Part shown: piece by piece, positions 1-64,000 of the stretch
How the letters are laid out: the number at the start of each line of letters is the position of its first letter
Position numbering within the stretch: the stretch's first letter is position 1
Assembly (NCBI GenBank): GCA_027452005.1
Contig: DAIDHF010000002.1
Coordinates: forward strand, 661-64,660
Source of the DNA: Acidimicrobiales bacterium
GTDB taxonomy: Bacteria; Actinomycetota; Acidimicrobiia; Acidimicrobiales; JAKAVM01
Length of the DNA: 64,000 nucleotides
Direction: 5' to 3'
Position numbers and translations under genes: made by a program
The notes under the pieces: model-generated
Databases searched by the model: none
The model's input: only the letters and a program-made list of their open reading frames with translations
Told to the model about the DNA's origin: nothing

Positions 1-251
1 GCCACCAAGACCTCGTCGGGGAGGAGACCGATCCTAGAAACCAGGGTCCCCAAGTAAATATCGGACGTTACCCGGGCCAGGTAACCCAAGATGGCCAGAC
101 CCGATAAGGCGGGTCCCCCGGGTCGGTCGGTCGGCCAGAGGTGGTCAAAGCAAAATATCCCGTCCAGACCTATATGCTGGGCGCGCTTGGCGAAATGGTC
201 CAAATCGTCAATGGGAGTTGTAAATTGCGGAGCGGTAACCCCGACCTTCAC
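1..251 (-). CDS. Luciferase-like (LLM-class) flavin/F420-dependent oxidoreductase, N-terminal part; gene runs off the left edge
   Basis: Absent from the ORF track because it is open at the window edge. My translation of the minus strand from GTG at 251 gives VKVGVTAPQFTTPIDDLDHFAKRAQHIGLDGIFCFDHLWP...LAILGYLARVTSDIYLGTLVSRIGLLP. This fits the LLM TIM-barrel N-terminal pattern (DH..W, T..I.LGT.V). Confidence 0.55.
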   Translation of the reverse strand, partial: MKVGVTAPQFTTPIDDLDHFAKRAQHIGLDGIFCFDHLWPTDRPGGPALSGLAILGYLARVTSDIYLGTLVSRIGLLPDEVLV

Positions 252-349
252 CAGGGCCACCGCAGAAGTGGAACCGACAAGATCACGGTAGAAAAGATAT
301 TGAAGTGAGCCCGTCGGCCCTGGGAGGTCGAGATGGACACGGTTGGTGG

Positions 350-1378
350 TCAGGTCGACAGGGATGACTGGTAAGCAAGCCAGGCCGCCCCGATTGCCCC
401 GGTGAGGTGCCCGAAGGTGGACACGGCTATTGTGATCCGGGGTCTGGTCTTATAGTACTGCATGAGTTCTGCAAAATGAGCCCGAACGGGGTCTAAGAGG
501 ACGTCCCCTGAGAGGGCCGGGCCGCCAGCTATCACGACAAGTTCGAGGTCAAGGGCCGTACACAGGTTGGCCAGGCCTAGGGCGACCCACCTGGCGTACT
601 CGGAGATAACCTGGCCAGCTAAGGGGTCGTTGAGACGGGCGGCCTCGACGATGTTCTCACCGGCCAGGACCTCTCGGGGTCCTCGGGTAAACTTGGCCAG
701 GGCGCTGTGTGGATTTTTGGCCAGGCTCTGGGTACCAAGTCTGGCCAGGGCGTCTCCAGAGGCAAACATCTCCCAGCAGCCCCGCCGGCCACAGGGACAC
801 ATAGGTCCCGTTGGATCCACAATAACGTGTCCGATCTCACCGGCCATGTTGTTGGTTCCCCTCACGAGGGTCCCGTTCAAGACAAATCCGCCCCCGATAC
901 CGGTCCCCAAGACGACCATGGCCCAGTTGTCCACGCCCTGGGCACAGCCCAGGTGGAACTCGCCAAATGTCGCACAGGTTGAGTCGTTCTCGATGACCAG
1001 AGCGGCTGGGGGGCGGGTGAGCTCCCCCAGGCGGGCCTGGAGGGAGTCTTCTACGTTGAACCCGATTAGCTCTCTCAGGTTGGGAGCCCCGATGACCGTC
1101 CCGGTCTCATCGGTCAGGACCGGAACCCCGACCCCGACCGGGAGACCGCTAACTTCAAAGGCGACCACGGTTTCAAGTACCCGTTCAGATAGCCGGGACA
1201 TGTCGTGGGGGGTTCCAAAGGTGTCCTCCCGGAGAACCTTGCCACGGTCTGAGATCAAGACGGCCTTGGCGTTGGTCCCGCCAAAGTCAATTCCCAGGGC
1301 GACCGGGGGACTGAACACGTCGTGGGCGTCCGACGAGGGCAAGTAGGTGGGAGATAGGTGGGCTACTACGTGTGACAC
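350..1378 (-). CDS. ROK-family sugar kinase (glucokinase-like)
   Basis: 342-aa ORF with GTG start. It has the ATP-binding N-terminus LGIDFGGTNAKAVLI, the ROK region GTGIGGGFVLNGTLVRG and the zinc motif GHVIVDPTGPMCPCGRRGCWE. Confidence 0.85.
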   Translation of the reverse strand: MSHVVAHLSPTYLPSSDAHDVFSPPVALGIDFGGTNAKAVLISDRGKVLREDTFGTPHDMSRLSERVLETVVAFEVSGLPVGVGVPVLTDETGTVIGAPNLRELIGFNVEDSLQARLGELTRPPAALVIENDSTCATFGEFHLGCAQGVDNWAMVVLGTGIGGGFVLNGTLVRGTNNMAGEIGHVIVDPTGPMCPCGRRGCWEMFASGDALARLGTQSLAKNPHSALAKFTRGPREVLAGENIVEAARLNDPLAGQVISEYARWVALGLANLCTALDLELVVIAGGPALSGDVLLDPVRAHFAELMQYYKTRPRITIAVSTFGHLTGAIGAAWLAYQSSLST

Positions 1379-1392
1379 ATCGAGGTGATGTA

Positions 1393-1851
1393 TTACGATG
1401 AAGTCGCCCCGGCTTTAGACTCGGCCCGGGTCTTTAGGGACCGCAGGGCGGTAGACAGGATCTTGGACTCGGCCCGCCTCTTTACGAAGGCCGGGAGGGG
1501 TATCTTGAGTTCCACGACCAACTTGTAGACGACCTGGGTGTCCCCGTCGCCAGAGGGCTCAAACACGTAGGCCCCGTCGAGTCTTGAGGTCAAGTCTCCA
1601 TCGCTTTGGACCCAGGAGATCTCTCCGGGGGCCTTGGAGTAGTTGTAATCTAGGGTGTAGTGGTTCGACCGGCCGATTCCGGCGGCCCGGAATTTCACCC
1701 GGGTGGCCCGACCGGACGAGTCCCGAGAGACCACGGTGATCTCCTTGAGGTCTGGGGCCCACTCGTGGTAGGAGTCGAAGTCACTGACAACGTCATAGCA
1801 CACCTGTGGTGGGGCCTTCACGATCATCTTCTGAGAGACTTGATCGGACAT
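1393..1851 (-). CDS. SRPBCC (START/polyketide cyclase-dehydrase-like) family protein
   Basis: 152-aa ORF with an AAGGAGG Shine-Dalgarno just upstream on the minus strand. The N-terminus VKAPPQVCYDVVSDFDSYHEWAP is typical of SRPBCC ligand-binding proteins. Confidence 0.7.
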   Translation of the reverse strand: MSDQVSQKMIVKAPPQVCYDVVSDFDSYHEWAPDLKEITVVSRDSSGRATRVKFRAAGIGRSNHYTLDYNYSKAPGEISWVQSDGDLTSRLDGAYVFEPSGDGDTQVVYKLVVELKIPLPAFVKRRAESKILSTALRSLKTRAESKAGATSS

Positions 1852-1915
1852 GTTCCTCCTTAGTGTTCCTGGGGGGGGTTAGTTGGACTTGTGCGGGGTT
1901 GTCCCGGGGGACGTT

Positions 1916-3067
1916 TCAGGGGTCAAACTCGCCTATCACGTCCGCCAGTTTCCTCGACAGGTAATCGTAGTCGAATTCCTGGACGACTCGGTGCCTGGCG
2001 TGGTTTCCCATGTCGGCTCGCCTTTCGGGGTCTGCCAGGAGTGATCTTATCTTACCAGCCACCTCGATGTGGTCGGATGAGTTTTCTAGAACCAGACCGG
2101 ACTTATCGTGGAGGACGGCCTCGTGGGAGCCCCCACTGGCCCCGGCAATCTGGGGGACCCCACAGGCGGCGGCCTCCAAGAAGACCACCCCGAAACCCTC
2201 CTGTTCGAGGTGGAACCAGCGGTCCCGGCAGGCCATGACGAAGAGGTCACTTGATCCATAAACCTGGGGCAGGGTCTCGTGGGAGATCTCCCCGAGAAAC
2301 CGGACCGGGGCCGAGAGGGAGTTGGCTAGTCTTTCAAGTCTTCCCCGGTCCCGTCCGTCACCACCAATGACCACCTGTAACCCGGGGAACTCCCCCGACA
2401 GGAGGGCCCCGGCACGGATCAGGGTGTCCATCCCCTTGCGCGGGACCAGACGAGACACCGAGGCAACGACCGGTCCGGACTTCGAAAGACCCAGATATCT
2501 TCTCGCTTCAAGCCTGTCTGGAGCGCTCAGGGGGGTAAATCGGGTCGTGTCCACCCCGGGCATGACCACCTTGATCTGGGGAACCATTCCTGGTGAGACC
2601 AGTCGGCTGGCCTCGTTAGCCGGGTAACCCCCGGCTGCAATTACCCCCCTGGCTCGGGCGAACTCACGCCTGATCAACCCGGCGGCCACAGGGAGACGCC
2701 CTGGAACGGTCAACTCGGCCCCGTGGACGATGATCAGGTAGTCGATCCCAACCCGGGATCCAACTAGCCCGAGCGGCAGGGCCGGGTCGTATATGACCAG
2801 GGAGATCCCCCGGGACTTGCAGATCTCAGCAATAGTCCGGGCCAGGGCCGGGGTTGGGAGGAGGACCCTTTGGGGGACCCGGGTAATGGATATCGGGGAG
2901 TTCCTGTCAAAGTCATCTGCCCCGGAATATGAGGTCGTGAGAACGTGGGTCGTCTCAGCGGGTAGACGTCTCCAGAGTTCCCACAGGTAGGTCTGGATCC
3001 CCCCGGTCTTGGGAGGAAAGTCGTTGGTAACCAGGAGGTGGCTCACCGGGCCTCCATCAGCTTGCAA
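1916..3067 (-). CDS. GT4 glycosyltransferase, PimB'-like mannosyltransferase
   Basis: 383-aa ORF. It has LLVTNDFPPKTGGIQTYLWEL at the N-terminus and the GT-B donor-binding region EGFGVVFLEAAACGVPQIAGASGGSHEAV. An alternative GTG start at 3046 makes a GTGA overlap with the queG stop. Confidence 0.8.
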   Translation of the reverse strand: MQADGGPVSHLLVTNDFPPKTGGIQTYLWELWRRLPAETTHVLTTSYSGADDFDRNSPISITRVPQRVLLPTPALARTIAEICKSRGISLVIYDPALPLGLVGSRVGIDYLIIVHGAELTVPGRLPVAAGLIRREFARARGVIAAGGYPANEASRLVSPGMVPQIKVVMPGVDTTRFTPLSAPDRLEARRYLGLSKSGPVVASVSRLVPRKGMDTLIRAGALLSGEFPGLQVVIGGDGRDRGRLERLANSLSAPVRFLGEISHETLPQVYGSSDLFVMACRDRWFHLEQEGFGVVFLEAAACGVPQIAGASGGSHEAVLHDKSGLVLENSSDHIEVAGKIRSLLADPERRADMGNHARHRVVQEFDYDYLSRKLADVIGEFDP

Positions 3068-4227
3068 GCCCAGCTGGCGTGCTCTGAAAGAACCGGGTCA
3101 GGGTCCCTGATGTATTTGAGCACGGTCTTTTTGACCTGGTCATCTGACCACGAGCCACAGTTACCCAGGGCGATTAGGGCGTTTCGTCTGACGTATTTGG
3201 GGTCCCGATTTGCAATGTACCAGGCCCCGAACCTGTCGAGTATCTGAGTATCTGACAACGATAGGATCTCGAGTAGGTCGACCTGGCCGGGAGCATTGAG
3301 AGTATCTAACCGAGAGCTAGACTGGGTAGTATGTCGTTGTCGAAAGCTATCTTCTCGGCCAAGTACCCGGACGTCTTGTCGAGTGTCTTCTCGGGCCATC
3401 TCCCCGGCCTGTTCACGGGCCAGCTGCCCGGTCCTGACCCGGTTGGGCGGGCAGACCTCTTGACATGTGTCACACCCGTATATCCGGGTTCCGAGGGCTA
3501 CTCTAAACTCCTCGGGGAAGCTACCCGAGGCCTGCAATAGCCAGGCCAGGCACCGGTTGGCGTCAACCACCCCCGGAGCGACAATGGCCTGGGTGGGACA
3601 CCCTTGAAGACATCTGGTACACGGACCACACCGGTCAGCTACCCGGGCTGTGTCGGGAGCCAGGTGTGCATCAGTCAAGATAGAGCCAATCACGAAATAG
3701 GAGCCGAATCCGGGAATCAGGAGCATGGAGTTCTTTCCAAACCATCCGATCCCGCCACGATATGCTACGGCACGGTCAACCAGGGCGTTCTCGTCACACA
3801 CGATCTGGGTCTTGTGACCCGAGTCCTCAAGTACCCGGGCAATTGTTGTGAGCTTGTCTTTGAGATCTCGGTAGTAGTTGGCCTTGGCATACCGGGCAAC
3901 CTGTCCAGAGTATCTTGGGAAACTCCTCTGGGAGCTACCCCCGGAGTCGTATCCGAGGGCACCTACACAGATCGCACGCACGCTGTCCATGGTCGCCGAG
4001 GGGTTAGTAGAGCGCGCAGGGTTGCGATAGGTGAACTGCATGGACCCGTTGAGTCCCTGGGCCTTGCGGGTCTCTAGGTCTCGCCTAGTGGACTCAAAGG
4101 GTTCCGGGGTGGTAATTGAAAAGCCAACCAGCCCCTCTCTCCGGGCGGCTTCGCGGAGTTCTTCTTCTAGGCTAGCTGGTCGATCAAGAACCTGGAGAGA
4201 TCTCTTCAATTCCGTTACCGTGTCCAC
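3043..4227 (-). CDS. queG: Epoxyqueuosine reductase (tRNA epoxyqueuosine(34) reductase)
   Basis: 394-aa ORF with two ferredoxin-type motifs, CGPCTRCLQGCPTQAI and CDTCQEVCPPN. The C-terminus is HEAT-like (RRNALIALGN...). Confidence 0.85.
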   Translation of the reverse strand: MDTVTELKRSLQVLDRPASLEEELREAARREGLVGFSITTPEPFESTRRDLETRKAQGLNGSMQFTYRNPARSTNPSATMDSVRAICVGALGYDSGGSSQRSFPRYSGQVARYAKANYYRDLKDKLTTIARVLEDSGHKTQIVCDENALVDRAVAYRGGIGWFGKNSMLLIPGFGSYFVIGSILTDAHLAPDTARVADRCGPCTRCLQGCPTQAIVAPGVVDANRCLAWLLQASGSFPEEFRVALGTRIYGCDTCQEVCPPNRVRTGQLAREQAGEMAREDTRQDVRVLGREDSFRQRHTTQSSSRLDTLNAPGQVDLLEILSLSDTQILDRFGAWYIANRDPKYVRRNALIALGNCGSWSDDQVKKTVLKYIRDPDPVLSEHASWACKLMEAR

Positions 4228-4402
4228 ACCACCTACAAATAACCGAGTCGATCAACTCAGACAGGATAACCTCGTCGGTCACGTCTAGGTCTCCTCCGAC
4301 GCTGTAGTGGTAATAGGCCTTGGTCTGGCGAGTAGCCGTCACGTCGAATCGGGTCAGGTTCCCACACGAGTTGCACCTGTACCGCCTGTCGCTGTGTCCC
4401 AT
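4184..4402 (-). CDS. Small zinc-ribbon protein (conserved hypothetical)
   Basis: 72-aa ORF with two CxxC pairs (CNSCGN ... CRWCGHG). Its 3' end overlaps the annotated queG start by 44 nt. Confidence 0.55.
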   Translation of the reverse strand: MGHSDRRYRCNSCGNLTRFDVTATRQTKAYYHYSVGGDLDVTDEVILSELIDSVICRWCGHGNGIEEISPGS

Positions 4403-4825
4403 TGCGCTTCAATCCTTCAACTGGTCTGTTCATAGGGGGATGTTCACCTAAAAGCTAACTGGGACACGGGACTTGAGACAAGTCTCAAACGCGCCTAACC
4501 GCTTCCAATACTTCTAAAGGCAAATGCGCTCGATTGGATTCCATTCACTTTAGCAGGTTTCAGCGTTATCTCCTGGTCTCCCACGTGGCGTCGTCGGCTT
4601 TTGGTCGAGAAGATCTACCGCGGCAAGCGGGGTAAGGCGCTGTGTTTGCTGGCTGGCCGGCCCATCGTCCGCCTGATGATCGTTCCGTGGTGAGAACTGG
4701 CCGAGACGAACTCTCTGGCAACCCTACCTGGGCGACCAGAGGCATACCGTGGATCAGTACCCAAGTACCGGGTATCGGTACCTTACGCGAACCGTTGGAA
4801 GCGGGCTAGCAACCCTGAGTCAGTG

Positions 4826-5272
4826 CTAAGCGCTCGAAGTTGCCTGTTGATCGGCGGCGACGACTAGGGCGGCGACGATCTCGGGGTAGACCCGTAGCAG
4901 TTTGCGTCGCACCAGGCTGCCAATGAGCGTCTTGTCCCAGGATGCGGCCCAGCAGATCGAGGTGCCACCGGTAGAAGTTGGCGTCAAGGTCACTTCCGCC
5001 CGGTAGTTCTTCACCGGGATGCCGCTCACCACCGTGTAGGCGATGCGTCGGAACTCGTCGATCTCCAAGATCTGCTCTACGCTCGTCGTGCGCCGACCGT
5101 AGCGGAACCACTGGATCGAGCCCTCGTGCGACGGGCCAGGAGAAGATGGCCGGTAGCCTCCGTCGTTCCACGGGCCCCACTGGGGAAAGGTGTTTGCGTT
5201 GGCCACGAGGGACCACACGACCTCGGGTGCGACTCGGGTCGTCCCCTCGGCTTGTACCATCAGCTGGCTCAT
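4826..5272 (-). CDS. SRPBCC family protein (second paralogue in the window)
   Basis: 148-aa ORF. MSQLMVQAEGTTRVAPEVVWSLVANANTFPQWGPW fits the SRPBCC N-terminus. The longer overlapping 209-aa ORF (4806-5435) is Arg-rich and is a shadow frame. Confidence 0.65.
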   Translation of the reverse strand: MSQLMVQAEGTTRVAPEVVWSLVANANTFPQWGPWNDGGYRPSSPGPSHEGSIQWFRYGRRTTSVEQILEIDEFRRIAYTVVSGIPVKNYRAEVTLTPTSTGGTSICWAASWDKTLIGSLVRRKLLRVYPEIVAALVVAADQQATSSA

Positions 5273-5374
5273 GTTGCATGCCTCCTCGATGTACTAGATG
5301 ATACGTGTATTCCATGGTACGGTCTGCTGTGGCCGACTCGCAATCCCGGGACCGCTTGAAAGACTGCGGAAGAT

Positions 5375-5430
5375 AGTGACGTCCTCTGATGGCTGAAGCC
5401 GCCAGTCCCCTCGGGGTAACTTGATGGGCA
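5375..5430. repeat. Dispersed repeat, copy A (hybrid of copies B and C)
   Basis: Sequence: AGTGACGTCCTCTGATGGCTGAAGCCGCCAGTCCCCTCGGGGTAACTTGATGGGC. The first 31 nt match 7417-7447 with one mismatch. Nt 12-54 match 7583-7625 at 37/43. Confidence 0.75.
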
Positions 5431-5485
5431 GACACTCGCCCACCCGGCGTTCCTCCTGGTACATCAGCGGGGAGTTGAAATACCT

Positions 5486-6577
5486 GTGATGCTCTTTTCT
5501 GAACGTTGGCAAAATTATTCTCATAGTGACTTGGATGATCTGCCTACTTATCCGAGGGTTGTAGAAATTCCAGAAGGCCTCCTATTCCTGGTCGAAAGCA
5601 GGAAGAAGCGGGTTGGACCGTGGTCAGAACGGGCAATAATCCTGAGCCACGATCCAAAATATCCTCAAAAGATTGGCACTCAGGTTTTGCCGAGCCGCGA
5701 TGGGATTACTCGTGTTGTGAGTACTTTACGATCACCAAGCCGTGTCCCCGTTCGAATTCGTGAGACCAGCTCCGCCTGCTATGCAGAGATATGGTCCTCA
5801 CAAGAGCTTGACTGGGTGTGCGCTGTCGAACTCAAACCTGGGTGTCGAGCAGCTTCGCTTCTTCCGTATGCTAACGACCGTGCCCTAGCGATAGGTGGAT
5901 TGGGGCATGCGCCAGCTGAGAACCCCTTCCCTAGCTCTGAGGTGGTTGATATCAACTTTTCCGACTGCACGACTACCGTGCTAACGCCATTCCCGCAACC
6001 AATCATCAGAGCACATGCTTTCTTGCTTCCTTCCCACCAAGTTTTCTTACTAGGTGGAATGTCGCATTATACCCGAGAAGAAATTCCTGAACAGCAACAA
6101 ACCTTTATTGCTTCCCCTCCTTTTGACCACTGGGATACCGCCGATGTCCCCGGCATCGGGCGTAATGGCCCAATAATTGCACAAGTGCATGACGGTGACA
6201 TACTCATCGCCGGCGGGGGAGATGGCGTACAAGAACAAGCCACCAATAGCTGCCGGTTGTATAGTGCCACCAAGAATACCTGGCAAGATCTAGCGCCGTC
6301 TTTAAACCCACGAACTTTCGCTGGCCATGTGGTCATTGGGAATTCGGTCGTAGTTGTCGGGGGTACTTCTCGGGGCTACGAATGGGTGCAGGATGCCATG
6401 TCGGTCGCAGAGGTCTATGACGGGGATAGTGATACGTGGTCGACTCTGCCGTCTCTGAACCGTGAGCGAATGTGCCCAACCGTCGCGTGGCTGGACAATG
6501 TAGGGGTCATCGTTGCGGGAGGAGTTGGAAGACAAGGAAGCGGCGTTACTAGTATCGAGATTTTGGCCGAGAGCTAG
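5486..6577 (+). CDS. Kelch-repeat (beta-propeller) protein
   Basis: 363-aa ORF with about 5-6 units of ~47 aa. Each unit carries a GG doublet (LAIGGLGH, VFLLGGMSH, ILIAGGGDG, VVVVGGTSRG, VIVAGGVG) and a Trp segment (NTWQDLAPSLNPRTFAGH, DTWSTLPSLNRERMCP). Confidence 0.7.
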   Translation: MMLFSERWQNYSHSDLDDLPTYPRVVEIPEGLLFLVESRKKRVGPWSERAIILSHDPKYPQKIGTQVLPSRDGITRVVSTLRSPSRVPVRIRETSSACYAEIWSSQELDWVCAVELKPGCRAASLLPYANDRALAIGGLGHAPAENPFPSSEVVDINFSDCTTTVLTPFPQPIIRAHAFLLPSHQVFLLGGMSHYTREEIPEQQQTFIASPPFDHWDTADVPGIGRNGPIIAQVHDGDILIAGGGDGVQEQATNSCRLYSATKNTWQDLAPSLNPRTFAGHVVIGNSVVVVGGTSRGYEWVQDAMSVAEVYDGDSDTWSTLPSLNRERMCPTVAWLDNVGVIVAGGVGRQGSGVTSIEILAES

Positions 6578-6580
6578 TTT

Positions 6581-6784
6581 GTGGATTTCCAACTTCGATC
6601 TAGGCAGATGACCTGCAATGAGGACGATGACCACCAGGGACCCTATCTACCAATTGATATTCCGAAGATAAGCTTTCGGGCAAAAACAATTGTGCACGCC
6701 TTCAAGATGAAGGTACCTCGAACCGGGTTGACATTGCTTCTTGGTCCGATCGGATGTGATCCTAAAGCAACCCTCCTGGCCTAG
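6581..6784 (+). pseudogene. Possible relic of an ABC-transporter ATPase N-terminus
   Basis: The tail of this 67-aa ORF reads ISFRAKTIVHAFKMKVPRTGLTLLLGPIGCDPKATLLA followed by a stop. It resembles the ABC N-terminus with a decayed Walker A (LLGPNGAGKSTLL). No remainder of the gene follows. Confidence 0.3.
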
Positions 6785-6801
6785 TCAGTGGGCCTCCGCG
6801 G

Positions 6802-7305
6802 CTACGCTGGCGTACGATCAAACACCGTGAATACCCACCCTGCCATCGCTCCAAATATCCAGTAACCCACAAAAAACACACTTAGATGCGCCAAGACTGC
6901 CGCGACCAATTGCGCAAGCCCAACACACAGATATATACGGCGCATTATCGACACCTTGTGAGCCGCAATCATGAATCGATTTGACAAGTACCACGGCCGA
7001 GTACTGTCGGAATTCCTCCGGATAGAATCAAACTTGATCAACAACCCATACCAGGTAGTAGTAAACAACACCGCTATGCCGGCCCAAAGCAAAAACATTG
7101 TGGAATTGTGGGACACAGTCCCGGCCCCAACTGCGCAACCTATCCCACCAACCGCCAACATCACCGTCATCGCCGTAGGCTCCACCCAACTAAGGCCCCA
7201 CCCAACTGGCGTAACAATTATTTTCCAAACTGCTCTGTCTAATCGCCCGAATGATACCTGAGACAAATTAGACAAATCCGATTTTACCCACGTCACTACA
7301 AACAC
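6802..7305 (-). CDS. Hypothetical integral membrane protein (about 4 TM helices)
   Basis: 167-aa ORF with four long hydrophobic stretches (for example AMTVMLAVGGIGCAVGAG, FLLWAGIAVLFTTTWYGLLI, IYLCVGLAQLVAAVLAHLSVFFVGYWIFGAMAGWVF). I recognise no family motif. Confidence 0.5.
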   Translation of the reverse strand: MFVVTWVKSDLSNLSQVSFGRLDRAVWKIIVTPVGWGLSWVEPTAMTVMLAVGGIGCAVGAGTVSHNSTMFLLWAGIAVLFTTTWYGLLIKFDSIRRNSDSTRPWYLSNRFMIAAHKVSIMRRIYLCVGLAQLVAAVLAHLSVFFVGYWIFGAMAGWVFTVFDRTPA

Positions 7306-7416
7306 CTCTCAATAATCAACAGACCCAGTATTTTAGTACAACGCTTCTCTTGATCACTTCTAATAGATTCCCTAAAGTGCCAGACCCCTACCATAAAGAT
7401 ATTTTGAGATTCCCTC

Positions 7417-7447
7417 AGTGACGTCCTCTGATGGCTGAAGCCACCAG
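7417..7447. repeat. Dispersed repeat, copy B (5' half)
   Basis: AGTGACGTCCTCTGATGGCTGAAGCCACCAG is 30/31 identical to the start of copy A. It then diverges into its own hairpin, CCAGC-TTCCT-GCTGG. Confidence 0.75.
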
Positions 7448-7582
7448 CTTCCTGCTGGCCTCTACCAGAGAGCTCTTCTCAGCCATTCCCCGAGAGGCGC
7501 TTGAAGGACCCGTCCAATCCCGTTGCGATCCACTATATACCTCGGGTGTGACACAGAGCGTCGAGGCTTGGTCCCGAGTCCC

Positions 7583-7625
7583 CTGACGGCTGAAGCCGCC
7601 AGTCCCCTCGGGGCGTTCTGATGGG
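7583..7625. repeat. Dispersed repeat, copy C (3' half)
   Basis: CTGACGGCTGAAGCCGCCAGTCCCCTCGGGGCGTTCTGATGGG is 37/43 identical to 5386-5428. Confidence 0.75.
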
Positions 7626-7696
7626 TGATGTCGCACCACAGCAGTTGGTGCCGTCCCGGGTACCTAAATCGGGATGCTAGTTGACGAGACCTATCC

Positions 7697-8490
7697 CGTT
7701 GCCTCATGTAAAATCCTCCGCCTAGGGTAATTCGTTGCCTCATGAAAAATCTCCGCCTAGATCGATGAGTTGAAGGTCCTATTTACTGGGACTTTTACTG
7801 GAGCCGGGGCTTTGGACAGGGCCATTCGTTCTAGTTGGGTCCTAAGACCTTGGATCTTGCGGTACAGATCTCCGGGCTGGATGGTATCCATGACCTTCTT
7901 CATGGTTTGGCGTTGCGCTTTAGTGATGTTGCCTTGAGCGAGGGGGTTGTCTCCGGTCGTGATCTTGTGAAGGTGATTTTGTGTTCCTTGCAGTAGTTGA
8001 ACAGGTGTGCGTTGATGAACTCAGAACCGTTGATCTCGACAAAACCTGGCTTGTTCTCGTTGCATTCAACCCAGGTCTTGATCGGGATCTGTGATTTGAG
8101 CAAGGTGCCAGTCTCTTGCCAGCAGAGGTACAGAGAGCGTCCAACACGTTGTAAGGCAAACAATCACCTGAGACCCGTATTTTGGAGTTCTGGGTTTCCG
8201 TGGCTTTAGAATCTTGAGCGTCCCAGCCCCTATCAGGGCCGCTCTTGCATGATCGCGATGCCAGCCAGTGAGATCGACCAGCTCATTGAGGATCCTGGTT
8301 TTTTCCGACCTGGTCGCACGGCTGTAGGCAACTGCCTTTTTCTGGGTTACAGCTTTTCTTTGACTCATTAATAGCTCCATGGATTCAGGCATAACCCACC
8401 CCGTCACCATCCGTCGATTCCGGCTCAAAGCGGAGATTCTCAGGTGAGGCAACGTATGGGATTACGCGGAGGTTTTTAATCAGTCAAGGT
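7697..8490 (-). mobile_element. Decayed insertion sequence, about 0.8 kb left, with recognisable subterminal repeats at both ends
   Basis: One end carries two direct ~28-bp repeats, CGTTGCCTCATG(T)AAAAT(C)CTCCGCCTAG, at 7697-7725 and 7733-7760 (36-bp period). The other end has the same motif in inverted orientation at 8430-8454 (GCGGAGATTCTCAGGTGAGGCAACG) and 8463-8483 (TACGCGGAGGTTTTTAATCAG). A broken transposase gene lies between them. Confidence 0.7.
7757..8368 (-). pseudogene. DDE (rve/integrase-core) transposase, internally deleted and frameshifted
   Basis: Pieces lie in at least four frames.
- N-terminus from ATG 8368: MSQRKAVTQKKAVAYSRATRSEKTRILNELVDLTGWHRDHARAAL...PRKPRTPKYG
- then ...LDALCTSAGKRLAP
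- then ...KPGFVEINGSEFINAHLFNYCKEHKITFTRSRP
- my translation of the tail: NITKAQRQTMKKVMDTIQPGDLYRKIQGLRTQLERMALSKAPAPVKVPVNRTFNSSI, with the stop at 7757-7759
The catalytic core between GFVEI and NGSEF is missing. Confidence 0.75.
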
Positions 8491-8497
8491 CTTGACA

Positions 8498-8542
8498 TTG
8501 ATTTAGTGCTTACTATAAACTTATAGCACTATCTAAATCAAT
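8498..8542. repeat. AT-rich imperfect palindrome between the IS end and the ATPase gene
   Basis: ATTGATTTAGTGCT-tactataaacttat-AGCACTatctAAATCAAT. The arms pair as 6 + 8 bp with a 4-nt bulge, and the centre has an ATAA/TTAT inner stem. It ends 72 bp upstream of the 8614 start. Confidence 0.5.
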
Positions 8543-8613
8543 AGGAGAGACTAACCATAACTCAACCAGGAACGCAGAAATTCGAGAATCCCTACCGACC
8601 TGGGGCTGGGCAG

Positions 8614-9783
8614 ATGCCCCCATACCTTGCCGGAAGACATCAAGAGTATGAGGAGTTCGGCCGCCTTCTTAAGCAAACGACCATCTTGGAGAATATGGTC
8701 CTCACGGGTCTGCGTGGGGTCGGCAAGACGGTCCTTTTGGACACTCTAAAGCCCCGGGCAATGCAGCAAGGATGGCTCTGGGCTGGAACCGATATGTCCG
8801 AGTCAGCCATGGTGAGCGAGGAAACAATGGCCCTTCGTCTACTCGCGGACCTAACGGTAATTACGTCATCGCTGACGGTTGAGTATCCAGCACCCCAACG
8901 GGTCGGTTTCAGCGTCCCTCAAGAGCCCATTCAGGTCCGGTTGTCCTATGACGTTCTCGTCTCCATTTTCACTAGCACTCCTGGCCTCGTGGTTGACAAG
9001 CTCAAGGCGGTCCTTGAGTTCGCATGGCAGCACCTGCAAGCCCAGGAACGACGAAGAGTCATATTTGCCTATGACGAGGCACAGAATTTATCGGACAACG
9101 CTACAAAGGAACAGTTCCCGCTTTCCGTACTATTGGACGTCTTTCAGTCAATCCAGAAGAAGGGAATTCCTTTCATGCTCCTCCTCACTGGTTTGCCAAC
9201 CCTGTTCCCAAAGCTCGTAGAGGCCAGAACCTTTGCAGAGCGAATGTTCAGAGTCGTTACGATCGGACGATTGAGCGACGACGAAAGTAAGGAGGCTATA
9301 GCCGTACCGATTAAAAGAGATCGCTGTCCCGTCTCATTTAGCACGGAATCCGTGAACATAATCTGCCAGGAATCAGCGGGCTATCCATACTTCATTCAAT
9401 TCATTTGCCGCGAAGTCTTCGATGTATTCATTCAACAAGCGGGGACTGGCGAGCCAATGGGAGTCCCGATTGATGCAATCCAAAGGAAACTAGACGCTGA
9501 CTTCTTTGCCGGACGTTGGGCGAGAGTTCCAGACCGCCAGCGTGAGCTGTTATGGGTTATTTCTAATGTGGAACACGCTGAAGAAGAGTTCACCATCCAA
9601 GAGCTAGTAGCACGAGCGAAGGAACTACTCATCAAAGGCTTCTCGCCAAGCCACGCAAATCAGATGCTCGTTAGGCTTGCAGATCAGGGGCTCATTTATA
9701 AGAATAGGCTTGGAAAGTACTCGTTTGCGGTTCCGCTTCTGGGCAGCTTCATCCGTCGGAACTATTGTCCTCCCACTGAGTAA
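8614..9783 (+). CDS. Orphan AAA+ ATPase (archaeal-ATPase/ORC-like) with probable C-terminal winged helix
   Basis: 389-aa ORF. It has an N-terminal LAGRHQEYEEFGRLL, Walker A GLRGVGKT and Walker B VIFAYDEAQ. The C-terminal about 80 aa (FTIQELVARAKELLIKGFSPSHANQMLVRLADQGLIYKNRLGKYSF) look wHTH-like. Confidence 0.65.
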   Translation: MPPYLAGRHQEYEEFGRLLKQTTILENMVLTGLRGVGKTVLLDTLKPRAMQQGWLWAGTDMSESAMVSEETMALRLLADLTVITSSLTVEYPAPQRVGFSVPQEPIQVRLSYDVLVSIFTSTPGLVVDKLKAVLEFAWQHLQAQERRRVIFAYDEAQNLSDNATKEQFPLSVLLDVFQSIQKKGIPFMLLLTGLPTLFPKLVEARTFAERMFRVVTIGRLSDDESKEAIAVPIKRDRCPVSFSTESVNIICQESAGYPYFIQFICREVFDVFIQQAGTGEPMGVPIDAIQRKLDADFFAGRWARVPDRQRELLWVISNVEHAEEEFTIQELVARAKELLIKGFSPSHANQMLVRLADQGLIYKNRLGKYSFAVPLLGSFIRRNYCPPTE

Positions 9784-9911
9784 TAGCGTCCTCCGTGCGA
9801 TCTTGGACCGCTCCTGCGCGGTCTGATTCTCAGCCCTGGCTTCGACAAAAAGAGAAGCAGGTTCTGATTTCTATACAGGTAAGCCTTCGCAATCGAGCTA
9901 AGTATTTATGT

Positions 9912-10955
9912 TCACCCAAGTTCCTGAGATAGCTCCCTTAGTCCCTCTAAAACCTTGTTAGCGGTCCCAGAGTCAATGGACTGTCTGGCAAGTTCAAGTC
10001 CCTCGTCCAAGGTTCCACATCTCCCAGCACAATAAATTGAGGCCCCGGCGTTTAGAAGTACAATATCTCGGTGTGGTCCATGTTCACCTGCCAACACGGA
10101 CCTGGTAAAGACGGCGTTTTGGGCTGGAGTACCTCCCTTTAGGTCACCTATGCCCGCCAACTTCAAACCGAACTGGCCGGGTTCAATGTCATAGACCTTG
10201 GACTTTACCTCGTTGGCCGATACTTCAATGATGGTAGAGGTTGCGGTCGTAGAGAGTTCATCGAGCCCGTCATGGCCGTGGAATACCAGGGCCCTCTTGA
10301 TTGCATTTTCACGTAGAACCATGGCCATCTTCGGGGCCATCTTTGGATCTCCCACACCGATTGTCTGGTATGAAACCCGGGCCGGGTTTGCGAGGGGCCC
10401 GAGGAAGTTGAAAATGGTCGGAACCCCCAGGGCACTTCTAATGGGCCCTGCATACCGCATGGCCGGATGAAATACCGGGGCCAGACAAAATCCCATCCCG
10501 ACACTCTCGACACACCTGGCGACTTGGTCTGGTTCAAGGCTGATCACCACGCCGAGTTCTTCCAACACGTCGGCCGAGCCCGATGCGGAACTGGCCGCCC
10601 GGTTGCCGTGCTTTACAACCGGGATCCCGGCTCCGGCGACCACGAAGGCCGAGATGGTCGACACGTTGATGGTCCCCAAACGATCCCCGCCGGTCCCACA
10701 GGTATCAATTGCGTCACCGTCTATCTTCAAGGGCCTGGCAAAAGACAGCATGGCCCGGACCATTCCGGTTATCTCCTGCGCGGTCTCTCCTTTTTGTCGC
10801 ATCCCGATAAGAAATGCCCCAATTTGGCTGTCTTGAGCCGTACCGGACAGGATCTCAACCATAACCGCAAATGCCTCTTCACCTGCCAAGTCTTGCGGAG
10901 CGGAGAGCTTGGAAAATATAGCCGGCCATCCCCCCATCTCAGCTAGTCCCACCAC
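9912..10955 (-). CDS. trpD: Anthranilate phosphoribosyltransferase
   Basis: 347-aa ORF with the DTCGTGGDRLGTINVST and KHGNRAASSASGSADVLE motifs. Confidence 0.9.
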   Translation of the reverse strand: MVGLAEMGGWPAIFSKLSAPQDLAGEEAFAVMVEILSGTAQDSQIGAFLIGMRQKGETAQEITGMVRAMLSFARPLKIDGDAIDTCGTGGDRLGTINVSTISAFVVAGAGIPVVKHGNRAASSASGSADVLEELGVVISLEPDQVARCVESVGMGFCLAPVFHPAMRYAGPIRSALGVPTIFNFLGPLANPARVSYQTIGVGDPKMAPKMAMVLRENAIKRALVFHGHDGLDELSTTATSTIIEVSANEVKSKVYDIEPGQFGLKLAGIGDLKGGTPAQNAVFTRSVLAGEHGPHRDIVLLNAGASIYCAGRCGTLDEGLELARQSIDSGTANKVLEGLRELSQELG

Positions 10956-12139
10956 AGGTCACCATCCAAGACACCCCGGGCAATGAGCCCTAGTTGCACC
11001 TGAGAGCTTCCCTCGACGATGGTTAGTTGCCTGGCGTCACGGTAGAAGAGTTCGGTGAGATGATCTTCCATGTATCCAGCGGCCCCGAGTAGCTGAACGG
11101 CCAAACCTGACGCCTTTACGGCCAGCTCAGAGGCGTAGTACTTGGCAGTCGACAGGTACGGGACCCACTCCTTGGTAAACCTACCCTGGTCGGCCAGCCA
11201 GGCGGCGCGGTAGGTGAGAAGCCTGGCGGCCTCGATCTCGGTGGCCACCTTGGCTATCTCCCACTGGATGCCCTGGAAGTCGGCGATCGTCTTACCAAAG
11301 GCGGGCCGACTCTTGACGTACTCGGTCGCATACATCAGGGCACCTTCGGCCAGCCCGATTCCGCGGGCGGCCACTATTGGTCGCATCGAATTCAAACCCA
11401 GCATGGCCAGCCTAAAACCACCCAGGCTCCCGATCAGGTTTTCAGCGGGGACCTCAACGTTTTCTAGGATGAGTTCGCCTGTGTCGACTCCTTTGACCCC
11501 CATCTTGTGATCGAGTCGCCCGACCGACACCCCGGGGAGGATTCGGTCGACAATAAATGCACTCACGCTGTCGTGACGCCGGGAGGTCGGGTCACACTTT
11601 TCGTCATGTCGGTCCGGGGGTGGGGTCTTGGCGAACACGCAGTACCAGTCGGCCTGGGCAACCCCGGACATCCAGCACTTGACTCCATTGAGGATCCAGG
11701 TTCCATTACCTGAGGGTTCTGCCCGGGTGGTAATTCCCATCACATCACTACCAGCCTGGGGTTCAGATAATCCAAAAGCCGCCCGGAGGGTCCCGTCGGC
11801 AATCCCGGGTAGGTACTTCTTTTTTTGCTCGTCAGAACCGGCAATCAGGACGGGTCCGGTCGGAAGACGGGTCAAGAGCAACATCAACGAGACCACGTTG
11901 GAATACTTGGCGACCTCCTCGATTGCAATAGTCAGTCCTAGGATCCCTGCCCCAGACCCGCCATACTCTTCGGGGATACACAGCCCGAGGAGCCCGGCGC
12001 GTTGTAGCTCGTCAAAGATGTCTTGGGGATATACCCCACTGCTATCTATCTCTCGTGCCCTGGGCTTAATCTTGTCCCGGGCCATCCGGCGTACAGATTG
12101 GGTTAGCTCGGCTAGCTCGGCTGAAAGTTCAAAGTCCAT
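10943..12139 (-). CDS. Acyl-CoA dehydrogenase
   Basis: 398-aa ORF with the ACAD pattern: FGLSEPQAGSD, WILNGVKCWMSG, and C-terminal QLLGAAGYMEDHLTELFYRDARQLTIVEGSSQVQ. Confidence 0.85.
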   Translation of the reverse strand: MDFELSAELAELTQSVRRMARDKIKPRAREIDSSGVYPQDIFDELQRAGLLGLCIPEEYGGSGAGILGLTIAIEEVAKYSNVVSLMLLLTRLPTGPVLIAGSDEQKKKYLPGIADGTLRAAFGLSEPQAGSDVMGITTRAEPSGNGTWILNGVKCWMSGVAQADWYCVFAKTPPPDRHDEKCDPTSRRHDSVSAFIVDRILPGVSVGRLDHKMGVKGVDTGELILENVEVPAENLIGSLGGFRLAMLGLNSMRPIVAARGIGLAEGALMYATEYVKSRPAFGKTIADFQGIQWEIAKVATEIEAARLLTYRAAWLADQGRFTKEWVPYLSTAKYYASELAVKASGLAVQLLGAAGYMEDHLTELFYRDARQLTIVEGSSQVQLGLIARGVLDGDLWWD

Positions 12140-12333
12140 CCCTCGACTTTAGTGCATCAAAGAACCTTCTAGCCCTTTAGATTGGCCAGCGGCCCTTTTA
12201 TTTCTAAGAACGTGCACTGTGAGAGCTACCGGCAAGTGTCACTCAAGTTCCACCCAAAAGTACAGGTATCCCAAGCCAAATTCCTCCCATGCCAACTCCC
12301 GGCTTTGGAGGACGGCTCTCTCTAGCCTGTTAG

Positions 12334-12588
12334 CTAAGCGCTTTTGCGGCGGAGCCGGATAATTCTACGACGCTCTTTTTCAGTGGTACCCCCCCAAACT
12401 CCCTCGGTCTCGCGAGCTACAATTGCGTACTCCAAACAGGCCTCTCTCACCGGGCACGAAGCACATATCTTCAAGGCCGGGCCCGCTAAGTCTTCAGATA
12501 CCGGGTAGAAGGTATCTGGGTTGGCACCTCGGCATGACGCCTGCTCCATCCAGGGCTGGGTTACCTTGGAGACCTTTGGGCCTTTCAT
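12334..12588 (-). CDS. WhiB-family [4Fe-4S] transcription factor
   Basis: 84-aa ORF with four Cys in the WhiB spacing (SCRG...CASCPVREAC) and the tail GVWGGTTEKERRRI. Confidence 0.9.
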   Translation of the reverse strand: MKGPKVSKVTQPWMEQASCRGANPDTFYPVSEDLAGPALKICASCPVREACLEYAIVARETEGVWGGTTEKERRRIIRLRRKSA

Positions 12589-12663
12589 ACTTGATTCAAC
12601 ATACCCACCGGAAATTTATTCCGGCCTCCTTTACCAACCCCGATCAGGTCTCCCGGGTCCCCT

Positions 12664-13269
12664 TTATCCCCCGTTGGTGAGGTCTGAGACCAACTGGGCC
12701 CGGGTTGCCTCCTCTAAGGTGGTCCGGTAAGAGTACGACGGATGGTCAATAACCAAAGACACACCGGACCCTTCAAAGTCCCGGACCTGGTCGGGGTCCA
12801 GGTCAAAGTCGACGTAATGTACCGCGCTGGTCACGTCTTGGCGGGTTAGCTGGTCACCGTGGGACGGGTCCACCGTGCAGCGCACCAGGTAGGGGATCTG
12901 GTCTGGACGGGAGACCTCAAAACACACGGCCGTCTCGATCCCGACCAACTTGGGAAGCCAGTAGCGCATGTCGTCTTGGGCGGTAAGTTCAATAAACAGG
13001 GTCGCTCTAAGTTGCCCGGGACCAGGAATCAGTGGGTTATATATCTCGATCTCTTTTTCTACCAGGTCGTTTGAGAAAATTCTTTCAGCCCTGATCATCT
13101 CTTGGATCTGAAACCGGACCGTGTGGCGATTTTCAAAGACTAAAGTGACTACCGGTCCAACCTGGACTCGTCTGACCTTCTTGAGGCCAATAATAAAATT
13201 GAGGAACTCCGGGCGATTGGCCTCATAGGCCCGGACGTCTTCAATGTCGGCCAAGGTTAATTTACCCAT
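12664..13269 (-). CDS. DUF3501-family protein
   Basis: The ORF-track entry extends to 13389 and overlaps the upstream gene. ATG at 13269 (MGKLTLADIEDVRAYEANRPEF...) lies 20 nt after that gene's stop and gives about 201 aa. The call rests on my recollection of the conserved rubrerythrin / Fe-S / DUF3501 neighbourhood. Confidence 0.6.
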   Translation of the reverse strand: MGKLTLADIEDVRAYEANRPEFLNFIIGLKKVRRVQVGPVVTLVFENRHTVRFQIQEMIRAERIFSNDLVEKEIEIYNPLIPGPGQLRATLFIELTAQDDMRYWLPKLVGIETAVCFEVSRPDQIPYLVRCTVDPSHGDQLTRQDVTSAVHYVDFDLDPDQVRDFEGSGVSLVIDHPSYSYRTTLEEATRAQLVSDLTNGG

Positions 13270-13289
13270 CAAAATACCCAACAGTTCTC

Positions 13290-14618
13290 TTACCCACGGG
13301 GTAACCCATAAGCCCGGGCCAAGACTTCCATAGGGTGGAGCGGGGTTGAGATCCCGTCCTCGGCAATAGCCGTGTTGGCCAGATGACAATCTCCTATCAC
13401 GATCTTTTCTTGGGATTCGGCCACTTTACCAAGTTCGGCCTTGAGGGCGTCCGTCAAGATCTTGCCGACCTTTTTGGACTCGTCATAGTTGGCCTTTCTG
13501 TACCCCCAGGTCCCGTCGATACCCGAGCACTTGGGTACAATGGTCACCTTGACCCCGGCCAACTTCAACAGGTCGCGGGCCCGGACCCCGGCGTTGAGAG
13601 CCTGGTGATGACAGGCCACGTGATAGACCACACTTTCTGGCACCTGCCCGGAAAAGTCAGTTGCAAGCTCTTTATCTGGGTCGACCTTGAGCCGGTTGAG
13701 GTACTCACTGGGTTCAAACACCCGGGCTGAGACCTCCTCGGCCAGGGTACTCTTCACATATTGCGGGTAGTCCTTTTTAAGGACGTACGCACAGGTGGGC
13801 TGGGCAACCACGATGTCTCGACCTGCCTCAATTTCTCCTTGTAAGGCCGAAAGATTTTTCCGAGCAACCTGCTTGAACTTGTCTACTTCCCCGCTGTGTA
13901 ACCAGGGGGCCCCGCAGCACCGGGCCGAGTCTGGGAGGGAACACTCGACGTTGTTGTGCTCGAACACCCCAACCAGATCCATCCCGATCTCGGGGTTCAT
14001 GTACTCCACAAAACAGGTCGGATAGATCGAGGCTCGCGCCTGGGGCTCTAACCCACCGGGACCCCCTGGAGCCCTTTGTGGAGTCCTGGAGGAGAACCAC
14101 CGCGAGAATCTCCGTCGGCTATAGGTCGGAAGTGACCTCTTCGAGGAGATGCCCACCAGCCTCTCGACTACCTTGCGCGCGGGACTTCCCGTTGAAGTCA
14201 TCTCGCGGTTGACAACCGGGGCGGCCACACTTGAGATCCTTCCAACCAAATCCGTGTTTCCCAGGGCCTGGTTGGTTACTCTATCCTTCCACGACATGGT
14301 CTGACCAGCTATAGCGTTCGCCCTCATGATCATACGCGGAAAGTCCAGGGCCCACTCGTGCGGGGGCACGTACGGACACTTGACGTAACACAACTTACAC
14401 TGGTAGCACTCAGAGACTACCTGGTCTTGTTGAATCGTGGTCATCTTGTCGACCTGCCCGTCTAGGTCGTCGACAAAGCCAAACAGAGTTGGAAATGACG
14501 GACACAAGTTGAAACACAACCGACACCCGTGGCAGAGATCAAAGACCCTCTCTAGCTCACCTCTTAGATCGGACTCGCTGTAGTACCTGGGGTGATCGGG
14601 GTCATAGGTTGTTGTCAC
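13290..14618 (-). CDS. (Fe-S)-binding oxidoreductase, HdrD/GlpC-like (2x[4Fe-4S] plus CCG domains)
   Basis: 442-aa ORF with ferredoxin motifs CHGCRLCFNLCPSFP and CYQCKLCYVKCPYVPP. Cys-rich CCG-type segments follow (ARCCGAPW, VPKCSGIDGTWG). Confidence 0.75.
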   Translation of the reverse strand: MTTTYDPDHPRYYSESDLRGELERVFDLCHGCRLCFNLCPSFPTLFGFVDDLDGQVDKMTTIQQDQVVSECYQCKLCYVKCPYVPPHEWALDFPRMIMRANAIAGQTMSWKDRVTNQALGNTDLVGRISSVAAPVVNREMTSTGSPARKVVERLVGISSKRSLPTYSRRRFSRWFSSRTPQRAPGGPGGLEPQARASIYPTCFVEYMNPEIGMDLVGVFEHNNVECSLPDSARCCGAPWLHSGEVDKFKQVARKNLSALQGEIEAGRDIVVAQPTCAYVLKKDYPQYVKSTLAEEVSARVFEPSEYLNRLKVDPDKELATDFSGQVPESVVYHVACHHQALNAGVRARDLLKLAGVKVTIVPKCSGIDGTWGYRKANYDESKKVGKILTDALKAELGKVAESQEKIVIGDCHLANTAIAEDGISTPLHPMEVLARAYGLPRG

Positions 14619-14640
14619 CGAAAAAACAAGACCTACCTGA

Positions 14641-15135
14641 TCAGGAGATTGACTTTAGTCCCTCGGTGAATCGCCCGGCGTGACTTCGCTCTGCCCGAGC
14701 CAGGGTCTCAAGCCACTGGGAGATCTCCTCAAATCCTTCGTCTCGGGCGGTCTTGGCAAACCCGGGGTACATCTCGGTGTACTCATAGGTCTCGCCCTCG
14801 ATGGCCGACTTCAAGTTGTCCTCGGTCGGGCCAACCGGTACCCCGGTAACCGGATCTCCTGATTCGGCCAGAAAATCAAAGTGCCCGAAGGCGTGACCGG
14901 TCTCGCCTTCAGCGACCGACCTAAACAGGGCGGCCACATCCGGGTAGCCTTCAATATCGGCCTTCTGTGCGAAGTACAGGTACCGACGATTGGCCTGGCT
15001 CTCGCCCGCGAAGGCCTCCTTTAGGTTCTTTTCGGTCTGGGTTCCCTTTATTGCTGGCACTGGTCTTTCTCCTTGTTTTTTCTCGTCTATGGTCTGAGTT
15101 CTGTAATTAAACCTAGTGCCAATTGAACCGGTCAA
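14641..15135 (-). CDS. Rubrerythrin-family diiron protein (no rubredoxin domain)
   Basis: 164-aa ORF with two ExxH diiron motifs ([14 protein letters not shown] and [11 protein letters not shown]) and [19 protein letters not shown]. The true start may be internal. Confidence 0.8.
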
Positions 15136-15283
15136 CTAATTGAGCCACTCACCCGGATTTGCTTTTCGTGGTTCTCGGCATCGAAGCCTTCTAATCGTGG
15201 GCCTAATGCCAATTATTGTTAGGAATATTAGAAGACATTTACAACGAGTTCGGGCTTTGTGGCAGACTCAACGAGTGAACCAA

Positions 15284-16942
15284 ATGTTGGACCGCAAGAG
15301 GTCCCTTGACCGCTTGACCAGTGACCACTTTGACCTCCTAATAGTCGGGGGTGGGATCACCGGCTGTGGGATAGCCCTAGACGGGGCCAGTCGAGGACTC
15401 AAGGTGGCACTAATTGACAAGGGAGACTTTGCCTCGGGAACGTCATCTAAGTCGTCCAAGCTGGTCCACGGGGGCCTGCGGTATCTAGAACAACACGAGT
15501 TCAAGCTGGTCTATGAGTCTCTCCACGAGCGCCAGCGCCTCCTGAGCAACGCCTCGTACTTGGTCGAGCCACAGCCATTTTTGATCCCCCTCTTTGGGAA
15601 GGGCGGGATTGCAGACAAGACGGTTGCCCGGACCTATGCCACGGCCCTTTGGATATATGACATAACCGGGGGTCTCAGGATTGGCAAGGCCCATAAGCGG
15701 GTCTCCCGAGACCAGGCCCTGGCACACCTACCAACCCTCAAGACCGACCGCCTGGCGGCCGGGTTTATCTATTACGACGCCCGGGTCGACGACGCCCGAC
15801 TTACCCTAGAGATCGCCAAGACGGCAGCCGAAAGATTCGGGGCCACGATTGCTAACTACGTCCAGGCCACCCAGGTTGTAAAGGATGACTCGGGCAAGAT
15901 TTGCGGGGTGACCGTGGCCGGAGAGGAGATTGCCCCTGGGACAACTATCTCCGCCCGGGTCGTGGTCAATTCCACCGGGGTCTGGGCCGACGAACTGCGC
16001 GAGACTGACGAGGGAGAGCTATCCCACTCAATCCGTCCGGCCAAAGGGATCCACATAGCCGTGCCCTCCACCAAGCTCCCGTGCGATATCGCCTCGGTGA
16101 TCCCGGTCAAAAAAGACCGCAGGTCGATATTTATAATTCCATGGGCCTGGGGAGGCCAGACCTATATCGGGACCACCGACACCGACTACACCGGTCCCTT
16201 AGATGACCCCGAGTGTACCCCGCAGGACGTGGCCTACCTCTTGGACGCAGTCAACACGTTCTTGACTGAACCTATATCGTCTAAAGATATCATCGGGATA
16301 TGGGCCGGGCTTAGACCCCTGGTTGCCAGTGGCTCAAAGTCAAAGAGTTCAAGAACGGCCGACTTGTCAAGACGCCACCACATATTCACATCACCCTCTG
16401 GCCTGATCACGATAACCGGGGGCAAGCTAACCACCTACCGACAGATGGCCCAGGACTGTGTTGACATGGTCGTGGCTGCCCTGGGTCGCCCGAAGGTGAG
16501 ATGCCAGACCAAGAACCTGGCCCTGTTAGGAGCTGGCCAGGTCGACGAGGACTCCTTTAGCGAGTTGGTCACCAAGTTGTCGCTCTCCCAGGATGTGGCC
16601 ACGACGTTGAGGCGGCGCTATGGATCCCGGGCAATTGACGTGCTCGGCGGGTGTGTGGATAATCCAAGTCTGGCCGAGCCCATGGTGGTCGGGACCCCAT
16701 ATATTCTTGGTGAGATCTCCTATGCCATAAAACACGAGATGGCTCAGACTATTGAAGACGTCGTGGCCAGACGGACCCGGGCCCTGCTCATCAACCAGCC
16801 CGGGCTCCTAGAGTCCCTAGAGAAGATCTCCCAGGTGGTAGCTAACGGGCTCGGCTGGGACGAGGATACCCGCAAGGCCCGGGTAGAGGAGTTTATGGCC
16901 TCAACTAGAAAACGTTCGGAATTTGCCGGGCTGGTGACCTAG
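15284..16942 (+). CDS. glpD: FAD-dependent glycerol-3-phosphate dehydrogenase
   Basis: DLLIVGGGITGCGIALDGASRGLKVALIDKGDFASGTSSKSSKLVHGGLRYLE. The ORF track starts at TTG 15140. ATG 15284 (MLDRKRS...) fits the usual N-terminus better. Confidence 0.85.
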   Translation: MLDRKRSLDRLTSDHFDLLIVGGGITGCGIALDGASRGLKVALIDKGDFASGTSSKSSKLVHGGLRYLEQHEFKLVYESLHERQRLLSNASYLVEPQPFLIPLFGKGGIADKTVARTYATALWIYDITGGLRIGKAHKRVSRDQALAHLPTLKTDRLAAGFIYYDARVDDARLTLEIAKTAAERFGATIANYVQATQVVKDDSGKICGVTVAGEEIAPGTTISARVVVNSTGVWADELRETDEGELSHSIRPAKGIHIAVPSTKLPCDIASVIPVKKDRRSIFIIPWAWGGQTYIGTTDTDYTGPLDDPECTPQDVAYLLDAVNTFLTEPISSKDIIGIWAGLRPLVASGSKSKSSRTADLSRRHHIFTSPSGLITITGGKLTTYRQMAQDCVDMVVAALGRPKVRCQTKNLALLGAGQVDEDSFSELVTKLSLSQDVATTLRRRYGSRAIDVLGGCVDNPSLAEPMVVGTPYILGEISYAIKHEMAQTIEDVVARRTRALLINQPGLLESLEKISQVVANGLGWDEDTRKARVEEFMASTRKRSEFAGLVT

Positions 16943-16968
16943 AATCCTACCCGGAAAGGATTGAACTA

Positions 16969-18495
16969 ATGACCCAGCCAACTCCCCCGATAGAGTTTTC
17001 AACCCGGGACTACACAGAGATAACCCCCCGACTTGAGACCTCTAGTCGAAACCTGCCCGAGTCCTTTGTAAGCCTGATCTCAAAAGCGTGTTCGAAGGTG
17101 TCCACTGACCCTAGGGACCTGGTCGAGGCCGGTAGAGATTGGTGGCCGTACTCCTTGCACTGGGCCCTTGAGAACCAGGTCCCGGCCCTGGCCCAGGTGA
17201 TAGCTTCCCCAGCAAACGCCCGAGAGGTGGCCGATGTGTTGCGTGCGTGCACTGAGGCCCAGGTCCCGGTAACCGCCTTCGGGGGACGCTCAGGGGTGTG
17301 TGGATCCTCGGTCCCGGTCTTTGGCGGACTGGGCCTTGATATGGGACGGATGTCCGGGGTCGTCGAGATCGATCCCGACTCTCTGGTCGCCCGGGTACTT
17401 CCCGGGACCTACGGGCCTGACCTGGAGATCGCCCTGAGGGAACAGGGATTTACCTTAGGGCACTGGCCCCAGTCAGTGGCCATCTCTACCGTGGGCGGCT
17501 GGTTGGCCTGTCGGGGAGCTGGCCAGTACTCAACCCGATACGGGAAGATCGACGACATGGTGGTCTCCTTAGAGGTCGTTTTGGCCAACGGAGACATCAT
17601 CAGGACCGGTCCGGGGGCACCAAAGTCATCCAACGGTCCTGACCTGACCGGTCTGTTCGTGGGATCGGAGGGAACCCTCGGGGTCATCACCGAGGGGACC
17701 TTTGTAGTTCACCCAGTCCCCGACGTTGAACGCCGGGTGGCGTTCTCCTTTGACAGCTTTGCCCAAGGCCTAGAGGTATGTCGAAAGATCCTCCGCAGAG
17801 GTGCCACCCCGTGTGTGATCCGCCTATATGACGCTACTGAAACCCAGCGCAACTTCGGGTTAGACAACGCGAACCTGCTCATCGTCCTAGACGAGGGGGA
17901 CTTAGAGATTACCGAGGCCACCATGCGCGTGGTCGAGTCCGAGGCCCTGCAATCAGGTGGTGCCCTCCAAGACGTCGGGTTGGTCGGCAAGTGGCTCGAG
18001 CACCGCAATGACACCTCGGCCCTGCAAAACCTGACCAAGATGGGAATCGTGGTCGACACGATCGAGATCGCCGCCAGGTGGAGCTGTCTTGAAAAAATCC
18101 GTACCAGGGCCATTGAGAAGCTGTCGGCCCTAGAGGGGATACTCAACGCCTCGGTCCACCAGAGCCACTCCTATCCTTCTGGAGCCTGTCTGTACTTTAC
18201 CTTTGCCGGCAACGCCCCCGAAGGTACCCAAGACCCCACGGCCTGGGGAGACTCGTTCTACAAGAGAGCCTGGGAGGCCGTTATGGAGGCGACCACAACC
18301 CACGGGGGCACCATTAGCCACCACCACGGGATCGGACTGGTTCGCTCCAAGTACATGGCCCAGGAACTCGGTCAAGGAGGCCTAGACGCCCTGCGCGCTA
18401 TAAAGTCGGTCTTAGACCCGAGTGGAATACTCAACCCGGGAAAGCTGGGAATGGCAAGTTGCTTTGGAGATCTAAAGGACATACCGGGTGTCTAA
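16969..18495 (+). CDS. FAD-linked oxidase (GlcD / alkyl-DHAP-synthase-like)
   Basis: 508-aa ORF. It has an FAD_binding_4-type region (VTAFGGRSGVCGSSVP...), a GPDLTGLFVGSEGTLGVIT motif and the C-terminal HHHGIGLVRSKYM. Confidence 0.75.
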   Translation: MTQPTPPIEFSTRDYTEITPRLETSSRNLPESFVSLISKACSKVSTDPRDLVEAGRDWWPYSLHWALENQVPALAQVIASPANAREVADVLRACTEAQVPVTAFGGRSGVCGSSVPVFGGLGLDMGRMSGVVEIDPDSLVARVLPGTYGPDLEIALREQGFTLGHWPQSVAISTVGGWLACRGAGQYSTRYGKIDDMVVSLEVVLANGDIIRTGPGAPKSSNGPDLTGLFVGSEGTLGVITEGTFVVHPVPDVERRVAFSFDSFAQGLEVCRKILRRGATPCVIRLYDATETQRNFGLDNANLLIVLDEGDLEITEATMRVVESEALQSGGALQDVGLVGKWLEHRNDTSALQNLTKMGIVVDTIEIAARWSCLEKIRTRAIEKLSALEGILNASVHQSHSYPSGACLYFTFAGNAPEGTQDPTAWGDSFYKRAWEAVMEATTTHGGTISHHHGIGLVRSKYMAQELGQGGLDALRAIKSVLDPSGILNPGKLGMASCFGDLKDIPGV

Positions 18496-18538
18496 CCCGT
18501 TGTCTCGACCTGTATCTCGTGGCATCGTGGAACGATAG

Positions 18539-19999
18539 ATGACACCTGAAAAGGTCTTAGTTATTGACATCGGGACCTCCGGGGTCCGAGCCGCCACGAT
18601 CGACCCGGACTCCAACATTGACAACGTGTGTTACGAAGCCGTCCTCCCGATCTCACCCATGCCCGGGTTTGTTGAGTTCGACCCCCTCCAGATGGCCAAC
18701 GCGGCTCTCCGGGTTGCCAATGGGTGCCTGGGAAAGTCCGGACCGGTCAGCTGTGTGGGTATTGCCAACCAGCGGGCCTCAACTGTGGTGTGGGACCGAA
18801 AGACTGGAACCCCCATAGGGCCCGGGGTCGGCTGGCAGGACCTGAGGACTGTCGGGGTCTGTCTCGCCCTTAGAGACGAGGGGTTCCGGGTTGCCCCGAA
18901 CATGTCGGCCACCAAGGTCGAGTTCTTACTTAACCTGGGTGACCCCGAGCGAACTGGCGACCTGTGCTTTGGGACCGTGGATACCTGGATAGCCTGGAAC
19001 CTGTCCCAGGGTTCGGTTCACGTGACCGACGCCACCAACGCCGGGTTAACCGGGCTCTGGAAGTTAGGGGAGCCCGATTGGGACGGGTCCATCTTAGAGC
19101 GCCTGAACATCCCCGAGTCATGTCTTCCTAAGATAGTCAACTCGTCTGAGGTGGTCGGGTACGCGTCGGCCCTAGACGGGGCACCACCCATTTCCGGGAT
19201 AGCCGGGGACCAACAGGCCTCTTTGATCGGCCAGGGCGCCACCAATCGGGGGATCGCCAAGATAACCTTCGGGACCGGGGGGATGGCCGACACCTACGTG
19301 GGCACGACCAAGCCAGACTTTGAGGTCAAAGGACCCAACGGGACATTCCCAATAGTGGCCTGGAAGCGCCAGGATCGATATGCCTGGGGCCTTGAAGCGG
19401 TCATGTTATCTGCCGGGTCGTGCATTGAGTGGCTCCGAGACGACCTCAAGATCATCTCAAGTGCCAAAGAGTCCAGTAGTTTGGCGGCCTCGTGTTCTAG
19501 TACTCAAGGGGTCATGTTCGTCCCGGCCCTCTTGGGACTGGGGACCCCGAAGTGGGATCTGGGAGCCCGGGGGACCTTTGTAGGAATTACCCGGGGGACT
19601 GACCGGTCACACATCGTCCGGGCGGTCTTGGAGGGGATAGCCCACCGGGGAGCTGACCTCGTTGAGGCCGTTGAAAACGACAGCCAGACCAAGATAACCA
19701 CCCTGAGAGTAGACGGCGGGATGAGCGCGAACGAGGTCTTCTTGAAAGCCCTAGCCGACGCGACCGGACACGTTATCGAGGTCTCCCCGGTCCTTGAGGC
19801 GACCACCCTAGGTGCCGGATACCTAGCCGGGATGGCCTGTGGGATGTGGGAAGACGAAGACGACGTGTCCGGGGCCTGGGAGCCCGGTCAGGTCATCGAG
19901 CCCACCCTGACCAACCGCGACGAGGTCCGAGAGCGCTGGGCCGATGCTATTGGTAGGTCCACAGAGACCATCCCGGGCCTCTCGTCTTTGGAGTTCTAG
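18539..19999 (+). CDS. FGGY-family kinase, glycerol-kinase-like
   Basis: 486-aa ORF. LVIDIGTSGVRAA and GIANQRASTVVWDRKTGTPIGPGVGWQDLRT parallel the GlpK ITNQRETTVVWD..WQD.RT segment. The C-terminal FGGY domain reads LRVDGGMSANEVFLKALAD. Confidence 0.75.
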   Translation: MTPEKVLVIDIGTSGVRAATIDPDSNIDNVCYEAVLPISPMPGFVEFDPLQMANAALRVANGCLGKSGPVSCVGIANQRASTVVWDRKTGTPIGPGVGWQDLRTVGVCLALRDEGFRVAPNMSATKVEFLLNLGDPERTGDLCFGTVDTWIAWNLSQGSVHVTDATNAGLTGLWKLGEPDWDGSILERLNIPESCLPKIVNSSEVVGYASALDGAPPISGIAGDQQASLIGQGATNRGIAKITFGTGGMADTYVGTTKPDFEVKGPNGTFPIVAWKRQDRYAWGLEAVMLSAGSCIEWLRDDLKIISSAKESSSLAASCSSTQGVMFVPALLGLGTPKWDLGARGTFVGITRGTDRSHIVRAVLEGIAHRGADLVEAVENDSQTKITTLRVDGGMSANEVFLKALADATGHVIEVSPVLEATTLGAGYLAGMACGMWEDEDDVSGAWEPGQVIEPTLTNRDEVRERWADAIGRSTETIPGLSSLEF

Positions 20000-20554
20000 G
20001 TGTCTATTACCGTCTGGCTCACCGGTCTTCCGTCGGCCGGCAAGTCAACCCTGGCCCGGGCCCTGAGCGAGAGTCTGGCCAGGCGAGATCTAGATCACCA
20101 GATCCTAGACGGAGACGAGATGCGCGAGTATCTAACCGCCGGCCTCGGATTTTCTAGGCAAGACCGGGACACGAACGTGAGACGGATCGGATACGTGGCC
20201 TCTCTGTTATCTCGTCACGGGATACTCACGATCTGCCCGGTGATATCCCCTTACCAAGACGCCCGGGACGAGATAAGAGCCCTCCATGACCCGGGCCGGT
20301 TTTTCGAAGTGTACGTGTCAACCCCGATAGCCGAGTGTGAACGCCGCGACGTCAAGGGCCTCTACGCCCGGGCCCGACTCGGAGAGCTGTCCAACATGAC
20401 CGGGATCGACGACCCCTATGAACCTCCAAGGAACCCCGACCTCGTTGTCGACACCGTGACGCTCGGGATCGACCTGGCTACTAACGCAATTCTAGGTCCC
20501 GTCTTAACCCGCCTAGACGAGCTTTCCCGGGCGCGCCCAACTGCAGGTAATTAA
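20000..20554 (+). CDS. cysC: Adenylylsulfate (APS) kinase
   Basis: 184-aa ORF with P-loop VWLTGLPSAGKSTLARAL and the motifs LDGDEMR and FSRQDRDTNVRRIGYVA. The GTG start follows directly after the upstream stop. Confidence 0.85.
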   Translation: MSITVWLTGLPSAGKSTLARALSESLARRDLDHQILDGDEMREYLTAGLGFSRQDRDTNVRRIGYVASLLSRHGILTICPVISPYQDARDEIRALHDPGRFFEVYVSTPIAECERRDVKGLYARARLGELSNMTGIDDPYEPPRNPDLVVDTVTLGIDLATNAILGPVLTRLDELSRARPTAGN

Positions 20555-20556
20555 CC

Positions 20557-22257
20557 GTGGACTTTATTACCAAGAATCCAGACGGGAGCGTGTCGACCAG
20601 GCTCCGGGGGCGTCAAATAATGGCGTCTCCCCTGATCAACAAAGGGGTAGCCTTCGACGAGGAGGAGCGCCAGGCCCTGGGTCTAATTGGTCTACTCCCT
20701 CCAACCGTGCTCAGCCTCGACGAACAGGCCGTGCGGGCCTATGAGCAGTACCACACCCAGCCCACCGACCTAGCCAAGAACGTGTTCCTAACCCTCCTCA
20801 ACGATCGCAACGAGGTCCTCTTCTATCGCCTCCTCCTAGATCACCTGGTTGAGATGTTACCCATTGTCTACAGCCCCACGGTTGGCGAGGCCATTCAGCG
20901 CTACAGCCATGAGTATCGTACTCCGAGGGGTATCTACCTTTCAATAGACCACCCCGAGCATGTCGAAAAGGCCTTTAGAGACCTGGGGGTTGGTCCAGGT
21001 GACATCGACCTCATCGTCGCCACCGACGCCGAAGCAATTTTAGGTATCGGAGACTGGGGGGTCGGGGGCATAAACATCAGCGTGGGCAAGCTAATCGTGT
21101 ACACGGCCGCCGCCGGGATCGACCCTGCTCGGGTTATCCCGGTAATGATCGACGTTGGAACCGACCGGGACTCTCTACTCAACGACCCCGTGTACATCGG
21201 TAACCGCCACCCCCGGGTTCGCGCTGAGCGGTATCTGGCCTTTATTGACCACTATGTCGAGGTTGTTAGAAAGCTCTTTCCCCACGCCCTCTTGCACTGG
21301 GAGGACTTCGGGGCAGACAATGCCCGAGAGATCCTAAATCGCTACCGCGACCAATTTGCCACCTTCAACGACGACATGCAGGGAACCGGGGCGATCGCAC
21401 TGGCCACTGTTTTGGCCGCGTGTAGGGTGAGCGGGGTTCCCCTCGAAGACCAGCGGGTCGTGATATTTGGTTCCGGGACGGCCGGAATCGGGATAGCCGA
21501 CCAACTAAAAGACGCCATGGTCCGCCACGGGGCGACCGAACAAGACGCCCTGGCCCAGTTCTGGTGCCTGGACCGAGACGGCTTGTTGACCAACAACATG
21601 AGGGACTCGCTCCATGACTTCCAGGTGCCCTACGCGCGAGACTTCGCCGAGGTGTCCACCTGGGACCGGGTGCGCACCGCAATTATTGATCTCGCAGAGG
21701 TGGTCCGCCAGGTCAGACCGACCCTCTTGATCGGGACCTCGGCGGTAGCCGGGGCCTTCACCGAGGAAATAGTCAAAGCAATGGCCGCAGGATGTGACCG
21801 GCCCATCATCCTCCCCCTGTCCAACCCGACCTCACGGGTAGAGGCCACCCCGAGGGACCTCCTTGGCTGGACCGCCGGGAAGGCCCTCGTAGCCACCGGG
21901 AGTCCGTTCGAACCGGTCGCGCTCGGATCGACAACCTATGAGATCGGCCAGGCCAACAACGCCCTGTTGTATCCGGGGCTTGGCCTGGGAACTGTTGTAT
22001 GCAAGGCCCGGACCATAACCGACTCAATGTTTTATCAGGCCGCCTTAGCCGTGGCCGACATGGTCGACCCAGCGCGTCCCGGGGCGGCCATATTGCCCTC
22101 GGTCCACGACGTGAGGTCCGTCTCGGCGGCCGTGGCGGTTAGTACGATCCAGGCCGCGATCGACGACGGGGTAGCCGGGCACGTCCCCGACGACCTTGCC
22201 CTGGAGGTGGCCTCGTGCATGTGGTGGCCCAACTACGCGAAGATCTATGCTCAATAG
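20557..22257 (+). CDS. NAD(P)-dependent malic enzyme
   Basis: 566-aa ORF with VYSPTVGEA, FNDDMQGTGAIALA and the Rossmann motif VIFGSGTAGIGIA. Confidence 0.9.
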   Translation: MDFITKNPDGSVSTRLRGRQIMASPLINKGVAFDEEERQALGLIGLLPPTVLSLDEQAVRAYEQYHTQPTDLAKNVFLTLLNDRNEVLFYRLLLDHLVEMLPIVYSPTVGEAIQRYSHEYRTPRGIYLSIDHPEHVEKAFRDLGVGPGDIDLIVATDAEAILGIGDWGVGGINISVGKLIVYTAAAGIDPARVIPVMIDVGTDRDSLLNDPVYIGNRHPRVRAERYLAFIDHYVEVVRKLFPHALLHWEDFGADNAREILNRYRDQFATFNDDMQGTGAIALATVLAACRVSGVPLEDQRVVIFGSGTAGIGIADQLKDAMVRHGATEQDALAQFWCLDRDGLLTNNMRDSLHDFQVPYARDFAEVSTWDRVRTAIIDLAEVVRQVRPTLLIGTSAVAGAFTEEIVKAMAAGCDRPIILPLSNPTSRVEATPRDLLGWTAGKALVATGSPFEPVALGSTTYEIGQANNALLYPGLGLGTVVCKARTITDSMFYQAALAVADMVDPARPGAAILPSVHDVRSVSAAVAVSTIQAAIDDGVAGHVPDDLALEVASCMWWPNYAKIYAQ

Positions 22258-22308
22258 ACCATCCCCTTTTCTCGGGGGCCTAATCAATAACTTAGAGAGG
22301 AGGCCGTA

Positions 22309-22689
22309 ATGCTCAAAGGTGTTAGGTCGGTCGGGATATACGTGGCCGATCAACGCAGAGCCCTGACCTTCTTCGAGGACGCCCTGGGGTGCGAGGTACT
22401 CACCAACCAACCCATGGGAGAAGATGAAGACGGACCCCGTTGGATCGAGGTCAGACTTCCCGGAGATCCCACCGTTCTGGTCTTATTTACCCCAGAGGGC
22501 CAGGAATCGCGGATTGGGACCTACTCAAACGTGATGTTTGAGTGCACCAACATGCAAGACACCTACGAGGAACTTACCCTGCGCGGGGTCAGGTTCCCCG
22601 ACCCTCCAACCCTGGCCCCGTGGGGCAAGTGGTGGGCGACCTTTTGCGACCCTGACGGAAACCTCTACGGTCTAACCACCTCCGAGTGA
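22309..22689 (+). CDS. VOC/glyoxalase-family protein
   Basis: 126-aa ORF with paired beta-alpha-beta-beta-beta pattern (VGIYVADQRRALTFFEDALGCEV ... FCDPDGNLYGL). Confidence 0.7.
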   Translation: MLKGVRSVGIYVADQRRALTFFEDALGCEVLTNQPMGEDEDGPRWIEVRLPGDPTVLVLFTPEGQESRIGTYSNVMFECTNMQDTYEELTLRGVRFPDPPTLAPWGKWWATFCDPDGNLYGLTTSE

Positions 22690-22747
22690 ACCCGCGCTGA
22701 AAGCCCTTCACCATGCGGGCCGGGATTAATCGAGGTAGACTCGTCAT

Positions 22748-23158
22748 CGACGACAAGTTGGCCGGGTAGTCGCGGCAAAGAAGTTACCTAGTAGCTTTTT
22801 TGTCGAGGAAGGTCGGGGCTCCATAGAGCAGGGTGCTGGCTAACGGCCAGGCGGGGTGACCCGACGGAAAGTGCAACAGAGAGTAGACCGCCGACGTGTT
22901 GACCCGACTCGGGCTCAACACGGGCAAGGGTGAAACGGTGAGGTAAGAGCTCACCAGCAACCGGGGTAACTCGGTTGGCTTTGTAAACCCCACCCGGAGC
23001 AAGGTCAAATGTGAGACACGGGTTGCTCGCTCGCACCAGGCCGTGACCTGGTGCAGTCTCCTGGTAGACCGCTTAGATGGATGACTACACAGTCCGGGCC
23101 GGGCCATTAGGCCCTCCCGGATGGACAGAACCCCGCCTACAGGCCGACTTGTCGTCAC
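22748..23158 (+). ncRNA. rnpB: RNase P RNA, bacterial class A
   Basis: Conserved regions were read directly.
- CR-I: GAGGAAGGUCGGGGCUCCAUAGAGCAGGGUGCUGGCUAACGGCCAGGCGGGGUGACCCGACGGAAAGUGCAACAGAGAGUAGACCGCC
- AGGGUGAAACGGUGAGGUAAGAGCUCACCAG
- CR-IV/V: GACAGAACCCCGCCUACAGGCC
The P1/P2 helix pairs CGACAAGUUGGCC (22751-22763) with GGCCGACUUGUCG (23142-23154). The ends are approximate to a few nt. Confidence 0.93.
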
Positions 23159-23212
23159 GAGTACTTCTAGGTGCGCCAGCCACCCGCATTGGCAACCGGG
23201 TAGTATTTCTCT

Positions 23213-24478
23213 GTGCAAAAAGACATCTTTGAGCTAGTAGACGACCTGTGGACGGGGAAGGTATCCATCGAGGATCATCACCCGGTTACTCAGGCATCCT
23301 CGCTGGTCTTGGTTTCCTCGTCGTGTGCCTTCGTTCCGTCGTTTGCTAACGTGTCAGTGTTTGCAACCGACGATGGCCTGGTAATGGTGGACACGGGCAG
23401 TCAGTTCCTGGCCAAGAGCGTGTTCGATCAGGTTCGCAAGTGGAACCCGTCCCGGCTTGACACGGCCGTGTACTCTCACGGGCACATCGACCACGTGTTC
23501 GGGGTTCCCCTCTACCAGCAAGAAGCGATAGAAAAAGGTTGGGCACCCCCCAGGGTAATGGCCCACGAAGCCCTTGCCGATCGCTTTGACCGCTACAAAT
23601 TCACGGCCGGGTATAACTCAATTATCAATCAACGCCAATTTGGACTACCCAACTTCGAGTGGCCCGTGGAGTACCGGTATCCAGATGAGACCTATCAGAC
23701 CAGCCTGGCAGCTAGGGTGGGTGGACTCGAGTTCACCTTGTACCATGCCAAGGGAGAGACCGACGATCACACCTGGACCTGGTTCCCGTCTCTCAAGACG
23801 ATATGTTGCGGTGACCTATTTATATGGGCCTCACCAAACGCGGGCAACCCACAAAAGGTTCAACGCTATCCCAGGGAGTGGGCCCGGGCCCTTCGAACCA
23901 TGCAGGGGCTCGGGGCAACCACGTTGCTTCCAGGCCACGGACTCCCGGTTGTCGGGGCAAATCGAGTTGACCAGGCCCTGGGTGACACGGCCGAGCTTCT
24001 AGAGTACTTAGTCGAGGCCACGATAGAGCTCATGAACCAGGGAGCCACCTTGAACGATATTATTCATTCGGTTATTCCACCGGACCGCCTCATGGAAAAG
24101 CCCTACCTACGTCCGGTGTACGATGAACCCGAGTTTGTTATTCGGACCGTGTGGCGCCAGTACGGGGGGTGGTATGACGGTGATCCCTCAAACCTGAAAC
24201 CGGCCAGGTCTAATGAGTTGGCCCAGGAGATTTCCTCATTAGCCGGTGGGCCGACCAGGTTAGTTGACAGAGCTCTTGAGCTCCTAGAGGAGGACGACTA
24301 CCGCCTTGCTTGCCACCTAATTGAGTTTGCCTTTCTGGCGAGCCCGTCCGATTCACAAGTGGCCCAGGTAAGGTCCCAGATCTATCGGGAGCGAGCGCTT
24401 CACGAGACCTCCACCATGGCCAAAGGGATCTTCAACTGGGCCTCAAAACAGTCCGACGGCTTGACGCCAACCAACTAG
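23213..24478 (+). CDS. MBL-fold metallo-hydrolase, alkyl-sulfatase-like (MBL plus dimerisation domain, no SCP2 tail)
   Basis: 421-aa ORF with the metal motif YSHGHIDHVFG, and later HAKGETDDH and LPGHG. The layout resembles the N-terminal two thirds of type III alkyl/aryl sulfatases. Confidence 0.6.
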   Translation: MQKDIFELVDDLWTGKVSIEDHHPVTQASSLVLVSSSCAFVPSFANVSVFATDDGLVMVDTGSQFLAKSVFDQVRKWNPSRLDTAVYSHGHIDHVFGVPLYQQEAIEKGWAPPRVMAHEALADRFDRYKFTAGYNSIINQRQFGLPNFEWPVEYRYPDETYQTSLAARVGGLEFTLYHAKGETDDHTWTWFPSLKTICCGDLFIWASPNAGNPQKVQRYPREWARALRTMQGLGATTLLPGHGLPVVGANRVDQALGDTAELLEYLVEATIELMNQGATLNDIIHSVIPPDRLMEKPYLRPVYDEPEFVIRTVWRQYGGWYDGDPSNLKPARSNELAQEISSLAGGPTRLVDRALELLEEDDYRLACHLIEFAFLASPSDSQVAQVRSQIYRERALHETSTMAKGIFNWASKQSDGLTPTN

Positions 24479-24482
24479 GTCG

Positions 24483-25898
24483 GTGTTCTCGCTAGACACC
24501 AGGACCAAGTACTTGGCCTGGTTGGGGGTTATTGTGATCTTGGGTCTGGGCTTTCGTGTGGGCTTTGTGAGCGCGTACGAGTTTGTGGGGTTTCACCAGT
24601 ATGGGACCCACTGTCTGGGAAAGGACAACTACCCCGGTTGTAACCGGTTCTTTGAACACGAGGTAAAGACCGGGATCGGAGGCGATGCCCTGTACTACCA
24701 CGACCAGGCCCACCTTCTCCTTCAGGGAAAATTCTTCGTGTTGCCTTCAAAGTACTATGAGACCGGGCAAATTCAACCCTCGGCCAGTCACCCTCCCTTA
24801 TATAGTGTCACGTTAGCCGGCGAAGACCTCTTGGGACTTAGTACCGTTGACGACCAGCGAATTGCGGGGTGCTTTTTAGGCGAACTCTCTGTGTTGCTAC
24901 TCGCTGTTGCCGCCTTGCGAATGGCCGGACGGCGGACCAGTGTCATTGCGGGACTAATCGGGTCGGCCTATCCGGGCATGTGGATCTTTGACGGGACGGA
25001 TATGTCCGAGATCGTGTCAATCTTGGTTATCTCACTCTTGATAGCCGAGTCGTATCGGTTTCTCAAGAAGCCCTCAATAAAGATGGCGATTTGGATCGGG
25101 GTAATCATTGCCTTTGCCTCCTATGCCAGGTCTGAGTTGATCTTGCTTGACGTCTTGATCCCCCCGTTCTTGATTTACTACCTCTACCGCCAGAAGCTAT
25201 TTTGTGTCTCCATACGGCGCTCGTTTGAAGTACTGGTCGTAACTATCGGGGCCTCGATTGTCTGTCTGGCCCCGTGGATTGGGTTCAACCTGTCCCGGTT
25301 CTCCCAGCCAGAGTTCCTTTCGACCCAACTGGGCATGACCCTGGCAGTGTCGAACTGCAACACGGTCTACAGTGGTAAGTTCATTGGATTCTGGGACCTT
25401 CCCAACTGCCTTGAGAACCGCCCGGTAACAAAACAAGACGGTCCACCTCCCAAGCACGGGGATGAGTCCGTCTCCGACACCTACTGGAGAAAGGTCGGCC
25501 TGAACTACATTGGCGCCCACCTGGGATCTCTCCCGAAAGTAATCCTGGCCAGAGAGGGCCGAGTATTTTGGTTGTTCAACCCCGGCCAGCAGCAAAACCT
25601 GAACTCTTTTGTGGAGCAGTGGAACCCGAGTGCGGACGCGGCCTTTAGGTGGTCCTTCTACTTACTTGCCCTCCTCACGATACCGGGAGTCTTTGCAACC
25701 GTCCGCCGGTTGAAACTCCCAATTAGCCCCCTTGTTGGACCTGTTCTGGTGGTTGTCGTGGCCGTGTTCGTTACATATGGGACCACCCGGTTTCAATCTG
25801 CCGCAGAGCCTACCTTAGTTGTACTGTCTGCCCTCGGGGTAAGCTACATGATTGATCGCGTTAGTAGTAGTCGTGAGATGTCCGTCCCAGGGCTCTAG
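24483..25898 (+). CDS. Polytopic membrane protein, probable GT-C glycosyltransferase (ArnT/PMT-like)
   Basis: 471-aa ORF with about 9-10 hydrophobic helices. An early loop with conserved acidic and aromatic residues (GGDALYYHDQAH) sits where GT-C enzymes carry the catalytic loop. The family call is tentative. Confidence 0.45.
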   Translation: MFSLDTRTKYLAWLGVIVILGLGFRVGFVSAYEFVGFHQYGTHCLGKDNYPGCNRFFEHEVKTGIGGDALYYHDQAHLLLQGKFFVLPSKYYETGQIQPSASHPPLYSVTLAGEDLLGLSTVDDQRIAGCFLGELSVLLLAVAALRMAGRRTSVIAGLIGSAYPGMWIFDGTDMSEIVSILVISLLIAESYRFLKKPSIKMAIWIGVIIAFASYARSELILLDVLIPPFLIYYLYRQKLFCVSIRRSFEVLVVTIGASIVCLAPWIGFNLSRFSQPEFLSTQLGMTLAVSNCNTVYSGKFIGFWDLPNCLENRPVTKQDGPPPKHGDESVSDTYWRKVGLNYIGAHLGSLPKVILAREGRVFWLFNPGQQQNLNSFVEQWNPSADAAFRWSFYLLALLTIPGVFATVRRLKLPISPLVGPVLVVVVAVFVTYGTTRFQSAAEPTLVVLSALGVSYMIDRVSSSREMSVPGL

Positions 25899-25916
25899 GA
25901 AAGTACCAGCTAACTA

Positions 25917-28031
25917 GTGCCCGACCGAGTTCAGGATGTACCACGGTTATCACCCGGGCCACGAGGCAGAATCTCTTACCTCCCCGGACTCGACGGAATC
26001 CGGGCCATTGCGGTCTTGGCAATAATCGCCTATCACTCCGGATTTTCGTGGATCACGGGAGGCTTTTACTCGGTTGATACTTTCTTTACTCTGTCGGGAT
26101 TTCTAATCACGACCCTGCTGATCGCCGAGTGGAGCAAGTCAACTACCATCTCGCTATCTAATTTCTGGATAAGACGAGCCCGGAGGCTTCTCCCGGGGCT
26201 CTTTGTGATGCTCGTGGGACTCGGACTTGCCACATTGGTATTCCCGGGGGCCCTGGCCAGCTCGAGCCTCAAGTCAGATTCCATCGCAACTCTGTTCTAC
26301 TATGCCAACTGGCACTTCATCTTCGCTCACGCTAACTACTTCTTTGTTACCTCCAAGCCCTCGGCCCTCCTGCACACCTGGACCCTGGCCATTGAGGAAC
26401 AGTTCTACATTGTCTGGCCTCTTATAGTAGCTGGCGTACTTATTGTCTATCGACGGTCCAATCAACTGTCGGACAGACCAAAGCGGGCACGCCTCAAGGC
26501 ACTCCTGAGCATTGGGATGGTCGGATCGGTTGCCTCGGCGGTGCTCATGGCGATCTTGTACCACCCCGGTTCTGACCCGACCCGGGTTTATTATGGGACC
26601 GACACCCGGGCGCAGTCACTATTGATTGGGGCCAGCTTGGCGGTAGTACTTGAACTTTGGCCCCTCAAAGACAGTCCTCGGGGTCCCAAAGTGATTGGAG
26701 TACTTGGGATTGCGGGAGTTTTTGGTACCGGGATCATCTGGAGCATGATGTCTGAAAGTTCCCCGTTCGCGTTCCGGGGGGGGTTCTTTGTGGCTTCCGT
26801 GCTAAGTGCGTGTGTAATAGGGTGTGTGTCCCAGCTCCCCGAACATCCTATCACCCACGTGCTCGGGTTCTCGCCTCTAACCTATCTCGGGAAGATCTCT
26901 TACGGGGTATACCTTTGGTACTGGCCGACCTTGTTGGTTATCAATACCTCCTACACATCTCTGAGTGGGTTATGGCTTTTTATGGCCCGACTGGCTACCG
27001 TGATTGCGTTGGCCACCGCCTCTTACTATCTCGTCGAGTGCAAGATTCGGGCCGGGGCCATACACGGGCTGCGGGCGCCGGTGGCCGTGGCGGCCGGGAT
27101 TGTATGTTCTTTGGTGTCTATCTTCGTAACCTCTGCGTATGCAAACTCGTCGGCCACGGCCACGGTGTCACTGACTAATAACTCGGCATACAAGAACTCG
27201 GTAGACCTTCCCCTGGCACAAGGTTCTGGTCGGTCAATTCCCAGAGCATCTACAAAGCTAAAGGTCCTCTTGGTGGGAGACTCTATGGCCGGGACCCTCG
27301 GCGTTGGTCTGCAAGACCTGCAAGGCTCATATAACGTTCAATTGGTCAACCAGGGATCACCTGGGTGCTCACTGGCCATGGACGGAGACTTCAAGGTCCT
27401 GTGGTATACATCGGCACCGGGCAAGCCTTGCCAGGCAAACCAGCCCCAGGTACTTTTGGATACCTGGCAGGCCTGGGTAAATAGGTTCAATCCAGACGTG
27501 GTCATCTACTTTGCCCGGGCAGACCTCATGGATCAGTCAATCGGTGGAACCTGGGAAAGAATCGGGCAGGGTAACTTTGATCGGTATCTCACCCAACGTT
27601 TCCAGGCAGCACTTTCGGTGCTTACGTCCCGGGGGGCTCATGTAATCTTGATATCCAGCCCTTATTACAACAGTGGCACACAACCAAGTGGTCAGGGCTG
27701 GCCAGAAGATAATCCGAGTCGGGTAGTCGCGTATAATAAACTCCTAGAAGACGTGGCCCGAAATAATCCCGGGAAGGTTTCTTACTTGGACCTAAATGGA
27801 ATTTTGGCACCGTCCAATTCGTTCACGTCATCCTATAAGGGTCTTATAACGAGGTGTAACGATGGGGTTCACTTAACCCCGCTAGCTGGCAAGCTTGTGT
27901 CCAAACAAGTATTTCAGAGCACAATCTCCCTGGGAGAGAGCCATGCCAGCTCTTCTCCGGGTGGCACTTGGCCAAACTACAAACCAGGCCCACCGAGTTG
28001 GTATAGCCAGCTCCACTGTTTGGGCCCCTAG
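25917..28031 (+). CDS. Acyltransferase-3 (OafA-like) membrane protein fused to a C-terminal SGNH hydrolase domain
   Basis: 704-aa ORF. The N-terminus LPGLDGIRAIAVLAIIAYH and WTLAIEEQFYIVWP are AT3 hallmarks. The C-terminal VLLVGDSMAG ... CNDGVHLT matches SGNH blocks I and V. Confidence 0.85.
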   Translation: MPDRVQDVPRLSPGPRGRISYLPGLDGIRAIAVLAIIAYHSGFSWITGGFYSVDTFFTLSGFLITTLLIAEWSKSTTISLSNFWIRRARRLLPGLFVMLVGLGLATLVFPGALASSSLKSDSIATLFYYANWHFIFAHANYFFVTSKPSALLHTWTLAIEEQFYIVWPLIVAGVLIVYRRSNQLSDRPKRARLKALLSIGMVGSVASAVLMAILYHPGSDPTRVYYGTDTRAQSLLIGASLAVVLELWPLKDSPRGPKVIGVLGIAGVFGTGIIWSMMSESSPFAFRGGFFVASVLSACVIGCVSQLPEHPITHVLGFSPLTYLGKISYGVYLWYWPTLLVINTSYTSLSGLWLFMARLATVIALATASYYLVECKIRAGAIHGLRAPVAVAAGIVCSLVSIFVTSAYANSSATATVSLTNNSAYKNSVDLPLAQGSGRSIPRASTKLKVLLVGDSMAGTLGVGLQDLQGSYNVQLVNQGSPGCSLAMDGDFKVLWYTSAPGKPCQANQPQVLLDTWQAWVNRFNPDVVIYFARADLMDQSIGGTWERIGQGNFDRYLTQRFQAALSVLTSRGAHVILISSPYYNSGTQPSGQGWPEDNPSRVVAYNKLLEDVARNNPGKVSYLDLNGILAPSNSFTSSYKGLITRCNDGVHLTPLAGKLVSKQVFQSTISLGESHASSSPGGTWPNYKPGPPSWYSQLHCLGP

Positions 28032-28051
28032 TACACAATGGGGCTCTGTCC

Positions 28052-28642
28052 CTAAGTAATCGCCAGGTCGCCGAGATGTGAGACGTCGTTGAACCCGACC
28101 AGGCTGTATTGGTTGCCAGTAGCCGCCAAGGTCGTGGCTGAACTTAGAGAAAGTCTCATATGCCAGGAGATTCTCATGTCCACCCCAAGTGCAACCGCAA
28201 CGGCAGCCTTGATCGGGGTTACGTGACTAACCACGATTACGGTCTCACTCGCGGCCAGCTCCAACAGGTCATCGAGGGCTTGGGTAACTCTTCTTTGGAC
28301 CTCTTGGAGAGACTCCCCTGAGGGTGGTTGGAAATCGGGGTCACTCATCCATTTCTCAAGGTCCAAAGGTGGTATATCAGACAATTTCTTACCCTCGTAA
28401 GAGCCGTAGTTTATCTCGGTCCAACGACTATCTGTTGAGATTGCTCGGTTTGGAAACGCGAACGTGGCACTCTGGTAGGCCCTTGAAAGGGGACTGGAAA
28501 TAATCGTGTGGGCGTCCTTGTCAAGGGAACCACACAATTTCGCCTGACTGGCTCCCAGATCACTTAGTGATGGATTAGTAATCCCGAGCAGCCGACCACC
28601 TCGGTTTAGAGTCGACTGACCGTGTCTCAATAGAACTAGCAC
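28052..28642 (-). CDS. Histidine phosphatase (phosphoglycerate-mutase-like) family protein
   Basis: 196-aa ORF with the catalytic LVLLRHGQSTLN (RHG) motif and a later VVSHVTPIKA. Confidence 0.8.
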   Translation of the reverse strand: MLVLLRHGQSTLNRGGRLLGITNPSLSDLGASQAKLCGSLDKDAHTIISSPLSRAYQSATFAFPNRAISTDSRWTEINYGSYEGKKLSDIPPLDLEKWMSDPDFQPPSGESLQEVQRRVTQALDDLLELAASETVIVVSHVTPIKAAVAVALGVDMRISWHMRLSLSSATTLAATGNQYSLVGFNDVSHLGDLAIT

Positions 28643-28800
28643 TCTTGAAGTAGACTACCTTGGTGAGAGGGTAAGAGTGAGTATTTGGCTAAAGACTTTA
28701 CCCGTTAGTAGTGGCCTCTTAATTTCGGGAATACTCCATTGAGCGCTTTGCGTCGTCGGCTCATTAGAGATCTACCTTAGTGGGCTCTCCAGCTACCTTA

Positions 28801-30510
28801 TTAGGTTGCCGACCCATAAAAGCCTGCGTCGCCGTAGTTGAAGACCCCTCCGTCAGCTGCGATCTCCCAGTAGCCCTGGCCGTCGGGAGTGGCTGCCATT
28901 CCAACAGCAGGCGCTCCAAGATTCAGTCCCGTGCCCGAACCAAAGAACCCCGCATCGCCGTAGTTGAAGACCCCTCCATCAGCTGCAACCTCCCAGTAGC
29001 CCTGGCCGTCGGGGGTGGCTGCCATGGAGACTATTGGAGCATTGAGGGGCTTGTCCCCCATTGAACCGTAGAAGGTTGCATTGCCAAAGCTAAAGATCCC
29101 TCCATCGGCTGCTACTTCCCAGTAACCCTGGCCGTCGGGAGTGGCTGCCATGGAAACTATTGGAGCATTGAGGGGCTCATTGGATGCGCTTCCAAGAGAC
29201 GCTGCACTCCCAAAATCAAAAATACCCCCGTTGGATGATGCCAGCCAGTACCCAGATCCTCCCGAAGATGGGGCCATTGCGACGAATTTCTTATCTGTCA
29301 TTATCAGCGGGAGCACTAGTGTGGATGTAGAGGTAGGGGACACTTGTAGATTTGTGTATCCAACAGCCACGCAATAGATTCCCTGAGGACAAGAAATGCC
29401 AAGAGTATAGTAACCAATTCCGTGCTGAAGTATGCCAGCGTCTGTAATTATTCCTAAATTGTTTCCAATCGGTTCTTGGGGATTGGGGATTTGTGACCAT
29501 TGTGAACCATTATACGATTCAATTACAGAATTGTATTGAGGTCCAGGCGGAGGGGAACTAGTAACACCGATCGCCTCGCAGTACGTTATTGTTGAGCAAT
29601 CGAGTCCTAGAACCTGCACGTCTGACCCATTGTTAGAAAGATTGGAAATTGTTGACCAAGAAACTCCATCGTACTTTTCAGAAAAGAATGTCGAGTCAAG
29701 ATAACTTACTCCCGCGTCACCGACTCCGATGCAATACGTTGGACTTATACATGATACATTGGTTAGAGATGCCCAAGCTTCTCCCTGGGGAATATCCGGT
29801 GATACTATAGTCTTCCAGGTTGTGCCATCGTAAACTGATGCAACCTGTCTATTCTGCATGTTGGAATAACCCACATCATCAATTGCCATGCAATATTCTG
29901 CTGATGCGCAAGATACGTCACTAACACTAGGGATACTGCTAAGGGTCATTTCTGACCAGGACGTTCCGCTGTAGATTGCTACGGTGCCACTGCTTCCTCC
30001 GGCCCCGATACAGAAGCTCGAAGACGTACATGAAACTTCAGTCAATTCAGGAATCACTTTACCGTTTGCGGTAGACACCACTGCCCAAGTCGATCCATTG
30101 AAGGATTCTGAAAAAAGAGTTGACTCTGATCCATGGGCCCCAACCGCCATACAAAAGTCTATCGAAGAACAAGAAATTCCAAACAGGGTGGCATCTTGGG
30201 ACTCTATGCCGGAAAGCGTATCTGACCATTGTGAACCGTTATATTCTTCAATTAGCGGTGAAACGGTTTGACTATTTTGAATTTCTCCACCTCCAACGGC
30301 AACACAGAACACGATCGTAGGACATGAAACACTAGCCAGAGTACCCGTCGGGTCAAAAGGAGAAGGCGTAAATTGCCAACTGCCATCAGCAAAGGCCGGA
30401 CTTACTAATTGAAGCGATCCCAAAATAGTAAGAGCCATGGCGGATAGAACTAATGCACGTACTCGGACGAACAATTCCAAGCAAGAGTGCTCATCCTTAG
30501 AACTCAACAT
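28801..30510 (-). CDS. Secreted protein built from two different beta-propeller-type repeat families
   Basis: 569-aa ORF with a signal peptide (LVLSAMALTILGSLQLVSPAFA). Seven units of about 45 aa follow, each with SC-x5-C-x-A/G-V/I-G plus a Trp (SCPTIVFCVAVGG, SCSSIDFCMAVGA, SCTSSSFCIGAGG, SCASAEYCMAID, SCISPTYCIGVGD, DCSTITYCEAIG, SCPQGIYCVAVGY). Four units of about 41 aa then read TPDGQGYWEVAADGG(I/V)F.(F/Y)G.A.F(Y/F)GS. Confidence 0.75.
   Translation of the reverse strand: MLSSKDEHSCLELFVRVRALVLSAMALTILGSLQLVSPAFADGSWQFTPSPFDPTGTLASVSCPTIVFCVAVGGGEIQNSQTVSPLIEEYNGSQWSDTLSGIESQDATLFGISCSSIDFCMAVGAHGSESTLFSESFNGSTWAVVSTANGKVIPELTEVSCTSSSFCIGAGGSSGTVAIYSGTSWSEMTLSSIPSVSDVSCASAEYCMAIDDVGYSNMQNRQVASVYDGTTWKTIVSPDIPQGEAWASLTNVSCISPTYCIGVGDAGVSYLDSTFFSEKYDGVSWSTISNLSNNGSDVQVLGLDCSTITYCEAIGVTSSPPPGPQYNSVIESYNGSQWSQIPNPQEPIGNNLGIITDAGILQHGIGYYTLGISCPQGIYCVAVGYTNLQVSPTSTSTLVLPLIMTDKKFVAMAPSSGGSGYWLASSNGGIFDFGSAASLGSASNEPLNAPIVSMAATPDGQGYWEVAADGGIFSFGNATFYGSMGDKPLNAPIVSMAATPDGQGYWEVAADGGVFNYGDAGFFGSGTGLNLGAPAVGMAATPDGQGYWEIAADGGVFNYGDAGFYGSAT
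28804..29292. repeat. Tandem ~123-126-bp coding repeats (4 units) in the 3' part of the secreted-protein gene
   Basis: Long near-identical DNA blocks are present. For example, CTATTGGAGCATTGAGGGG occurs at 29031 and 29157 (126-bp period), and CCAGTAGCCCTGGCCGTCGGG occurs at 28868 and 28994. Confidence 0.85.
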
Positions 30511-30526
30511 GTTGAATAACTTTCAT

Positions 30527-30673
30527 TCAAACATCACCTACAGCTGACCCGTAAAACACCGCATCTCCATTGAGGGGCTTGTCCCCCATTGAACCGTAGA
30601 AGGTTGCATTGCCAAAGCTAAAGACCCCTCCATCGGCTGCGACCTCCCAATAGCCACCATTGTCAGCTGTCAC
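30527..30673 (-). pseudogene. Orphan 3' relic of a paralogous repeat protein (one GYW..DGG unit plus C-terminus)
   Basis: My translation gives VTADNGGYWEVAADGGVFSFGNATFYGSMGDKPLNGDAVFYGSAVGDV followed by a stop. DNA 30569-30656 matches 29041-29128 at about 82/88, with the first 55 nt identical. There is no gene body upstream; the relic abuts the stop of the 30670-31398 gene. Confidence 0.8.
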
Positions 30674-31398
30674 ACACCTGGCCTAGAGTATATTGCGATT
30701 CGCCCACATTGCTCACAAAAGCGCAAATTAGAACTATCTGAATGCGATATTTGTTCCAGCTCACTCACTGGAATGGACAGGTGACACCCCGTGCACTTTC
30801 CGTCAATCACTCGAGACACGGCCACGCCACCTAGCTTGGCTCTAAGTTTTTCATATCTGGTCAGAAGACCGGGGGAGATTTCAGAAGCTAACCTGGTGCG
30901 TTCTGGAGTCTCCTTTTCGATTTCTTGCTCGATCTCGCTTAACTTTACTTTAGCTTGCTCGGTCAGCTTGGCAAGTTTGTCTTGAAGTGACTCACCTTGG
31001 TCCGACAAGACAGCAAGTTCGTGCTCGCCCCGGTCGATCTCGTCCATGTATCTCAAGAGGTCATCTTCAAGTGATGATCGGGATTGAATGAGATTTTCGA
31101 TCTCACTTGACACGGCCAGTTGATCTTTCAGGTTGGTAACCGCTCCGCTCTTGAGTTGACCGGTGAGTCGATCGACTCTCTGGGTAATCTTGTCGACCTC
31201 TAGCTCTAAGGCTTTCTGCCGGTTGAGAGTTTCGCTCTGACTTCCAAACAGTTCAAGTTTTCGGGTCTCTAAGGACTCAAGCTTGCCTTGAATAGCTAGA
31301 ATGTCAACCCGTTCGGGCAGACTCTCGATCTTTTGGGTCAAGGCGTCAAGGATTGAGTCTTGGTCCTGAAGCGAGACGAGTATGTCTAGTTCGGTCAC
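30670..31398 (-). CDS. Coiled-coil protein with C-terminal C4 zinc ribbon (DUF164-like)
   Basis: 242-aa ORF with a long heptad-rich region. The C-terminus reads CTGCHLSIPVSELEQI...RFCEQCGRI. Confidence 0.7.
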   Translation of the reverse strand: MTELDILVSLQDQDSILDALTQKIESLPERVDILAIQGKLESLETRKLELFGSQSETLNRQKALELEVDKITQRVDRLTGQLKSGAVTNLKDQLAVSSEIENLIQSRSSLEDDLLRYMDEIDRGEHELAVLSDQGESLQDKLAKLTEQAKVKLSEIEQEIEKETPERTRLASEISPGLLTRYEKLRAKLGGVAVSRVIDGKCTGCHLSIPVSELEQISHSDSSNLRFCEQCGRIAIYSRPGV

Positions 31399-31419
31399 AC
31401 CCTGTAACTTACCCGACCA

Positions 31420-33753
31420 TCACGGGATTGTCGACGTAGTAGTTGGAGGGATTGTGAGGGTTGATGACGTGACCGGGAACGTCGTGGTAGGACCGCTAGT
31501 AGTCGTGGACCGAATCGTCGTAGGCGTGGATGAGGTTGACGTAGACGAGGGAGTAGATGATGAAGTCGTTGACGACGAGGTAGACGACGTGGAAGATGTA
31601 GACGAAGTCGGGGGAGCTGACAGTCCGGTCACCAGACAGCTAGTCGGTATAGCATTCGAAGACGACTGGGATGGGGGTGATCCGTCTGCTGCCGTTGTAG
31701 GTGTCGCCCCGTAGGTACCAGAAGTAAAGGAACCGCAATCGATGTACTGCCCGCCAGCTGGAATGGATCCAGGCGGTGGGGCCTTGAATTGGAGTACGGG
31801 CTGGCCTTGTAATGCGCTAGCCATAAATCTCTGCCAGATCTCTGCCGGGTAAGTTCCCCCGTAGACGGTAATGCCACCTACGTCGTACATGGATACCTCA
31901 CCGAGTGGATCTCCCATCCACACGGCGGTAACCAACTGGGGGGTGTATCCCAAAAACCAGCCATCTCGAAACTGGTCAGTAGTTCCAGTCTTGCCAGCCG
32001 CAGGACGGTTTGGAAGTGCTGCTGCGGTTCCGGTTCCTTGCTCAATTACCTGCTCAAGCATCTGGGTCTCTATTTCAGCGTTCGTGAGTGTAAGAACTCG
32101 CTTGCCCGGGTTGTTGGTGTTGTTTACCAAGACCTGGTTGCCCCCTGTAGAGGGCGCTACAACCTTGGTGACGAAAACGGGCGTGTGGTAAACGCCACCG
32201 TCATCAATGGTTGCGTAGACACTAGCCATTTCAAGTGGGGTGGCGTCTTCAGAACCAATAGCCATAGACGGCACCGCCAGTAGGGGATTGGATGGACTAC
32301 CGGGAAGCTTCGGGTTGATGCCTAGGGGATCGTTCACTCCCATCTGTTCGCCCAGAGAGGCGAGTCTCTGGTCCCCTGCTGCCAGGCCAATCTTGATAAA
32401 GGCGCAGTTAATAGAGTCGGTCAATGCGAGCTGAACTGTTACAATTCCGTCCCCAGGCTCAGCGTTGTTTGCGACGTAGGGCTTTTGTCCGCCTGGCATA
32501 TTGAAGGTGCACGGAGAGGTACCATCTACGGTGTCATTTGGACCGATCCCTACTTCTAGCGCGGCCGCCATGTCAATACCCTTGAACGATGACCCGGGTT
32601 GGCGCCCGAGTCCCCCATACCCGGTTGCGACGTCGTATCCCAGGTTAGACGACGGGTTACCGGGAACCAGTGCGTCCACGTATCCGTTGGCCGGGTTCAT
32701 GGCGATCAGGGCTGCCGTAAACTTGCCCCCGGTGTTGGGCAAGATCTCAGCAACCGCCTGGTCGGCCTTTGCCTGGAGAGTTGGGTCATAGGAGGTATAA
32801 ATCCGAAGGCCACCCTTGAAGAGTTCGTGGTATCTTGTCGCCGCGCTAGAACCAAGAGCACTGTCCTTTAGGAGGTACTGGACGACCTCGGTTACAAACG
32901 GAGAATAGTGCTGCTGAGATGGTGGTGACACGGTGGTAGGTAGTGGAATGGACTTGAGAAAGGCCCCTTGGGACTTGGAAATCTGGGGACTAAGATTTGT
33001 GTCGGAAACCATCTGATCTATAACCGTGTTGCGCCTAAAAAGAGCATTCTTGGGATATGATATTGGGTCGTAGAGCGATGGATTTCTAATCATCCCGGCC
33101 AGGAGCGCTGCTTGAGCTCCATTTAGATTCGTCACCGTGGTCCCAAAAAACACGTGGGCGGCGGCCTGGATTCCATAGGCCCCGTAACCAAAGTAGACCG
33201 TGTTGAGATACTCCAGAAGAATCTTATTTCGTCCCCACTTTTTATATAGGCGATATGAATCTATTAATTCTGTTATTTTTCTCGTAAAAGTACGCTTGGG
33301 CGTTAAGATCTCGTTCTTGACAACTTGCTGGGTTATGTCTGAGCCACCCTGAACAATTCTGTGGTGGATCAGGTCCTGTTCGGCAGCCCTGAAAATTGAT
33401 CTGTAATCGATTGCTCCGTGCTCCCAAAAAGTGTGATCTTCGGCCGACAAGATTGCCTTGATAACAATTGGAGGCACATCGGACAGACTGGATACCGGCT
33501 GAGTATAGTCATTGTTAGACAGGGTTGCGATTATGTCACTGTTCCTACATTGGCCAGGACCGGGGTTGGGGTTACAGTCGTCGTACACGTACGAGGGTTG
33601 ATTGATCGGGTGGATATCTAAGGGGTTGAGTTGGATCTCCGAGCCGGCTGTCTTGATTGCAAAGGCCCCGGCGGGTAGCAGGATAGCTAAAACAACAGCG
33701 GCAACTATCGCCGAGGTTCCGATGGTTCTTACAAACCGGACGATTGTTCGCAT
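31420..33753 (-). CDS. Class A penicillin-binding protein (transglycosylase plus transpeptidase) with Ser/Thr/Pro-rich C-terminal tail
   Basis: 777-aa ORF with an N-terminal TM helix. GT51 motifs are SAEDHTFWEHGAIDY and RKITELIDSYRLYKKWGRNKILLEYLN. Transpeptidase motifs are GSSFKG and KTGTT. The last about 70 aa are almost entirely S/T/P. Confidence 0.9.
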   Translation of the reverse strand: MRTIVRFVRTIGTSAIVAAVVLAILLPAGAFAIKTAGSEIQLNPLDIHPINQPSYVYDDCNPNPGPGQCRNSDIIATLSNNDYTQPVSSLSDVPPIVIKAILSAEDHTFWEHGAIDYRSIFRAAEQDLIHHRIVQGGSDITQQVVKNEILTPKRTFTRKITELIDSYRLYKKWGRNKILLEYLNTVYFGYGAYGIQAAAHVFFGTTVTNLNGAQAALLAGMIRNPSLYDPISYPKNALFRRNTVIDQMVSDTNLSPQISKSQGAFLKSIPLPTTVSPPSQQHYSPFVTEVVQYLLKDSALGSSAATRYHELFKGGLRIYTSYDPTLQAKADQAVAEILPNTGGKFTAALIAMNPANGYVDALVPGNPSSNLGYDVATGYGGLGRQPGSSFKGIDMAAALEVGIGPNDTVDGTSPCTFNMPGGQKPYVANNAEPGDGIVTVQLALTDSINCAFIKIGLAAGDQRLASLGEQMGVNDPLGINPKLPGSPSNPLLAVPSMAIGSEDATPLEMASVYATIDDGGVYHTPVFVTKVVAPSTGGNQVLVNNTNNPGKRVLTLTNAEIETQMLEQVIEQGTGTAAALPNRPAAGKTGTTDQFRDGWFLGYTPQLVTAVWMGDPLGEVSMYDVGGITVYGGTYPAEIWQRFMASALQGQPVLQFKAPPPGSIPAGGQYIDCGSFTSGTYGATPTTAADGSPPSQSSSNAIPTSCLVTGLSAPPTSSTSSTSSTSSSTTSSSTPSSTSTSSTPTTIRSTTTSGPTTTFPVTSSTLTIPPTTTSTIP

Positions 33754-33822
33754 CGGACCATTCTATTCTAGGATTTCAGGAGAACTAATCACACCACCAG
33801 AAAGTGTACCCAGCCAGACAAG

Positions 33823-35058
33823 ATGGTTTCAGCAAAAGACCTCATTGAAACACCTGACGACCTGCCGATTTTCGGAACCTTCTCCGAGGATTTTAGACCG
33901 GTAGCCGAGGCATTCGTGCGAAACTTCGTAGAGTTAGGTGACTTTGGGGCCTCGGTCTGCGTGTATTACCAGGGCAACCCCGTGGTCGACTTGACGGGTG
34001 GGTGGAGTTCCAAGAACCGGCAAGAGCCCTACGACCAAGACAGACTCCAGATGGTGTTCTCATCTACCAAGGGGGCTGTGACGGTATGTGCACTCCAACT
34101 TATTGAGAACGGACTCCTCGATCCAGATGCCCGAGTTGTTGAATACTGGCCGACCTTCGCAAAGGGGAATCCAAAAAAGGCCCAAACGACCGTGAGAGAC
34201 GTATTCTCCCACCGGGCAGGGCTACCGGTTATAGACGCCACGTTGACCCTGGAAGAGATACTTAGCTGGGACCCGGTAATATTAGCCCTAGAGCACCAAG
34301 ACCCGATCTGGGATCCGGGAAGCCGACACGGCTATCACGCCCTGACCTTTGGGTGGTTAGCCGGAGAACTCGTGGCTCGGATAACCGGGACGTCGATTGG
34401 GGAATACTTTTCCAAACACGTGGCTGGTCCGCTCGGCCTAGAGTTCTGGATCGGGCTACCAGCCGACTATGAGGACCGGGTGTCACCGCTTCGAATCGCC
34501 CCCCTGTCTCAGATGGGATCCATTGATCACCTAGATCCAGCACTAATCGAGTTGGCCTCAAAGTTTCTGACGCCAGACTCACTTATGGTTCGGGCACTCA
34601 CTCTGAATGGTTCCTTTGGCCAGTTCATGGGTGGAAAGGGGCCGTTCAACTCGCCCGAGGTCCACCAGGCTCAGATCCCGGCGGCCAACGGGATTACAAA
34701 TGCCAGGTCCCTGGCCAAGATGTATGGGGCGGTGGCCGCAAGGGTCGACGGGGTATCGCTGGTAGGTCCAGCGACTCTCAAGGACGGGCTGGTTGAACTC
34801 TCGTGTGGACCTGACGCAGTATTGCCATCCCAGAGCCGATTCGGATTTGGTTTCATGTTGGCCGACGACGAGTTTGTGCCCATGGTTGGGGCAAACTCAT
34901 TTGGTCACTCAGGGGCTGGGGGATCACTAGGGTTTGGCGACGCAACTCATGAGATTGGATTTGGATATGTCATGAACCAGATGCGCTTGAATATAACCGC
35001 CGATGAGCGTCAGAGGAACCTGATTGACGCCCTCAGGTCATCTTTGGAGGTCAACTAG
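33823..35058 (+). CDS. Serine hydrolase, class C beta-lactamase/esterase family
   Basis: 411-aa ORF with the SxxK nucleophile motif FSSTKG and later YHALTFGWL and HSGAGGSLGF. Confidence 0.8.
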   Translation: MVSAKDLIETPDDLPIFGTFSEDFRPVAEAFVRNFVELGDFGASVCVYYQGNPVVDLTGGWSSKNRQEPYDQDRLQMVFSSTKGAVTVCALQLIENGLLDPDARVVEYWPTFAKGNPKKAQTTVRDVFSHRAGLPVIDATLTLEEILSWDPVILALEHQDPIWDPGSRHGYHALTFGWLAGELVARITGTSIGEYFSKHVAGPLGLEFWIGLPADYEDRVSPLRIAPLSQMGSIDHLDPALIELASKFLTPDSLMVRALTLNGSFGQFMGGKGPFNSPEVHQAQIPAANGITNARSLAKMYGAVAARVDGVSLVGPATLKDGLVELSCGPDAVLPSQSRFGFGFMLADDEFVPMVGANSFGHSGAGGSLGFGDATHEIGFGYVMNQMRLNITADERQRNLIDALRSSLEVN

Positions 35059-35708
35059 TGGACCCCACGGCCACCAATAACAAGCCAAAACTACGTGGGG
35101 TTCTCCACATGATTGCCTTTCCGGTGTCACTGGTGACGGGACTTGTCTTGGTGGTGGCTTCCAAAGGAGACACGGCCAAGATATCGTGTGCGATCTACTC
35201 GGTGGCCATCTCGGCTCTGTTTGGGGTGAGTGCCCTCTACCATCGAGGCCACTGGAGGAGTGGACCAAGTCGCCTGCTCCAGAGAATTGACCACGCAGAT
35301 ATCTACCTGGCAATTGCCGGTAGCTACACCCCACTATGCCTACTAGCCCTACACGGGGTGACCTCACGAGTTGTCCTGGCTGTAGTGTGGTCTGGGGCCG
35401 CCTTCGGGGTGATCTTGTCGATGTTCTGGCCCAAGGCACCCAGGGTGGTGCTAGTACCTACTTACCTAGTAGTTGGCTGGACCGCAGCAGTCGTGATTCC
35501 CGAGATGGTAAAAGGGGGAGGAGTCGCTCTGACAGTTCTTGTCCTGGTTGGCGGTCTCTTCTACACAGCTGGCGGGGTTATATACGCACTCAAGAGACCA
35601 AACCCCTCGCCCAGAGTGTTCGGCTTCCATGAAGTCTTCCACTCGTGCACGATATTTGGCTGGATTACCCAGTATATCGCTATCTCGCTAATTGCATATC
35701 GGTTCTAG
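35058..35708 (+). CDS. Hemolysin III / PAQR-family membrane protein
   Basis: 216-aa ORF with 7 TM helices and the motifs SALYHRGHW, RIDHADIYLAIAGSYTP and HEVFHSCT. Its GTG start overlaps the upstream stop (TAGTG). Confidence 0.8.
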   Translation: MDPTATNNKPKLRGVLHMIAFPVSLVTGLVLVVASKGDTAKISCAIYSVAISALFGVSALYHRGHWRSGPSRLLQRIDHADIYLAIAGSYTPLCLLALHGVTSRVVLAVVWSGAAFGVILSMFWPKAPRVVLVPTYLVVGWTAAVVIPEMVKGGGVALTVLVLVGGLFYTAGGVIYALKRPNPSPRVFGFHEVFHSCTIFGWITQYIAISLIAYRF

Positions 35709-35735
35709 ATCAACTAGCTCGTTGCAACCCAATTT

Positions 35736-36488
35736 CTAGTCCGTACAATACGGCCAGTTTTTCTCGCGACTCGACAGGGGAGGCTTTCCTTGGCGTTCAA
35801 GCCACTTGGAAAAATCCTCGGCCCATTGTCTGTGCCATTCAACCTGTCCCGTGTGGAGTTGATCGAGGCTGAGCGTAGACAACTCAGGAAAGCGCTCGAT
35901 CTGGCGCTCTAGGATTTGAAGCGACGCCTGGGCGTCACCTAGGGCGTTGTGGGCGTCAATTAGGTCTACCCCGTAGTGGTCGCACAGGGTTCCGAGTTTT
36001 CGGTTCCCCTTGCGGTATCGGTCGAAATGTCGATCTAAGGTTAACACGTCAATCACTCTGACTGGGGTGTTCAGGAGGCTCTTGCCACCTACCTCGTGAA
36101 GTTGGGACTGAACAATTGTCAGGTCGTAGCTCACGTTCATGCCTACAACTGGAATCCCGACCTCGCTTGCCTTAGAGATGATCCCAAATATCTTGTTCAA
36201 GGCTCCGGCCAATTCAACACCGTTGGCCTCAACCATGGCGTCTGAGATCGAGTGAATTGCAAAAGCCCCAGCTGGAATCGGCCGACCGGGATTTATTAGA
36301 AAGTATTCTTCGCAGATGGTCTGGCCCGAAGATCTCAAGACTAAGGCCACCGAGACCGGGGCATCTTCAAGTGGGTTCACCCCGGTGGTTTCCAGATCAA
36401 AACCTAGAAACGGACCGTCAGACCACCCTTGAGAGGGCCGTACAAAACCCTCCATTTGGCTTTCGAGATCAGAATTTATCAGGGTCAC
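35736..36488 (-). CDS. DEDDh 3'-5' exonuclease (DnaQ/epsilon-like)
   Basis: 250-aa ORF with Exo I FLGFDLETTG, Exo II MNVSYDLTIV and Exo III AHNALGDAQAS. Confidence 0.8.
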   Translation of the reverse strand: MTLINSDLESQMEGFVRPSQGWSDGPFLGFDLETTGVNPLEDAPVSVALVLRSSGQTICEEYFLINPGRPIPAGAFAIHSISDAMVEANGVELAGALNKIFGIISKASEVGIPVVGMNVSYDLTIVQSQLHEVGGKSLLNTPVRVIDVLTLDRHFDRYRKGNRKLGTLCDHYGVDLIDAHNALGDAQASLQILERQIERFPELSTLSLDQLHTGQVEWHRQWAEDFSKWLERQGKPPLSSREKNWPYCTD

Positions 36489-36651
36489 GTTAGAGGTAGC
36501 CTATAGCCTGACTATGACACGTTGTGGAGATTTCCTCGCAATGCCCAAAACTGCCAGGTCAGCCTGGGTTGGATTGGCATATCTGGGTCGACACACCCCG
36601 GTCTTTAGACCGAAGTTTTCTTGCTTGCTGGTGATCAAATAGCCTGGTCAT

Positions 36652-37206
36652 GTGGTAAATGAATCACGAGATATCGAGGTTGTTGATCTGGGAACCAGAC
36701 CGGAACTCACTAGGCAAGTTCGTGACCTTATCTCCGAGTTCTTGCTACTTGGGGACTCCTGGGTGGTGCTGCTAGGCCTCACCCAAGACGGTGCCCTTCC
36801 GGACTATTTGGTGGCTGAACTAGACGCACTTCCGGGTCTAACAAGTGGGACAACCGGCATGGTTGCAGTAGCCACCATCAAAAACCAGGCCTGTGGGACT
36901 GGGCAGATTCGCCCCTTTCGGGAGTCTCAACACGATGAGAAGGCCGTCGAGATTCCACCGGGGCTTTGTGAGCTAAAGCGGATGTACGTACCGTCTACTT
37001 ATCAGCGCCGGGGAGTTGGTAAGTTGATAGTACAGTTTCTCACTGAAAAGGCACTGGATTTAGGATTTCGTGAAATGTACTTGGACGTAACTTCAAATAG
37101 GCAGGGATCAATAGAGTTTTATGAGTCGCTCGGTTTTCAACCGTGTAGGGCCCGCCACGACTACGGCCACTCGGTAGTATCCATGTCTAAGGTTCTCGGA
37201 CGTTGA
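36652..37206 (+). CDS. GNAT-family N-acetyltransferase
   Basis: 184-aa ORF with the acetyl-CoA motif A, MYVPSTYQRRGVGKLIVQFL, and C-terminal FYESLGFQP. Confidence 0.75.
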   Translation: MVNESRDIEVVDLGTRPELTRQVRDLISEFLLLGDSWVVLLGLTQDGALPDYLVAELDALPGLTSGTTGMVAVATIKNQACGTGQIRPFRESQHDEKAVEIPPGLCELKRMYVPSTYQRRGVGKLIVQFLTEKALDLGFREMYLDVTSNRQGSIEFYESLGFQPCRARHDYGHSVVSMSKVLGR

Positions 37207-37399
37207 AGATAACGGTCAAGTGAACCTGGGCCTAAAGCGACCCCGCCTTGACGGAACCCCCTTGTCAAGTCTGGGAATGGCCCAGGCGGTTGTCGTGGCA
37301 ACTGTAATCGACGGGGCATTTCAGATCTGGACCCTGGCCCGGAAGATCTCGAAGATCACCGGTCGATATGTACACAAACCCTAGGTAGTCCACGGTACC

Positions 37400-38305
37400 G
37401 TGGTCAGTCGGCTTTCTCGGATTTTAGATTCTGTAGAAATTTATCCAAGTACCCGGGTGGCAATTGGTGTAATTAGCCCGGCTGGACTTGAACTGGCCGG
37501 AGATACCACAGAGACTTTTTCTTGGGCCTCGGTAACTAAGCTTGTAACCTCACTTGCCATACTATTAGCCCTTGAAGAGGCGACACTATCCCTAGACGAC
37601 CTGACCGGTCCATATAAGTCAAGCATTCGAAATCTCTTGAGCCATTCCTCAGGAATTGGTCCAAGACCATTTGCCGGGCTGGATCGTAATATTGGATTAC
37701 CTCAGCGCAGCCTCTCAGGACGATATGTTGAGGGTAAAGATCTAGAGGAGCTCCAGTGCCCGCCTGAGACTAAGCGAATCTACTCAAATCTGGGATTTGA
37801 GATTCTCGCTGGCCACCTTGAGGCTCGCTCACAGATGAGCTTTGCTGAGTATCTAATCGAGGGCGTCCTAGAGCCTTTGTCCATGATGAACTTGGCCCGT
37901 CCGGATAACTTTGGGTCCCCAGCTCACGGTGCCCGGGGGACGATTGGCGACCTCATGGTCATGGCAAGAGAACTCCTCAACCCAGAGCTACTATCGCCTG
38001 AAACCACTCTGGTCGCACGGACGGCATGCCACCCGGGGCTATCTGGGATTCTTCCGGGGTTTGGCCACATGGACGACAACAGTTGGGGGCTGGGATTTGA
38101 GATAAAGTCGACTAAGGAGCCTCACTGGACCTCCCCGGCCAACACTCTAGAGACCTTTGGTCATTTTGGTCAGTCTGGTGCCTTTGTCTGGATTGACCCG
38201 GTCAACCGGGTCGCATTCGGTTACCTCTCAGAGAGACCCTTCGATTCATGGGCCAGAGACAACTGGCACAAGATTTCCAGTGACGTATTGACCCACTTTG
38301 GTTAG
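37400..38305 (+). CDS. Serine hydrolase, beta-lactamase-family (short form)
   Basis: 301-aa ORF with the SxxK motif WASVTKLVTS and later YSNLGFEIL. Confidence 0.7.
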   Translation: MVSRLSRILDSVEIYPSTRVAIGVISPAGLELAGDTTETFSWASVTKLVTSLAILLALEEATLSLDDLTGPYKSSIRNLLSHSSGIGPRPFAGLDRNIGLPQRSLSGRYVEGKDLEELQCPPETKRIYSNLGFEILAGHLEARSQMSFAEYLIEGVLEPLSMMNLARPDNFGSPAHGARGTIGDLMVMARELLNPELLSPETTLVARTACHPGLSGILPGFGHMDDNSWGLGFEIKSTKEPHWTSPANTLETFGHFGQSGAFVWIDPVNRVAFGYLSERPFDSWARDNWHKISSDVLTHFG

Positions 38306-38325
38306 TTTGCAAGATTGACTACACC

Positions 38326-39834
38326 GTGAACATAAACTTGCGTCCAGGGGGGAAGAAGTCGATCACGAAGACACGCTGGCACACAGCTGCGTCTGGGTCA
38401 CTGTGGTCACTTGGCCTCTTGTTGGTACTAAGCGCGACCATGGTCCCATTTCGGGAACACCTCAGTGTGGCGACAACTGCCCTTGTACTCGTGGTACCTG
38501 TTGTAGTTGGCGTGTCAATCGGGGGGTTTGTAGCCGGGATACTTGCAACCCTTGCCGGCTTTTTGACTTATGACTTTATATTTATTCCTCCCTATTACAC
38601 GTTGTCGGTTGGCCAGACCCAGAACTGGGCGGCGCTCGTGGTATACGTAATTGTAATGACAGTTGTAGCTCAGGTGGTTTCCAGGTTAGACAGCGCGAGG
38701 GCCGAGGCAAAGCGCCGCGCGGGCGAGCTCAGGAGGCTCTTTGATATCTCTGAGCTTCTTGTAAAAGAGTCACCCGAGCCAGAGCTGGTTGAGACAATTG
38801 TGAAGACAGTCAAACAGGCCTTTAACTTGAGCGGGGCAGCGCTTTTGCTACCGACCGGACACGCCCTAGAACTAGTGGCCAGCGCTGGCGATCGGCTTCA
38901 AGAAAATGAACTTGCCCGTCTCACATCCGAGGCCCAACAGCCGGTAACCCTTGGATCTTACGGAGAACCCGACCAAGACTTCCAGGTAATTGCTCTTTCA
39001 CCATCTGGAGATCCCATTGGACTACTTGTCCTAAGGGGACACTTGGCCACCCGTGGAGACCAAGATCTACTTCGGGCATTTACCAACCACCTTGCATTGG
39101 CCCTAGAAAGAAATCAGATGCGCAACAAGGCCATGCGAGCCCAGCTCTTGGAGGAAACCGACAAGTTACGACGGTCTCTAGTTGGGGCTGTCTCTCACGA
39201 CCTACGAAGTCCCCTAGCCACTATCAAGGTTTCCACGTCTACACTACTGGACCCAGACTCTCCGGTAGGATCAAGTGAAGCTCAAGAACTTATAAGGCTA
39301 ATTGACATGCAGGCTGATCGACTAGACCGATTGGTCACCAACTTACTCGACATGACCAGGATTCAATCCGGATCTCTTGAGCTTAGACGTCGACCTATTA
39401 TGGTTGACGATCTAATTTGCGAAGCCCTCGCGGTTGTATGCCCACCCACTGAGAAACATTCAGTTTTATTCCAGCCAACTCCAGGGATCCCGTTGGTCGA
39501 TGTGGATAGCGTACTTATCTGCCAGGTACTGATTAATCTTATAGACAACGCTATACGCTATAGTGCTCCCGGAGACCCCATTGTAGTTTCTGCGCAAGTA
39601 TTCTCAGATGAGCTCCTGGTAGTGTCTGTGCAAGATTGCGGCCCGGGAATTCCCGCTGACGAACGAGAGGGTATCTTTCAGATGTTCAACCGTCGTGAAT
39701 CTGGTGGACGAGGTGGATTGGGCCTCGCGATTGCCAAATCCTTCGTCGTCGCCCATGGGCAAAGAATCTGGGTAGATTCAAGTCCTAACGGGGGATCGTG
39801 TTTCACGTTCACGCTCCCAATTTCCAAGACATAA
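38326..39834 (+). CDS. kdpD: KdpD-type sensor histidine kinase, C-terminal half only (DUF4118 membrane module, GAF-like, HisKA, HATPase)
   Basis: 502-aa ORF with the KdpD-style 4-TM block (LSVATTALVLVVPVVVGVSIGGFVAGILATLAGFLTYDFIFIPPYYTL...). It has the H-box LVGAVSHDLRSPLATI, the N-box NLIDNAIRYS and the G-box GGLGLAIAKSFV. It lacks the KdpD N-terminal and Usp domains, which are encoded separately at 46664-47857. Confidence 0.8.
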   Translation: MNINLRPGGKKSITKTRWHTAASGSLWSLGLLLVLSATMVPFREHLSVATTALVLVVPVVVGVSIGGFVAGILATLAGFLTYDFIFIPPYYTLSVGQTQNWAALVVYVIVMTVVAQVVSRLDSARAEAKRRAGELRRLFDISELLVKESPEPELVETIVKTVKQAFNLSGAALLLPTGHALELVASAGDRLQENELARLTSEAQQPVTLGSYGEPDQDFQVIALSPSGDPIGLLVLRGHLATRGDQDLLRAFTNHLALALERNQMRNKAMRAQLLEETDKLRRSLVGAVSHDLRSPLATIKVSTSTLLDPDSPVGSSEAQELIRLIDMQADRLDRLVTNLLDMTRIQSGSLELRRRPIMVDDLICEALAVVCPPTEKHSVLFQPTPGIPLVDVDSVLICQVLINLIDNAIRYSAPGDPIVVSAQVFSDELLVVSVQDCGPGIPADEREGIFQMFNRRESGGRGGLGLAIAKSFVVAHGQRIWVDSSPNGGSCFTFTLPISKT

Positions 39835-39907
39835 TATGTATCCAGATTGATCGTTTGGCCTGGGCTCAAAAAAGTGCGTGATCTCAAGCTTGCCAGAACG
39901 CTGGCAA

Positions 39908-40960
39908 CTAATTTAGGTGATCTTTGAAAGCATTCGCTGCGGGCAAGACTTTAGATCCGTTGTCGAGAACAATCGCCCAACCGGTGTTTCCACTCCCCGT
40001 TACACCCGGGAACGGGTAACGAGGAGAAAAGATCCACGAGGTAGACCCAAGCAGTCCTAGGTGACGCTCAGCGTCGACCTCCCCGAGGACGCCCTGATAG
40101 ATAGTTGCCTGGGTCTCAAGAGTACCTTGCACCTCTCCAGCCCCCGATGCGGGAGCGACACCATTACTGGCTCCCCACTCTTCGAGGAATATCGGTTTCC
40201 CCTGGGCATAGTGGCGAACCTGAGAAAGAAATGAGCGGGTCCAAAGTTGAGGGCTCTTACCACTTTTCAAGGCCTGGGTGTACCCATAGAGGTGAGGAGA
40301 AACCACGTTTACAATTCCAATTATGTAGCTGAGGTCCGAGGGCCGTTGCCAGATCAGCTGGCCCGTGGGTGGTTGAAACTTCCACCCCCCGATCGTTACC
40401 GGAATTCCCGGGGCAACTTGATGGGCGTAGCTAGCTGCGGCCTTTAGCTCACTGAGGATTGTTGGACTGTTGACAGTGGGCTCGTTGGCAATATCTATCA
40501 TCCACAGGGCGGGCAACTTTGCCAACCCGTAGGTTTGGAGCAGGAGCTGCTCTTGAGTTTTCCAGGGCTCTCGGGCTGATCCCGAGGTAAGTTGAATAAT
40601 CTTGATCCCGCTTGCGGCGGCCTGATTATAAACATTGCGATACTCGGCCTTGGTGTACTCCTGCCCGGTAACCTGCTCGCGCGAGTCAACAATCCGGATA
40701 ACCTTGATTCCTAACTGGCGGGCAAAGTCGAAAAAGTCACCTCCACTCGAGGTTCTAAGAGTGTACGGGGTGCCCGGTACCAGGCTGGACATGTCTACGT
40801 TGACGCCGTTCAAAGACCCGGTAGTTTCTTTTGGGGTGCCAGGTGACTTTAGCGGGGGTGTCGAACACGATGCCGCGCTGGCAAGGAGGGCGAAAATAAC
40901 TAACCCGCTAGCTCCTCGCCTAAGTTTGCCCGCTTTAGTTCGTATTGAAGACCTGTACAT
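39908..40960 (-). CDS. Secreted lipoprotein, clan GH-A (GH5-like) glycoside hydrolase
   Basis: 350-aa ORF with a lipobox LLASAASCS. The candidate acid/base motif is DIANEPT and the candidate nucleophile motif is IFLEEWG, with spacing typical of (beta/alpha)8 GH5 enzymes. Confidence 0.6.
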   Translation of the reverse strand: MYRSSIRTKAGKLRRGASGLVIFALLASAASCSTPPLKSPGTPKETTGSLNGVNVDMSSLVPGTPYTLRTSSGGDFFDFARQLGIKVIRIVDSREQVTGQEYTKAEYRNVYNQAAASGIKIIQLTSGSAREPWKTQEQLLLQTYGLAKLPALWMIDIANEPTVNSPTILSELKAAASYAHQVAPGIPVTIGGWKFQPPTGQLIWQRPSDLSYIIGIVNVVSPHLYGYTQALKSGKSPQLWTRSFLSQVRHYAQGKPIFLEEWGASNGVAPASGAGEVQGTLETQATIYQGVLGEVDAERHLGLLGSTSWIFSPRYPFPGVTGSGNTGWAIVLDNGSKVLPAANAFKDHLN

Positions 40961-41098
40961 TTATTTTGGAACTTTCTCATTTCACGAAGTTGTTCAATAT
41001 CAACCTGAATGCTGGCCTGCATCTTAACACGACCTACCAGCCGATGTTTCCAAAGCTACCAGCTTTCCATCTTGAATCGTCATGGGGTAATTTGTGAT

Positions 41099-41776
41099 GT
41101 GACTAAAGTTCTAGTCGTTGACGACGACCGGGCTCTTCAAAAAGCGCTAAAGGTTGGTCTGACAGCGAGAGGTCATGTGGTGACTGCCGCTCTCACCGGC
41201 GAAGAGGGGCTTTCAAAGTTTGCCCTCGAACAGCCCGAGTTACTTATTCTCGATCTTGGCCTTCCAGACCTTGATGGCCTTGAAATATGTCACAGGATTA
41301 GGACATTTAGTGAAACGCCGATCATTGTATTGTCGGCTATTGGACTTGAAGATCGCAAAGTCTTAGCACTTGACAGCGGTGCAAACGACTATGTGACAAA
41401 GCCATTTGGTATGGCCGAATTGGAAGCCAGAATTCGGACCGCACTTAGGGGGCGACAGCCCGAATTTGGCCCAGAATGCAGCCATCTAAAACAGGGCGAT
41501 CTTGAGATAGACCTGGTCCATCATGAGGCTCGATACCAAGGTAGGTCCCTGGAGCTGACCTCCAAAGAATTTGACCTTCTTTTATTTTTTGCCAAGAATG
41601 CCGGAAAGGTGTGTACCCACCAAATGATCTTGGGTCACGTATGGGGATCTTCTTACTCTAGTGAGGCAGAGTACTTGCGGGTATATGTCTACCGACTCAG
41701 ACGTAAATTGGGTGACTCTGGGAACGAGTTACTGCGTACGGCCCCAGGAATAGGTTACTCGATCCACCTAGACTAG
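41099..41776 (+). CDS. kdpE: OmpR-family response regulator KdpE
   Basis: The GTG start at 41099 gives VTKVLVVDDDRALQKAL..., whereas the ORF-track start at 41009 adds an implausible leader. It has the receiver Asp (ILDLGLPDLDG) and a winged-helix C-terminus (LTSKEFDLLLFFAKNAGKVCTHQMIL...YVYRLRRKL). It lies directly upstream of kdpFABC. Confidence 0.85.
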   Translation: MTKVLVVDDDRALQKALKVGLTARGHVVTAALTGEEGLSKFALEQPELLILDLGLPDLDGLEICHRIRTFSETPIIVLSAIGLEDRKVLALDSGANDYVTKPFGMAELEARIRTALRGRQPEFGPECSHLKQGDLEIDLVHHEARYQGRSLELTSKEFDLLLFFAKNAGKVCTHQMILGHVWGSSYSSEAEYLRVYVYRLRRKLGDSGNELLRTAPGIGYSIHLD

Positions 41777-41807
41777 CCAGCCATAACATTTTCGTTATCG
41801 CACCGCT

Positions 41808-41828
41808 AAATTTATAGATTTTTTATGT
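41808..41828 (+). promoter_or_regulatory. Candidate KdpE operator (two AT-rich half-sites)
   Basis: AAATTTATAGATTTTTTATGT contains TTTATA, 4-5 nt, then TTTAT(G). This resembles my recollection of the E. coli kdpFABC operator (TTTATA-N5-TTTACA). It lies about 45 bp upstream of the first kdp cistron. A second AATTTATA occurs at about 41852. Confidence 0.3.
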
Positions 41829-41873
41829 CCTAGACCCGGTGCTTCATGCCTAATTTATATTGGACTATCTACC

Positions 41874-41966
41874 ATGAGGATCATGGCAGATATTGTTTCG
41901 TTTCTTTCAGTAGCTGGATTCCTCGGAGTCATGATCGGCTTAACTAAAGCCCTGGGTAAACTGTGA
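41874..41966 (+). CDS. Candidate 30-aa hydrophobic peptide preceding kdpF
   Basis: Too short for the ORF track. My translation gives MRIMADIVSFLSVAGFLGVMIGLTKALGKL with one TM helix. Its TGA (41964-41966) overlaps the kdpF GTG (41963) as GTGA. No clear Shine-Dalgarno is present. Confidence 0.35.
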   Translation: MRIMADIVSFLSVAGFLGVMIGLTKALGKL

Positions 41967-42052
41967 CCCTCGTTCAGATCCTGCTATTGATTTTGTCTGT
42001 GGCCATCTTTATCTACTTGGGTATTGCTCTACTAAACCCGGAGAAATTCTGA
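41963..42052 (+). CDS. kdpF: K+-transporting ATPase subunit F
   Basis: Too short for the ORF track. My translation gives VTLVQILLLILSVAIFIYLGIALLNPEKF (29 aa). It matches the KdpF pattern (..YL..ALL.PEKF). Its stop overlaps the kdpA ATG (TGATG). Confidence 0.75.
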   Translation: MTLVQILLLILSVAIFIYLGIALLNPEKF

Positions 42053-43743
42053 TGGGCTATATCGCCGAACTTGTAGTCGTGGTCCCTATTCTCGCCCTTG
42101 TCTGGCGATTCTTGGGCGCTTATATGACCGGCGTGTACGAGGGACGTTACCGTTTCCTGCGTTGGATAGAGTCCCCGATATATCGAGTCCTGTCTGTAGA
42201 TCCTAACAGTGAGCAGTCCTGGCAACGATATGCCGGTTCTTTGATTGTATTTTCCGCGGTCGCCCTAGTGGTTACCTATACCATCATGCGCTTGCAGGGA
42301 CACTTGCCGCTCAACCCCCAGCACCTAGGTGGAGTTACTCCGGCCCTGGCATGGAACACGGCGGTATCTTTTGTGACCAACACCAACTGGCAAAACTACG
42401 CGGGCGAGTCCACCATGTCATATCTTTCCCAGATGGCCGCATTAACAGTCCAGCAATTTGTGAGTGCATCTGTAGGAGTTGCAGTAGCCGTGGCCTTGAT
42501 TCGAGGGCTGTCCCGAAAGGACTCTAAGACCATCGGAAATTTTTGGGTTGATTTGGTACGCGGAGTCTTTTATATCTTGATTCCGATTTCCTTTGTCTCA
42601 GGGATAGTATTTGTGGCTCAAGGGGCCGTACAAACCCTTTCTGGACCGGCCAAAGTTCATAATTCACTAAACGGAGTGCATCAAATAATCGCCCGAGGTC
42701 CTGTTGGATTTATGGAACCTATCAAGGAGCTTGGCACAAATGGGGGCGGGTTTTTCAATGCAAATGGGGCGCATCCATTCGAGAATCCCACCGCACTTAC
42801 TTTGTTGCTATCGGTGATATTAATTCTGGCGATTCCCGTGGCCCTGACCTATACGTTTGGTCAGATGGTGAAAAGCGGTCGTCAAGGGGTTGCCCTCTTG
42901 GCCACTATGACGATCATCTTTGGGGTCTGGCTTGGATTTACCACTTATGCGGAGACTCAACCAAACCCGGCCGTTGCAAGTGCGCACGTGGTGAGTCAGC
43001 GGACCGGAAACATGGTTGGCAAGGAGGTCAGGTTTGGTCCACGCCTAACGTCTCTATACAACGTTGCCTCAACACAGACCTCAACTGGATCGGTAGCCGG
43101 AGCAAACGATTCTTTCAATCCAATGGGTGGCTTTGGACTACTAACCGGGATGATGCTTGGTGAAGTATCTCCAGGAGGAGTGGGAAGTGGGTTATATACA
43201 ATACTTCTTTTTGCGATAATAACCGTGTTTATCGGAGGCCTGATGGTTGGGAGGACTCCTGAGTACTTGGGTAAGAAAATTCAGTCCAGGGAGGTAAAAT
43301 TGGCTGCTCTAGGAGTCCTCGTGATGCCTATAACCGTCTTGATTCTCACGGCAGTTGCCGTGTCAGTACATGGGGGTCAGAGTGCAATTGGGAACAAGGG
43401 TCCTCATGGATTTACAGAAATCCTCTACGCATTTACTTCCCAGGCCAACAACAACGGGTCAGCATTTGCCGGACTCAATGGCAATAGTGCTTTTTATAAC
43501 ATAACAGGTGGACTTGCTATGCTTGTCGGGCGCTTTGCGGTGATGCTTCCATGCCTGTGTCTGTCAGGTGCCCTAGCAGATAAAGGCGTAGTCCCGGCCG
43601 GCCCGGGAACATTTCGCTCAGACACTCCCCTGTTTTCAGGACTACTCATTGGGGTTATCTTGATCGTTGGAGGCCTTACATTTTTCCCGGCCGTTTCCCT
43701 TGGGCCAATTGTAGAACAATTGAGCCACGGAAAGCTTTTTTGA
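42052..43743 (+). CDS. kdpA: K+-transporting ATPase subunit A
   Basis: 563-aa polytopic ORF with KdpA selectivity-filter-type segments ([43 protein letters not shown]). Confidence 0.92.
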
Positions 43744-45812
43744 TGAACACCAACGCGCAACAAGTCGACAACACCTCTAGCACACAACGCTCGGGAGGTC
43801 TTGCAAGACCTCGGGGACTCTTTGACCCGGAGATTCTTCTTCAGGCAACCTTTGACGCATTCAAGAAATTTGATCCCAGGCTACAACTCAAAAACCCGGT
43901 GATGTTTGTGGTGTTAGTCGGGACCATGGTGACTTTGCTTGAGGCCATAGCGCACCCGAGTATTTTTAGTTGGAGCATAACGTTCTGGCTGTTTCTAACG
44001 GTCTTGTTTGCTAACTTTGCTGAGGCACTAGCAGAAGGACGTGGCAAGGCTCAGGCCGATACCCTTAGACGGATGCGGGCCGATACTCAAGCCAGACAGC
44101 TACTTGATGATGGTTCCCTAAGGCAGGTCCCAGCGTCCCAGCTCACCAAGGGAGACCTCGTCGTCTGCGAGGCTGGTGATCAAATCCCCTCGGATGGAGA
44201 GATCATCGAGGGTGTAGCCTCGGTTGACGAGTCTGCCATAACCGGCGAATCTGCCCCGGTTATTCGTGAGTCTGGTGGAGACCGGTCTGCGGTAACCGGG
44301 GGCACAAAGGTCCTATCAGATCGCATCGTAATAAGGATTACTGCCGAGCGTGGACATACCTTTATGGATCGAATGATCGCCCTGGTTGAAGGGGCTAACC
44401 GCCAGAAAACCCCAAACGAAATTGCCCTTACAATCTTGCTATCCGCTTTGACGATCGTCTTTTTACCAGTTGTCGTGACCTTAGAGCCATTTGGCCATTT
44501 TGCGGGAACGTCCGTGTCAGTCGTGATCTTGGTAGCCCTCCTGGTGTGTCTTATTCCAACAACAATCGGGGCGTTGCTTTCAGCAATTGGGATCGCCGGG
44601 ATGGACCGATTGGTACAGCGAAACGTGTTAGCAATGAGCGGTCGGGCGGTTGAGGCTGCCGGGGATGTTCAGACTTTGTTGCTAGATAAGACAGGAACAA
44701 TCACACTCGGAAACCGGATGGCTGCTGCCTTTATTCCCACTGGGGGACACCAAGAGCAAGAACTTGCCGAGGCCGCGCAACTTTCGTCCCTGGCCGATGA
44801 GACTCCCGAAGGACGCTCAATAGTAGTCCTGGCCAAAGAGAGATTTGCCCTACGTGAGCGTGACCTAGGCCAGTCCCGCCAGTTCATTGCGTTTTCAGCC
44901 ACCACGAGAATGTCAGGTCTCGACTTAGGCGACAGGCGAATTCGTAAGGGAGCCGCCGAGTCCGTCTGCAACTGGGTGCGCGACCAGGGAGGGACAGTCC
45001 CGGGTGAACTTGACGAGATTGTCGAGAGAGTTGCCAAGGCCGGTTCTACTCCGTTGGTCGTGGCCGATGGCAAAGATGTACTCGGTGTAATTGAGCTAAA
45101 GGACGTCGTGAAAGACGGGATTCGCGAGAGGTTCGATCAGCTAAGAGCAATTGGAATAAGAACCGTAATGATAACTGGAGATAATCCCTTGACTGCTGCA
45201 GCTATCGCCACCGAGGCCGGGGTCGACGACTATCTGGCCCAGGCAACTCCTGAGGCCAAGCTGGAGTTGATTAGAGCTCAACAGAAAGGGGGTCGTCTCG
45301 TGGCAATGACCGGGGATGGAACTAACGATGCCCCGGCCTTGGCCCAGGCCGACGTGGGTGTAGCTATGAACAGTGGAACGACCGCTGCAAAGGAAGCTGG
45401 CAACATGGTCGACTTGGACTCCAATCCGACCAAGTTGATCGACATTGTGGAGGTCGGCAAACAACTTCTAATTACACGAGGATCACTTACGACCTTTTCA
45501 ATCGCCAATGACGTGGCCAAGTATTTTGCGATAATACCGGCCCTGTTTGTTGCCAGTTACCCTCAGTTGAAAGCCCTAAACATTATGCGCCTGCACAGTC
45601 CCCAGAGTGCCGTCCTGTCCGCGGTTATCTTTAACGCCCTAGTAATTATTGCCCTGATCCCCTTGGCACTTCGCGGGGTTAGGTGGCGACCCTCTAATGC
45701 CACATCGATTCTTCGACGTAACGTCATGGTATATGGGGTTGGCGGGGTGATCGTCCCGTTTATCTTTATCAAGCTAATTGATCTTCTATTGACCTCCCTG
45801 GGGTGGTATTGA
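43743..45812 (+). CDS. kdpB: K+-transporting P-type ATPase subunit B
   Basis: It has the P-type motifs [23 protein letters not shown] and [24 protein letters not shown] at 43743 overlaps the kdpA stop (TGATG). The ORF track starts one codon earlier, at TTG 43740. Confidence 0.93.
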
Positions 45813-46363
45813 TGATCTTGAACCTCCGCCGAGCCTTGGTGGCGTCCGTTGTCTTTTTGGTACTGTGTGGCCTTCTATACCCATTAGCAGGGACTGGAAT
45901 ATCTCAACTATTTTTCGCCAGGCAGGCCAACGGCTCACTAACTCCGTACGGATCTTCCCTAATTGGTCAGGTCTGGACCGGACCCGGCTGGTTTCATGGA
46001 CGGCCCGACGGATCAATCATAACTACTGGACCGGGAGGTGTACTGGTCTCTGGAACCAATCAACCCGGGCCACGTTCAAAAGCCCTCGCCAGCCAAGTAG
46101 CCAAAACCGCCCAGACTCTCAAGAGGGAAGGAGTAATCCCGACCAATGACCTCGTTACAACTTCGGGAAGTCTCCTTGACCCAGATATAAGTCCTCGAGA
46201 CGCATTCGCTCAGATGAGGGCCCTATCCGCGGCTAGGTCAGTCCCGGAAAGCCAGCTTAGGCGCCTAATTGACGGTCAAATTCACGGCAAGCTACTCGGA
46301 TTCATTGGACGGCAATACGTTGACGTGCTCTCGCTCAACATTGCACTATCCCGATTGAAGTGA
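45812..46363 (+). CDS. kdpC: K+-transporting ATPase subunit C
   Basis: [43 protein letters not shown] and C-terminal DLVTTSGSLLDPDISP fit KdpC. ATG at 45812 overlaps the kdpB stop. The ORF track uses GTG 45803. Confidence 0.88.
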   Translation: MILNLRRALVASVVFLVLCGLLYPLAGTGISQLFFARQANGSLTPYGSSLIGQVWTGPGWFHGRPDGSIITTGPGGVLVSGTNQPGPRSKALASQVAKTAQTLKREGVIPTNDLVTTSGSLLDPDISPRDAFAQMRALSAARSVPESQLRRLIDGQIHGKLLGFIGRQYVDVLSLNIALSRLK

Positions 46364-46674
46364 CCACGATTCCTCCACAGGCCAATTGGGGAGGGAACCC
46401 ACATGTCAATGACCTAGCCCAAGCCAGACCACGAAGCCGGATCAAGGCGACTGGAACTATCACCAGACAGACCTTGACATTAGTGGCTACCAGCCCGTCG
46501 ATGCTATTCTCATTTTCCGACGGCTCGGTTGAAATCGGACTACTGTTTATTGGGCAGCGGTATGTGCCTGGATTGGCGGTTGGGGTTAGATGTCAAGTTG
46601 AAGGAACCGCACAGTACTGGGCCGGAAACCTGGTTATCTGGAACCCGATCTACGAGTTTATCTATGATGAGTGA
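46360..46674 (+). CDS. Small OB-fold-like protein embedded in the kdp operon
   Basis: 104-aa ORF whose GTG start overlaps the kdpC stop (GTGA). IKATGTITRQTL...FSFSDGSVEIGLLFIGQRYVPGLAVGVRCQVEGTAQYWAGNLVIWNPIYEFI has the strand pattern of small actinobacterial OB-fold proteins (..D.tG.i.l.F.G.r.ipG...G....v.G......g.l.i.NP.Y.l). Confidence 0.6.
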   Translation: MTTIPPQANWGGNPHVNDLAQARPRSRIKATGTITRQTLTLVATSPSMLFSFSDGSVEIGLLFIGQRYVPGLAVGVRCQVEGTAQYWAGNLVIWNPIYEFIYDE

Positions 46675-47857
46675 TCCGAAAAACTTGAACCGTCCTCAAG
46701 ACCTGGTAGAAGTTGACGAGTTGGCTGGAGTAGTAGAGGCTGCCGGGCACTTTCGGATCTATCTTGGGGCATGTGCTGGGGTCGGGAAAACCTATGCCAT
46801 GCTCAATGAAGGACACCGACGGGCCAGTCGAGGAACCAAGGTAGTTATTGGATTTGTCGAGCACCATAACCGAGAGTTGACCAAGCAACTTATCGAGGGC
46901 TTGCCCCTTGTAGATCGACAACAGATAAACCACAGAGGGGTTATCTTCGAGGAGATGGACCTTGAGGCTATATTGGCCCTTCGACCACAGGTTGTTCTTG
47001 TAGATGAACTAGCCCACACTAATGTCCCCGGATCTGGGCACAATGAAAAGAGGTGGCAGGATGTCCTAGAGATTCTCGACGCCGGGATTGACGTGATCAC
47101 GACAGTCAACATTCAACACCTTGAGAGTATTGCCGATCCAGTAGAACAGATGACCGGAACGGTAGTGCGGGAACGAGTACCAGACTGGGTAGTCCGCAAA
47201 GCCGACCAGATTGAACTCGTTGACTCATCTCCCGAGGCTTTACGCCGTAGGATGCTACACGGGAACATCTATCCCAAAGACAAGGTACCACAGGCACTAT
47301 CTCACTTCTTCCGGGTTGAGAATCTAAATGCCCTTAGAGAACTCGCTTTACGATTTTTGGCAGATGCGACTGAAGAAGAACTCTTAGAAGGCCTGAAAAA
47401 AGAACACTCTAACGTGTTATGGGAGACAACAGAGCGAATCATGGTGGCAGTATCTCCGTCCCCGGGGACGAGATTTCTGGTCAGACGAGCCGCTCGAATT
47501 GCAAGCCGGGTAAAAGGCGAGCTTGAAGTAGTTCACGTGTCAACTGAAGAGGAAACCAGCCGGTCCAATACCAGCGTGCTTCGAGAGCTTCGTGAACTGT
47601 GCATCGACGTGGGGGGTAGGTGGCACGAGATAGAGGGACACGACGTAGCCCGAGACCTAATTAGTTTTGCCCAGGACAATCAAATAACACAAATTGTCTT
47701 GGCCTCAAGTAGTCGTAGGCTTTGGCAACGTGTACTTGGCAGAGGTTCAACGGTAAGAAAGGTTCTCAGGTATGCCGGTGCTGCAGGAGTTGATGTACAC
47801 GTAATATCGCTTAATAGATCGGCGGAGAACCTTGGCGAAACTCCACAGATTGATTGA
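46664..47857 (+). CDS. kdpD: KdpD N-terminal sensor domain plus Usp domain, no membrane or kinase part
   Basis: The ATG start at 46664 overlaps the OB-fold ORF by 11 nt, whereas the ORF-track start at 46529 is an out-of-context extension. FRIYLGACAGVGKTYAMLNEG, VDELAHTN, KRWQDVLEILDAGIDVITTVNIQHLES and VRERVPDWVV match the KdpD N-terminal (Walker-like) domain. A Usp-like RIMVAVSPSPGTRFLVRRAARIA...VVHV follows. The ORF ends without TM helices. Confidence 0.85.
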   Translation: MMSDPKNLNRPQDLVEVDELAGVVEAAGHFRIYLGACAGVGKTYAMLNEGHRRASRGTKVVIGFVEHHNRELTKQLIEGLPLVDRQQINHRGVIFEEMDLEAILALRPQVVLVDELAHTNVPGSGHNEKRWQDVLEILDAGIDVITTVNIQHLESIADPVEQMTGTVVRERVPDWVVRKADQIELVDSSPEALRRRMLHGNIYPKDKVPQALSHFFRVENLNALRELALRFLADATEEELLEGLKKEHSNVLWETTERIMVAVSPSPGTRFLVRRAARIASRVKGELEVVHVSTEEETSRSNTSVLRELRELCIDVGGRWHEIEGHDVARDLISFAQDNQITQIVLASSSRRLWQRVLGRGSTVRKVLRYAGAAGVDVHVISLNRSAENLGETPQID

Positions 47858-47892
47858 GGAAAAATCCGCTAACTAGTCAGAGCGAAAAGACG

Positions 47893-49080
47893 TCAAAGAC
47901 GAGGCATCAATTGAGACCGGGCATCCGGGTTTACACACAGGTCATAAGCGGTCCAGGCCAGGGCGATGGCCCCGTCAATAACCGCCCGGTCTCCTGCGGG
48001 GGAAATGGCCACGTCAGCAAACTCCGCCTGATGGTTGACGATCGGTAGACAGTCCAGGGAGATCATTGGATGAATTGACGGAATAACCTTAGATATGTTT
48101 GCCATGTCTGTTGACATCGGGGTGGATACAACATCAGGGAAAGACCGTCCAAGTCCCTCAGCGTTGCGTCGATAGAGGTCTTGAAAAACCGGGTCTTCTC
48201 GAAATTCACTGTAATTAGGTCCGAGATAGTCCATGGAATATGAAGCGCCGCTAGCCAAGGCTCCGGCCTGAAAGCACCTGACAACTCGGGGCTCAATTTG
48301 GCCTAGTTCCTCTAATGTTGGTGTCCTCACGAAGTACTCGGCCTGGCAAAAATCGGGAATGATATTTGCCGCCGTGCCGCCCCGGCGAACAATTCCGTGA
48401 ATCCTGGTCGTGGTCGGGAGTTGCTGGCGCAACAACCCAATAGCTACCTGAGAGATCGTGTGGGCGTCGAGGGCGTTGATCCCCTCGTGGGGAAATCCCG
48501 AGGCGTGAGCAGCCTTGCCCTCAAAGGAGACCTTAAAATGTGACACGGCCAAACAGGCCAGTTGAACCTGCTCGGTTGGTCCCGGGTGCACCATCATGGC
48601 AAGGTCGATATCGTCAAACACCCCGGCGTCCATAAGTAAGATCTTTCCCCCTCCACCCTCTTCGGCTGGGGTCCCGATGACCTTTACCGTGGCCCCGATG
48701 TCGTCGGCAAGACCCTTTAGGGCAACCCCGGCACCTAGGGCGCTTGCCGCAATTATGTTGTGCCCACAGGCATGTCCAACCCCTGGCAGGGCATCGTACT
48801 CAGCACAGATCCCAACAGTTACAGGGCCAGTTCCATAGGTAGCCACAAAGGCAGTTGGCAGTCCCCCAACTCCCAACTCAAGCTCCATTCCAAGATCGGA
48901 GAGTTCTTGACATAGCCACCTAGATGCCTTGACCTCCTCGAAGCATAACTCGGGGTTGGCATGAATTCTATGGCTTACATCGATCAAGGTTCCTTCTATG
49001 GACCTCACCCGTGTTGCCAATGCGGTCTTGGCTGAACTTTCAGTATCCTCGGCTCTGTCGGTCATTTTCTGGGCTCCCAC
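47893..49080 (-). CDS. M20-family amidohydrolase/peptidase (AbgB/hippurate-hydrolase-like)
   Basis: 395-aa ORF with HRIHANPELCFEE and AEYDALPGVGHACGHNIIAA, plus the dimerisation-domain pattern. Confidence 0.8.
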   Translation of the reverse strand: MGAQKMTDRAEDTESSAKTALATRVRSIEGTLIDVSHRIHANPELCFEEVKASRWLCQELSDLGMELELGVGGLPTAFVATYGTGPVTVGICAEYDALPGVGHACGHNIIAASALGAGVALKGLADDIGATVKVIGTPAEEGGGGKILLMDAGVFDDIDLAMMVHPGPTEQVQLACLAVSHFKVSFEGKAAHASGFPHEGINALDAHTISQVAIGLLRQQLPTTTRIHGIVRRGGTAANIIPDFCQAEYFVRTPTLEELGQIEPRVVRCFQAGALASGASYSMDYLGPNYSEFREDPVFQDLYRRNAEGLGRSFPDVVSTPMSTDMANISKVIPSIHPMISLDCLPIVNHQAEFADVAISPAGDRAVIDGAIALAWTAYDLCVNPDARSQLMPRL

Positions 49081-49826
49081 CTAAAACGTCGTATCGCAAT
49101 CCACAGGGAAACAATCGACCAGATTATTACGACCGAAAACTCTCGAAAGGTTATTCCAAATCCCGGTCCATACCCAGCAAAGGTCGCCAAGAGGGACTGG
49201 GCAAAATGGTTAACCGGGAATACGTTGCCTATTTTATGCAGTATCGACGTGTTGGAGATTGGAAAGAACACCCCCGAGATAAATATGATCGGTAGGTAGA
49301 TCCCGTTAACAATTGCCGGGGCCGAGTCGGCATTAGGGACGAAGATGGTAACGGCCAGCCCCATGGTGCAAAACGCAACTACCCCGATCAAGATGACAAC
49401 AACAAATGCAGCCGGGTGAGTGGGCATAGATACCCCAAACTCAGCAATCCCAATTGTGACCACTATTACAGTAGTGAGTATGGAGATTAACACCGAGTTC
49501 CCTATTACTCCCCCCAGGAAGATATACGGGGGAAGTGGCGTACCTTTGATCCGTTTGAGAATTCCTGACTCGCGCCTTATTGTCATGGCAATTGCCAGGG
49601 CTGTAAAACAGGAGTTCATCAGGCCATAGGCCAACATGGCTGGGACAAGATACTGATCGTAACTAACCCCGGGATTTCCGGTTACGTGGGTGGAGTGATT
49701 TGTTGACCCGAAGATGAGCAGGAACATGATTGGAAATCCGACCGTAAAGATTCCGGCCGCCGGATTTCTCCAAAAGGCCTTCTGTTCATAACGTACCTGG
49801 CTTGCCAGTAACCGAGCGTTCCTCAT
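49062..49826 (-). CDS. ABC-2-type transporter permease
   Basis: 254-aa ORF with 6 TM helices. It overlaps the upstream ATPase gene stop by 4 nt. Confidence 0.75.
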   Translation of the reverse strand: MRNARLLASQVRYEQKAFWRNPAAGIFTVGFPIMFLLIFGSTNHSTHVTGNPGVSYDQYLVPAMLAYGLMNSCFTALAIAMTIRRESGILKRIKGTPLPPYIFLGGVIGNSVLISILTTVIVVTIGIAEFGVSMPTHPAAFVVVILIGVVAFCTMGLAVTIFVPNADSAPAIVNGIYLPIIFISGVFFPISNTSILHKIGNVFPVNHFAQSLLATFAGYGPGFGITFREFSVVIIWSIVSLWIAIRRFRWEPRK

Positions 49827-50761
49827 AGGGCCTCAGAATCTCGGGTTATTCGCAGGTACATGTCTTCTAGACTCGGCTGTGACACGTTCAGGTTCCCCGG
49901 ACTAATACCAGACCCTAACCACCACTTTGTTAGCTCACTTAGGTCCTCCACCGGAGAGGTCGACTCAATTGTTACCAACGACATGTTCTCCCGAGATTCT
50001 ACCGTGTGGGTAACCGGACACCGCTCAAGATCGGCGGTCGAGGAAATCGAAAACGTAATTTGGGTAGCAGCACTGTCTCGCCCTCCCAGGGTTTCAGGGG
50101 TTCCTTGAGCTACAATCTGTCCCTTGGCGATAATCACCACTTTGTCGGCCAGGTTCTGGGCCTCATCCATGTAGTGTGTGGTGAGAAGCACGGTCCTACC
50201 CTGGCTACACAGGGTCCTGATGATATCCCAACTCTCATGTCTGGCTGACGGGTCAAAGCCAGTCGTGGGTTCGTCTAAAAAGATTACCTCCGGGTTTCCA
50301 ACCAGGGCCAGGGCCAGGTCAAGTCTTCTCTGAAGTCCCCCAGAGAGTCGCTTTACCTTTTCGTTACGCTTGTCGACTAGGCCGGTCAACTCCAGAATCT
50401 CGTCGACGTCAAGGGGTCTTGAATAAAACGTGACCCTCTGTCTGAGCACTTCGACCACTCTTAGAAAGGGGTCGATAGAACACTCTTGTAAGACAATCCC
50501 TACGCGCTCTTTATAACGTGATCCACCTCTCTCGGGATCTTCCCCGAGTATCTCTACGGTCCCTGCTGACTTTTTCCGGTAACCCTCTAGAATCTCAACC
50601 GTGGTCGTCTTCCCTGCGCCGTTTGGCCCCAGTAGGGCTAGCACCTCTCCGGTCTTGACTGTAAAGTCAATACCCTTGAGAGCTTCGAGGTCTCCGTAGG
50701 ACTTACGAAGTCCCGAAACCACAATTGCATTATCCACCAGTAACCGCTCCCAAACTCGCAA
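49823..50761 (-). CDS. ABC transporter ATP-binding protein (DrrA-like)
   Basis: It has Walker A GPNGAGKTTT, signature LSGGLQRRL and Walker B VIFLDEPTTG. The start is uncertain: TTG at 50761 or GTG at 50737. Confidence 0.85.
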   Translation of the reverse strand: MRVWERLLVDNAIVVSGLRKSYGDLEALKGIDFTVKTGEVLALLGPNGAGKTTTVEILEGYRKKSAGTVEILGEDPERGGSRYKERVGIVLQECSIDPFLRVVEVLRQRVTFYSRPLDVDEILELTGLVDKRNEKVKRLSGGLQRRLDLALALVGNPEVIFLDEPTTGFDPSARHESWDIIRTLCSQGRTVLLTTHYMDEAQNLADKVVIIAKGQIVAQGTPETLGGRDSAATQITFSISSTADLERCPVTHTVESRENMSLVTIESTSPVEDLSELTKWWLGSGISPGNLNVSQPSLEDMYLRITRDSEAL

Positions 50762-50929
50762 ACATATCTGGGTTTGAGCCCAACAAGATCATCCCAAGAG
50801 CATAGTTGAATGCTTGAAATGGTACACTTACATTCCGGTATCAAAGGATGTGGTTATTAGCTGTTTGACCTGAGCTTTTCCTTTACGGCGTTTCCGTAAT
50901 AAGATTGGGCCACAAATAAAGTATATTCC

Positions 50930-51002
50930 GGGGACGTAGCTCAGCTGGTAGAGCACCTGGTTTGCAACCAGGGGGTCGGCGGTTCGAGTCCGCTCGTCTC
51001 CA
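50930..51002 (+). tRNA. tRNA-Ala (anticodon UGC)
   Basis: A cloverleaf was folded by hand:
- acceptor GGGGACG/CGTCTCC with the G3:U70 alanine identity pair
- D arm GCTC/GAGC
- anticodon arm CCTGG-TTTGCAA-CCAGG
- T arm GGCGG-TTCGAGT-CCGCT
CCA is not encoded. Confidence 0.95.
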
Positions 51003-51267
51003 CAGACTCCGTCACCTGCGGATTCATCCGGGGCTGAAGTGACTAAATACGAACCGAGCGCGCCGACATCGGCGACAATCGGCCCGTTTACTTGGAGTCT
51101 TCCCGGCCTTGGTATTCGTCGTGGTAACGTGTGCTCCCCAGTGCGGCGCCCCCTCGGTGATGCTCAGGTATGTCATGAAGTGGTCTGGCGCCGACTTCAA
51201 CAATGACCTTGCCCATCGGTAACTCCGATCTTCCTTTAGGACTTTGGCCAATTGCTCTTCCGAGGGA

Positions 51268-51700
51268 ACCAACACGGAGTAGCGACTGGATTGCTCGCCT
51301 CTCGTTCATCGCCTTTTATGCCTCGCCAATACCGTTGAGGTCGGTCTCGATGTCAAGGAGTAGGCCGGGGTTGATCAGCCCTTCTAGCACGTCGGGCAAG
51401 AGGTCGGGGATGTAGAGCCGGGAGGGAGCCGGACCGCCGCGTTCCTCGGTGATGTCTGTGGCGCCGAAGCCGACCGCCACTCGCTGGCGCTCCGGGTGTC
51501 GGCCGAAGGCGATCATCCGCGGTGCGCCCAGTCGCTTCGAGGCGTGCGACGTGTCGCCCCAGTAGAACCAGAGGTCTGATCCGCAGACGCAAGCCAGAAC
51601 GACGCACTACCGCATCGGTGGGAGCATGTATTACCGGATCTGGCCGCGCCCCTATCTCGACAGAGCCAGGGTCCCGGAATATCGCCGCTCTCAGTAGATT
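51268..51700 (-). pseudogene. Zinc-type alcohol dehydrogenase relic (about 600 nt deleted, frameshifted, internal stops)
   Basis: Fragments occupy three frames.
- N-terminus: LLRAAIFRDPGSVEIGARPDPVIHAPTDAVVR
- my translation: VVLACVCGSDLWFYWG...FGRHPE, the Zn-ADH CGSD...GHE region, then directly ...GGPAPSRLYIPDLLPDVLEGLINPGLLLDIETDLNGIGEA and a stop
- then (Y)KAMNERRAIQSLLRV, the typical MDR C-terminus
The Rossmann domain is absent. Confidence 0.7.
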
Positions 51701-51817
51701 GTGTGACTCCTTAATTCGTTTCTTCTCTTTAGAACCTTGAGTCCATCGAACCAGAGCAAAATATAAAAGCAGGATCGAATTTGGCATAAGGGCACTCCCT
51801 CGTACATCATTGACCAG

Positions 51818-52717
51818 ATGACCGCACAACATGGGATCTTCGCTATCGGGGCATCTGAGCACGCTTATGTTGAATTCGACCTGGTTTCCGGTGCTGAAGT
51901 GAGGTCTCTAGTTTCTTCGCTGGTCAGACTTCTTGGACCGGAATCTCCCCTAACCGGGGTGGGCGCTGTCGTTGGTTTCAGGCCCGAGCTGTGGTCGACG
52001 TTAGCCCCTGGTGCCTCCCCACCCGATGCTCGCTCGTTCTACGAGGTAGTCGGACCGGACTTGGTCATGCCAGCCACTCAACATGATGCCTGGCTATGGG
52101 TTGCAGGTGCTTCGCGCAGCGCTACCTTCGACGCTGTCTCGTCCGCTATCTGGGGACTGGCCGGTACGGCCTCCGTGGCAAGTGAGATCGACGGGTGGGT
52201 TTACCAGGCAAACCGCGACCTGACCGGGTTTATCGACGGTACCGAAAATCCTTCCGTGCTCCAAGCTGCAAGTGTCGCAGTTCAATGTGAACCCTCTCCT
52301 GCGGCAGGTAGCAGTGTTGTTTTGTACCAAAGGTGGCAACATCTAAATTCATTTGCTTCCTTGGACCGCGCATCGCAGGAGCGAATAATCGGCAGAACTA
52401 AACAGAACAGTATTGAATTAGAGGACCATGAGATGCCAGCCGATTCCCACGTACGGCGTAACGTCATCGAGGTAGACGGACAAGAACTCGCAATCTACAG
52501 GCGCAACACTTCCTATGGACATCTCTCCAATCACGGGACATTATTCGTGGGATTTTGTGCCACTCTCAAACCGTTGCAGATGATGCTTGAAAGCATGGCG
52601 GGAACAGTCGATGGAGTTCGTGACGCACTTACTCGCCACACGACCCCCCTAAGCGGGGCATACTACGTGGTACCTTCAGTAGAATCTCTTAGCCTTTTCT
52701 TGCCACATTCAGTTTGA
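51818..52717 (+). CDS. Dye-decolorising (DyP-type) peroxidase
   Basis: 299-aa ORF with the DyP GxxDG motif in DLTGFIDGTENP and a proximal-His region, PADSHVRRN. Confidence 0.85.
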   Translation: MTAQHGIFAIGASEHAYVEFDLVSGAEVRSLVSSLVRLLGPESPLTGVGAVVGFRPELWSTLAPGASPPDARSFYEVVGPDLVMPATQHDAWLWVAGASRSATFDAVSSAIWGLAGTASVASEIDGWVYQANRDLTGFIDGTENPSVLQAASVAVQCEPSPAAGSSVVLYQRWQHLNSFASLDRASQERIIGRTKQNSIELEDHEMPADSHVRRNVIEVDGQELAIYRRNTSYGHLSNHGTLFVGFCATLKPLQMMLESMAGTVDGVRDALTRHTTPLSGAYYVVPSVESLSLFLPHSV

Positions 52718-52788
52718 AGATATTAGACGGGCCAAGACCCTAAGAAGAGTTTAAGCCATCTCCCCACTTCTACAATTGTAAGGTCACT

Positions 52789-53526
52789 GTGACTAGGCCC
52801 GAGGAATTGTCCTCATCGTGCACCATCGACTACAATTCCTCGATGGAGGACGATTTTTTTGGTGACTCGACCCTAGATGGCGCACTCGGGCCTGGGGAAA
52901 ACACAAAGCTTAGAAGACTACCTGATCGCGCCAAGTACGACCGTTCCTCGATCTTTTCAATCTTAGATAGAGGTATTGTTTGCCACGTAGGATTTTCGAG
53001 TAACGGTCAGACATTTGTAATTCCTACCGCATACGCACGAGACGAGTCTGCATTAGTATTGCATGGAGCACCAGCGAGTCATGCCATGAACTCAATTGTC
53101 AACGGACAACTCGTATGTGTAACCGTAACTATCGTTGAAGGACTAGTCCTTTCTAGGGCTTCATTTCACCACTCACTCAACTACAGCTCAGTAGTTCTTT
53201 TTGGACCGGCACATGAGGTGACTGATTTAGAGGAAAAAGAACGATCGCTTACCTTATTTGTTGACCAGGTAATACCTGGACGTTCCGCCGATGCCAGACC
53301 ACCAAGTCCCAAGGAGTTACGCGCTACACGGGTAGTCAGAGTCGATATTACAGAGGCTTCAGCGAAGATTAGGTCCGGTGGCCCCAACGAGGACGAAGGG
53401 GACTTAGACCGACACATCTGGGCCGGCCATATTCCCATTAGAATGCAACTTGGTGACCCGGTGCTGGACAACAGGGGAAACGTGGACCATGAACTACCAG
53501 ACTATATAGAGAACTTTGCTTTCTGA
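52789..53526 (+). CDS. Pyridoxamine 5'-phosphate oxidase-like (FMN-binding split barrel) family protein
   Basis: 245-aa ORF. LPDRAKYDRSSIFSILDRGIVCHVGFSSNGQTFVIPTAYARDESALVLHGAPASH fits the Pyridox_ox_2-type fold. The start may be the internal Met (MEDDFF...). Confidence 0.65.
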   Translation: MTRPEELSSSCTIDYNSSMEDDFFGDSTLDGALGPGENTKLRRLPDRAKYDRSSIFSILDRGIVCHVGFSSNGQTFVIPTAYARDESALVLHGAPASHAMNSIVNGQLVCVTVTIVEGLVLSRASFHHSLNYSSVVLFGPAHEVTDLEEKERSLTLFVDQVIPGRSADARPPSPKELRATRVVRVDITEASAKIRSGGPNEDEGDLDRHIWAGHIPIRMQLGDPVLDNRGNVDHELPDYIENFAF

Positions 53527-53587
53527 GAGATCTGGGAGTTGCAAGACTGCAGTTTTTTTGGTCCCGACAATCAATTCGGTAGGTTAA

Positions 53588-54154
53588 GTGTTTGTACTAG
53601 GTAAACTCAATGAGAAACCTTTAGAGAAAGTATTGGCTAAGGCCCGATCAAACCCCCTGAGCTACCATGAGATCGGCCAATCCACCGAGGATCATCTCCC
53701 TAATGGTTACTACCACATTGAGGTTCGAACACAGGTCGGAGATGGCTCTGACTTTGATCGGGCAAAGGCCGGGCTGAAATCTTGGGCCGTCCAACATGGT
53801 GCCGGGGCCAAAGTGTTTCCTGATATTGAAGTTTCACAAGACGCCACGATTTTAGTGATCTTGGGCTTGTTCCCAGTGTATTTTATCGCACCATGCCGGG
53901 TCGTGAGGATTGTAGATACACCGGACCGGTATGGGTTTGCATACGGCACCATAGTAGGGCATCTCGAATCGGGCGAGGAGCTTTTCTTGGTCGAACGAAG
54001 TGGCGATAGGACTTATTTTCTGGTTAGGGCATTCTCCAGGCCGGGAAATGTTTTAGTAAGGCTGACTGGTCCCATCTCTCGGGCCGTACAAAAGTACTTT
54101 ACACGCCGGTACGTGAGGGCAATGATAAACCTTGTTTCCCGAGACGGGCTATAA
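53588..54154 (+). CDS. DUF1990-family protein
   Basis: 188-aa ORF. LSYHEIGQS...LPNGYYHIE...GDGSDFDRAKAGLKSWAV and FAYGTIVGHLESGEELF match my memory of the DUF1990 pattern. Not verified. Confidence 0.5.
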   Translation: MFVLGKLNEKPLEKVLAKARSNPLSYHEIGQSTEDHLPNGYYHIEVRTQVGDGSDFDRAKAGLKSWAVQHGAGAKVFPDIEVSQDATILVILGLFPVYFIAPCRVVRIVDTPDRYGFAYGTIVGHLESGEELFLVERSGDRTYFLVRAFSRPGNVLVRLTGPISRAVQKYFTRRYVRAMINLVSRDGL

Positions 54155-55540
54155 CTTACACTGCTCGGTCGAACCCGGGAGCTTGTGTCTGAACTTGACT
54201 AGAAAACTATAGCCAAGTTTACTTATCCAGCTTGTCGGAGGATACATAAACAAGACTCCGACTAACCTTCGAAAGCCTCCCCCGGCTCTAAGGGCCCTAC
54301 CAATGGCCAAGTGTCCACGAAAGCGATTGCCGGCGCGGTCTATCCACCACGCCGCGCTCGTGACATCGGCAGTTGTTAGTCCGAGGCCCGTCAGTTCTCG
54401 TGGGCTAAGTGATTGGTAGGAGACCACTTGTTGCCTAGACTGGAACTTGGTATTCGCCCACTTAGCACTAGCAGTACAAAATCCGCAGTCCCCGTCAAAT
54501 ATTAGGAGTTCACCTCCTAGCGTTAGATTGTTTGATCTGGGCTCTTTATCTGATAGGTCCGCGGATAACTGTTTGGGCTGACCGATCTTACTCTCAGCAC
54601 TGAACCATCGCAGATCGTCAAGCCTATAGCGAACCTGAGAAGGCAACCTACTTACGATATTGTGCTCGGAAAACTCTATTGCCGGAATTAGGTCGTCGTC
54701 TAGGAAGTCTGGTGCACACGTAGCCTCAATAACTTCTTCTCGAAGTATTCTGACTTGTGCTTGGGAGATCAGTGGCACGGTCATAGCCAGTTCGCTAACC
54801 TTTGCCAAGAGGTAGTGAAAGATAATCGGGACTCTTATAAATGGCCTTCTCACTGAGGTTGCCCTGGCAACCAATCGTGCCGCCTGGTCAAAGCCGAGCT
54901 CACTTGGACCGACCAGGCCGAGGGTTCTCATGGAGTTTCTCCCGCCGACAATTGAGGCAATGATTACGGCAACAAGATCCTCTACCGCAAGTGGCCTCAC
55001 TTGCCGGTCCCCAATACCAAGATAGACAGGGAATGTCCTCAACGCTCGTGAGAGATGATCTAACATATGGTCACCCGTCCCAAACATCATTCCTGGTTTC
55101 AAGATTGTCCAGTCCAGCTTAGAGCCACGAATAATCTCCTCTGCTGCCCACTTGGACTCGTGGTATCTCGATCCACAGTTAGGTCTTGCCCTCAAGAAAC
55201 TTATGAAGCATAACCTATCGACTTTGCACTTTTCCATGGCAAGTACTACGTTTCTAGTCCCACGAATATGAACCGAGTCATAGGTCTGATCTCCTATCTC
55301 CCGGTTTATCCCGGCACAGTGGACTACCGCGTTACATCCATCAAATGCGAGCGCTAGTTGGTCGATCTCGAAATCGGCCACTTGGCAAATCGTGATCCCA
55401 GGAAGATTTGAGACCCGACGGGACAAGTTCCTCTGATCAACCCCTCGGGAAATCCCAACTACCTCGTGGCCCTGAGCAAGCAACTCAAGGGCCAGGTTTC
55501 CACCTACAAATCCGCTATAGCCAGTAATGGCGACTTTCAA
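54149..55540 (-). CDS. Fusion protein: NAD(P)-binding SDR/NmrA-like domain plus C-terminal DCC-family thiol-disulfide oxidoreductase (DUF393)
   Basis: The Rossmann motif is KVAITGYSGFVGGNLALELLAQGHEVVG. The C-terminal about 120 aa carry the DCC motif LIFDGDCGFCTASAKW. A TTG start at 55540 lies 2 nt after the arsR-like stop. The ORF-track start at 55606 would overlap that gene by 65 nt. Confidence 0.7.
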   Translation of the reverse strand: MKVAITGYSGFVGGNLALELLAQGHEVVGISRGVDQRNLSRRVSNLPGITICQVADFEIDQLALAFDGCNAVVHCAGINREIGDQTYDSVHIRGTRNVVLAMEKCKVDRLCFISFLRARPNCGSRYHESKWAAEEIIRGSKLDWTILKPGMMFGTGDHMLDHLSRALRTFPVYLGIGDRQVRPLAVEDLVAVIIASIVGGRNSMRTLGLVGPSELGFDQAARLVARATSVRRPFIRVPIIFHYLLAKVSELAMTVPLISQAQVRILREEVIEATCAPDFLDDDLIPAIEFSEHNIVSRLPSQVRYRLDDLRWFSAESKIGQPKQLSADLSDKEPRSNNLTLGGELLIFDGDCGFCTASAKWANTKFQSRQQVVSYQSLSPRELTGLGLTTADVTSAAWWIDRAGNRFRGHLAIGRALRAGGGFRRLVGVLFMYPPTSWISKLGYSFLVKFRHKLPGSTEQCKL

Positions 55541-55541
55541 C

Positions 55542-55880
55542 TCACACCTTCTTTTTGGGTTTCTTAGTTGAACTTCCTCTAGTCGGGTCTGATTTCCTAA
55601 GTACAATCTGTGCAGGACAGATCGCCGAAAGGTAACTACCTACCGAGATCGCAAGTCGCTCCTCGACAATTGAGTAGAAGATCTTATTTGCATCTCTACG
55701 CTCCACGACTAAACCGGCATTCCGAAGAATTGAAAGGTGCCTCGAAATGGATGGTCCAGAAATCGAGAACTTCTCTACAATCTGGCCAGCAGTTAGCTCT
55801 CTGGAACTAAGTAGACGAAGTATCTCACGCCGGTGCGGGTCGGCCAAGGCCTTGAACACGCCAGACGAATCACTTTTCAT
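55542..55880 (-). CDS. ArsR/SmtB-family transcriptional regulator
   Basis: 112-aa ORF with FKALADPHRREILRLLSSRELTAGQIVEKFSISGPSISRHLSILRNAGLV, the canonical wHTH. Its ATG overlaps the MFS stop (ATGA). Confidence 0.85.
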   Translation of the reverse strand: MKSDSSGVFKALADPHRREILRLLSSRELTAGQIVEKFSISGPSISRHLSILRNAGLVVERRDANKIFYSIVEERLAISVGSYLSAICPAQIVLRKSDPTRGSSTKKPKKKV

Positions 55881-57154
55881 ATTTTTCTATTTAGCCATAT
55901 ATCTAAATACTTGTCAACTTTTCCGATTAGTCCCAGGGCGAGAATCGAAAACAGGACTGCCGGTATGATCACGAAAGACAAAGCCCCTCGATAACCAATA
56001 CTTTGAGCGACAAACCCGACTCCGGCCGGAAGAATTATGTCTGTAATCTTTACGATCCCGGTCAAGTGGGCGTTAGCACTGGACAGATGCTCTGTGGGGG
56101 TGTCCTGTGCAATCAGTGACAGGGACAGGGGGTAACTGATCCCGTGTCCAACCCCACAGACGAGCATTCCAACAATGAGGTAGTCCGACCCGTGAAGGAC
56201 GCACAGGACGAGTCCCAAAATGGAACTCCCACAACTGAGCTTCATCAATCGGGCCTTGTTGGAGATTGGGGAGTTCACCGCGATTGACAGCCTGATTAGA
56301 AAAGACACCAAATAAAACGCGGAGATGATTAGAGTAAATGACTTGATTCCGATTTTATCTTGAGTTACTCCAAGTAGAGCTCCGAAGGACACAATCGAGG
56401 TAAACACGACATCAAAGGCTAACTGTGAGTAAAGCACGGTCCTAAAGGAGTGGTCTCTAAGTTGTTGGAAGGTACCTCGATATGAAAGAACCCGGACATC
56501 TTGAGTGTCGTCGGCCGGTCCATCGAGCTGGAATGCTGCAACCTGGCTATCTGGCTCGCCGTCCAAGGACCGCCTCCAACTAGGTGCGGTTATAGCCACG
56601 GCCAACAACCCGACTATTGGCCACGGGGCAAACACCCAAAAAGCAACACGAAGTGAGCTACCAGCCAGGGCCAAGACCGCGGATTCGACCAGGGGGCCAA
56701 TCAAGAGCGACAGGCTTAGAGAGACCGTGTAACGGGTTACCGATCGCTCAACTCCCCCCGGGCCGGTCTTGCCTGCCAGGGTCATGAGGGCGGGAAAGGA
56801 TAACCCTCCCCCTGCTCCAATTGCCATGGCAGCCAAAAGGTAGGTTACATCGGTGCCAGCCAGGGCAAACAGGCCATATCCGACCCCAAAGAATGCCAGC
56901 CCCAGCGCGAGAGCCCAGATTAGAGCCTCTCCCGAGAGTCGAGAGGAAAGATTCAGAGAGACCAATGAGTAGATAACACCCGAACCGGCTACCGTTAGCC
57001 CAATTGCCCCAGGCCGCATCGAGAGCAACTTGGCCCCGAGGAGGGGAAATGTTACCAGGGCGACATTCTGTGAAGAACGTGTGAGAAAAGTTACGGACAG
57101 AAGCGATACTGTGGACTTCCAGGTTCCTGACCCGGTATTTGATTTTGCGATCAA
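55877..57154 (-). CDS. MFS transporter
   Basis: 425-aa ORF with about 12 TM helices in a 6+6 arrangement and a central hydrophilic loop (SWRRSLDGEPDSQVAAFQLDGPADD). Confidence 0.7.
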   Translation of the reverse strand: MIAKSNTGSGTWKSTVSLLSVTFLTRSSQNVALVTFPLLGAKLLSMRPGAIGLTVAGSGVIYSLVSLNLSSRLSGEALIWALALGLAFFGVGYGLFALAGTDVTYLLAAMAIGAGGGLSFPALMTLAGKTGPGGVERSVTRYTVSLSLSLLIGPLVESAVLALAGSSLRVAFWVFAPWPIVGLLAVAITAPSWRRSLDGEPDSQVAAFQLDGPADDTQDVRVLSYRGTFQQLRDHSFRTVLYSQLAFDVVFTSIVSFGALLGVTQDKIGIKSFTLIISAFYLVSFLIRLSIAVNSPISNKARLMKLSCGSSILGLVLCVLHGSDYLIVGMLVCGVGHGISYPLSLSLIAQDTPTEHLSSANAHLTGIVKITDIILPAGVGFVAQSIGYRGALSFVIIPAVLFSILALGLIGKVDKYLDIWLNRKI

Positions 57155-57310
57155 CGGCGAATTAATCTAAATACACGGTTCACAAGGGATTACCTTAGCG
57201 CAAAATCCCAAGTGTCCGTAATAGTTTTTGCAGTGAGTAGCAGTTCATATTCAATTACGAGGGGTAATTTTAGGACCGTTGCTCTACAGAGGGAAGTATC
57301 GCGTACAGCT

Positions 57311-57958
57311 ATGAGGGCACTAAATAAATCGGTATTGATTCTATGTATGCTTTGTCCTGTATTAATCGTGTCTTCTTGCTCGACATCTACTTCAAGTACA
57401 AGTGAGCCAAGCCGAACGATTTATCTTGCTGCTGGCCAAATCCCGGCTTCTGAGCTTCCCCACATAGGGCGGAGTGGATCAGGGGGGGCTGGTGGTACCA
57501 CAACAATTCCACTTGCCCAACAAAATCCGCTAACTGAACTGTTTCAAGATATGAGTGAGTTCCAGGCCTGTCTTCAAACCTTGGGAGTGAAATTCATCGG
57601 GGTTCCCGACCAGAACAATCCCAACTCTCCGACAAACAGCCCGACTTATCTAAAAGCCCTTCAGACGTGTGCGGCGCAGAGTAATATCGTGCAAGCCCTA
57701 AAAGACGTGAGTAACACCGACAACAACATGACGCCCTCTCAGATACGAAAAGAGAATAAAATGTACATCGCCTGGAGGAAGTGCATGATAGGAAAGGGCT
57801 GGCAAATTCCCACACCGACTCCAAATTCAAAGGGCGAGCTGTTTGCCCTTGGATCAGAGACGAGCGGTGTTACAAATATGACACCTCCTCCGGGACAGTC
57901 CATCTTGTCAAGCGGCGACATGCAGGCATGTGCCCAGCAAACAAGTACCGGTAACTAA
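57311..57958 (+). CDS. Cys-containing lipoprotein of unknown function, first gene of the MacB-type cluster
   Basis: The ATG start at 57311 gives MRALNKSVLILCMLCPVLIVSSCSTSTSS, a signal peptide plus lipobox; the ORF-track start at 57212 is an extension. Four further Cys are regularly spaced (FQACLQ, LQTCAAQ, WRKCMIGKGW, MQACAQQ). Confidence 0.6.
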   Translation: MRALNKSVLILCMLCPVLIVSSCSTSTSSTSEPSRTIYLAAGQIPASELPHIGRSGSGGAGGTTTIPLAQQNPLTELFQDMSEFQACLQTLGVKFIGVPDQNNPNSPTNSPTYLKALQTCAAQSNIVQALKDVSNTDNNMTPSQIRKENKMYIAWRKCMIGKGWQIPTPTPNSKGELFALGSETSGVTNMTPPPGQSILSSGDMQACAQQTSTGN

Positions 57959-57990
57959 GGCTACTTAGGTAATATCAAAAGGAACTACTC

Positions 57991-60990
57991 TTGCTTTCAA
58001 AGATTCTAAAGAATAAAAAGGCCCTCATAGCGGGCGTGGTGGTTGTGGCCGTGATTGGTGCCATCGTTTACTCGATTTCCGGTTCCAAGTCGAACTCGAT
58101 TAACGGACAGACCGTCATCTATTCACAGGTGGCTCGACGCACTCTACAGGGAACCACGGTTCTCTCAGGCACCCTGGGGCACAAGACAATTACGACCGTT
58201 TCGGCCATGAATTCCGCTTTTGTGAGTTCTACCGATGCCACGGCCAACTCTGTCCAAAACCAGGGGGACACCCTATTTTCTCTGAATGGCCGCAAGGCAA
58301 TTGCCGAAAACGGGACTCTTCCGTTCTTTCGGTCTTTAGGGCCTGGTGACGTGGGAAACGATGTACTTGAGCTCAAACAGATCTTGGCTTCATCGGGAGA
58401 CAACCCCGGTGCCATGAACAACATCTTCACTCAGCAAACCCAAAGTGCCCTAGCACAGTGGCAAGCCCAAAATGGATATCCCAGCGGAGTGCCAGCCTCA
58501 AAAGAGGCTGTCACAGTGGCCCTGCAACAAGGGACCGGCTATAACCTAGGGGCCCAGTCTAGTGCCGGGCTTGTAATCGGGCCCCCTGCCCCAACGGCCC
58601 AACTTTCCTCGTACTCTGTTTCTCACTTTATCCCGGCCCGTTCTCGCCATCTAATTGGGAAGAGATACCGCTTTAGTGGCAAGAAACTGGGTCATCACCA
58701 CAATCGATCCAAAGCTACCCGCCGACACAAAAAGCGAGACCGACACCTAAACAAGTCAGGACTCAAAAGGAACGGTTCTCGCCAGGCAGTTTTGGCATCG
58801 TTTTCCACCGAGAGTCATCTTTCGGGTCCAGTCCCGCACACCACGACTCTGGGCCTCACCATTACAGGGACCACGTCAACGACTCCAGGTACCTCGGTCA
58901 CCTTTACTGTAAACGCGAACGAGGCCGCTCCCCAAAACACGTACGTCTACCTCACGGTTGGGGGCAGCGCTCTCGCCGGGGTGGACTACGTCCCATTCAA
59001 CACGACCCTGGAACTCGACTCAGGTGCCATCTCTACCAGCTTTACCGTCACCACGCTACCAAATCAGACTATCGAGCCGAATAAGTTCTTGGACATCGTC
59101 TTGTCTCAGTCACCTAGTGGGGACTACTACGTTTCGGAGCCTTCGGCCGCTGCACTAACTATCGATGAGCCGACCGGGACTCTTGGGCTACCCACACTTA
59201 CCCTTACGTCATCGACCACATATCTAGATAAAGGGGCTCCGTTCGAGGTCGTGATCGGCCTAGATCAAGCCTACGGACAGTCGGTAACCGTTCAACTCGC
59301 CTATAGTGGGACTGCGGTTGCGGGAACCGACTACGTGGAACCCTCAGGAAACATTGTCGTTCCGGCCGGGTACACGTCATTGACAGTGCCAATCGCAACC
59401 GTGTCGAATAATCTTGTTGAACCAGATAAGACGTTGACCGTAACTCTCGCGACCAACTCGGCGTACGACATTGGAAATCCTGACAGTGCAACCGTGACAA
59501 TTCACGACCCCAACGTTCCTCAGCTCAACATTATTGGCGGGTCACAGATTACCGCTGGGACCTCAACCACTCTAACCATTCAAGCAAACCAGACGGCCAG
59601 TCAGGATACCCAGGTGCTCCTGTCATTCTCTGGGACCGCTCAGGCCGGTATTGATTACGATGTCCCTGACCCCGTAGTGACTATTCCAGCAGGCCAGCAG
59701 AGCGTGTCGTTCTCACTTACCACCCTCGTCAACCCGATTATAGAGCCCCAGCGCTATATAGTTGTCTCAATCGCACAGTCGCCAGCGGGAGCTTATACAG
59801 TCCAGACCCCGGGATCTACGGTGGTAACTTTGGGTACTCCTCAGTCAGCTCCCCCTTTTGTCACGATTAGTTCCGGGATCAACTACCTCCACAAAGGAAC
59901 CCCTTTCCAGGTCTCAGTCGGGCTTACTCAGGCCACTGATACCACCTTGACCATCAACTTGTCCTTTAGTGGCACGGCCAAGGCGGGAGTAGACTACACG
60001 CCACCGGCCGGACTAATTCAGATTCCAGCAGGCCAAACAGTTGCCCAGGTTACAATCCCAACCCTGGTGGACAACCTGGTTGAAGCCGACACGACACTCA
60101 CAGTGTCCATTGCTCCGAGTACGTCCTACCAGATTGGAAACCCGAACTCGGTTACTACAACGATCACCTCAAACGTGGTCCCGACAATCACGATAAGTTC
60201 CAGTACGTCGTCGTTGTCTGAGGGAGCAGACGCGACCTTTACAATTACAGCTAACCAGGCCCCGGTCAAAGATACCTCGATCAATTTTTCCGTGGCTGGC
60301 ACAGTTCAGGCGGGAGTTGACTACGTCCCTTTGGCTGGCACGGTTATCCTTCCAGCGGGCCAGACCCAAGTCACCGTGTCATTTCAATCCATTGAAAAGG
60401 ACATCGTTTTTGAGCCTACCGACATGATAGTAGGATCGTGGCCGATAAGAATTGGGCAGGTCTACGTGAAACAAGGCCAGACTATCTCGGCGGGCAGCCC
60501 AATTATGGACCTCACCGAGAGCCAGAACACAATAACCCTTCAAGCCTCACCGTCTGACTTTACCAAGTTGGCCCTGGGACAGAGCTGTACGTTTACAATT
60601 GCCGGGAGCCAGACTGAATATAACGGGACCATATCAGAGCTTGATTCAAACCCAACTATCCAGTCTGGATCTGGGTCCTCAAGCTCACAGCAGATATTTG
60701 AAGGTCGGATTGCGGTTACGAATCTTCCAAAGAGTGACCGGAATGCCGATGGGGCCTCGGTGTCTATTACCGTGGTAACCCAGGAGGCAGACAACGTGCT
60801 GGCAGTCCCGATCGCCGCTATCAAACAGAACGGGACCGGGGTTGACGAGGTTAGGGTTATCGACATGTCGGCCAAGCAAAAGGTCAAGACGGTCCCGGTA
60901 ACAACGGGTCTCACGGAAGGTTCCTATGTTCAAATAACCGGGGGACTAAAACTTGGGGAAACCGTTATAGTATCGGTAAGTCAAGGATAA
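57991..60990 (+). CDS. Giant membrane-fusion (HlyD-type) adaptor: TM, PG-binding-like segment, basic linker, 5 Calx-beta-like modules, HlyD beta-barrel
   Basis: 999-aa ORF.
- TM helix: ALIAGVVVVAVIGAIVYSI
- PG_binding-like segment: VLELKQILASSGDNPGAMNNIFTQQTQSALAQWQAQNGYPSG
- five modules of about 105 aa with G(T/S)A.AG.DY..P.G....PAG ... EP/EA
- C-terminal region: VYVKQGQTISAGSPIMDL...LAVPIAAIKQNG...YVQITGGLKLGETVIV. Confidence 0.8.
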   Translation: MLSKILKNKKALIAGVVVVAVIGAIVYSISGSKSNSINGQTVIYSQVARRTLQGTTVLSGTLGHKTITTVSAMNSAFVSSTDATANSVQNQGDTLFSLNGRKAIAENGTLPFFRSLGPGDVGNDVLELKQILASSGDNPGAMNNIFTQQTQSALAQWQAQNGYPSGVPASKEAVTVALQQGTGYNLGAQSSAGLVIGPPAPTAQLSSYSVSHFIPARSRHLIGKRYRFSGKKLGHHHNRSKATRRHKKRDRHLNKSGLKRNGSRQAVLASFSTESHLSGPVPHTTTLGLTITGTTSTTPGTSVTFTVNANEAAPQNTYVYLTVGGSALAGVDYVPFNTTLELDSGAISTSFTVTTLPNQTIEPNKFLDIVLSQSPSGDYYVSEPSAAALTIDEPTGTLGLPTLTLTSSTTYLDKGAPFEVVIGLDQAYGQSVTVQLAYSGTAVAGTDYVEPSGNIVVPAGYTSLTVPIATVSNNLVEPDKTLTVTLATNSAYDIGNPDSATVTIHDPNVPQLNIIGGSQITAGTSTTLTIQANQTASQDTQVLLSFSGTAQAGIDYDVPDPVVTIPAGQQSVSFSLTTLVNPIIEPQRYIVVSIAQSPAGAYTVQTPGSTVVTLGTPQSAPPFVTISSGINYLHKGTPFQVSVGLTQATDTTLTINLSFSGTAKAGVDYTPPAGLIQIPAGQTVAQVTIPTLVDNLVEADTTLTVSIAPSTSYQIGNPNSVTTTITSNVVPTITISSSTSSLSEGADATFTITANQAPVKDTSINFSVAGTVQAGVDYVPLAGTVILPAGQTQVTVSFQSIEKDIVFEPTDMIVGSWPIRIGQVYVKQGQTISAGSPIMDLTESQNTITLQASPSDFTKLALGQSCTFTIAGSQTEYNGTISELDSNPTIQSGSGSSSSQQIFEGRIAVTNLPKSDRNADGASVSITVVTQEADNVLAVPIAAIKQNGTGVDEVRVIDMSAKQKVKTVPVTTGLTEGSYVQITGGLKLGETVIVSVSQG
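58849..60420 (+). repeat. Array of five Calx-beta-like coding repeats (A-B-A-B-A subtypes)
   Basis: Core motifs by module:
- R1: GGSALAGVDYVPF
- R2: SGTAVAGTDYVEP
- R3: SGTAQAGIDYDVP
- R4: SGTAKAGVDYTPP
- R5: AGTVQAGVDYVPL
The repeats are divergent at the DNA level, so this is an old duplication and not a slippage-prone array. Confidence 0.75.
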
Positions 60991-61727
60991 TGACCTTACC
61001 AGAAACCTCTGTGCTCGATGAACCACGAGATCCCTTTGGAGGTGAGGCACTTCTTGAGTTGGAGAGCGTTTCAAGGATCTATGGGGAGGAGGTTGAAGTA
61101 TACGCCCTCCGAGATGTATCACTAAAGATATCTGCTGGCGATTTTATTTCAATTATTGGTCCGTCAGGCTCTGGCAAGTCAACCATGCTCGGACTGCTTG
61201 GAATCTTAGACCTGCCATCAAAAGGGACGATTAGGGTAAGTGGAATTGACGTGTCAACGCTAAACGATATTGACCGATCACGACTTAGAGGCGACTCCAT
61301 TGGGTTCGTGTTTCAACAGTTCCACCTAGTTCCTCACCTAACCGCAGCACAAAACGTAGAAACGGCCTTGCTATTTAGGAGTATAAGTCCCAAAGAGCGC
61401 CAAGTTAGGTCCCATGAGGCACTAGATCAACTTGGGCTCTACAAGAGGCGAGACCACCGCCCGGTTCAGCTTTCAGGGGGAGAACAACAACGAGTGGCCA
61501 TAGCCAGAGCCATTGTCACCAATCCCAAGATGATCTTGGCCGATGAGCCAACCGGGGCTCTCGACTCTGCAAATGCCGCGCACGTGTTGGAGATTTTTGT
61601 AGGGCTCCAGTCGCCAGAGCGGGCCGTGGTCTTGGTAACTCACGACATGGGGGTGGCAAACCAAGCATTCCGAAAGGTTTCCATGAAAGATGGCCAGATC
61701 ATTAAGGACTCCTCGGATCCGGTGTGA
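60990..61727 (+). CDS. MacB/LolD-type ABC ATP-binding protein
   Basis: It has Walker [10 protein letters not shown], the Q-loop FVFQQFHL, signature [14 protein letters not shown] and Walker [12 protein letters not shown]. Its ATG overlaps the adaptor stop (TAATG). Confidence 0.88.
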
Positions 61728-61787
61728 TGGACGTGATGCGAGAACATGTTCTGGGAAATGGACTTCACGTGGTTCCCGTAAGGCTAC

Positions 61788-62972
61788 ATGAACAACTTTC
61801 GTGACCTGCTGCGGGTTGCCTGGTCGGGCCTTACCGCGAGGAAGGTCAGGACCATGCTTATCATGCTCGGACCCATAATCGGGGTTGCTGCCATGGTTGG
61901 TGCCGTGGGCCTTACCGAAAGCGCCAAGGGAGGACTGCAGCAACAGCTGGCCAAGCTGGGCACCAACCTGATCATCGCCCAGGCAGGTGGAACTTTTGGC
62001 TCTCAAAACCCGACCTTCCCCGAGAACGTGGTGTCTAGGGTCAAGGCAATCTCAACAGTGGAATCAGTTGCGGCAACCACGAACATCTCTGGCGTGATCA
62101 CCCTCCCAGAGGCCGCTGGAAGTACCTACTACCAGGCCTTCCCAGTTCCAGTCAGGGCTGCCGGGATCAACCTTCCCAAGGTCTTGAAGGTTCCCATGAT
62201 CTCAGGGCGTTGGCTAAATGAGGCAGACCTCAACTTGCACGCCCAGAGTGTCGTACTTGGACAAGGGGTCGCCCAGCAGTACGGGTACGTGCCAGGGGAA
62301 GACCGAACGATCCAGCTAAACGGGATAAACTTTGGAGTGGTCGGCGAGCTATCGAACGTGGCCTTAGATCCGACCTTGAACGATGCCGTGTTTATCACCC
62401 AGTGGGCCGCCGAATACGTGCTGGGAACCAACGGCCTGCCAAATGAACTATACGTAAGATCAATCCCTGGCGACACGGCCGCTACCAACAAGGCTATCCC
62501 TTTAGCGGTAAGCCTGGGCGGTCCGGACCAGGTAACCACTCAGGTACCATCAGATGTCCTCCAAGCCGCAGCCCAGGCAAACAAGACTCTCCAACAGGTA
62601 GCCCTGTTTGCTGGACTTCTTGCCCTGTCAGTTGGAGGCCTGGGCATTGCCAACGTGATGTCCATATCGGTAATCCAGCGCTCCTCTGAGATTGGAATTC
62701 GTCGAGCCCTGGGTCACGGGCGCTCTAAGATAGCCGCCCAGTTCATGCTGGAGTCTCTGTTCGTTGGACTACTTGGCGCCATGGTCGGGGCCGTGTTTGG
62801 AGTTGGCGTGGTCTATCTCGCCTCCCACTTTGAACACTGGGTCGTGGTAATTGCTTACGGAAAGTTCCCGATTTGGATGGGTCTGGCAATTTCGGTTTCA
62901 ATCATGGCCGGACTCTATCCATCCATCAAGGCCGCACGGCTTGAGCCCTTGGAAACTCTGAGACTAGGTTAA
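61788..62972 (+). CDS. MacB-type ABC permease (MacB periplasmic core domain plus FtsX 4-TM)
   Basis: 394-aa ORF with an N-terminal TM (RTMLIMLGPIIGVAAMVG) and an extracytoplasmic domain of about 220 aa. The C-terminal FtsX helices carry SEIGIRRALGHGRSKI. Confidence 0.85.
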   Translation: MNNFRDLLRVAWSGLTARKVRTMLIMLGPIIGVAAMVGAVGLTESAKGGLQQQLAKLGTNLIIAQAGGTFGSQNPTFPENVVSRVKAISTVESVAATTNISGVITLPEAAGSTYYQAFPVPVRAAGINLPKVLKVPMISGRWLNEADLNLHAQSVVLGQGVAQQYGYVPGEDRTIQLNGINFGVVGELSNVALDPTLNDAVFITQWAAEYVLGTNGLPNELYVRSIPGDTAATNKAIPLAVSLGGPDQVTTQVPSDVLQAAAQANKTLQQVALFAGLLALSVGGLGIANVMSISVIQRSSEIGIRRALGHGRSKIAAQFMLESLFVGLLGAMVGAVFGVGVVYLASHFEHWVVVIAYGKFPIWMGLAISVSIMAGLYPSIKAARLEPLETLRLG

Positions 62973-62992
62973 TCATCAGAAACTACGGGTTT

Positions 62993-63033
62993 ATGACGAC
63001 CCGTGCTGGCTCAAGCCACCAGTCCCCTTGGGT
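62993..63033. repeat. Dispersed repeat, diverged copy D (in the mgtE leader)
   Basis: ATGACGACCCGTGCTGGCTCAAGCCACCAGTCCCCTTGGG is roughly three quarters identical to copy A over about 44 nt, including an exact CCAGTCCCCT. Confidence 0.55.
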
Positions 63034-63209
63034 TGCACTCATGAATCCAGAGTTACCAGAAGTCCTGTATATTGAGATCGCTTGCAAGTAACCAGAAGGA
63101 GAGATCTTGCCTCAAGTGATTATTTGAGATAGGGTTGCGAAATTGAGTGCTGGGCCGGTAGTGCATTTAGTATTCACCGATTCGTAAACTTTTTGAAAGC
63201 TTAGTTCAT

Positions 63210-64000
63210 ATGGCTGTAGAAACTCTCAATCTGACGGGCGTGATCAGGTGTCCTTTAGTTGACCACGCGGGCGATAAAATCGGACGTGTACAAGATATAA
63301 TCGTACGCCTTGGCGAACGGACCCACCCTCCGGTAGTCGGCGCGGTTGTCAAAATTGGTGGTCGCGACCTTTTTGTCCCAATTTCTAAGATCACCAATAT
63401 GGTGAGTGGACGGGTTATCTTCGATGGAACCCGGGTTGATCTGAGATTGTTTGAACGCAGACCAGGAGAGTTACTTCTTGCTAAAGATCTGCTTGCGCGC
63501 CACATTATAAACGTAGTCGGCGGACGTATCATGAGGGCCAATGAAATCGGGCTTGCCCAGGTTAATGGAATTTGGGAAGTTGTAGGAGTAGAACCCTCAT
63601 CCAGATCTGCGTTTCGCCGTTTGCTCCCATCTAGTTTACGTAGGCGAATCAAGCCCGGAGCTTTTGTCGATTGGGCTTCAATCGAGCCTTTTGTTTCACA
63701 TGTCCCAACGTCACGACTTCTAATTCCCTATCGTAAACTGGCGCACTTGCATCCTGCCCAAGTAGCAGACATCGTTGAAGCGGCTACCCACGATGAGGGA
63801 GAAGAAATCATCGAAGCGGTCAAAGTCGACAGCGAATTTGAGGCAGATGTATTTGAAGAGCTAAATACTGAGCATCAACTCGAGTTTGTAAAGAGTCGTT
63901 CTGATGCTGATGCGGCACGATTGCTTGGTCGGATGGCACCCGATGATGCCGCCGACTTACTAATGGAGCTAGATCAAGAACGTAGAATGCCGGTACTGGA
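63210..64000 (+). CDS. mgtE: Magnesium transporter MgtE with N-terminal PRC-barrel-like extension; runs off the right edge
   Basis: Absent from the ORF track because no stop falls inside the window. My translation from ATG 63210 has no stop through 64000. It reads MAVETLNLTGVIRCPLVDHAGDKIGRVQDIIVRLGE... (PRC-barrel-like), then HPAQVADIVEAATHDEGEEIIEAV...RLLGRMAPDDAADLLMELDQERR (MgtE N-domain). Confidence 0.8.
   Translation, partial: MAVETLNLTGVIRCPLVDHAGDKIGRVQDIIVRLGERTHPPVVGAVVKIGGRDLFVPISKITNMVSGRVIFDGTRVDLRLFERRPGELLLAKDLLARHIINVVGGRIMRANEIGLAQVNGIWEVVGVEPSSRSAFRRLLPSSLRRRIKPGAFVDWASIEPFVSHVPTSRLLIPYRKLAHLHPAQVADIVEAATHDEGEEIIEAVKVDSEFEADVFEELNTEHQLEFVKSRSDADAARLLGRMAPDDAADLLMELDQERRMPVL

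Follow-up and report, generated by a model that had tools for sequence, protein, structure and literature searches.

Closest described systems

IS608 of Helicobacter pylori, the model member of the IS200/IS605 family of insertion sequences (ISs), carries tnpA and tnpB on its top strand, bears subterminal imperfect palindromes at both ends on that one strand, and leaves its target unduplicated. Its left cut site, TTAC, is external and precedes the left hairpin by 19 nt on the 5' side; its right cut site, TCAA, is internal, 10 nt 3' of the right hairpin. The corresponding guides are AAAG and GAAT (PMC3201880, PMC5934647). These 4-nt guides sit at the 5' foot of each hairpin, with positions 1, 2 and 4 pairing with the cut site. 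The lineage described here shares this entire plan, the spacing being 18-19 nt on the left and 9-10 nt on the right across the two systems. However, its motifs are CCAT and TCAC, with guides GGGA and GAAG, and it resides in GC-rich actinobacteria, has an unrelated hairpin sequence and is known from sequence alone.

In the part of the work on ISGst1-5 of Geobacillus stearothermophilus that is drawn on here, tnpB-only, tnpA-bearing and gene-less (PATE-like) elements have similar ends, a conserved transposon-adjacent motif is accompanied by a related terminal motif, and the guide RNA derives from the 3' end of tnpB together with the right end (Meers et al., PMC10055086). The same three forms and the same kind of motif pair are present in the lineage described here, albeit with CCAT in place of the TTTAT/TTCAT of ISGst; activity is experimental for ISGst, whereas here we infer it. 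That part of the work makes no mention of single-hairpin scars such as copies A and D below (PMC10055086). The PATEs and MITEs derived from IS200/IS605 elements resemble our mini-element in being about 200 nt long, in containing both IS ends and no ORF, and in occupying various sites in several genomes, but the present mini-elements have kept a portion of the tnpB 3' end, or guide-RNA scaffold. REP/RAYT systems likewise have imperfect hairpins that stand singly, are preceded by a short conserved sequence on the 5' side, and share their ancestry with the ends of IS200/IS605 elements; the family described here differs in its lack of inverted doublets, its low copy number, its degraded hairpins, and a TnpA encoded within ordinary IS elements.

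Repeat copies in the window

The window, that is, the whole 64,000-nt stretch of DNA that was analysed, contains four copies of CTGAYGGCTGAAGCCRCCAG, all on the plus strand.

5386-5405, plus strand: core of copy A, no mismatches
7428-7447, plus strand: core of copy B, no mismatches
7583-7602, plus strand: core of copy C, no mismatches
63003-63022, plus strand: core of copy D, three mismatches

The motif scan returned no match in 100 shuffles, repeat finding in the window recovered the same four-copy family, and no fifth copy was detected at E < 0.4 (nhmmer --max, profile built from all four copies, 64-kb window). The original prediction had treated these copies as an unclassified dispersed repeat, and its measurements were reproduced: A matches B in 30 of 31 positions (5375-5405 against 7417-7447) and C in 37 of 43 (5386-5428 against 7583-7625), the cores of B and C are 155 nt apart, all four copies lie between credible genes, and hand translation confirms that the peptide RGLAASAIRG is the minus-strand reading of the repeat. 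The label 'unclassified' did not survive. The repeat is very probably the subterminal hairpin of a 'peel-and-paste' transposon, an IS200/IS605-family element (IS605-type, with tnpA and tnpB), and the window copies its relics, making them fragments of one known IS end. One of the options offered at the outset, a REP/MITE-like repeat, was therefore essentially right in that the copies are non-autonomous derivatives of such an IS, but the strand assumed was the wrong one: the functional (active top) strand is the minus strand of the window.

Protein-domain and tblastn searches detected neither tnpA nor tnpB in the 64-kb window, and without tnpA there the copies are non-autonomous. A weak tblastn match to TnpA at 38150-38281 was discarded, as it falls in the C-terminus of a 301-aa ORF (37400-38305) that appears by eye to be serine hydrolase-like. 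No homology was found among the flanks of A, B/C and D. The only relative found is a 2.3-kb strain contig, 99.25% identical, that carries the same insertions, so no empty site is available for the window copies; no public contigs with exact matches to four window proteins were found.

Full-length elements in relatives

A scan of a genome collection located the core in 89 public contigs, often near contig ends. The contigs are mostly MAGs of Acidimicrobiales and other Actinomycetota, groups in which the lineage is common. In these relatives the 20-mer forms the subterminal hairpin at both ends of elements of 1.3-1.7 kb, in the same orientation and with no terminal inverted repeats. Covariation across 25 distinct variants supports the stem. 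The element flanks split into two classes with a common hairpin: a right-end class, composed of a variable flank, GTGAC, the core and CTTCTTTTCA, followed by a reverse-complemented gene end, and a left-end class, in which the core and TCCCCTCGGGGCGATCTG are followed by ATGG and a variable flank.

The full-length layout is a left hairpin, an ORF of about 400 aa, a stop codon, 7 nt, the right hairpin and AGAAGTCAC. The 7-nt gap recurs in seven relatives (L003, L036, L001, L024, L051, L078 and L081), and copy B is arranged like their right ends. The ORF of L003 is TnpB (OrfB_IS605), with matches to PF01385 (1.7e-23), PF07282 (1.7e-17) and PF12323 (2.7e-10). The 1.7-kb relatives add a Y1 TnpA between the left end and tnpB (PF01797, 2e-34 to 3e-39 in L001, L051 and L030), and 26 loci match when the TnpA of relatives is used as a tblastn query. 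The flanks of full-length L003 and of the 425-nt L047 are identical to the left and to the right, pointing to an internal deletion at a single site.

Boundaries, target and guides

The boundaries of the element, with target CCAT and right terminus GTCAC, are fixed by the points at which alignments diverge and by an empty site in relatives. This occupied/empty pair represents one site in Mycobacterium relatives rather than the sites of the window copies. In the occupied contig L046 the element lies exactly between a sequence ending in CACGATAGTTCTC and one beginning with ATGGCACGC, and the two are contiguous in the empty L101, L102 and L103, giving a precise junction with no target duplication and with CCAT retained. 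By our own count, 39 of the 48 distinct left ends listed have CCAT at a distance of 18 nt on the 5' side of the left hairpin foot, and GAAG and GTCAC are near-invariant across the right ends. At the level of sequence, both CCAT/GGGA and TCAC/GAAG obey the pairing rule 1:2, 2:1, 4:4, deduced from TTAC/AAAG and TCAA/GAAT of IS608. The distal segments formerly thought to close the repeat (5462-5467 and 7650-7655) lie outside these boundaries, and by our estimate chance alone would supply about 0.3 6-mer complements of this kind in the 80 nt around a 20-nt core.

The mini-element at 7418-7620

7418-7620, minus strand: gene-less mini-element (PATE/MITE-like) of the IS605 family, 203 nt, ends matching the family consensus
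7621-7624, minus strand: target, or transposon-adjacent, motif CCAT (ATGG on the plus strand), adjoining the left end and outside the element
7603-7606, minus strand: left guide GGGA (TCCC on the plus strand), 4 nt, adjoining the C hairpin
7583-7602, minus strand: left-end subterminal imperfect palindrome (C core), CTGGCGGC-TTCA-GCCGTCAG
7448-7582, minus strand: interior, derived from the region of the tnpB 3' end or guide-RNA (omega RNA) scaffold, with the conserved motif GGGATTGGACGGGTCC
7448-7451, minus strand: right guide GAAG of the B hairpin
7428-7447, minus strand: right-end subterminal imperfect palindrome (B core), CTGGTGGC-TTCA-GCCATCAG
7418-7427, minus strand: 10-nt right tail AGGACGTCAC, with the terminal motif (G)TCAC at its end

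Copy C is the left end and copy B the right end of what looks like one intact 203-nt mini-element without a gene. Its order on the minus strand is left end (C), interior of about 135 nt and right end (B), and it retains the two ends together with their guides and cut-site motifs, with no Pfam-supported ORF within 7418-7620. Related mini-elements are present in L023 (88% over 198 nt), L011, L060, L070 and L084, and in the two that were checked, L023 and L011, the flanks differ from those in the window.

The interior motif GGGATTGGACGGGTCC corresponds to GGGCCGGACTGGCCC of full-length elements. An alignment of 29 right-end regions, full-length and mini, has invariant columns at this motif, and RNAalifold predicts two hairpins common to these regions, the mini-element included. 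In the TnpB elements studied so far, the stretch comprising the tnpB 3' end and the right end yields the TnpB guide (omega) RNA. The conservation and the two predicted hairpins point to a possible guide-RNA role for the mini-element interior. By analogy with characterized elements, the mini-element could be mobile only if TnpA were to come from elsewhere.

Single-hairpin relics

5376-5423, minus strand: copy A, single-hairpin relic of 48 nt, its left part as in B (30/31) and its right part of left-end type
5376-5385, minus strand: tail of A of right-end type, GTGACGTCCT
5386-5405, minus strand: chimeric hairpin of A, with the left arm of B and the right arm of C
5406-5423, minus strand: left-end tail of A, 18 nt, followed by the target motif ATGG at 5424-5427
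62993-63040, minus strand: copy D, an older, decayed single-hairpin relic with tail ATGACGACCC (nhmmer E = 3.9e-14)

Copy A is a recombination product of two half-repeats, one like B and one like C, as had been proposed: its hairpin arms are chimeric, and it combines a tail of right-end type with one of left-end type. The linker of A (minus strand CAAGTTACCCCGAG) is identical to that in the left end of L023, not to that of C. The nucleotide difference that was read as a structure-preserving change from U.G to U-A is instead a product of the chimera; on the functional minus strand it leaves a C.A mismatch, and A folds poorly, no better than shuffles (z = +0.68). The chimeric arms indicate a deletion between two direct-repeat hairpins rather than a compensatory change. 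The same hybrid architecture is present in L020, L021, L049/L090, L055 and L083.

Copy D is 69% identical to A. Two pairs are broken in its hairpin (63003-63022), which folds as poorly as shuffles do, but the guide GGGA, the 18-nt spacing and an 18-nt left-end tail are kept; the flanking ATGA at 63041-63044 corresponds to TCAT, not CCAT. Both copies are 'solo hairpin' scars, analogous to solo LTRs, that originated by recombination or slippage between the 20-nt direct-repeat hairpins, deleting all between them. Since A and D have a left-type guide only and mismatched hairpins, they are probably immobile.

Alternative explanations

Copies A and B/C bracket a Kelch gene and a membrane-protein gene, and the pair could be a mobile cassette, moved by site-specific recombination or as a composite IS605-type unit running from 7620 to 5376. 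The minus-strand order would permit the latter, with left end C, right end B, the genes, and then A with its GTCAC terminus; TnpA might in theory switch to another terminus further downstream, as reported for ISGst (PMC10055086). The Kelch protein is, moreover, almost an orphan, with two database matches. However, no second instance of the gene pair was found, with or without such flanks, the sole other copy being the 99.25% identical strain with the same layout. GC content is unchanged at the repeat boundaries, at about 50-52% and running on to 10 kb, which also disposes of an island bounded by the repeats, and the only guide of A, GGGA, mismatches TCAC at the fourth position. As another decayed transposon adjoins at 7690-8480, co-located debris is the simpler reading, and we consider a mobile cassette very improbable.

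In a REP/RAYT system, repetitive extragenic palindromes would be propagated and preserved by a domesticated TnpA-like enzyme encoded by a single gene, and would have roles in the host. REPs are believed to stem from the ends of IS200/IS605 elements, and A and D, as single hairpins with a conserved 5' tail, are loosely REP-like. However, the TnpA genes of relatives lie inside bounded tnpB elements, between left and right ends and without flanking REPs, and the 64-kb window holds just four copies, which all point the same way and form no inverted doublets. The solo forms carry degraded hairpins and are scarce: six distinct ones were recognized among the classified ends from the 89 genome contigs, and a metagenome scan for the hybrid form returned one locus, identical to L049. 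There is hardly any room left for this explanation.

The hairpins could also belong to a structured RNA family in its own right, either a small RNA or a cis-regulatory one, transcribed from the plus strand and folding as the hairpin plus CCCCUCGGGG. The copies are intergenic, the plus-strand version lies just upstream of start codons in relatives, and the hairpin pairs covary: among 25 distinct variants, gathered by fuzzy matching to the consensus, 92% of cells are paired and five of eight pairs have changed on both sides, a score reached by none of 500 shuffles. A double change from C-G to T-A at the B hairpin likewise preserves the pair. This covariation is explained equally by binding of single-stranded DNA by TnpA and by a guide-RNA stem, and the minus strand pairs better than the plus strand (G.T against A.C, -12.8 against -10.1 kcal/mol). 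As single-stranded DNA, the C hairpin folds at -12.8 kcal/mol (z = -2.1) with the outer stem CCCGAG/CTCGGG, whereas A and D are no better than shuffles. Conservation, moreover, ends exactly at the transposon boundaries. Rfam 15 gave no gathering-score match in the window or in four related loci, and nothing at the repeat copies (5200-7800) up to E 5. An independent RNA is thus scarcely credible; what stands of the earlier small-RNA option is limited to the right-end copy, which in full-length relatives lies at the 3' end of tnpB.

Three further candidates were rejected: a hammerhead or other ribozyme suggested by CUGAUG...GAA, as the element order does not fit and Rfam gives no match; a replication-strand bias, the GC skew being too weak to infer the direction of replication; and matches of the repeat to viral contigs, which reduce to a chance match inside one phage gene.

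Proposed mechanism

The mechanism of the IS200/IS605-family element can be drawn by analogy with IS608, ISDra2 and ISGst, and the same analogy underlies what is said here of biochemistry, RNA expression and the present mobility of the mini-element. A Y1 (HUH) TnpA would bind the hairpins of both ends in single-stranded form. It would cut after the CCAT that precedes the left hairpin by 18 nt on its 5' side and after the TCAC that lies 9-10 nt beyond the right hairpin on its 3' side, these sites being read by base pairing with the 4-nt guides at the hairpin 5' foot, GGGA on the left and GAAG on the right. The element would travel as a single-stranded circle and insert 3' of CCAT, leaving the target unduplicated. 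The right end, together with the 3' end of tnpB, would be transcribed as the TnpB omega RNA, with the DNA flanking the right end providing its guide portion.

Placement at start codons

In relatives, left ends are frequently found directly against host start codons. The target CCAT is complementary to ATGG, and a left end therefore lands exactly on an ATG start codon; the left end has a GGGG run at -11 to -8, and its terminal TG and the host ATG together make up a conserved UGAUG in which stop and start overlap. One such site is hemY|chdC in a Mycobacterium MAG (L046), where the element lies between tightly spaced genes of an essential operon. A tentative and rather doubtful reading of these sequences is that the left end may act as a portable translation-initiation region, letting the element persist between tightly spaced genes of essential operons; much of the pattern could equally reflect which insertions at CCAT sites have survived. 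In the window, none of the three features adjoins a gene start. A sigma-70 promoter scan of the left end of one element found no sites, and such a scan is uninformative for actinobacteria. A 'bridge ORF', an antisense ORF that spans the element and ends at a UGA overlapping the host AUG, is present in L003, L036, L024 and L001, but it is confounded by GC-rich shadow ORFs and fails as a general feature in L046, L037, L026 and L059.

Implications

Three intergenic features of the window can be annotated as IS605-family relics, which also accounts for three spurious ORFs on the minus strand. The copies are ordinary mobile-DNA debris, with no new RNA or recombination site to claim. For this actinobacterial IS605/TnpB lineage, the ends, the target CCAT, the terminal TCAC and the guide tetranucleotides are defined, and a decay series is documented from full element to tnpB-only element, mini-element and solo hairpin. 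The motif CCAT is unlike the T-rich motifs of IS608 (TTAC) and, in the part of the ISGst work drawn on here, of ISGst (TTTAT/TTCAT), and could be of interest for the mining of TnpB nucleases.

The repeat family in the window

The repeat consists of a 20-nt core, CTGAYGGCTGAAGCCRCCAG, which occurs without mismatches at positions 5386, 7428 and 7583 and with three mismatches at 63003. All four core copies lie on the + strand, and the core was absent from 100 shuffles. A repeat search of the window with find_repeats recovered the identical four-copy family, and no fifth copy was detected in the window by an nhmmer --max profile search. The similarities given in the original prediction, with identities of 30/31 between copies A and B and 37/43 between copies A and C, and a distance of 155 nt between the B and C cores, hold when read directly from the sequence. 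An Rfam search of the window identified RNase P RNA and a single tRNA, both away from the repeats, and gave no match at the repeat sites. There is no shift in GC content at the repeats, and the sequences flanking A, B/C and D are not homologous to one another.

Features of the repeat in the window (cores on the + strand; transposon top strand, minus strand of the window)
5376–5423: copy A, a single-hairpin relic (solo), with a right-end tail on one side of the hairpin and a left-end tail on the other
7418–7620: gene-less mini-element, 203 nt, with a guide and a hairpin at each end, the GTCAC terminus and an adjoining intact target motif (7621–7624)
7428–7447: core of copy B, right end
7583–7602: core of copy C, left end
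62993–63040: copy D, an older, decayed solo

Relatives encoding TnpB and a Y1 transposase

A search that represented each species by a single genome found the core in 89 contigs, most of them from metagenome-assembled genomes (MAGs) of Acidimicrobiales and other Actinomycetota, with matches frequently less than about 250 nt from a contig end, as expected of a multi-copy element. The oriented flanks sort into two classes. Class 1, which is copy B-like, reads variable DNA, GTGACTTCT, core, CTTCTTTTCA and a conserved sequence that is the reverse complement of a gene 3′ end (...NILRAGL...); class 2, which is copy C-like, reads conserved sequence, core, TCCCCTCGGGGCGATCTG, ATGG and variable DNA. 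On the opposite strand, full-length relatives comprise the left hairpin, one or two ORFs, a stop codon, 7 nt, the right hairpin and AGAAGTCAC. The long ORF is TnpB (PF01385, 1.7e-23; PF07282, 1.7e-17; PF12323, 2.7e-10), and the 1.7-kb relatives possess an extra ORF of 134–140 aa between the left hairpin and tnpB, identified as a Y1 transposase by PF01797 (2e-34 to 3e-39). A tblastn search with this transposase matched 26 loci, frequently truncated at a contig end beside a class-2 end. Judged by this gene content, the family comprises IS605-type elements (tnpA and tnpB), 1.3-kb tnpB-only elements and shorter derivatives.

At one site beside an LCM-family methyltransferase gene, two loci with both flanks identical (L003 and L047) carry a 1361-nt tnpB element in one MAG and a 425-nt derivative in the other, which suggests internal deletion at a single site. 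Separately, one archaeal MAG (L002, L008, L074 and L076) has the same 20-mer 10–12 nt from four contig ends, where the conserved sequence on either side is different (CGCAATTCAT-core-AATTCTTGCTCCAAACGTTTAAA); here the hairpin may be shared by a multi-copy element unrelated to this family.

Element ends, target and boundaries

The end consensus was drawn from 48 left and 52 right ends, all distinct. The left end comprises CCAT, an 18-nt spacer closing with GGGA, and then the hairpin; the right end comprises GAAG, the hairpin, and 9–10 nt closing with GTCAC. Outside CCAT and GTCAC, the DNA is unrelated from copy to copy. The predicted hairpin is supported by covariation: across 25 distinct variants, 92% of cells are paired, five of the eight pairs change on both sides, and the covariation score is reached by none of 500 shuffles. 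In one Mycobacterium MAG, locus L046 carries a 1.37-kb element with ...GGCACGATAGTTCTC on one side and ATGGCACGCCTGGAC on the other; these two sequences are contiguous in three relatives whose adjacent protein is 95–98% identical. This direct comparison of occupied and empty sites fixes the element boundaries and reveals no target duplication.

The end geometry is the same as that of IS608, where TTAC, external to the element, precedes the left hairpin by 19 nt, TCAA follows the right hairpin by 10 nt, and the two hairpins have the guides AAAG and GAAT at their 5′ feet (PMC3201880, PMC5934647). The pairing rule deduced from IS608 matches positions 1, 2 and 4 of the cut site to positions 2, 1 and 4 of the guide; CCAT/GGGA and TCAC/GAAG both satisfy this rule at the sequence level. 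The architecture agrees with that of IS608/ISDra2-type elements, and every defining feature tested in sequence was found. The family structure is also that of Geobacillus ISGst, for which tnpA-bearing, tnpB-only and PATE-like members with common ends have been described (PMC10055086).

The mini-element and the solo relics

Copies B and C are the two ends of the mini-element, and neither tnpA nor tnpB is present in the window. Homologous mini-elements occur at L023 (88% over 198 nt), L011, L060, L070 and L084, with unrelated flanks where these were compared (L023 and L011). The interior retains GGG..GGAC.GG.CC, which overlaps the last tnpB codons in full-length elements, and RNAalifold of 29 right-end regions predicts a shared structure of this hairpin and the terminal hairpin. 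By analogy with ISGst (PMC10055086), the two-hairpin stretch would be the scaffold end of a TnpB guide RNA.

Copy A has chimeric hairpin arms. Read on the minus strand, the left one (CTGGCGGC) is typical of left ends and the right one (GCCATCAG) of right ends, leaving a C.A mismatch and a fold no better than that of shuffles. The left-end linker of copy A is identical to that of L023 and differs from that of copy C; copy A is therefore the remnant of a separate mini-element insertion, the interior of which was lost when the two direct-repeat hairpins recombined or slipped. Solos of this architecture are also present at L020, L021, L049/L090, L055 and L083. The G/A difference between copies, proposed as a compensatory change, is instead a recombination footprint, and the distal segments proposed to close the fold lie outside the element as chance 6-mers.

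Left ends at host start codons

With CCAT as target, the complementary strand reads ATGG, directed away from the left end. At 24 of 44 distinct left ends, an ORF 100 or more codons long starts with this ATG (3/44 and 12/44 in the other two frames), and these ORFs have high third-position GC. Left ends of relatives that abut host ATG start codons include those at L046, L003, L012, L014, L020, L021, L024, L029, L036, L042, L068–L070 and L087. All ten ORFs tested match real Pfam families, with the profile mostly starting 6–28 residues from the ATG. The gene that begins at the L046 left end is chdC (hemQ), for a coproheme decarboxylase that at 231 aa is the same length as most listed homologues, and comparison with the empty-site relatives (L101–L103) places the element in the 5-nt gap between the stop codon of an upstream hemY-type gene and chdC. 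A GGGG run at −11 to −8 comes from the left end, which also makes up UGAUG together with the start codon of the host. This placement may reflect an evolved portable leader or only survivorship among CCAT sites; in the window, no copy abuts a gene start.

Neighbourhood of the repeats

The Kelch and membrane-protein pair between copies A and B/C shows no sign of being the cassette originally envisaged, its sole other instance being a 99.25% identical strain contig (L100) of the same layout. The Kelch-repeat protein (5489–6577) is almost an orphan, with one database cluster besides itself at E ≤ 1e-10 (24% identity). Within 5424–5491, the target-motif ATG of copy A opens a 21-codon ORF, the TGA of which (5487–5489) overlaps the Kelch ATG (5489) as TGATG; this overlap is kept in L100 and may be coincidence.

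Elsewhere in the window, 126-nt tandem repeats with a distant copy 94% identical (28811–29177 and 30568–30655) and five repeats of period ~330 nt (58945–60324) are likely repeated domains within large ORFs. A near-perfect palindrome at 8497–8542 (22-nt arms, 2-nt spacer, 77% complementary), ~70 nt upstream of an AAA-ATPase/STAND-like gene (8614–9783), looks operator-like in sequence.

To the right of the mini-element and beside it, ~7690–8480 is probably a second, decayed insertion sequence. Inverted repeats of ~60 nt (7697–7760 and 8425–8478), each with two copies of a ~30-nt motif, CGTTGCCTCATGWAAAATCYTCCGCCTAG, bracket ~700 bp containing a 100-aa ORF (8066–8368, minus strand). This ORF region has no Pfam or NCBIfam match; the ORF shows 55% identity to the N terminus of plasmid-borne DDE-type transposases from Mycobacterium, Rhodococcus and Arthrobacter. 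The simplest reading is of an intergenic region gathering mobile-element debris.

Follow-up and report, generated by a model that had tools for sequence, protein, structure and literature searches.

A kdp locus of the Acidimicrobiales with KdpD encoded as two separate halves and a small OB-fold protein gene beside the predicted serine-kinase half

The KdpD domain was recently shown to be an atypical serine kinase; by phosphorylating Ser162 it switches KdpB off (Silberberg et al. 2024, Nat Commun 15:3223, PMC11018627). The same study found that a natural short KdpD/Usp protein phosphorylates KdpB unaided, and that the short KdpD/Usp protein of Deinococcus geothermalis, which also phosphorylates KdpB, is stimulated by c-di-AMP. 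Silberberg et al. further assigned 140 of 5495 species to a class with "KdpD/Usp + TM/GAF/DHpCA on separate chains"; the class is found most often in Acidobacteriota and Chloroflexota and includes 10 species of Actinomycetota. These split species retain the serine-kinase chain downstream of the pump. The split architecture is therefore not new, having been catalogued and partly explained in 2024, and the novelty that a first-pass annotation of the present locus had implied for keeping both halves as separate genes does not hold.

The locus described here lies in a 64-kb window, the whole stretch of Acidimicrobiales DNA analyzed (64,000 nt), and comprises the following features:

38326..39834, plus strand: KdpD histidine-kinase half, 502 aa, with DUF4118, GAF-like, HisKA, and HATPase_c domains
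39908..40960, minus strand: GH5-like putative lipoprotein gene, with a weak Cellulase match (Pfam, E 4e-4) and an N-terminal LLASAASC containing a lipobox-like AASC
41099..41776, plus strand: kdpE, OmpR-family response regulator, 225 aa, Response_reg and Trans_reg_C domains, likely start GTG at 41099
41811..41859, plus strand: four direct-repeat hexamers, TTTATA-N5-TTTATG-N15-TTCATG-N5-TTTATA, a putative tandem KdpE site
41883..41966, plus strand: conserved hydrophobic 27-aa peptide MADIVSFLSVAGFLGVMIGLTKALGKL, first cistron, stop overlapping the kdpF start
41963..42052, plus strand: kdpF, 29 aa, TIGR02115 potass_kdpF, 31.6 bits against a 26.85-bit cut-off
42052..43743, plus strand: kdpA, PF03814, 745 bits
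43740..45812, plus strand: kdpB, P-type ATPase subunit, 66% identity to E. coli KdpB, alternative start ATG at 43743
45803..46363, plus strand: kdpC, PF02669, 157 bits
46360..46674, plus strand: uncharacterized 104-aa protein, OB barrel by AlphaFold2 and Foldseek
46664..47857, plus strand: KdpD N half, 397 aa, PF02702 and Usp domains, last operon cistron

The gene order is thus kinase half, GH5-like gene on the opposite strand, kdpE, kdpF/A/B/C, OB-fold ORF, and N half. The reverse-oriented GH5-like gene and the conserved OB-fold ORF mark the layout local to this locus.

Both KdpD-related ORFs have the domain content that the first-pass annotation described. DUF4118 (70 bits), HisKA, and HATPase_c exceed their Pfam cut-offs in the kinase half, with GAF_3 at 25.3 bits just below its 27-bit cut-off and about four TM segments in the DUF4118 region by TM scan; His291 of the DHp domain and Asn408 of the CA domain align with H673 and the N box of E. 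coli KdpD. The N half contains KdpD (PF02702, 306 bits) and Usp (43.7 bits) domains, matches PDB 2r8r (E 1e-61), and has neither a TM segment in a hydropathy scan nor a kinase core. On the 895-position NCBIfam model of full-length KdpD, the N half covers positions 20-376 (295 bits) and the kinase half positions 391-884 (236 bits, E 6e-70); by blastp they align to E. coli KdpD residues 23-353 (42% identity, E 2e-76) and 392-880 (30% identity, E 5e-51). Pfam, NCBIfam, and blastp agree that KdpD is split into two separately encoded halves as first proposed, and the alignment to the E. coli protein that had been suggested as a check finds them complementary and non-overlapping. Neither half reaches the full-length KdpD equivalog NF007793 (at least 1123 bits), each covering only its own part, and no further KdpD-like sequence was detected in the window by tblastn.

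On sequence grounds, the split is the norm among retrieved homologues. The best 120 homologues of each half are all half-length (456-714 aa for the kinase half, none with a KdpD or Usp domain), and those with a named source are all Acidimicrobiales. Across the lineage, the contigs of the related loci examined carry the two halves together, and wherever the halves are neighbors (15 of 15 loci) stop codons separate them and their reading frames differ. A survey of related loci, also proposed in the first-pass annotation, hence recovered the same split in relatives, and the split design appears to be the rule in this actinobacterial lineage. Two arrangements are common among the related loci, and placement of the halves at the two ends of the locus is one of them.

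The presence of an unusual, oppositely oriented gene ahead of kdpE might be taken as a sign of an assembly artefact, or of a kdpD that was recently disrupted and is heading to loss, but we regard either as scarcely credible. An independent ENA contig (L005) aligns with 11,339 nt of the locus at 99.43% identity and without gaps, differing by 65 substitutions and no indels in 11.3 kb, and the identical gene order in this independent assembly excludes the misassembly that the first-pass annotation had named as a possible refutation. Moreover, both ORFs are intact with their catalytic residues, and half-length homologues number in the hundreds. It is only slightly easier to suppose that 38326-39834 encodes an unrelated DUF4118 kinase that happens to lie near kdp, with the true KdpE partner or a full-length kdpD elsewhere in the genome. 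One related contig (L007) does carry a full-length 892-aa KdpD alongside a short KdpD/Usp gene; against this very improbable reading, KdpD is by far the best NCBIfam match across the TM, GAF, and kinase regions (236 bits, the next-best family scoring only 141), orthologues with 45-66% identity are linked to kdpE and kdpFABC in the examined related loci that hold them, and homologues are labeled KdpD in JGI annotation. A search of a collection of genome contigs with the single kinase-half protein returned only an unrelated archaeal kinase.

The GH5-like gene is outside the Kdp system. It is also found in the near-identical L005 and is absent from L001, L002, and L006, in which the regulator gene abuts or overlaps the kinase gene; as an insertion between these two genes it is peculiar to this strain and that relative. 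Because this convergent minus-strand gene intervenes, the earlier statement that the kinase half is not co-transcribed with kdpE stands. In the layout of this locus these two genes and the N half fall into three separate transcription units. The longest kdpE ORF begins at 41009, the start first assigned to the gene, and this is corrected to a likely GTG at 41099, as the longer ORF shows homology only from residue 31 onward and relatives have lengths of 224-225 aa. The product shares 41% identity with E. coli KdpE (residues 1-225) and 67-70% identity, from residue 31 of the longer ORF, with the regulators of L001 and L002.

Downstream of kdpE, the four-hexamer pattern has a single match in the window and none in 100 shuffles, a count to be read with the pattern having been derived after these loci had been seen. 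The same geometry is present in 13 of 15 loci with no more than two mismatches, ending 22-24 nt before the ATG of the first peptide. We consider 41811-41859 a candidate KdpE binding site in the kdp promoter by analogy with the E. coli site TTTATA-N5-TTTACA. Scans for promoter and terminator consensus sequences performed at or below chance level and were set aside. Control of the operon by a riboswitch was considered and rejected, Rfam searches at gathering thresholds and in sensitive mode having found no riboswitch, for c-di-AMP or otherwise, in the kdp leader.

From the 27-aa peptide to the N half, the start and stop codons of neighboring cistrons overlap, as would suit co-expression. As first described, the N half closes the operon and has no TM segment, but the description missed the intervening 104-aa ORF after kdpC (46360-46674), and the hydrophobic peptide before kdpF (41883-41966) was absent from it as well. 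A peptide of the form MAD[FL]L.V...MLxLIWxLERV occupies the latter position in 15 of the 17 loci examined, this locus included; it matches no NCBIfam family and may be a further unrecognized pump subunit. Within KdpB, the motif ITGESAPV is identical to the E. coli sequence, Glu170 and Ser171 of TGES correspond to E. coli E161 and S162, and the catalytic Asp is Asp316.

The N half has the catalytic set of the serine kinase, namely a Walker A motif GACAGVGKT (G35-ACAGV-G41K42T43, G-x5-GKT), Walker B Asp114/Glu115, and Arg196; Trp39 is replaced by Tyr (Tyr44 in the N half), so the position is still aromatic. By analogy, its KdpD domain is a predicted atypical serine kinase. The first-pass annotation had raised direct action of the N-terminal domain on KdpFABC as an alternative to assembly of the sensor in trans; published biochemistry favors such action (PMC11018627), and the presence here of the residues needed suggests that it would extend to this locus. 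The protein aligns end-to-end (18-371 of 373) with NF038185, "KdpD-like non-kinase potassium sensor", at 355.3 bits, below the curated 550-bit cut-off, and is on this sequence comparison a divergent relative of that family, not a member by the NCBI threshold. Its Usp domain matches three of five positions (AVSPSPGT...H) of the Firmicutes c-di-AMP motif (A/G/C)xSxSx2N...(Y/F). The c-di-AMP-responsive Deinococcus protein fits this motif even worse, so the motif is of little predictive value here and was dropped as an indicator of the Usp ligand. The Usp domain by itself gave no match in a sequence search of the PDB, and there was no diadenylate cyclase among the 20 scanned of approximately 50 long ORFs in the window.

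The ORF between kdpC and the N half is a new item. Its start codon and the kdpC stop overlap (GTGA), and its last 11 nt also form the beginning of the N half. The product has no Pfam match, even at E values up to 10, and no NCBIfam match; relatives score 17-24 bits against PF01336 (tRNA_anti-codon), for which the gathering score is 27 bits. The AlphaFold2 model (pLDDT 91.7) is confidently an OB barrel, for which Foldseek returned RPA32, Stn1, and aminoacyl-tRNA synthetase OB domains, the RPA32 and Stn1 matches with probability 1.00 and E ~2e-4. There are 1125 representative homologues, and a metagenomic search with a 12-sequence alignment as query showed the gene to be kdp-linked in 32 of 32 loci, directly 3' of kdpC in each of them that holds the upstream sequence. 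Natural OB-KdpD/Usp fusions also occur; an AlphaFold2 model of one of these (P0252) has a pTM of 0.39 and a disordered 55-residue linker, and is silent either way on a fixed interface. Actinobacterial OB-fold proteins are found near trkA/DUF3159. The literature searched contained no report of an OB fold tied to kdpFABC, and an OB-fold protein is unmentioned in the main text of Silberberg et al. (2024; PMC11018627). We tentatively suggest, while thinking it somewhat less probable than otherwise, that it is an undescribed component of split KdpD systems, serving the KdpD serine kinase as a partner or as an input module and in some cases joined to it in one chain. Possible roles for the protein are the binding of nucleic acid or of an anionic ligand, or the targeting of the kinase to KdpB.

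We think it probable that the Acidimicrobiia-type kdp locus places the two activities of E. coli KdpD on two independently workable proteins. The kinase half, presumed from the E. coli work to sense K+, would form an ordinary two-component system with KdpE and turn on the operon at 41883-47857, probably through the four-hexamer box. The N half, translated from the pump mRNA, would shut the pump when K+ uptake must stop, by phosphorylating KdpB at Ser171 of the TGES loop. Its input would most likely come through the Usp domain, with c-di-AMP, on the Deinococcus precedent, as the leading candidate ligand, and the co-translated OB-fold protein may add a further input.

Strict independence of the two proteins is not a given, because in E. 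coli the N-terminal domain contacts the C-terminal domain and stabilizes KdpE~P on DNA (Heermann, as reported in PMC2714519). The halves could instead re-associate non-covalently, the N half tuning the kinase/phosphatase balance and scaffolding KdpE~P without acting on the pump, so that the split would be functionally neutral. Trans assembly of KdpD has E. coli precedent, KdpD/1-395 alone stabilizing the KdpE~P-DNA complex (Heermann 2000 and 2003, as cited in PMC2714519), and the co-occurrence of both halves on the same contigs is in keeping with it. Nevertheless, short KdpD/Usp proteins are active in species without a kinase half, in three kdp loci (L015, L017, and L039) the gene right after the OB gene encodes the kinase half and no N half adjoins it, and the different transcription units of the two halves here would uncouple their stoichiometry. 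We judge re-association as the whole explanation to be unlikely, though less so than the artefact and unrelated-kinase readings, and it is compatible with the proposal of two workable modules, not exclusive of it.

The value of the split is confirmatory, extending a recent regulatory design, with a transcriptional histidine-kinase arm and a post-translational serine-kinase arm on separate proteins, to a large and mostly uncultured actinobacterial lineage. The three separate transcription units of this locus make it a natural system for separate study of the two arms. The OB-fold cistron, tightly linked to kdp and repeatedly fused with the serine-kinase chain, is a more useful lead than the split itself. 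If its proposed role is true, it would represent a third regulatory layer in Kdp control, and regulation of the serine kinase by this protein would answer a question from 2024, how short KdpD/Usp kinases without K+-sensing domains are controlled.

Compared with E. coli, in which a single 894-aa KdpD is encoded after kdpC and co-transcribed with kdpE, the protein is split here, and the two halves together span residues 23-880. The catalytic His, the Walker motifs, and Arg190 of E. coli KdpD are conserved, and kdpF is preceded here, as in E. coli, by a T-rich box of direct repeats. The E. coli serine kinase is controlled by covalently attached K+-sensing TM/GAF domains, which are on a separate chain in the present locus.

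The short KdpD of D. geothermalis (UniProt Q1J2K3) is 46% identical to the N half over the whole length and is likewise a soluble KdpD/Usp two-domain protein encoded downstream of the pump. The Deinococcota are listed with only this chain and no TM/GAF/DHpCA chain, whereas both are present here. Stimulation by c-di-AMP is demonstrated for the Deinococcus protein only, and the Usp beta1-alpha1 loop reads AAE in D. geothermalis and SPS in the N half.

Acidimicrobium ferrooxidans, a cultured acidophile in contrast to the uncultured lineage of this locus, has a KdpD/Usp chain (C7LZE9) with 49% identity to the N half, together with KdpE (C7M0J0), two KdpD-type entries, and a diadenylate cyclase (C7M1R0). 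C7LZE9 is the only Acidimicrobiia entry in the portion of Supplementary Data 1 of Silberberg et al. available to us (PMC11018627). The locus agrees with the split class of that study in its two chains and their domain boundaries, the presence of KdpE, the position of the serine-kinase chain gene at the end of the pump operon, and the conserved Walker A and B motifs and KdpB TGES serine. It differs in belonging to uncultured Acidimicrobiia, in the 27-aa peptide before kdpF, in the inserted gene that uncouples the kinase half from kdpE, and in the OB-fold cistron between kdpC and the serine-kinase chain.

The kdpD gene of the window is divided between two ORFs at opposite ends of a compact kdp locus, with an OmpR-type regulator, KdpA, KdpB and KdpC encoded between the two halves (Pfam). 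The features discussed here are the following.

38326-39834 (+), histidine-kinase half of KdpD (kinase half): DUF4118, HisKA and HATPase_c, with a sub-threshold GAF_3 match (Pfam)
39908-40960 (-), GH5-like putative lipoprotein gene between the kinase half and kdpE: weak Pfam match
41099, GTG, likely start of kdpE: 225 aa, beginning MTKVLVVDDD
41883-41966 (+), 27-aa hydrophobic peptide, MADIVSFLSVAGFLGVMIGLTKALGKL, which adjoins and overlaps kdpF
41963-42052, kdpF: TIGR02115 above cut-off
46360-46674 (+), 104-aa OB-fold ORF between kdpC and the N half
46664-47857 (+), KdpD/Usp protein (N half): KdpD domain PF02702 (306 bits) and Usp (Pfam)

Positions 20-376 of the NCBIfam full-length KdpD model are covered by the N half and positions 391-884 by the kinase half, and blastp against E. 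coli K-12 KdpD places the two at residues 23-353 (42% identity, E 2e-76) and 392-880 (30% identity, E 5e-51), respectively. The ORFs are thus complementary halves without overlap, as the first-pass annotation had proposed. A hydropathy scan found hydrophobic stretches in the kinase half (spanning residues 22-123), which fits the four transmembrane helices of DUF4118, and none in the N half, in agreement with the earlier description of that ORF as free of transmembrane segments. The longest ORF containing the N half begins at TTG 46529. No additional KdpD-like sequence was found in the 64-kb window by tblastn. Misassembly, raised at the outset as a possible source of the split, did not hold up: in an independent ENA assembly, contig L005 matches 36664-48002 with 99.43% identity, 65 mismatches, and 0 gaps and has the same gene order, the reverse-oriented gene included, and this gap-free agreement excludes both misassembly and a recent frameshift.

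Cistrons throughout 41883-47857 overlap their neighbors where one stops and the next starts. The 27-aa peptide and kdpF form two small ORFs upstream of kdpA, the OB-fold ORF has GTGA in common with the kdpC stop and runs 11 nt into the start of the N half, and a convergent M20 peptidase gene follows the N half. The start of kdpE is most likely GTG 41099 instead of that of the longer ORF, since the latter resembles E. coli KdpE and relatives of 224-225 aa only from residue 31 onward. In relatives 3 nt separate the kinase half from kdpE or the two genes overlap, whereas in the window the GH5-like gene is inserted between them; among the loci compared this gene occurs only in the window strain and in L005, the contig 99.4% identical to it, and its position is the window's one peculiarity, a minor twist. 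Rfam matches nothing in the window except a bacterial class A RNase P RNA at 22754-23155 (+; 264 bits) and one tRNA at 50930-51002 (+). Unrelated to kdp are a Kelch-repeat ORF at 5486-6577 and, at 57991-60990 (+), a 999-aa protein that has a DUF4929-like region as well as three Calx-beta repeats.

Four direct-repeat hexamers, TTTATA-N5-TTTATG-N15-TTCATG-N5-TTTATA, lie ahead of the first cistron at 41811-41859, spaced 11 bp and 21 bp and ending 23 nt before the operon's first ATG. This geometry is that expected for tandem OmpR-family dimers, making the array a putative regulator-binding site, and it is similar to the half-sites of E. coli KdpE, TTTATA-N5-TTTACA. The array is unique in the window and had 0 matches in 100 shuffles, a statistic that is only indicative because the pattern was defined after the loci had been seen; the real evidence is positional conservation, the same spacing being found with at most 2 mismatches and an end 22-24 nt before the peptide ATG in 13 of 15 related loci. 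The hexamers drift to TTCACC/TTTACC in GC-richer genomes, with the spacing kept. So short a distance to the ATG points to a 5' leader that is very short or missing, and no riboswitch was detectable in the kdp leader with Rfam. The 27-aa peptide is conserved in 15 of 17 loci examined (window counted), matches no NCBIfam family, and could serve as an additional subunit of the pump or as a leader peptide.

The split extends to relatives. Nearly all of the best 120 N-half homologues in a database search are 378-453 aa long (three are 527-563 aa), with KdpD and Usp as sole domains in every case, and those named come from Acidimicrobiales metagenome-assembled genomes; the best 120 kinase-half homologues (456-714 aa) have neither domain. 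Two arrangements recur: kinase-regulator-kdpFABC-(OB)-N half, which is that of the window and of L001, L002, L006, and L041, and kdpFABC-OB-N half-kinase-regulator, found in L008 and 15 metagenomic loci. Kinase and regulator are upstream yet divergent in L026. In all 15 tested loci with adjacent halves, stop codons separate the two, which are read in different frames. Four loci (L011, L018, L019, and L020) have, in the ~360 nt between N half and kinase half, one more response-regulator gene; it encodes a receiver domain alone, ~40% identical to that of KdpE. L007 encodes a full-length 892-aa KdpD with KdpE plus a separate 527-aa KdpD/Usp protein, these KdpD genes adjoining a kdp operon in the order kdpF-B-C-A, and L013 has two kdp systems side by side.

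The OB-fold ORF matches no Pfam or NCBIfam family, and no paper naming both kdpFABC and an OB-fold was found in the literature searched; its product, alone among the elements of the locus, appears undescribed. L001 (43% identity, E 4e-20) and L008 (P0122) keep the ORF in this position; in L002 it seems to carry a frameshift. An exhaustive profile search recovered 1125 cluster representatives at E <=1e-3 and 227 at <=1e-10, mostly of 90-150 aa; a further profile search touched the RecG wedge domain. AlphaFold2 with a 64-sequence alignment predicted a confident OB barrel (pLDDT 91.7), the nearest solved folds being RPA32, Stn1, and aminoacyl-tRNA-synthetase OB domains. A metagenome scan with the closest subfamily gave 32 loci, all kdp-linked, with the OB gene directly after kdpC wherever upstream sequence was available; it is followed by the N half in 26, directly by the kinase half in three (L015, L017, and L039), and by the contig end in three. 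The OB gene is therefore not strictly dependent on an adjacent N half. OB-linker-KdpD/Usp fusions (P0248, P0252, P0262, and P0388) argue that the OB protein and the serine-kinase chain are functionally linked, and the P0252 fusion is genuine, since different samples yielded at least six independent copies of 522 aa. Its AlphaFold2 model has a pTM of 0.39 and a disordered linker, so no OB-kinase interface can be inferred. Candidate fusions seen once or twice place the OB domain at the C-terminus of an APC-type AA_permease_2 protein (P0389, 799 aa) or N-terminal to a receiver domain (P0257 and P0297, ~270 aa).

Silberberg et al. (2024, PMC11018627) identified the N-terminal KdpD domain as an atypical serine kinase; it inhibits the pump by phosphorylating Ser162 of KdpB, and in isolation it suffices to do so. 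The N half contains every residue with an assigned role in this reaction: Walker A (GACAGVGKT), Walker B Asp114/Glu115, and Arg196 are present, and Tyr44 keeps an aromatic at the Trp39 position. By residue alignment KdpB has an ITGESAPV segment identical to that of E. coli, in which Glu170 and Ser171 lie, and it also has the catalytic Asp316. In the kinase half, His291 aligns with H673 of E. coli KdpD and the N box with the N box of that protein.

We favor a reading of the locus as two separable modules, in which the kinase half and KdpE would mediate K+-dependent transcription of the operon and the N half, produced in stoichiometric amounts with the pump, would provide post-translational shut-off. 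The halves may associate non-covalently, given that in E. coli the N-terminal domain acts in trans to complement the C-terminal one and stabilizes KdpE~P on DNA, according to a passage of PMC2714519 citing Heermann, but the data do not require it.

The two-module reading agrees with the earlier suggestion that the N domain acts directly on KdpFABC, which matches the published biochemistry (PMC11018627) and lends the first-pass interpretation partial support. The novelty implied for the split was not upheld, the class being already catalogued there. Together with the NCBI-curated family NF038185 ("KdpD-like non-kinase potassium sensors"), which the N half matches end to end with a score below cut-off, that work makes split KdpD an established class and the window a new member from the Acidimicrobiia. 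Most of the locus's remaining interest lies in the OB cistron and the 27-aa peptide. The natural short KdpD/Usp protein of Deinococcus geothermalis has the same activity, stimulated by c-di-AMP and not K+ (PMC11018627). The Usp domain of the N half matches three of five positions of a c-di-AMP motif defined for Firmicutes; the responsive Deinococcus protein fits even worse, so the motif does not discriminate c-di-AMP binding. In the table of PMC11018627, Acidimicrobium ferrooxidans has a KdpD/Usp chain in addition to KdpE, a diadenylate cyclase, and two KdpD-type entries. The N half shares 46% identity with the characterized Deinococcus enzyme and 49% with the KdpD/Usp chain of A. ferrooxidans.

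Follow-up and report, generated by a model that had tools for sequence, protein, structure and literature searches.

A MacB-type four-gene system of uncultured Acidimicrobiales with a Calx-beta array in place of the adaptor's helical tip

MacB works by mechanotransmission, and many members of its family do work other than transport; LolCDE, for example, extracts lipoproteins (PMC5985334). In MacAB-TolC of Escherichia coli, ATPase and permease are fused in MacB, and the hairpin of the adaptor MacA docks onto TolC. The Gram-positive system Spr0693-Spr0694-Spr0695 (5xu1; PMC5768738) has separate genes for the ATPase and the MacB-type permease; its adaptor is anchored in the membrane, with a core of lipoyl and beta-barrel domains, and there is no outer-membrane partner. 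A 56 Å alpha-hairpin barrel makes Spr0693 a hexameric nanotube that reaches ~154 Å, roughly the inner-wall zone (PMC5768738). In Bacillus YknWXYZ, a small accessory envelope protein joins the adaptor, the ATPase and the MacB-type permease. The adaptor YknX has an alpha-hairpin, and YknW is a polytopic membrane protein. YknX binds peptidoglycan, and YknW is an accessory subunit (PMC5985334). The role of membrane-fusion or adaptor proteins where an outer membrane is lacking is regarded as an open question in reviews (PMC4446572, PMC5985334).

The window, i.e. the whole stretch of 64,000 nucleotides that was analysed, comes from an uncultured Gram-positive bacterium of soil or peat. The Acidimicrobiales are Gram-positive Actinomycetota, monoderm and without an outer membrane. 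Four co-directional open reading frames at 57311-62972 encode, in this order, a lipoprotein, an adaptor, an ATPase and a permease:

57311-57958, + strand: lipoprotein, 215 aa (signal peptide with lipobox C23, disordered tether, all-alpha core)
57991-60990, + strand: expanded membrane-fusion/adaptor protein, 999 aa, TTG start (ORF, Pfam/NCBIfam, homologues, AlphaFold2, Foldseek)
60990-61727, + strand: ABC ATPase of MacB/LolD/DevA type, 245 aa (Pfam, NCBIfam, motifs)
61788-62972, + strand: MacB-type (type VII ABC) permease, 394 aa (Pfam, PDB sequence search)

The sequence TAATG at 60988-60992 is the stop of the adaptor gene overlapping the start of the ATPase gene, and AAGGA-type ribosome-binding sites are located 5' of the TTG start of the adaptor and of the ATG of the ATPase. 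The cluster, its coordinates and the overlap are as given in a preliminary description of this DNA. All four genes were found in the same order in 73 of 83 fetched loci, the misses being mostly short or truncated contigs. A scan for promoters and terminators returned matches at chance level only. The window holds no second MacB system, and the only other ABC ATPase noted in it (49823-50761) is unrelated and 31% identical.

Of the four genes, those for the ATPase and the permease are best conserved across loci, the ATPase being 62-89% identical. The ATPase matches ABC_tran in Pfam (2.5e-34), and the top NCBIfam models are MacB (4.8e-71) and LolD (9.5e-64), followed by DarD and FtsE. All equivalog scores are below their cut-offs, and the protein is therefore no ortholog of any named member. 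Its motifs are intact in the translation: Walker A, the signature LSGGEQQR, Walker B (ILADEPT) and the H-loop (VTHD). It is thus a member of the MacB/LolD/FtsE clade with the motifs of a MacB-type ABC transporter. In the permease, TM1 and TM2 are separated by a large extracytoplasmic domain, and the C-terminal domain is of FtsX type, with Pfam matches to MacB_PCD at 22-233 (5.9e-24) and to FtsX at 274-387 (1.3e-17). This is the layout of MacB-type (type VII) ABC transporters, whose permeases have four TM helices. Its nearest PDB sequences are MacB of E. coli (5nik, 6.6e-28, residues 2-391) and the permease of S. pneumoniae (5xu1, 5.2e-22). MacB is thereby closest to the permease in the PDB and to the ATPase in NCBIfam, although the two functions are fused in E. 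coli and encoded by separate genes in the window, as in Spr0693-0695.

The adaptor is made up of the following parts:

58021-58080, + strand: putative N-terminal transmembrane anchor, aa 11-30, ALIAGVVVVAVIGAIVYSIS (hydrophobicity of the translation)
58114-58344, + strand: N-terminal strands of the beta-barrel and lipoyl domains, aa 42-118 (alignment with relatives; model)
58354-58482, + strand: PG_binding_1 domain, aa 122-164 (Pfam, E=1.6e-5; 25.4 bits, cut-off 23)
58492-58590, + strand: N-segment, a two-strand Calx-beta fragment, aa 168-200 (hhalign, module HMMs, model)
58591-58851, + strand: variable disordered linker, aa 201-287 (pLDDT <50 at aa 202-283)
58852-59175, + strand: Calx-beta module 1, A type, aa 288-395 (own alignment, HMMs, model; absent from the common 4-module relatives)
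59194-59520, + strand: Calx-beta module 2, B type, aa 402-510 (Pfam, alignment, HMMs, model)
59521-59844, + strand: Calx-beta module 3, A type, aa 511-618 (alignment, HMMs, model)
59857-60183, + strand: Calx-beta module 4, B type, aa 623-731 (alignment, HMMs, model, Pfam alone)
60184-60441, + strand: terminal, truncated Calx-beta module (the fifth), aa 732-817, 86 aa (Pfam alone, family HMMs)
60442-60987, + strand: lipoyl C-half, beta-barrel and membrane-proximal domain, aa 818-999 (HlyD_3, TIGR01730, Foldseek)

Residues 42-118 align with the Biotin_lipoyl_2/HlyD_D23 N-halves of relatives, and AlphaFold2 places beta-strands at aa 42-107. At the other end of the chain, HlyD_3 matches aa 817-889 in Pfam (25.2 bits against a cut-off of 22.2), whereas the NCBIfam model TIGR01730 (RND_mfp), with E=4.8e-17 at aa 820-995, reaches 61.9 bits against a cut-off of 94.9, and the MacA model NF008606 matches the C-terminal core weakly (2.2e-8, far below the curated cut-off). 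A Foldseek search matched the adaptor to TMexC (9j3d_D, E=1.3e-7); a search against PDB sequences gave no match. The lipoyl, beta-barrel and membrane-proximal domains are built from the N- and C-terminal halves of the chain, as in the HlyD/MacA/AcrA adaptors. The AlphaFold2 monomer has a mean pLDDT of 79.4 but a pTM of only 0.38, and the arrangement of the domains is not fixed by the model; the lipoyl region was modelled poorly (pLDDT 46-67), and the anchor region has low pLDDT. The Pfam domains expected for this cluster, i.e. Calx-beta, PG_binding_1, HlyD_3, MacB_PCD and FtsX, were all matched.

Between the two lipoyl halves no alpha-helical coiled-coil hairpin is present in the AlphaFold2 model or by Pfam. 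Instead, two confident PG-binding helices (aa 123-134 and 148-160) are followed by beta-strands. The PG_binding_1 match (PF01471) is marginal in the window adaptor and clear in relatives (up to 53.7 bits), and the domain is conserved across the expanded family. Where Spr0693 has its hairpin barrel, the window adaptor has PG_binding_1 and a Calx-beta array that appears to be looped; YknX is the opposite, with a hairpin and without PG_binding_1 or Calx-beta modules. In contrast to MacA, the window adaptor has no hairpin, and its host has no outer membrane; no TolC-like outer-membrane factor gene recurs beside the four genes in the 84 loci of the neighbourhood survey. BesA of Borrelia (PMC4446572) is a precedent for an adaptor without the alpha-hairpin. 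There, however, nothing is found in its place, and the partners are an RND pump and an outer-membrane factor, unlike in the window.

The ends of the adaptor had been likened to ordinary peptidoglycan-binding HlyD adaptors of actinobacteria, and this likeness holds. The match of such adaptors (346-378 aa) to the N-part stops where the PG-binding domain ends; in them PG_binding_1 lies at ~118-166 and HlyD_3 begins at ~172, i.e. 6-14 residues later. They share the N-part and the C-terminal core with the window adaptor and lack the N-segment, the linker and the Calx-beta modules. Their loci also have a downstream ATPase and a MacB_PCD/FtsX permease, and in two out of three sampled loci an upstream small protein is remotely homologous to the window lipoprotein. 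No characterisation of these PG_binding_1-HlyD adaptors was found in a literature search. The alignments indicate that they are the direct parent class, and that the expanded adaptor descends from ordinary adaptors of ~350 aa with PG_binding_1 between the lipoyl halves. By the same comparison, the Calx-beta array is placed at the point where MacA, AcrA, Spr0693 and YknX have the alpha-helical hairpin, between the PG-binding domain and the lipoyl C-half. The insert had been put at about 520 aa. Relative to the ordinary adaptors it amounts to ~650 aa, made up of the fragment, the 87-aa linker and the five modules.

The Calx-beta identity of the array is well supported. Pfam Calx-beta (PF03160) matches the adaptor in four stretches with E=1.3e-34 and 119.2 bits against a cut-off of 27. 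Module 4 alone gives 6.6e-11 and 42.7 bits over profile positions 24-116 of 119, and the fifth module alone gives 17.8 bits, below the cut-off, over positions 14-84. The repeats are only 24-50% identical (50% for modules 2 and 4, 39% for modules 1 and 3) and were missed by a self-BLAST of the adaptor; a motif-anchored alignment and HMMs were used. The preliminary description counted five modules carrying the motif G-[ST]-A-x-A-G-x-D-Y. Five were indeed found, with the motif strict in four and loose in all five, but the fifth is truncated, and a sixth, partial one is located at aa 168-200. In the AlphaFold2 model of the adaptor alone every module is a confident beta-sandwich of 7-9 strands (pLDDT ~85-95), and Foldseek matched the modules to NCX1 (8jp0, 9.9e-11), CBD12 (3us9, 2.5e-9) and CALX (3rb7, 2e-8), confirming the proposed fold. 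The likeness to CBD1-CBD2 of NCX1/CALX, which are also beta-sandwiches in tandem, is one of structure (E ~1e-8 to 1e-10) at 14-18% identity. Those domains are eukaryotic cytoplasmic Ca2+ sensors, whereas the window modules are predicted to be extracytoplasmic and occur in arrays of 2-12 in the family.

Careful comparison of the two ends of the insert revealed complementary truncations. The N-segment (aa 168-200) matches positions 77-103 of modules 2 and 4 in hhalign (91% probability, E ~1e-6); by homology it is the final strand pair, F-G, of a B-type module. Its strands (aa 172-179 and 191-197) were modelled with pLDDT ~92, and module HMMs match it at positions ~72-106 in nearly every family member checked. 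It was detected in 26 of 31 expanded adaptors and in none of 20 ordinary ones. The last module stops at HMM position 73-85 of 106 in 30 of the 31 expanded relatives, the exception (P0381) being a partial match, and is usually separated from the lipoyl C-half by 1-13 aa. The two truncations thus complement each other in all of these proteins but one. A chimera of fragment and terminal module raised the Pfam score from 17.8 to 23.6 bits and the profile reach from 84 to 97. The terminal module is joined directly to the lipoyl C-half by a near-invariant FEPTDMIVGxWP junction, in which T810, D811, M812, W817, P818 and G822 are invariant in 119 sequences, and both junctions of the insert are nearly invariant across the family. 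The terminal module keeps a short F-like strand of its own (aa 812-815), so that the exact strand complementation is ambiguous. Mean-field DCA between N-segment and terminal module (177 non-identical sequences, Meff 71) was dominated by a few hub columns, and just 1 intra-module pair was among its top 120 pairs.

Since the fragment matches the strands missing from the last module, the two probably form one complete beta-sandwich, a split domain that closes the insert at its base. The homology searches give the insert as an F-G fragment, a disordered linker, A/B modules and a truncated module fused rigidly to the lipoyl C-half. As the array is inserted inside the lipoyl domain, it leaves from the base and comes back to it. 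The length of the linker is independent of module number (medians of 29 aa with 4 modules, 30 with 6 and 33 with 12), and since this return linker does not lengthen with added modules the array must loop or fold back. We infer that, with the split domain closing the insertion, the remaining modules form a loop or hairpin from the adaptor tip into the wall, and no free-ended rod. This does not agree with the long stalk suggested previously.

Adhesins and Ca2+-binding proteins often contain Calx-beta modules, and the array could be a surface-display device that binds Ca2+, metals, polysaccharide or cells, the ABC/adaptor core serving mainly as anchor or secretion aid. The modules are acidic (pI ~4.1) and vary in number, as is typical of surface proteins. 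However, an array tethered at both ends near the membrane-proximal core would be limited in reach, and it is the ATPase and permease that are the best conserved parts of the operon. Furthermore, the module residues conserved throughout or in at least 90% of sequences are for the most part Gly, Pro, Ala or hydrophobics, with about one conserved Asp per module, a pattern more suggestive of a structural role than of an acidic Ca2+ cluster. We consider a display function very unlikely.

The highly basic form of the linker is peculiar to the window sequence. With 19 K/R and 9 H in 87 residues (pI 12), this linker is of unusual basicity and also of unusual length, and the basic stretch is absent from an adaptor that is 75% identical (P0002). 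This could point to an artefact, i.e. an adhesin gene and an adaptor gene fused by an assembly error or frameshift, which the preliminary description had named as a possible refutation. Frame 0 is, however, the sole open frame through the linker, the other two being closed. The single open reading frame and both junctions are kept in more than 200 homologues from independent assemblies, including multi-megabase contigs, and an array between the halves of one domain cannot result from a simple fusion of two genes. An artefact was accordingly rejected on the closed frames and the conserved architecture, and we give it practically no credence.

The expanded adaptor has at least 218 close homologues. 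The 79 loci in GTDB species representatives are all from MAGs, nearly all of them Acidimicrobiales. Module number ranges from 2 to 12 among relatives, and mostly A and B types alternate. Four modules are commonest, being present in 112 of 120 sampled proteins and in 70 of the 79 loci; the five-module form of the window is less common. Expanded adaptors are thus common, a possibility raised beforehand, but no description of them was found.

The gene directly upstream of the adaptor encodes the lipoprotein in 79 of 83 fetched loci, and the lipoprotein co-varies with the adaptor across the family: it is an obligate partner of the expanded adaptor. Its N-terminus reads MRALNKSVLILCMLCPVLIVSS-C (family consensus ..AAGC..). 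Among 105 lipoprotein sequences, C23, at which the signal peptide ends, is invariant, as are C87, C120 and C158, and C207 is at least 90% conserved. To call the protein Cys-rich is an overstatement, with one lipobox Cys and four conserved ones in 215 aa, and two more within the signal peptide. AlphaFold2 predicts a helical core at aa 73-213 (pLDDT mostly >85). No match was obtained in Pfam, NCBIfam or by sequence and profile searches of the PDB, Foldseek against the PDB found nothing significant (best E=1.9), and all 239 homologues are named 'hypothetical'. Spr0693-0695 differs in having no dedicated lipoprotein gene, and the accessory protein of YknWXYZ is polytopic where that of the window is a lipoprotein.

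One reading of this partnership is that the lipoprotein is the cargo. As in LolCDE (PMC5985334), it would be extracted by the MacB-type engine and then passed along adaptor and array into or beyond the wall, which would fit its invariant lipobox Cys, its co-encoding and its co-variation with the adaptor. The single gene copy per operon suits a stoichiometric subunit equally well, though, and remote relatives of the lipoprotein also accompany ordinary short adaptors that have no array. Moreover, no LolA-like carrier is present, and the monoderm hosts offer no outer membrane as a destination. The probability of the lipoprotein being cargo is in our view very low.

Apart from the four genes, no flanking family was found in more than about 16 of the 84 surveyed loci. 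This bears on the possibility that the system regulates wall remodelling and is no pump. As in FtsEX, ATP would move the MacB-type extracytoplasmic domain, and the adaptor would relay this movement to partners bound to the wall. Positioning on the sacculus, or sensing of it, would fall to the PG-binding and Calx-beta parts, and the lipoprotein, a PBP or a hydrolase would be the effector under regulation. The conservation of PG_binding_1 throughout the adaptor class is consistent with such a role. So is a system of Staphylococcus carnosus, in which PBP2 is an interaction partner of an HlyD-type adaptor accompanied by a MacB/FtsX-type ABC pair, and overexpression alters muropeptide composition (PMC5187514), and so is the non-transport work common among MacB-family members (PMC5985334). 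Furthermore, no bacteriocin, biosynthetic or other substrate-related gene is conserved near the 84 loci. But neither is a hydrolase, a PBP or a coiled-coil activator of the EnvC/PcsB type. The permease is far closer to MacB and to the MacAB-like permease of S. pneumoniae than to FtsX models, and the lipoprotein has no recognisable enzymatic fold. We regard a regulator of this kind as unlikely.

With confidence somewhat better than even, we favour a four-gene MacB-type (type VII ABC) envelope machine with a wall-projecting Calx-beta loop that, we infer, expels a substrate. By analogy to MacAB, Spr0693-0695 and YknXYZ, an adaptor ring, probably a hexamer, would sit over a permease dimer. ATP hydrolysis would drive mechanotransmission in the extracytoplasmic domain, and the substrate would be expelled from the membrane's outer face or from the inner-wall zone. 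The ring would be anchored to the sacculus by the PG-binding domains, whose binding is predicted. The Calx-beta loops may act as a length-adjustable spacer, guide or sleeve in the peptidoglycan layer, taking the role that the alpha-hairpin tube has in other Gram-positive adaptors. The lipoprotein would be an accessory subunit of a status comparable to YknW.

A more far-reaching version appears unlikely to us, namely that the wall is crossed by a conduit or sleeve whose protein walls are the adaptor ring and its Calx-beta loops, with module number (2-12) as a ruler of wall thickness and the split domain as a clasp. If true, the alpha-hairpin/TolC duct would have a counterpart made of beta-sandwiches, and the clasp would permit an array of any length in the lipoyl tip.

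The system is a Gram-positive MacAB-like one, and what is new is the Calx-beta array in place of the adaptor's helical tip. The literature search found no described MacAB-type system built this way, in line with the earlier assessment. No paper combining 'Calx-beta' and 'HlyD' was found, nor any description in the literature on Calx-beta with membrane fusion proteins, on PG-binding adaptors with MacB or on Acidimicrobiia with Calx-beta, and recent adaptor reviews do not mention a Calx-beta-array architecture. For the time being the practical use is modest, as all members are from uncultured Acidimicrobiales.

The family is a natural experiment on the role of the adaptor in bacteria without an outer membrane. 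The TolC-docking part has been replaced by a predicted wall-binding domain and a beta-sandwich array, whose length varies sixfold among relatives while the ABC engine and the lipoprotein remain constant. The probable split Calx-beta domain is also an example of a tandem-repeat array inserted into another domain. Should array length prove to follow wall architecture, or the array to line an exit path, one would learn how MacB-type pumps of Gram-positive bacteria are coupled to the sacculus.

The four co-directional genes lie exactly at the positions assigned to them in the preliminary description:

57311-57958, + strand, lipoprotein
57991-60990, + strand, adaptor (999 aa), TTG start with an AAGGA-type ribosome-binding site ahead
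60990-61727, + strand, ABC ATPase, ATG start with an AAGGA-type ribosome-binding site ahead
61788-62972, + strand, permease with MacB_PCD and FtsX domains in the domain scan

The TAATG overlap joining the adaptor stop to the ATPase start is present, and the domains proposed for adaptor, ATPase and permease agree with the domain scans. The MacB-type ABC engine is intact. MacB, LolD, DarD, FtsE and DevA are the best family matches of the ATPase in the domain scan, and among solved structures the permease comes closest to E. coli MacB (5nik, 6.6e-28) and to the MacAB-like permease of S. pneumoniae (5xu1, 5.2e-22). These two genes are the most conserved of the operon (62-89% identity across loci); for the adaptor and the lipoprotein, identity is about 50%. 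At 73 out of 83 loci the genes follow one another as lipoprotein, adaptor, ATPase, permease; the exceptions are mostly short or truncated contigs. Comparison of the flanks of homologous loci revealed no further conserved neighbour gene, and the conserved four-gene unit contains no gene for an outer-membrane factor. The system is Gram-positive MacAB-like and not a new category.

Divergent from the operon, on the - strand, are an MFS_1 transporter (55877-57154) and an ArsR-family HTH regulator (55542-55880). An MFS gene is also found upstream in the contig of the closest relative, L001, but at none of the more distant loci. A 485-aa ORF (54149-55606, - strand) encodes an NAD-dependent epimerase/NAD(P)H-binding domain and a C-terminal DCC1-like thiol-disulfide oxidoreductase domain. 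The second ABC ATPase of the window (49823-50761, - strand) is 31% identical to the operon ATPase and unrelated to the operon; no MacB-type permease adjoins it.

Calx-beta was detected in the adaptor by Pfam with E=1.3e-34 (119 bits against a cut-off of 27), and motif-anchored alignment resolved the five modules that had been proposed. The adaptor (+ strand) is organised as follows, in residues:

aa 122-164, PG_binding_1 (Pfam)
aa 168-200, N-segment, 33 conserved residues after the PG-binding domain, AVTVALQQGTGYNLGAQSSAGLVIGPP
aa 201-287 (58591-58851), linker of 87 residues, disordered, pLDDT <50
aa 288-395, module 1
aa 402-510, module 2
aa 511-618, module 3
aa 623-731, module 4
aa 732-817, module 5, the truncated terminal module
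aa 817-889, HlyD_3 (Pfam)

Two module types alternate in the order A-B-A-B-A', with 39% identity between modules 1 and 3 and 50% between modules 2 and 4. In an AlphaFold2 model built on a 119-sequence alignment (mean pLDDT 79.4, pTM 0.38) every module is a confident beta-sandwich. Foldseek matched the modules to the tandem Calx-beta domains CBD12 of NCX1 and CALX, and the core, which carries an N-terminal membrane anchor, to the adaptor TMexC.

Adaptor residues 40-200, used as query in an exhaustive HMMER search, retrieved two populations, ordinary adaptors of 346-378 aa, in which the match stops at the end of the PG-binding domain, and long proteins of 650-1126 aa, in which it runs through residue ~200. 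In sampled ordinary adaptors Pfam places the N-half of Biotin_lipoyl at ~62-95, PG_binding_1 at ~118-166 and HlyD_3 6-14 residues further on, compared with 650 residues between PG_binding_1 and HlyD_3 in the window protein. The suggestion that the ends of the adaptor resemble ordinary peptidoglycan-binding HlyD adaptors is thereby borne out and made precise. In MacA, AcrA, Spr0693 and YknX the slot between the lipoyl half-domains holds an alpha-hairpin (PMC4446572), whereas the window adaptor has a PG-binding domain and the Calx array there. Judging from these domain boundaries, the PG-binding domain filled the slot already, and the Calx array was added to it there.

The expanded adaptor belongs to a family and is not a singleton. 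At least 218 adaptor homologs were found, under generic names only: “Calx-beta domain-containing protein” at NCBI, “AcrA (membrane-fusion protein)” or “hypothetical” at JGI. Scanning the species representatives of GTDB yielded 79 loci. MAGs are the source of every one of them, the labels are nearly always Acidimicrobiales or Acidimicrobiaceae, and many stem from projects on peat, bog and soil; the peat and soil sources include SPRUCE, Stordalen palsa/bog and Microflora Danica. None of the known hosts has been cultured. Four modules is the usual number (112 of 120 proteins, 70 of 79 loci), and this common form lacks module 1 of the window protein. Five modules are found in the window protein and a handful of others; further counts are twelve (P0008), three (L082) and two (L076 and P0263), and among more distant members the number reaches 6-7. 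The grammar is constant: N-segment, linker, mostly alternating full A and B modules with B last, and a truncated terminal module of the module 5 type. The window copy is thus one ordinary member of the family, in the five-module form and with an unusual basic linker.

L057 and L063, short contigs assigned to “Burkholderiales” and “Mycobacterium sp.” MAGs, carry an Acidimicrobiales-type adaptor of 47-51% identity, most likely through binning contamination rather than horizontal transfer. Two proteins combine the N-part of the adaptor with a foreign C-terminus, DUF1176 in P0269 (400 aa, with two Calx-type modules) and cytochrome P450 in P0323 (447 aa). In both, the match to the query extends through the N-segment; each could be a chimeric assembly or a fusion made in gene calling.

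The N-segment forms two confident strands in the AlphaFold2 model (pLDDT ~92). In a profile-profile comparison its counterpart is the final pair of strands of B-type modules (positions 77-103 of 109; 91% probability, E ~1e-6), and in almost all relatives examined the module HMMs match it there too. Of 31 expanded adaptors 26 showed the N-segment, versus none of 20 ordinary ones. The terminal module ends at HMM position 73-85 of 106 in all but one of the 31 expanded proteins, regardless of module number, and in most of them the lipoyl C-half begins 1-13 residues later; the junction, FEPTDMIVGxWPxRxG, is nearly invariant. In the window protein this module covers only positions 14-84 of the 119 in the Calx-beta profile. 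With the N-segment grafted on, it scores 23.6 instead of 17.8 bits in Pfam, and profile coverage ends at 97 instead of 84. Since the two truncated pieces are complementary, co-occur and are both strongly conserved, we infer that they probably assemble into one sandwich closing the insertion. DCA for contacts between the two pieces gave noise, and module 5 retains a short F-like strand of its own.

Irrespective of any docking between these two pieces, the array is anchored to the tip of the adaptor at each end. On one side the lipoyl N-half passes directly into the PG-binding domain and N-segment, on the other the terminal module runs directly onto the C-half, and the only slack is the disordered linker. 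Its median length is 29 aa with four modules, 30 with six and 33 with twelve (Spearman rho 0.14 against module number). A straight rod of 12 sandwiches could not be returned by 33 residues, and the arrays must therefore fold back as loops or hairpins. With both ends tethered and a linker length independent of module number, the long stalk envisaged earlier gives way to a loop. That the array serves for display or ligand binding seems improbable to us.

For the window protein alone, a nearly extended array would be geometrically possible if each Ig-like module spans ~4 nm and each extended residue ~0.35 nm. Its linker is unusual, being 87 residues long and extremely basic (19 K/R and 9 H, pI 12), next to modules that are acidic (pI ~4.1). 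The basic stretch is unique to this protein and missing from its 75%-identical relative P0002. It could bind anionic wall polymers or represent neutral drift. Across the linker no reading frame but that of the adaptor is open, and a fusion artefact as the origin of the adaptor ORF was excluded.

The lipoprotein is an obligate partner of the adaptor/ABC unit. Its family comprises 239 matches, all named “hypothetical” and without a Pfam domain, in which the lipobox Cys is invariant and four further Cys are conserved. The predicted structure has a confident all-alpha core, and neither its sequence nor its fold found a match in the PDB. A clear homolog precedes a distant expanded adaptor of 1042 aa (99.8% probability). 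Furthermore, of three ordinary PG-binding adaptors that were sampled, two have a remote homolog ahead of them (90.5% and 94.2%), and the lipoprotein therefore probably predates the Calx insertion; the protein upstream of the third shares only the motif C..[KR]GW.[IV]P.P. At locus L089 (1-6068; GCA_040877955.1, JBBDMZ010000057.1) five small genes without a Pfam domain lie ahead of an ordinary PG-binding adaptor operon, and the one immediately 5' of the adaptor is a remote homolog of the lipoprotein. Further upstream is a second PG-binding adaptor, apparently split into pieces of 250 and 72 aa. A Lol-like complex that handles its co-encoded lipoprotein is conceivable, and we give it little credence.

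By analogy with MacAB, Spr0693-0695 and YknXYZ (PMC5768738, PMC5985334), the adaptor would form a ring over a permease dimer, fixed to the wall by the PG-binding domains. Substrate in the outer leaflet or inner-wall zone would then be expelled through ATP-driven mechanotransmission, and the Calx loops may act as a length-tunable spacer or sleeve in place of the hairpin tube. An FtsEX-like regulator of wall remodelling, with a precedent in the HlyD-FtsEX-PBP2 complex of S. carnosus (PMC5187514), is an unlikely reading, though the least unlikely of the alternatives to such an exporter.

Our literature search found no paper combining Calx-beta with HlyD or adaptors, and Calx-type domains in adaptors go unmentioned in the adaptor reviews of 2015 and 2026. 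An adaptor carrying a Calx array would be surprising to an adaptor specialist, and it is relevant to the debate on the purpose that adaptors serve in Gram-positive bacteria.
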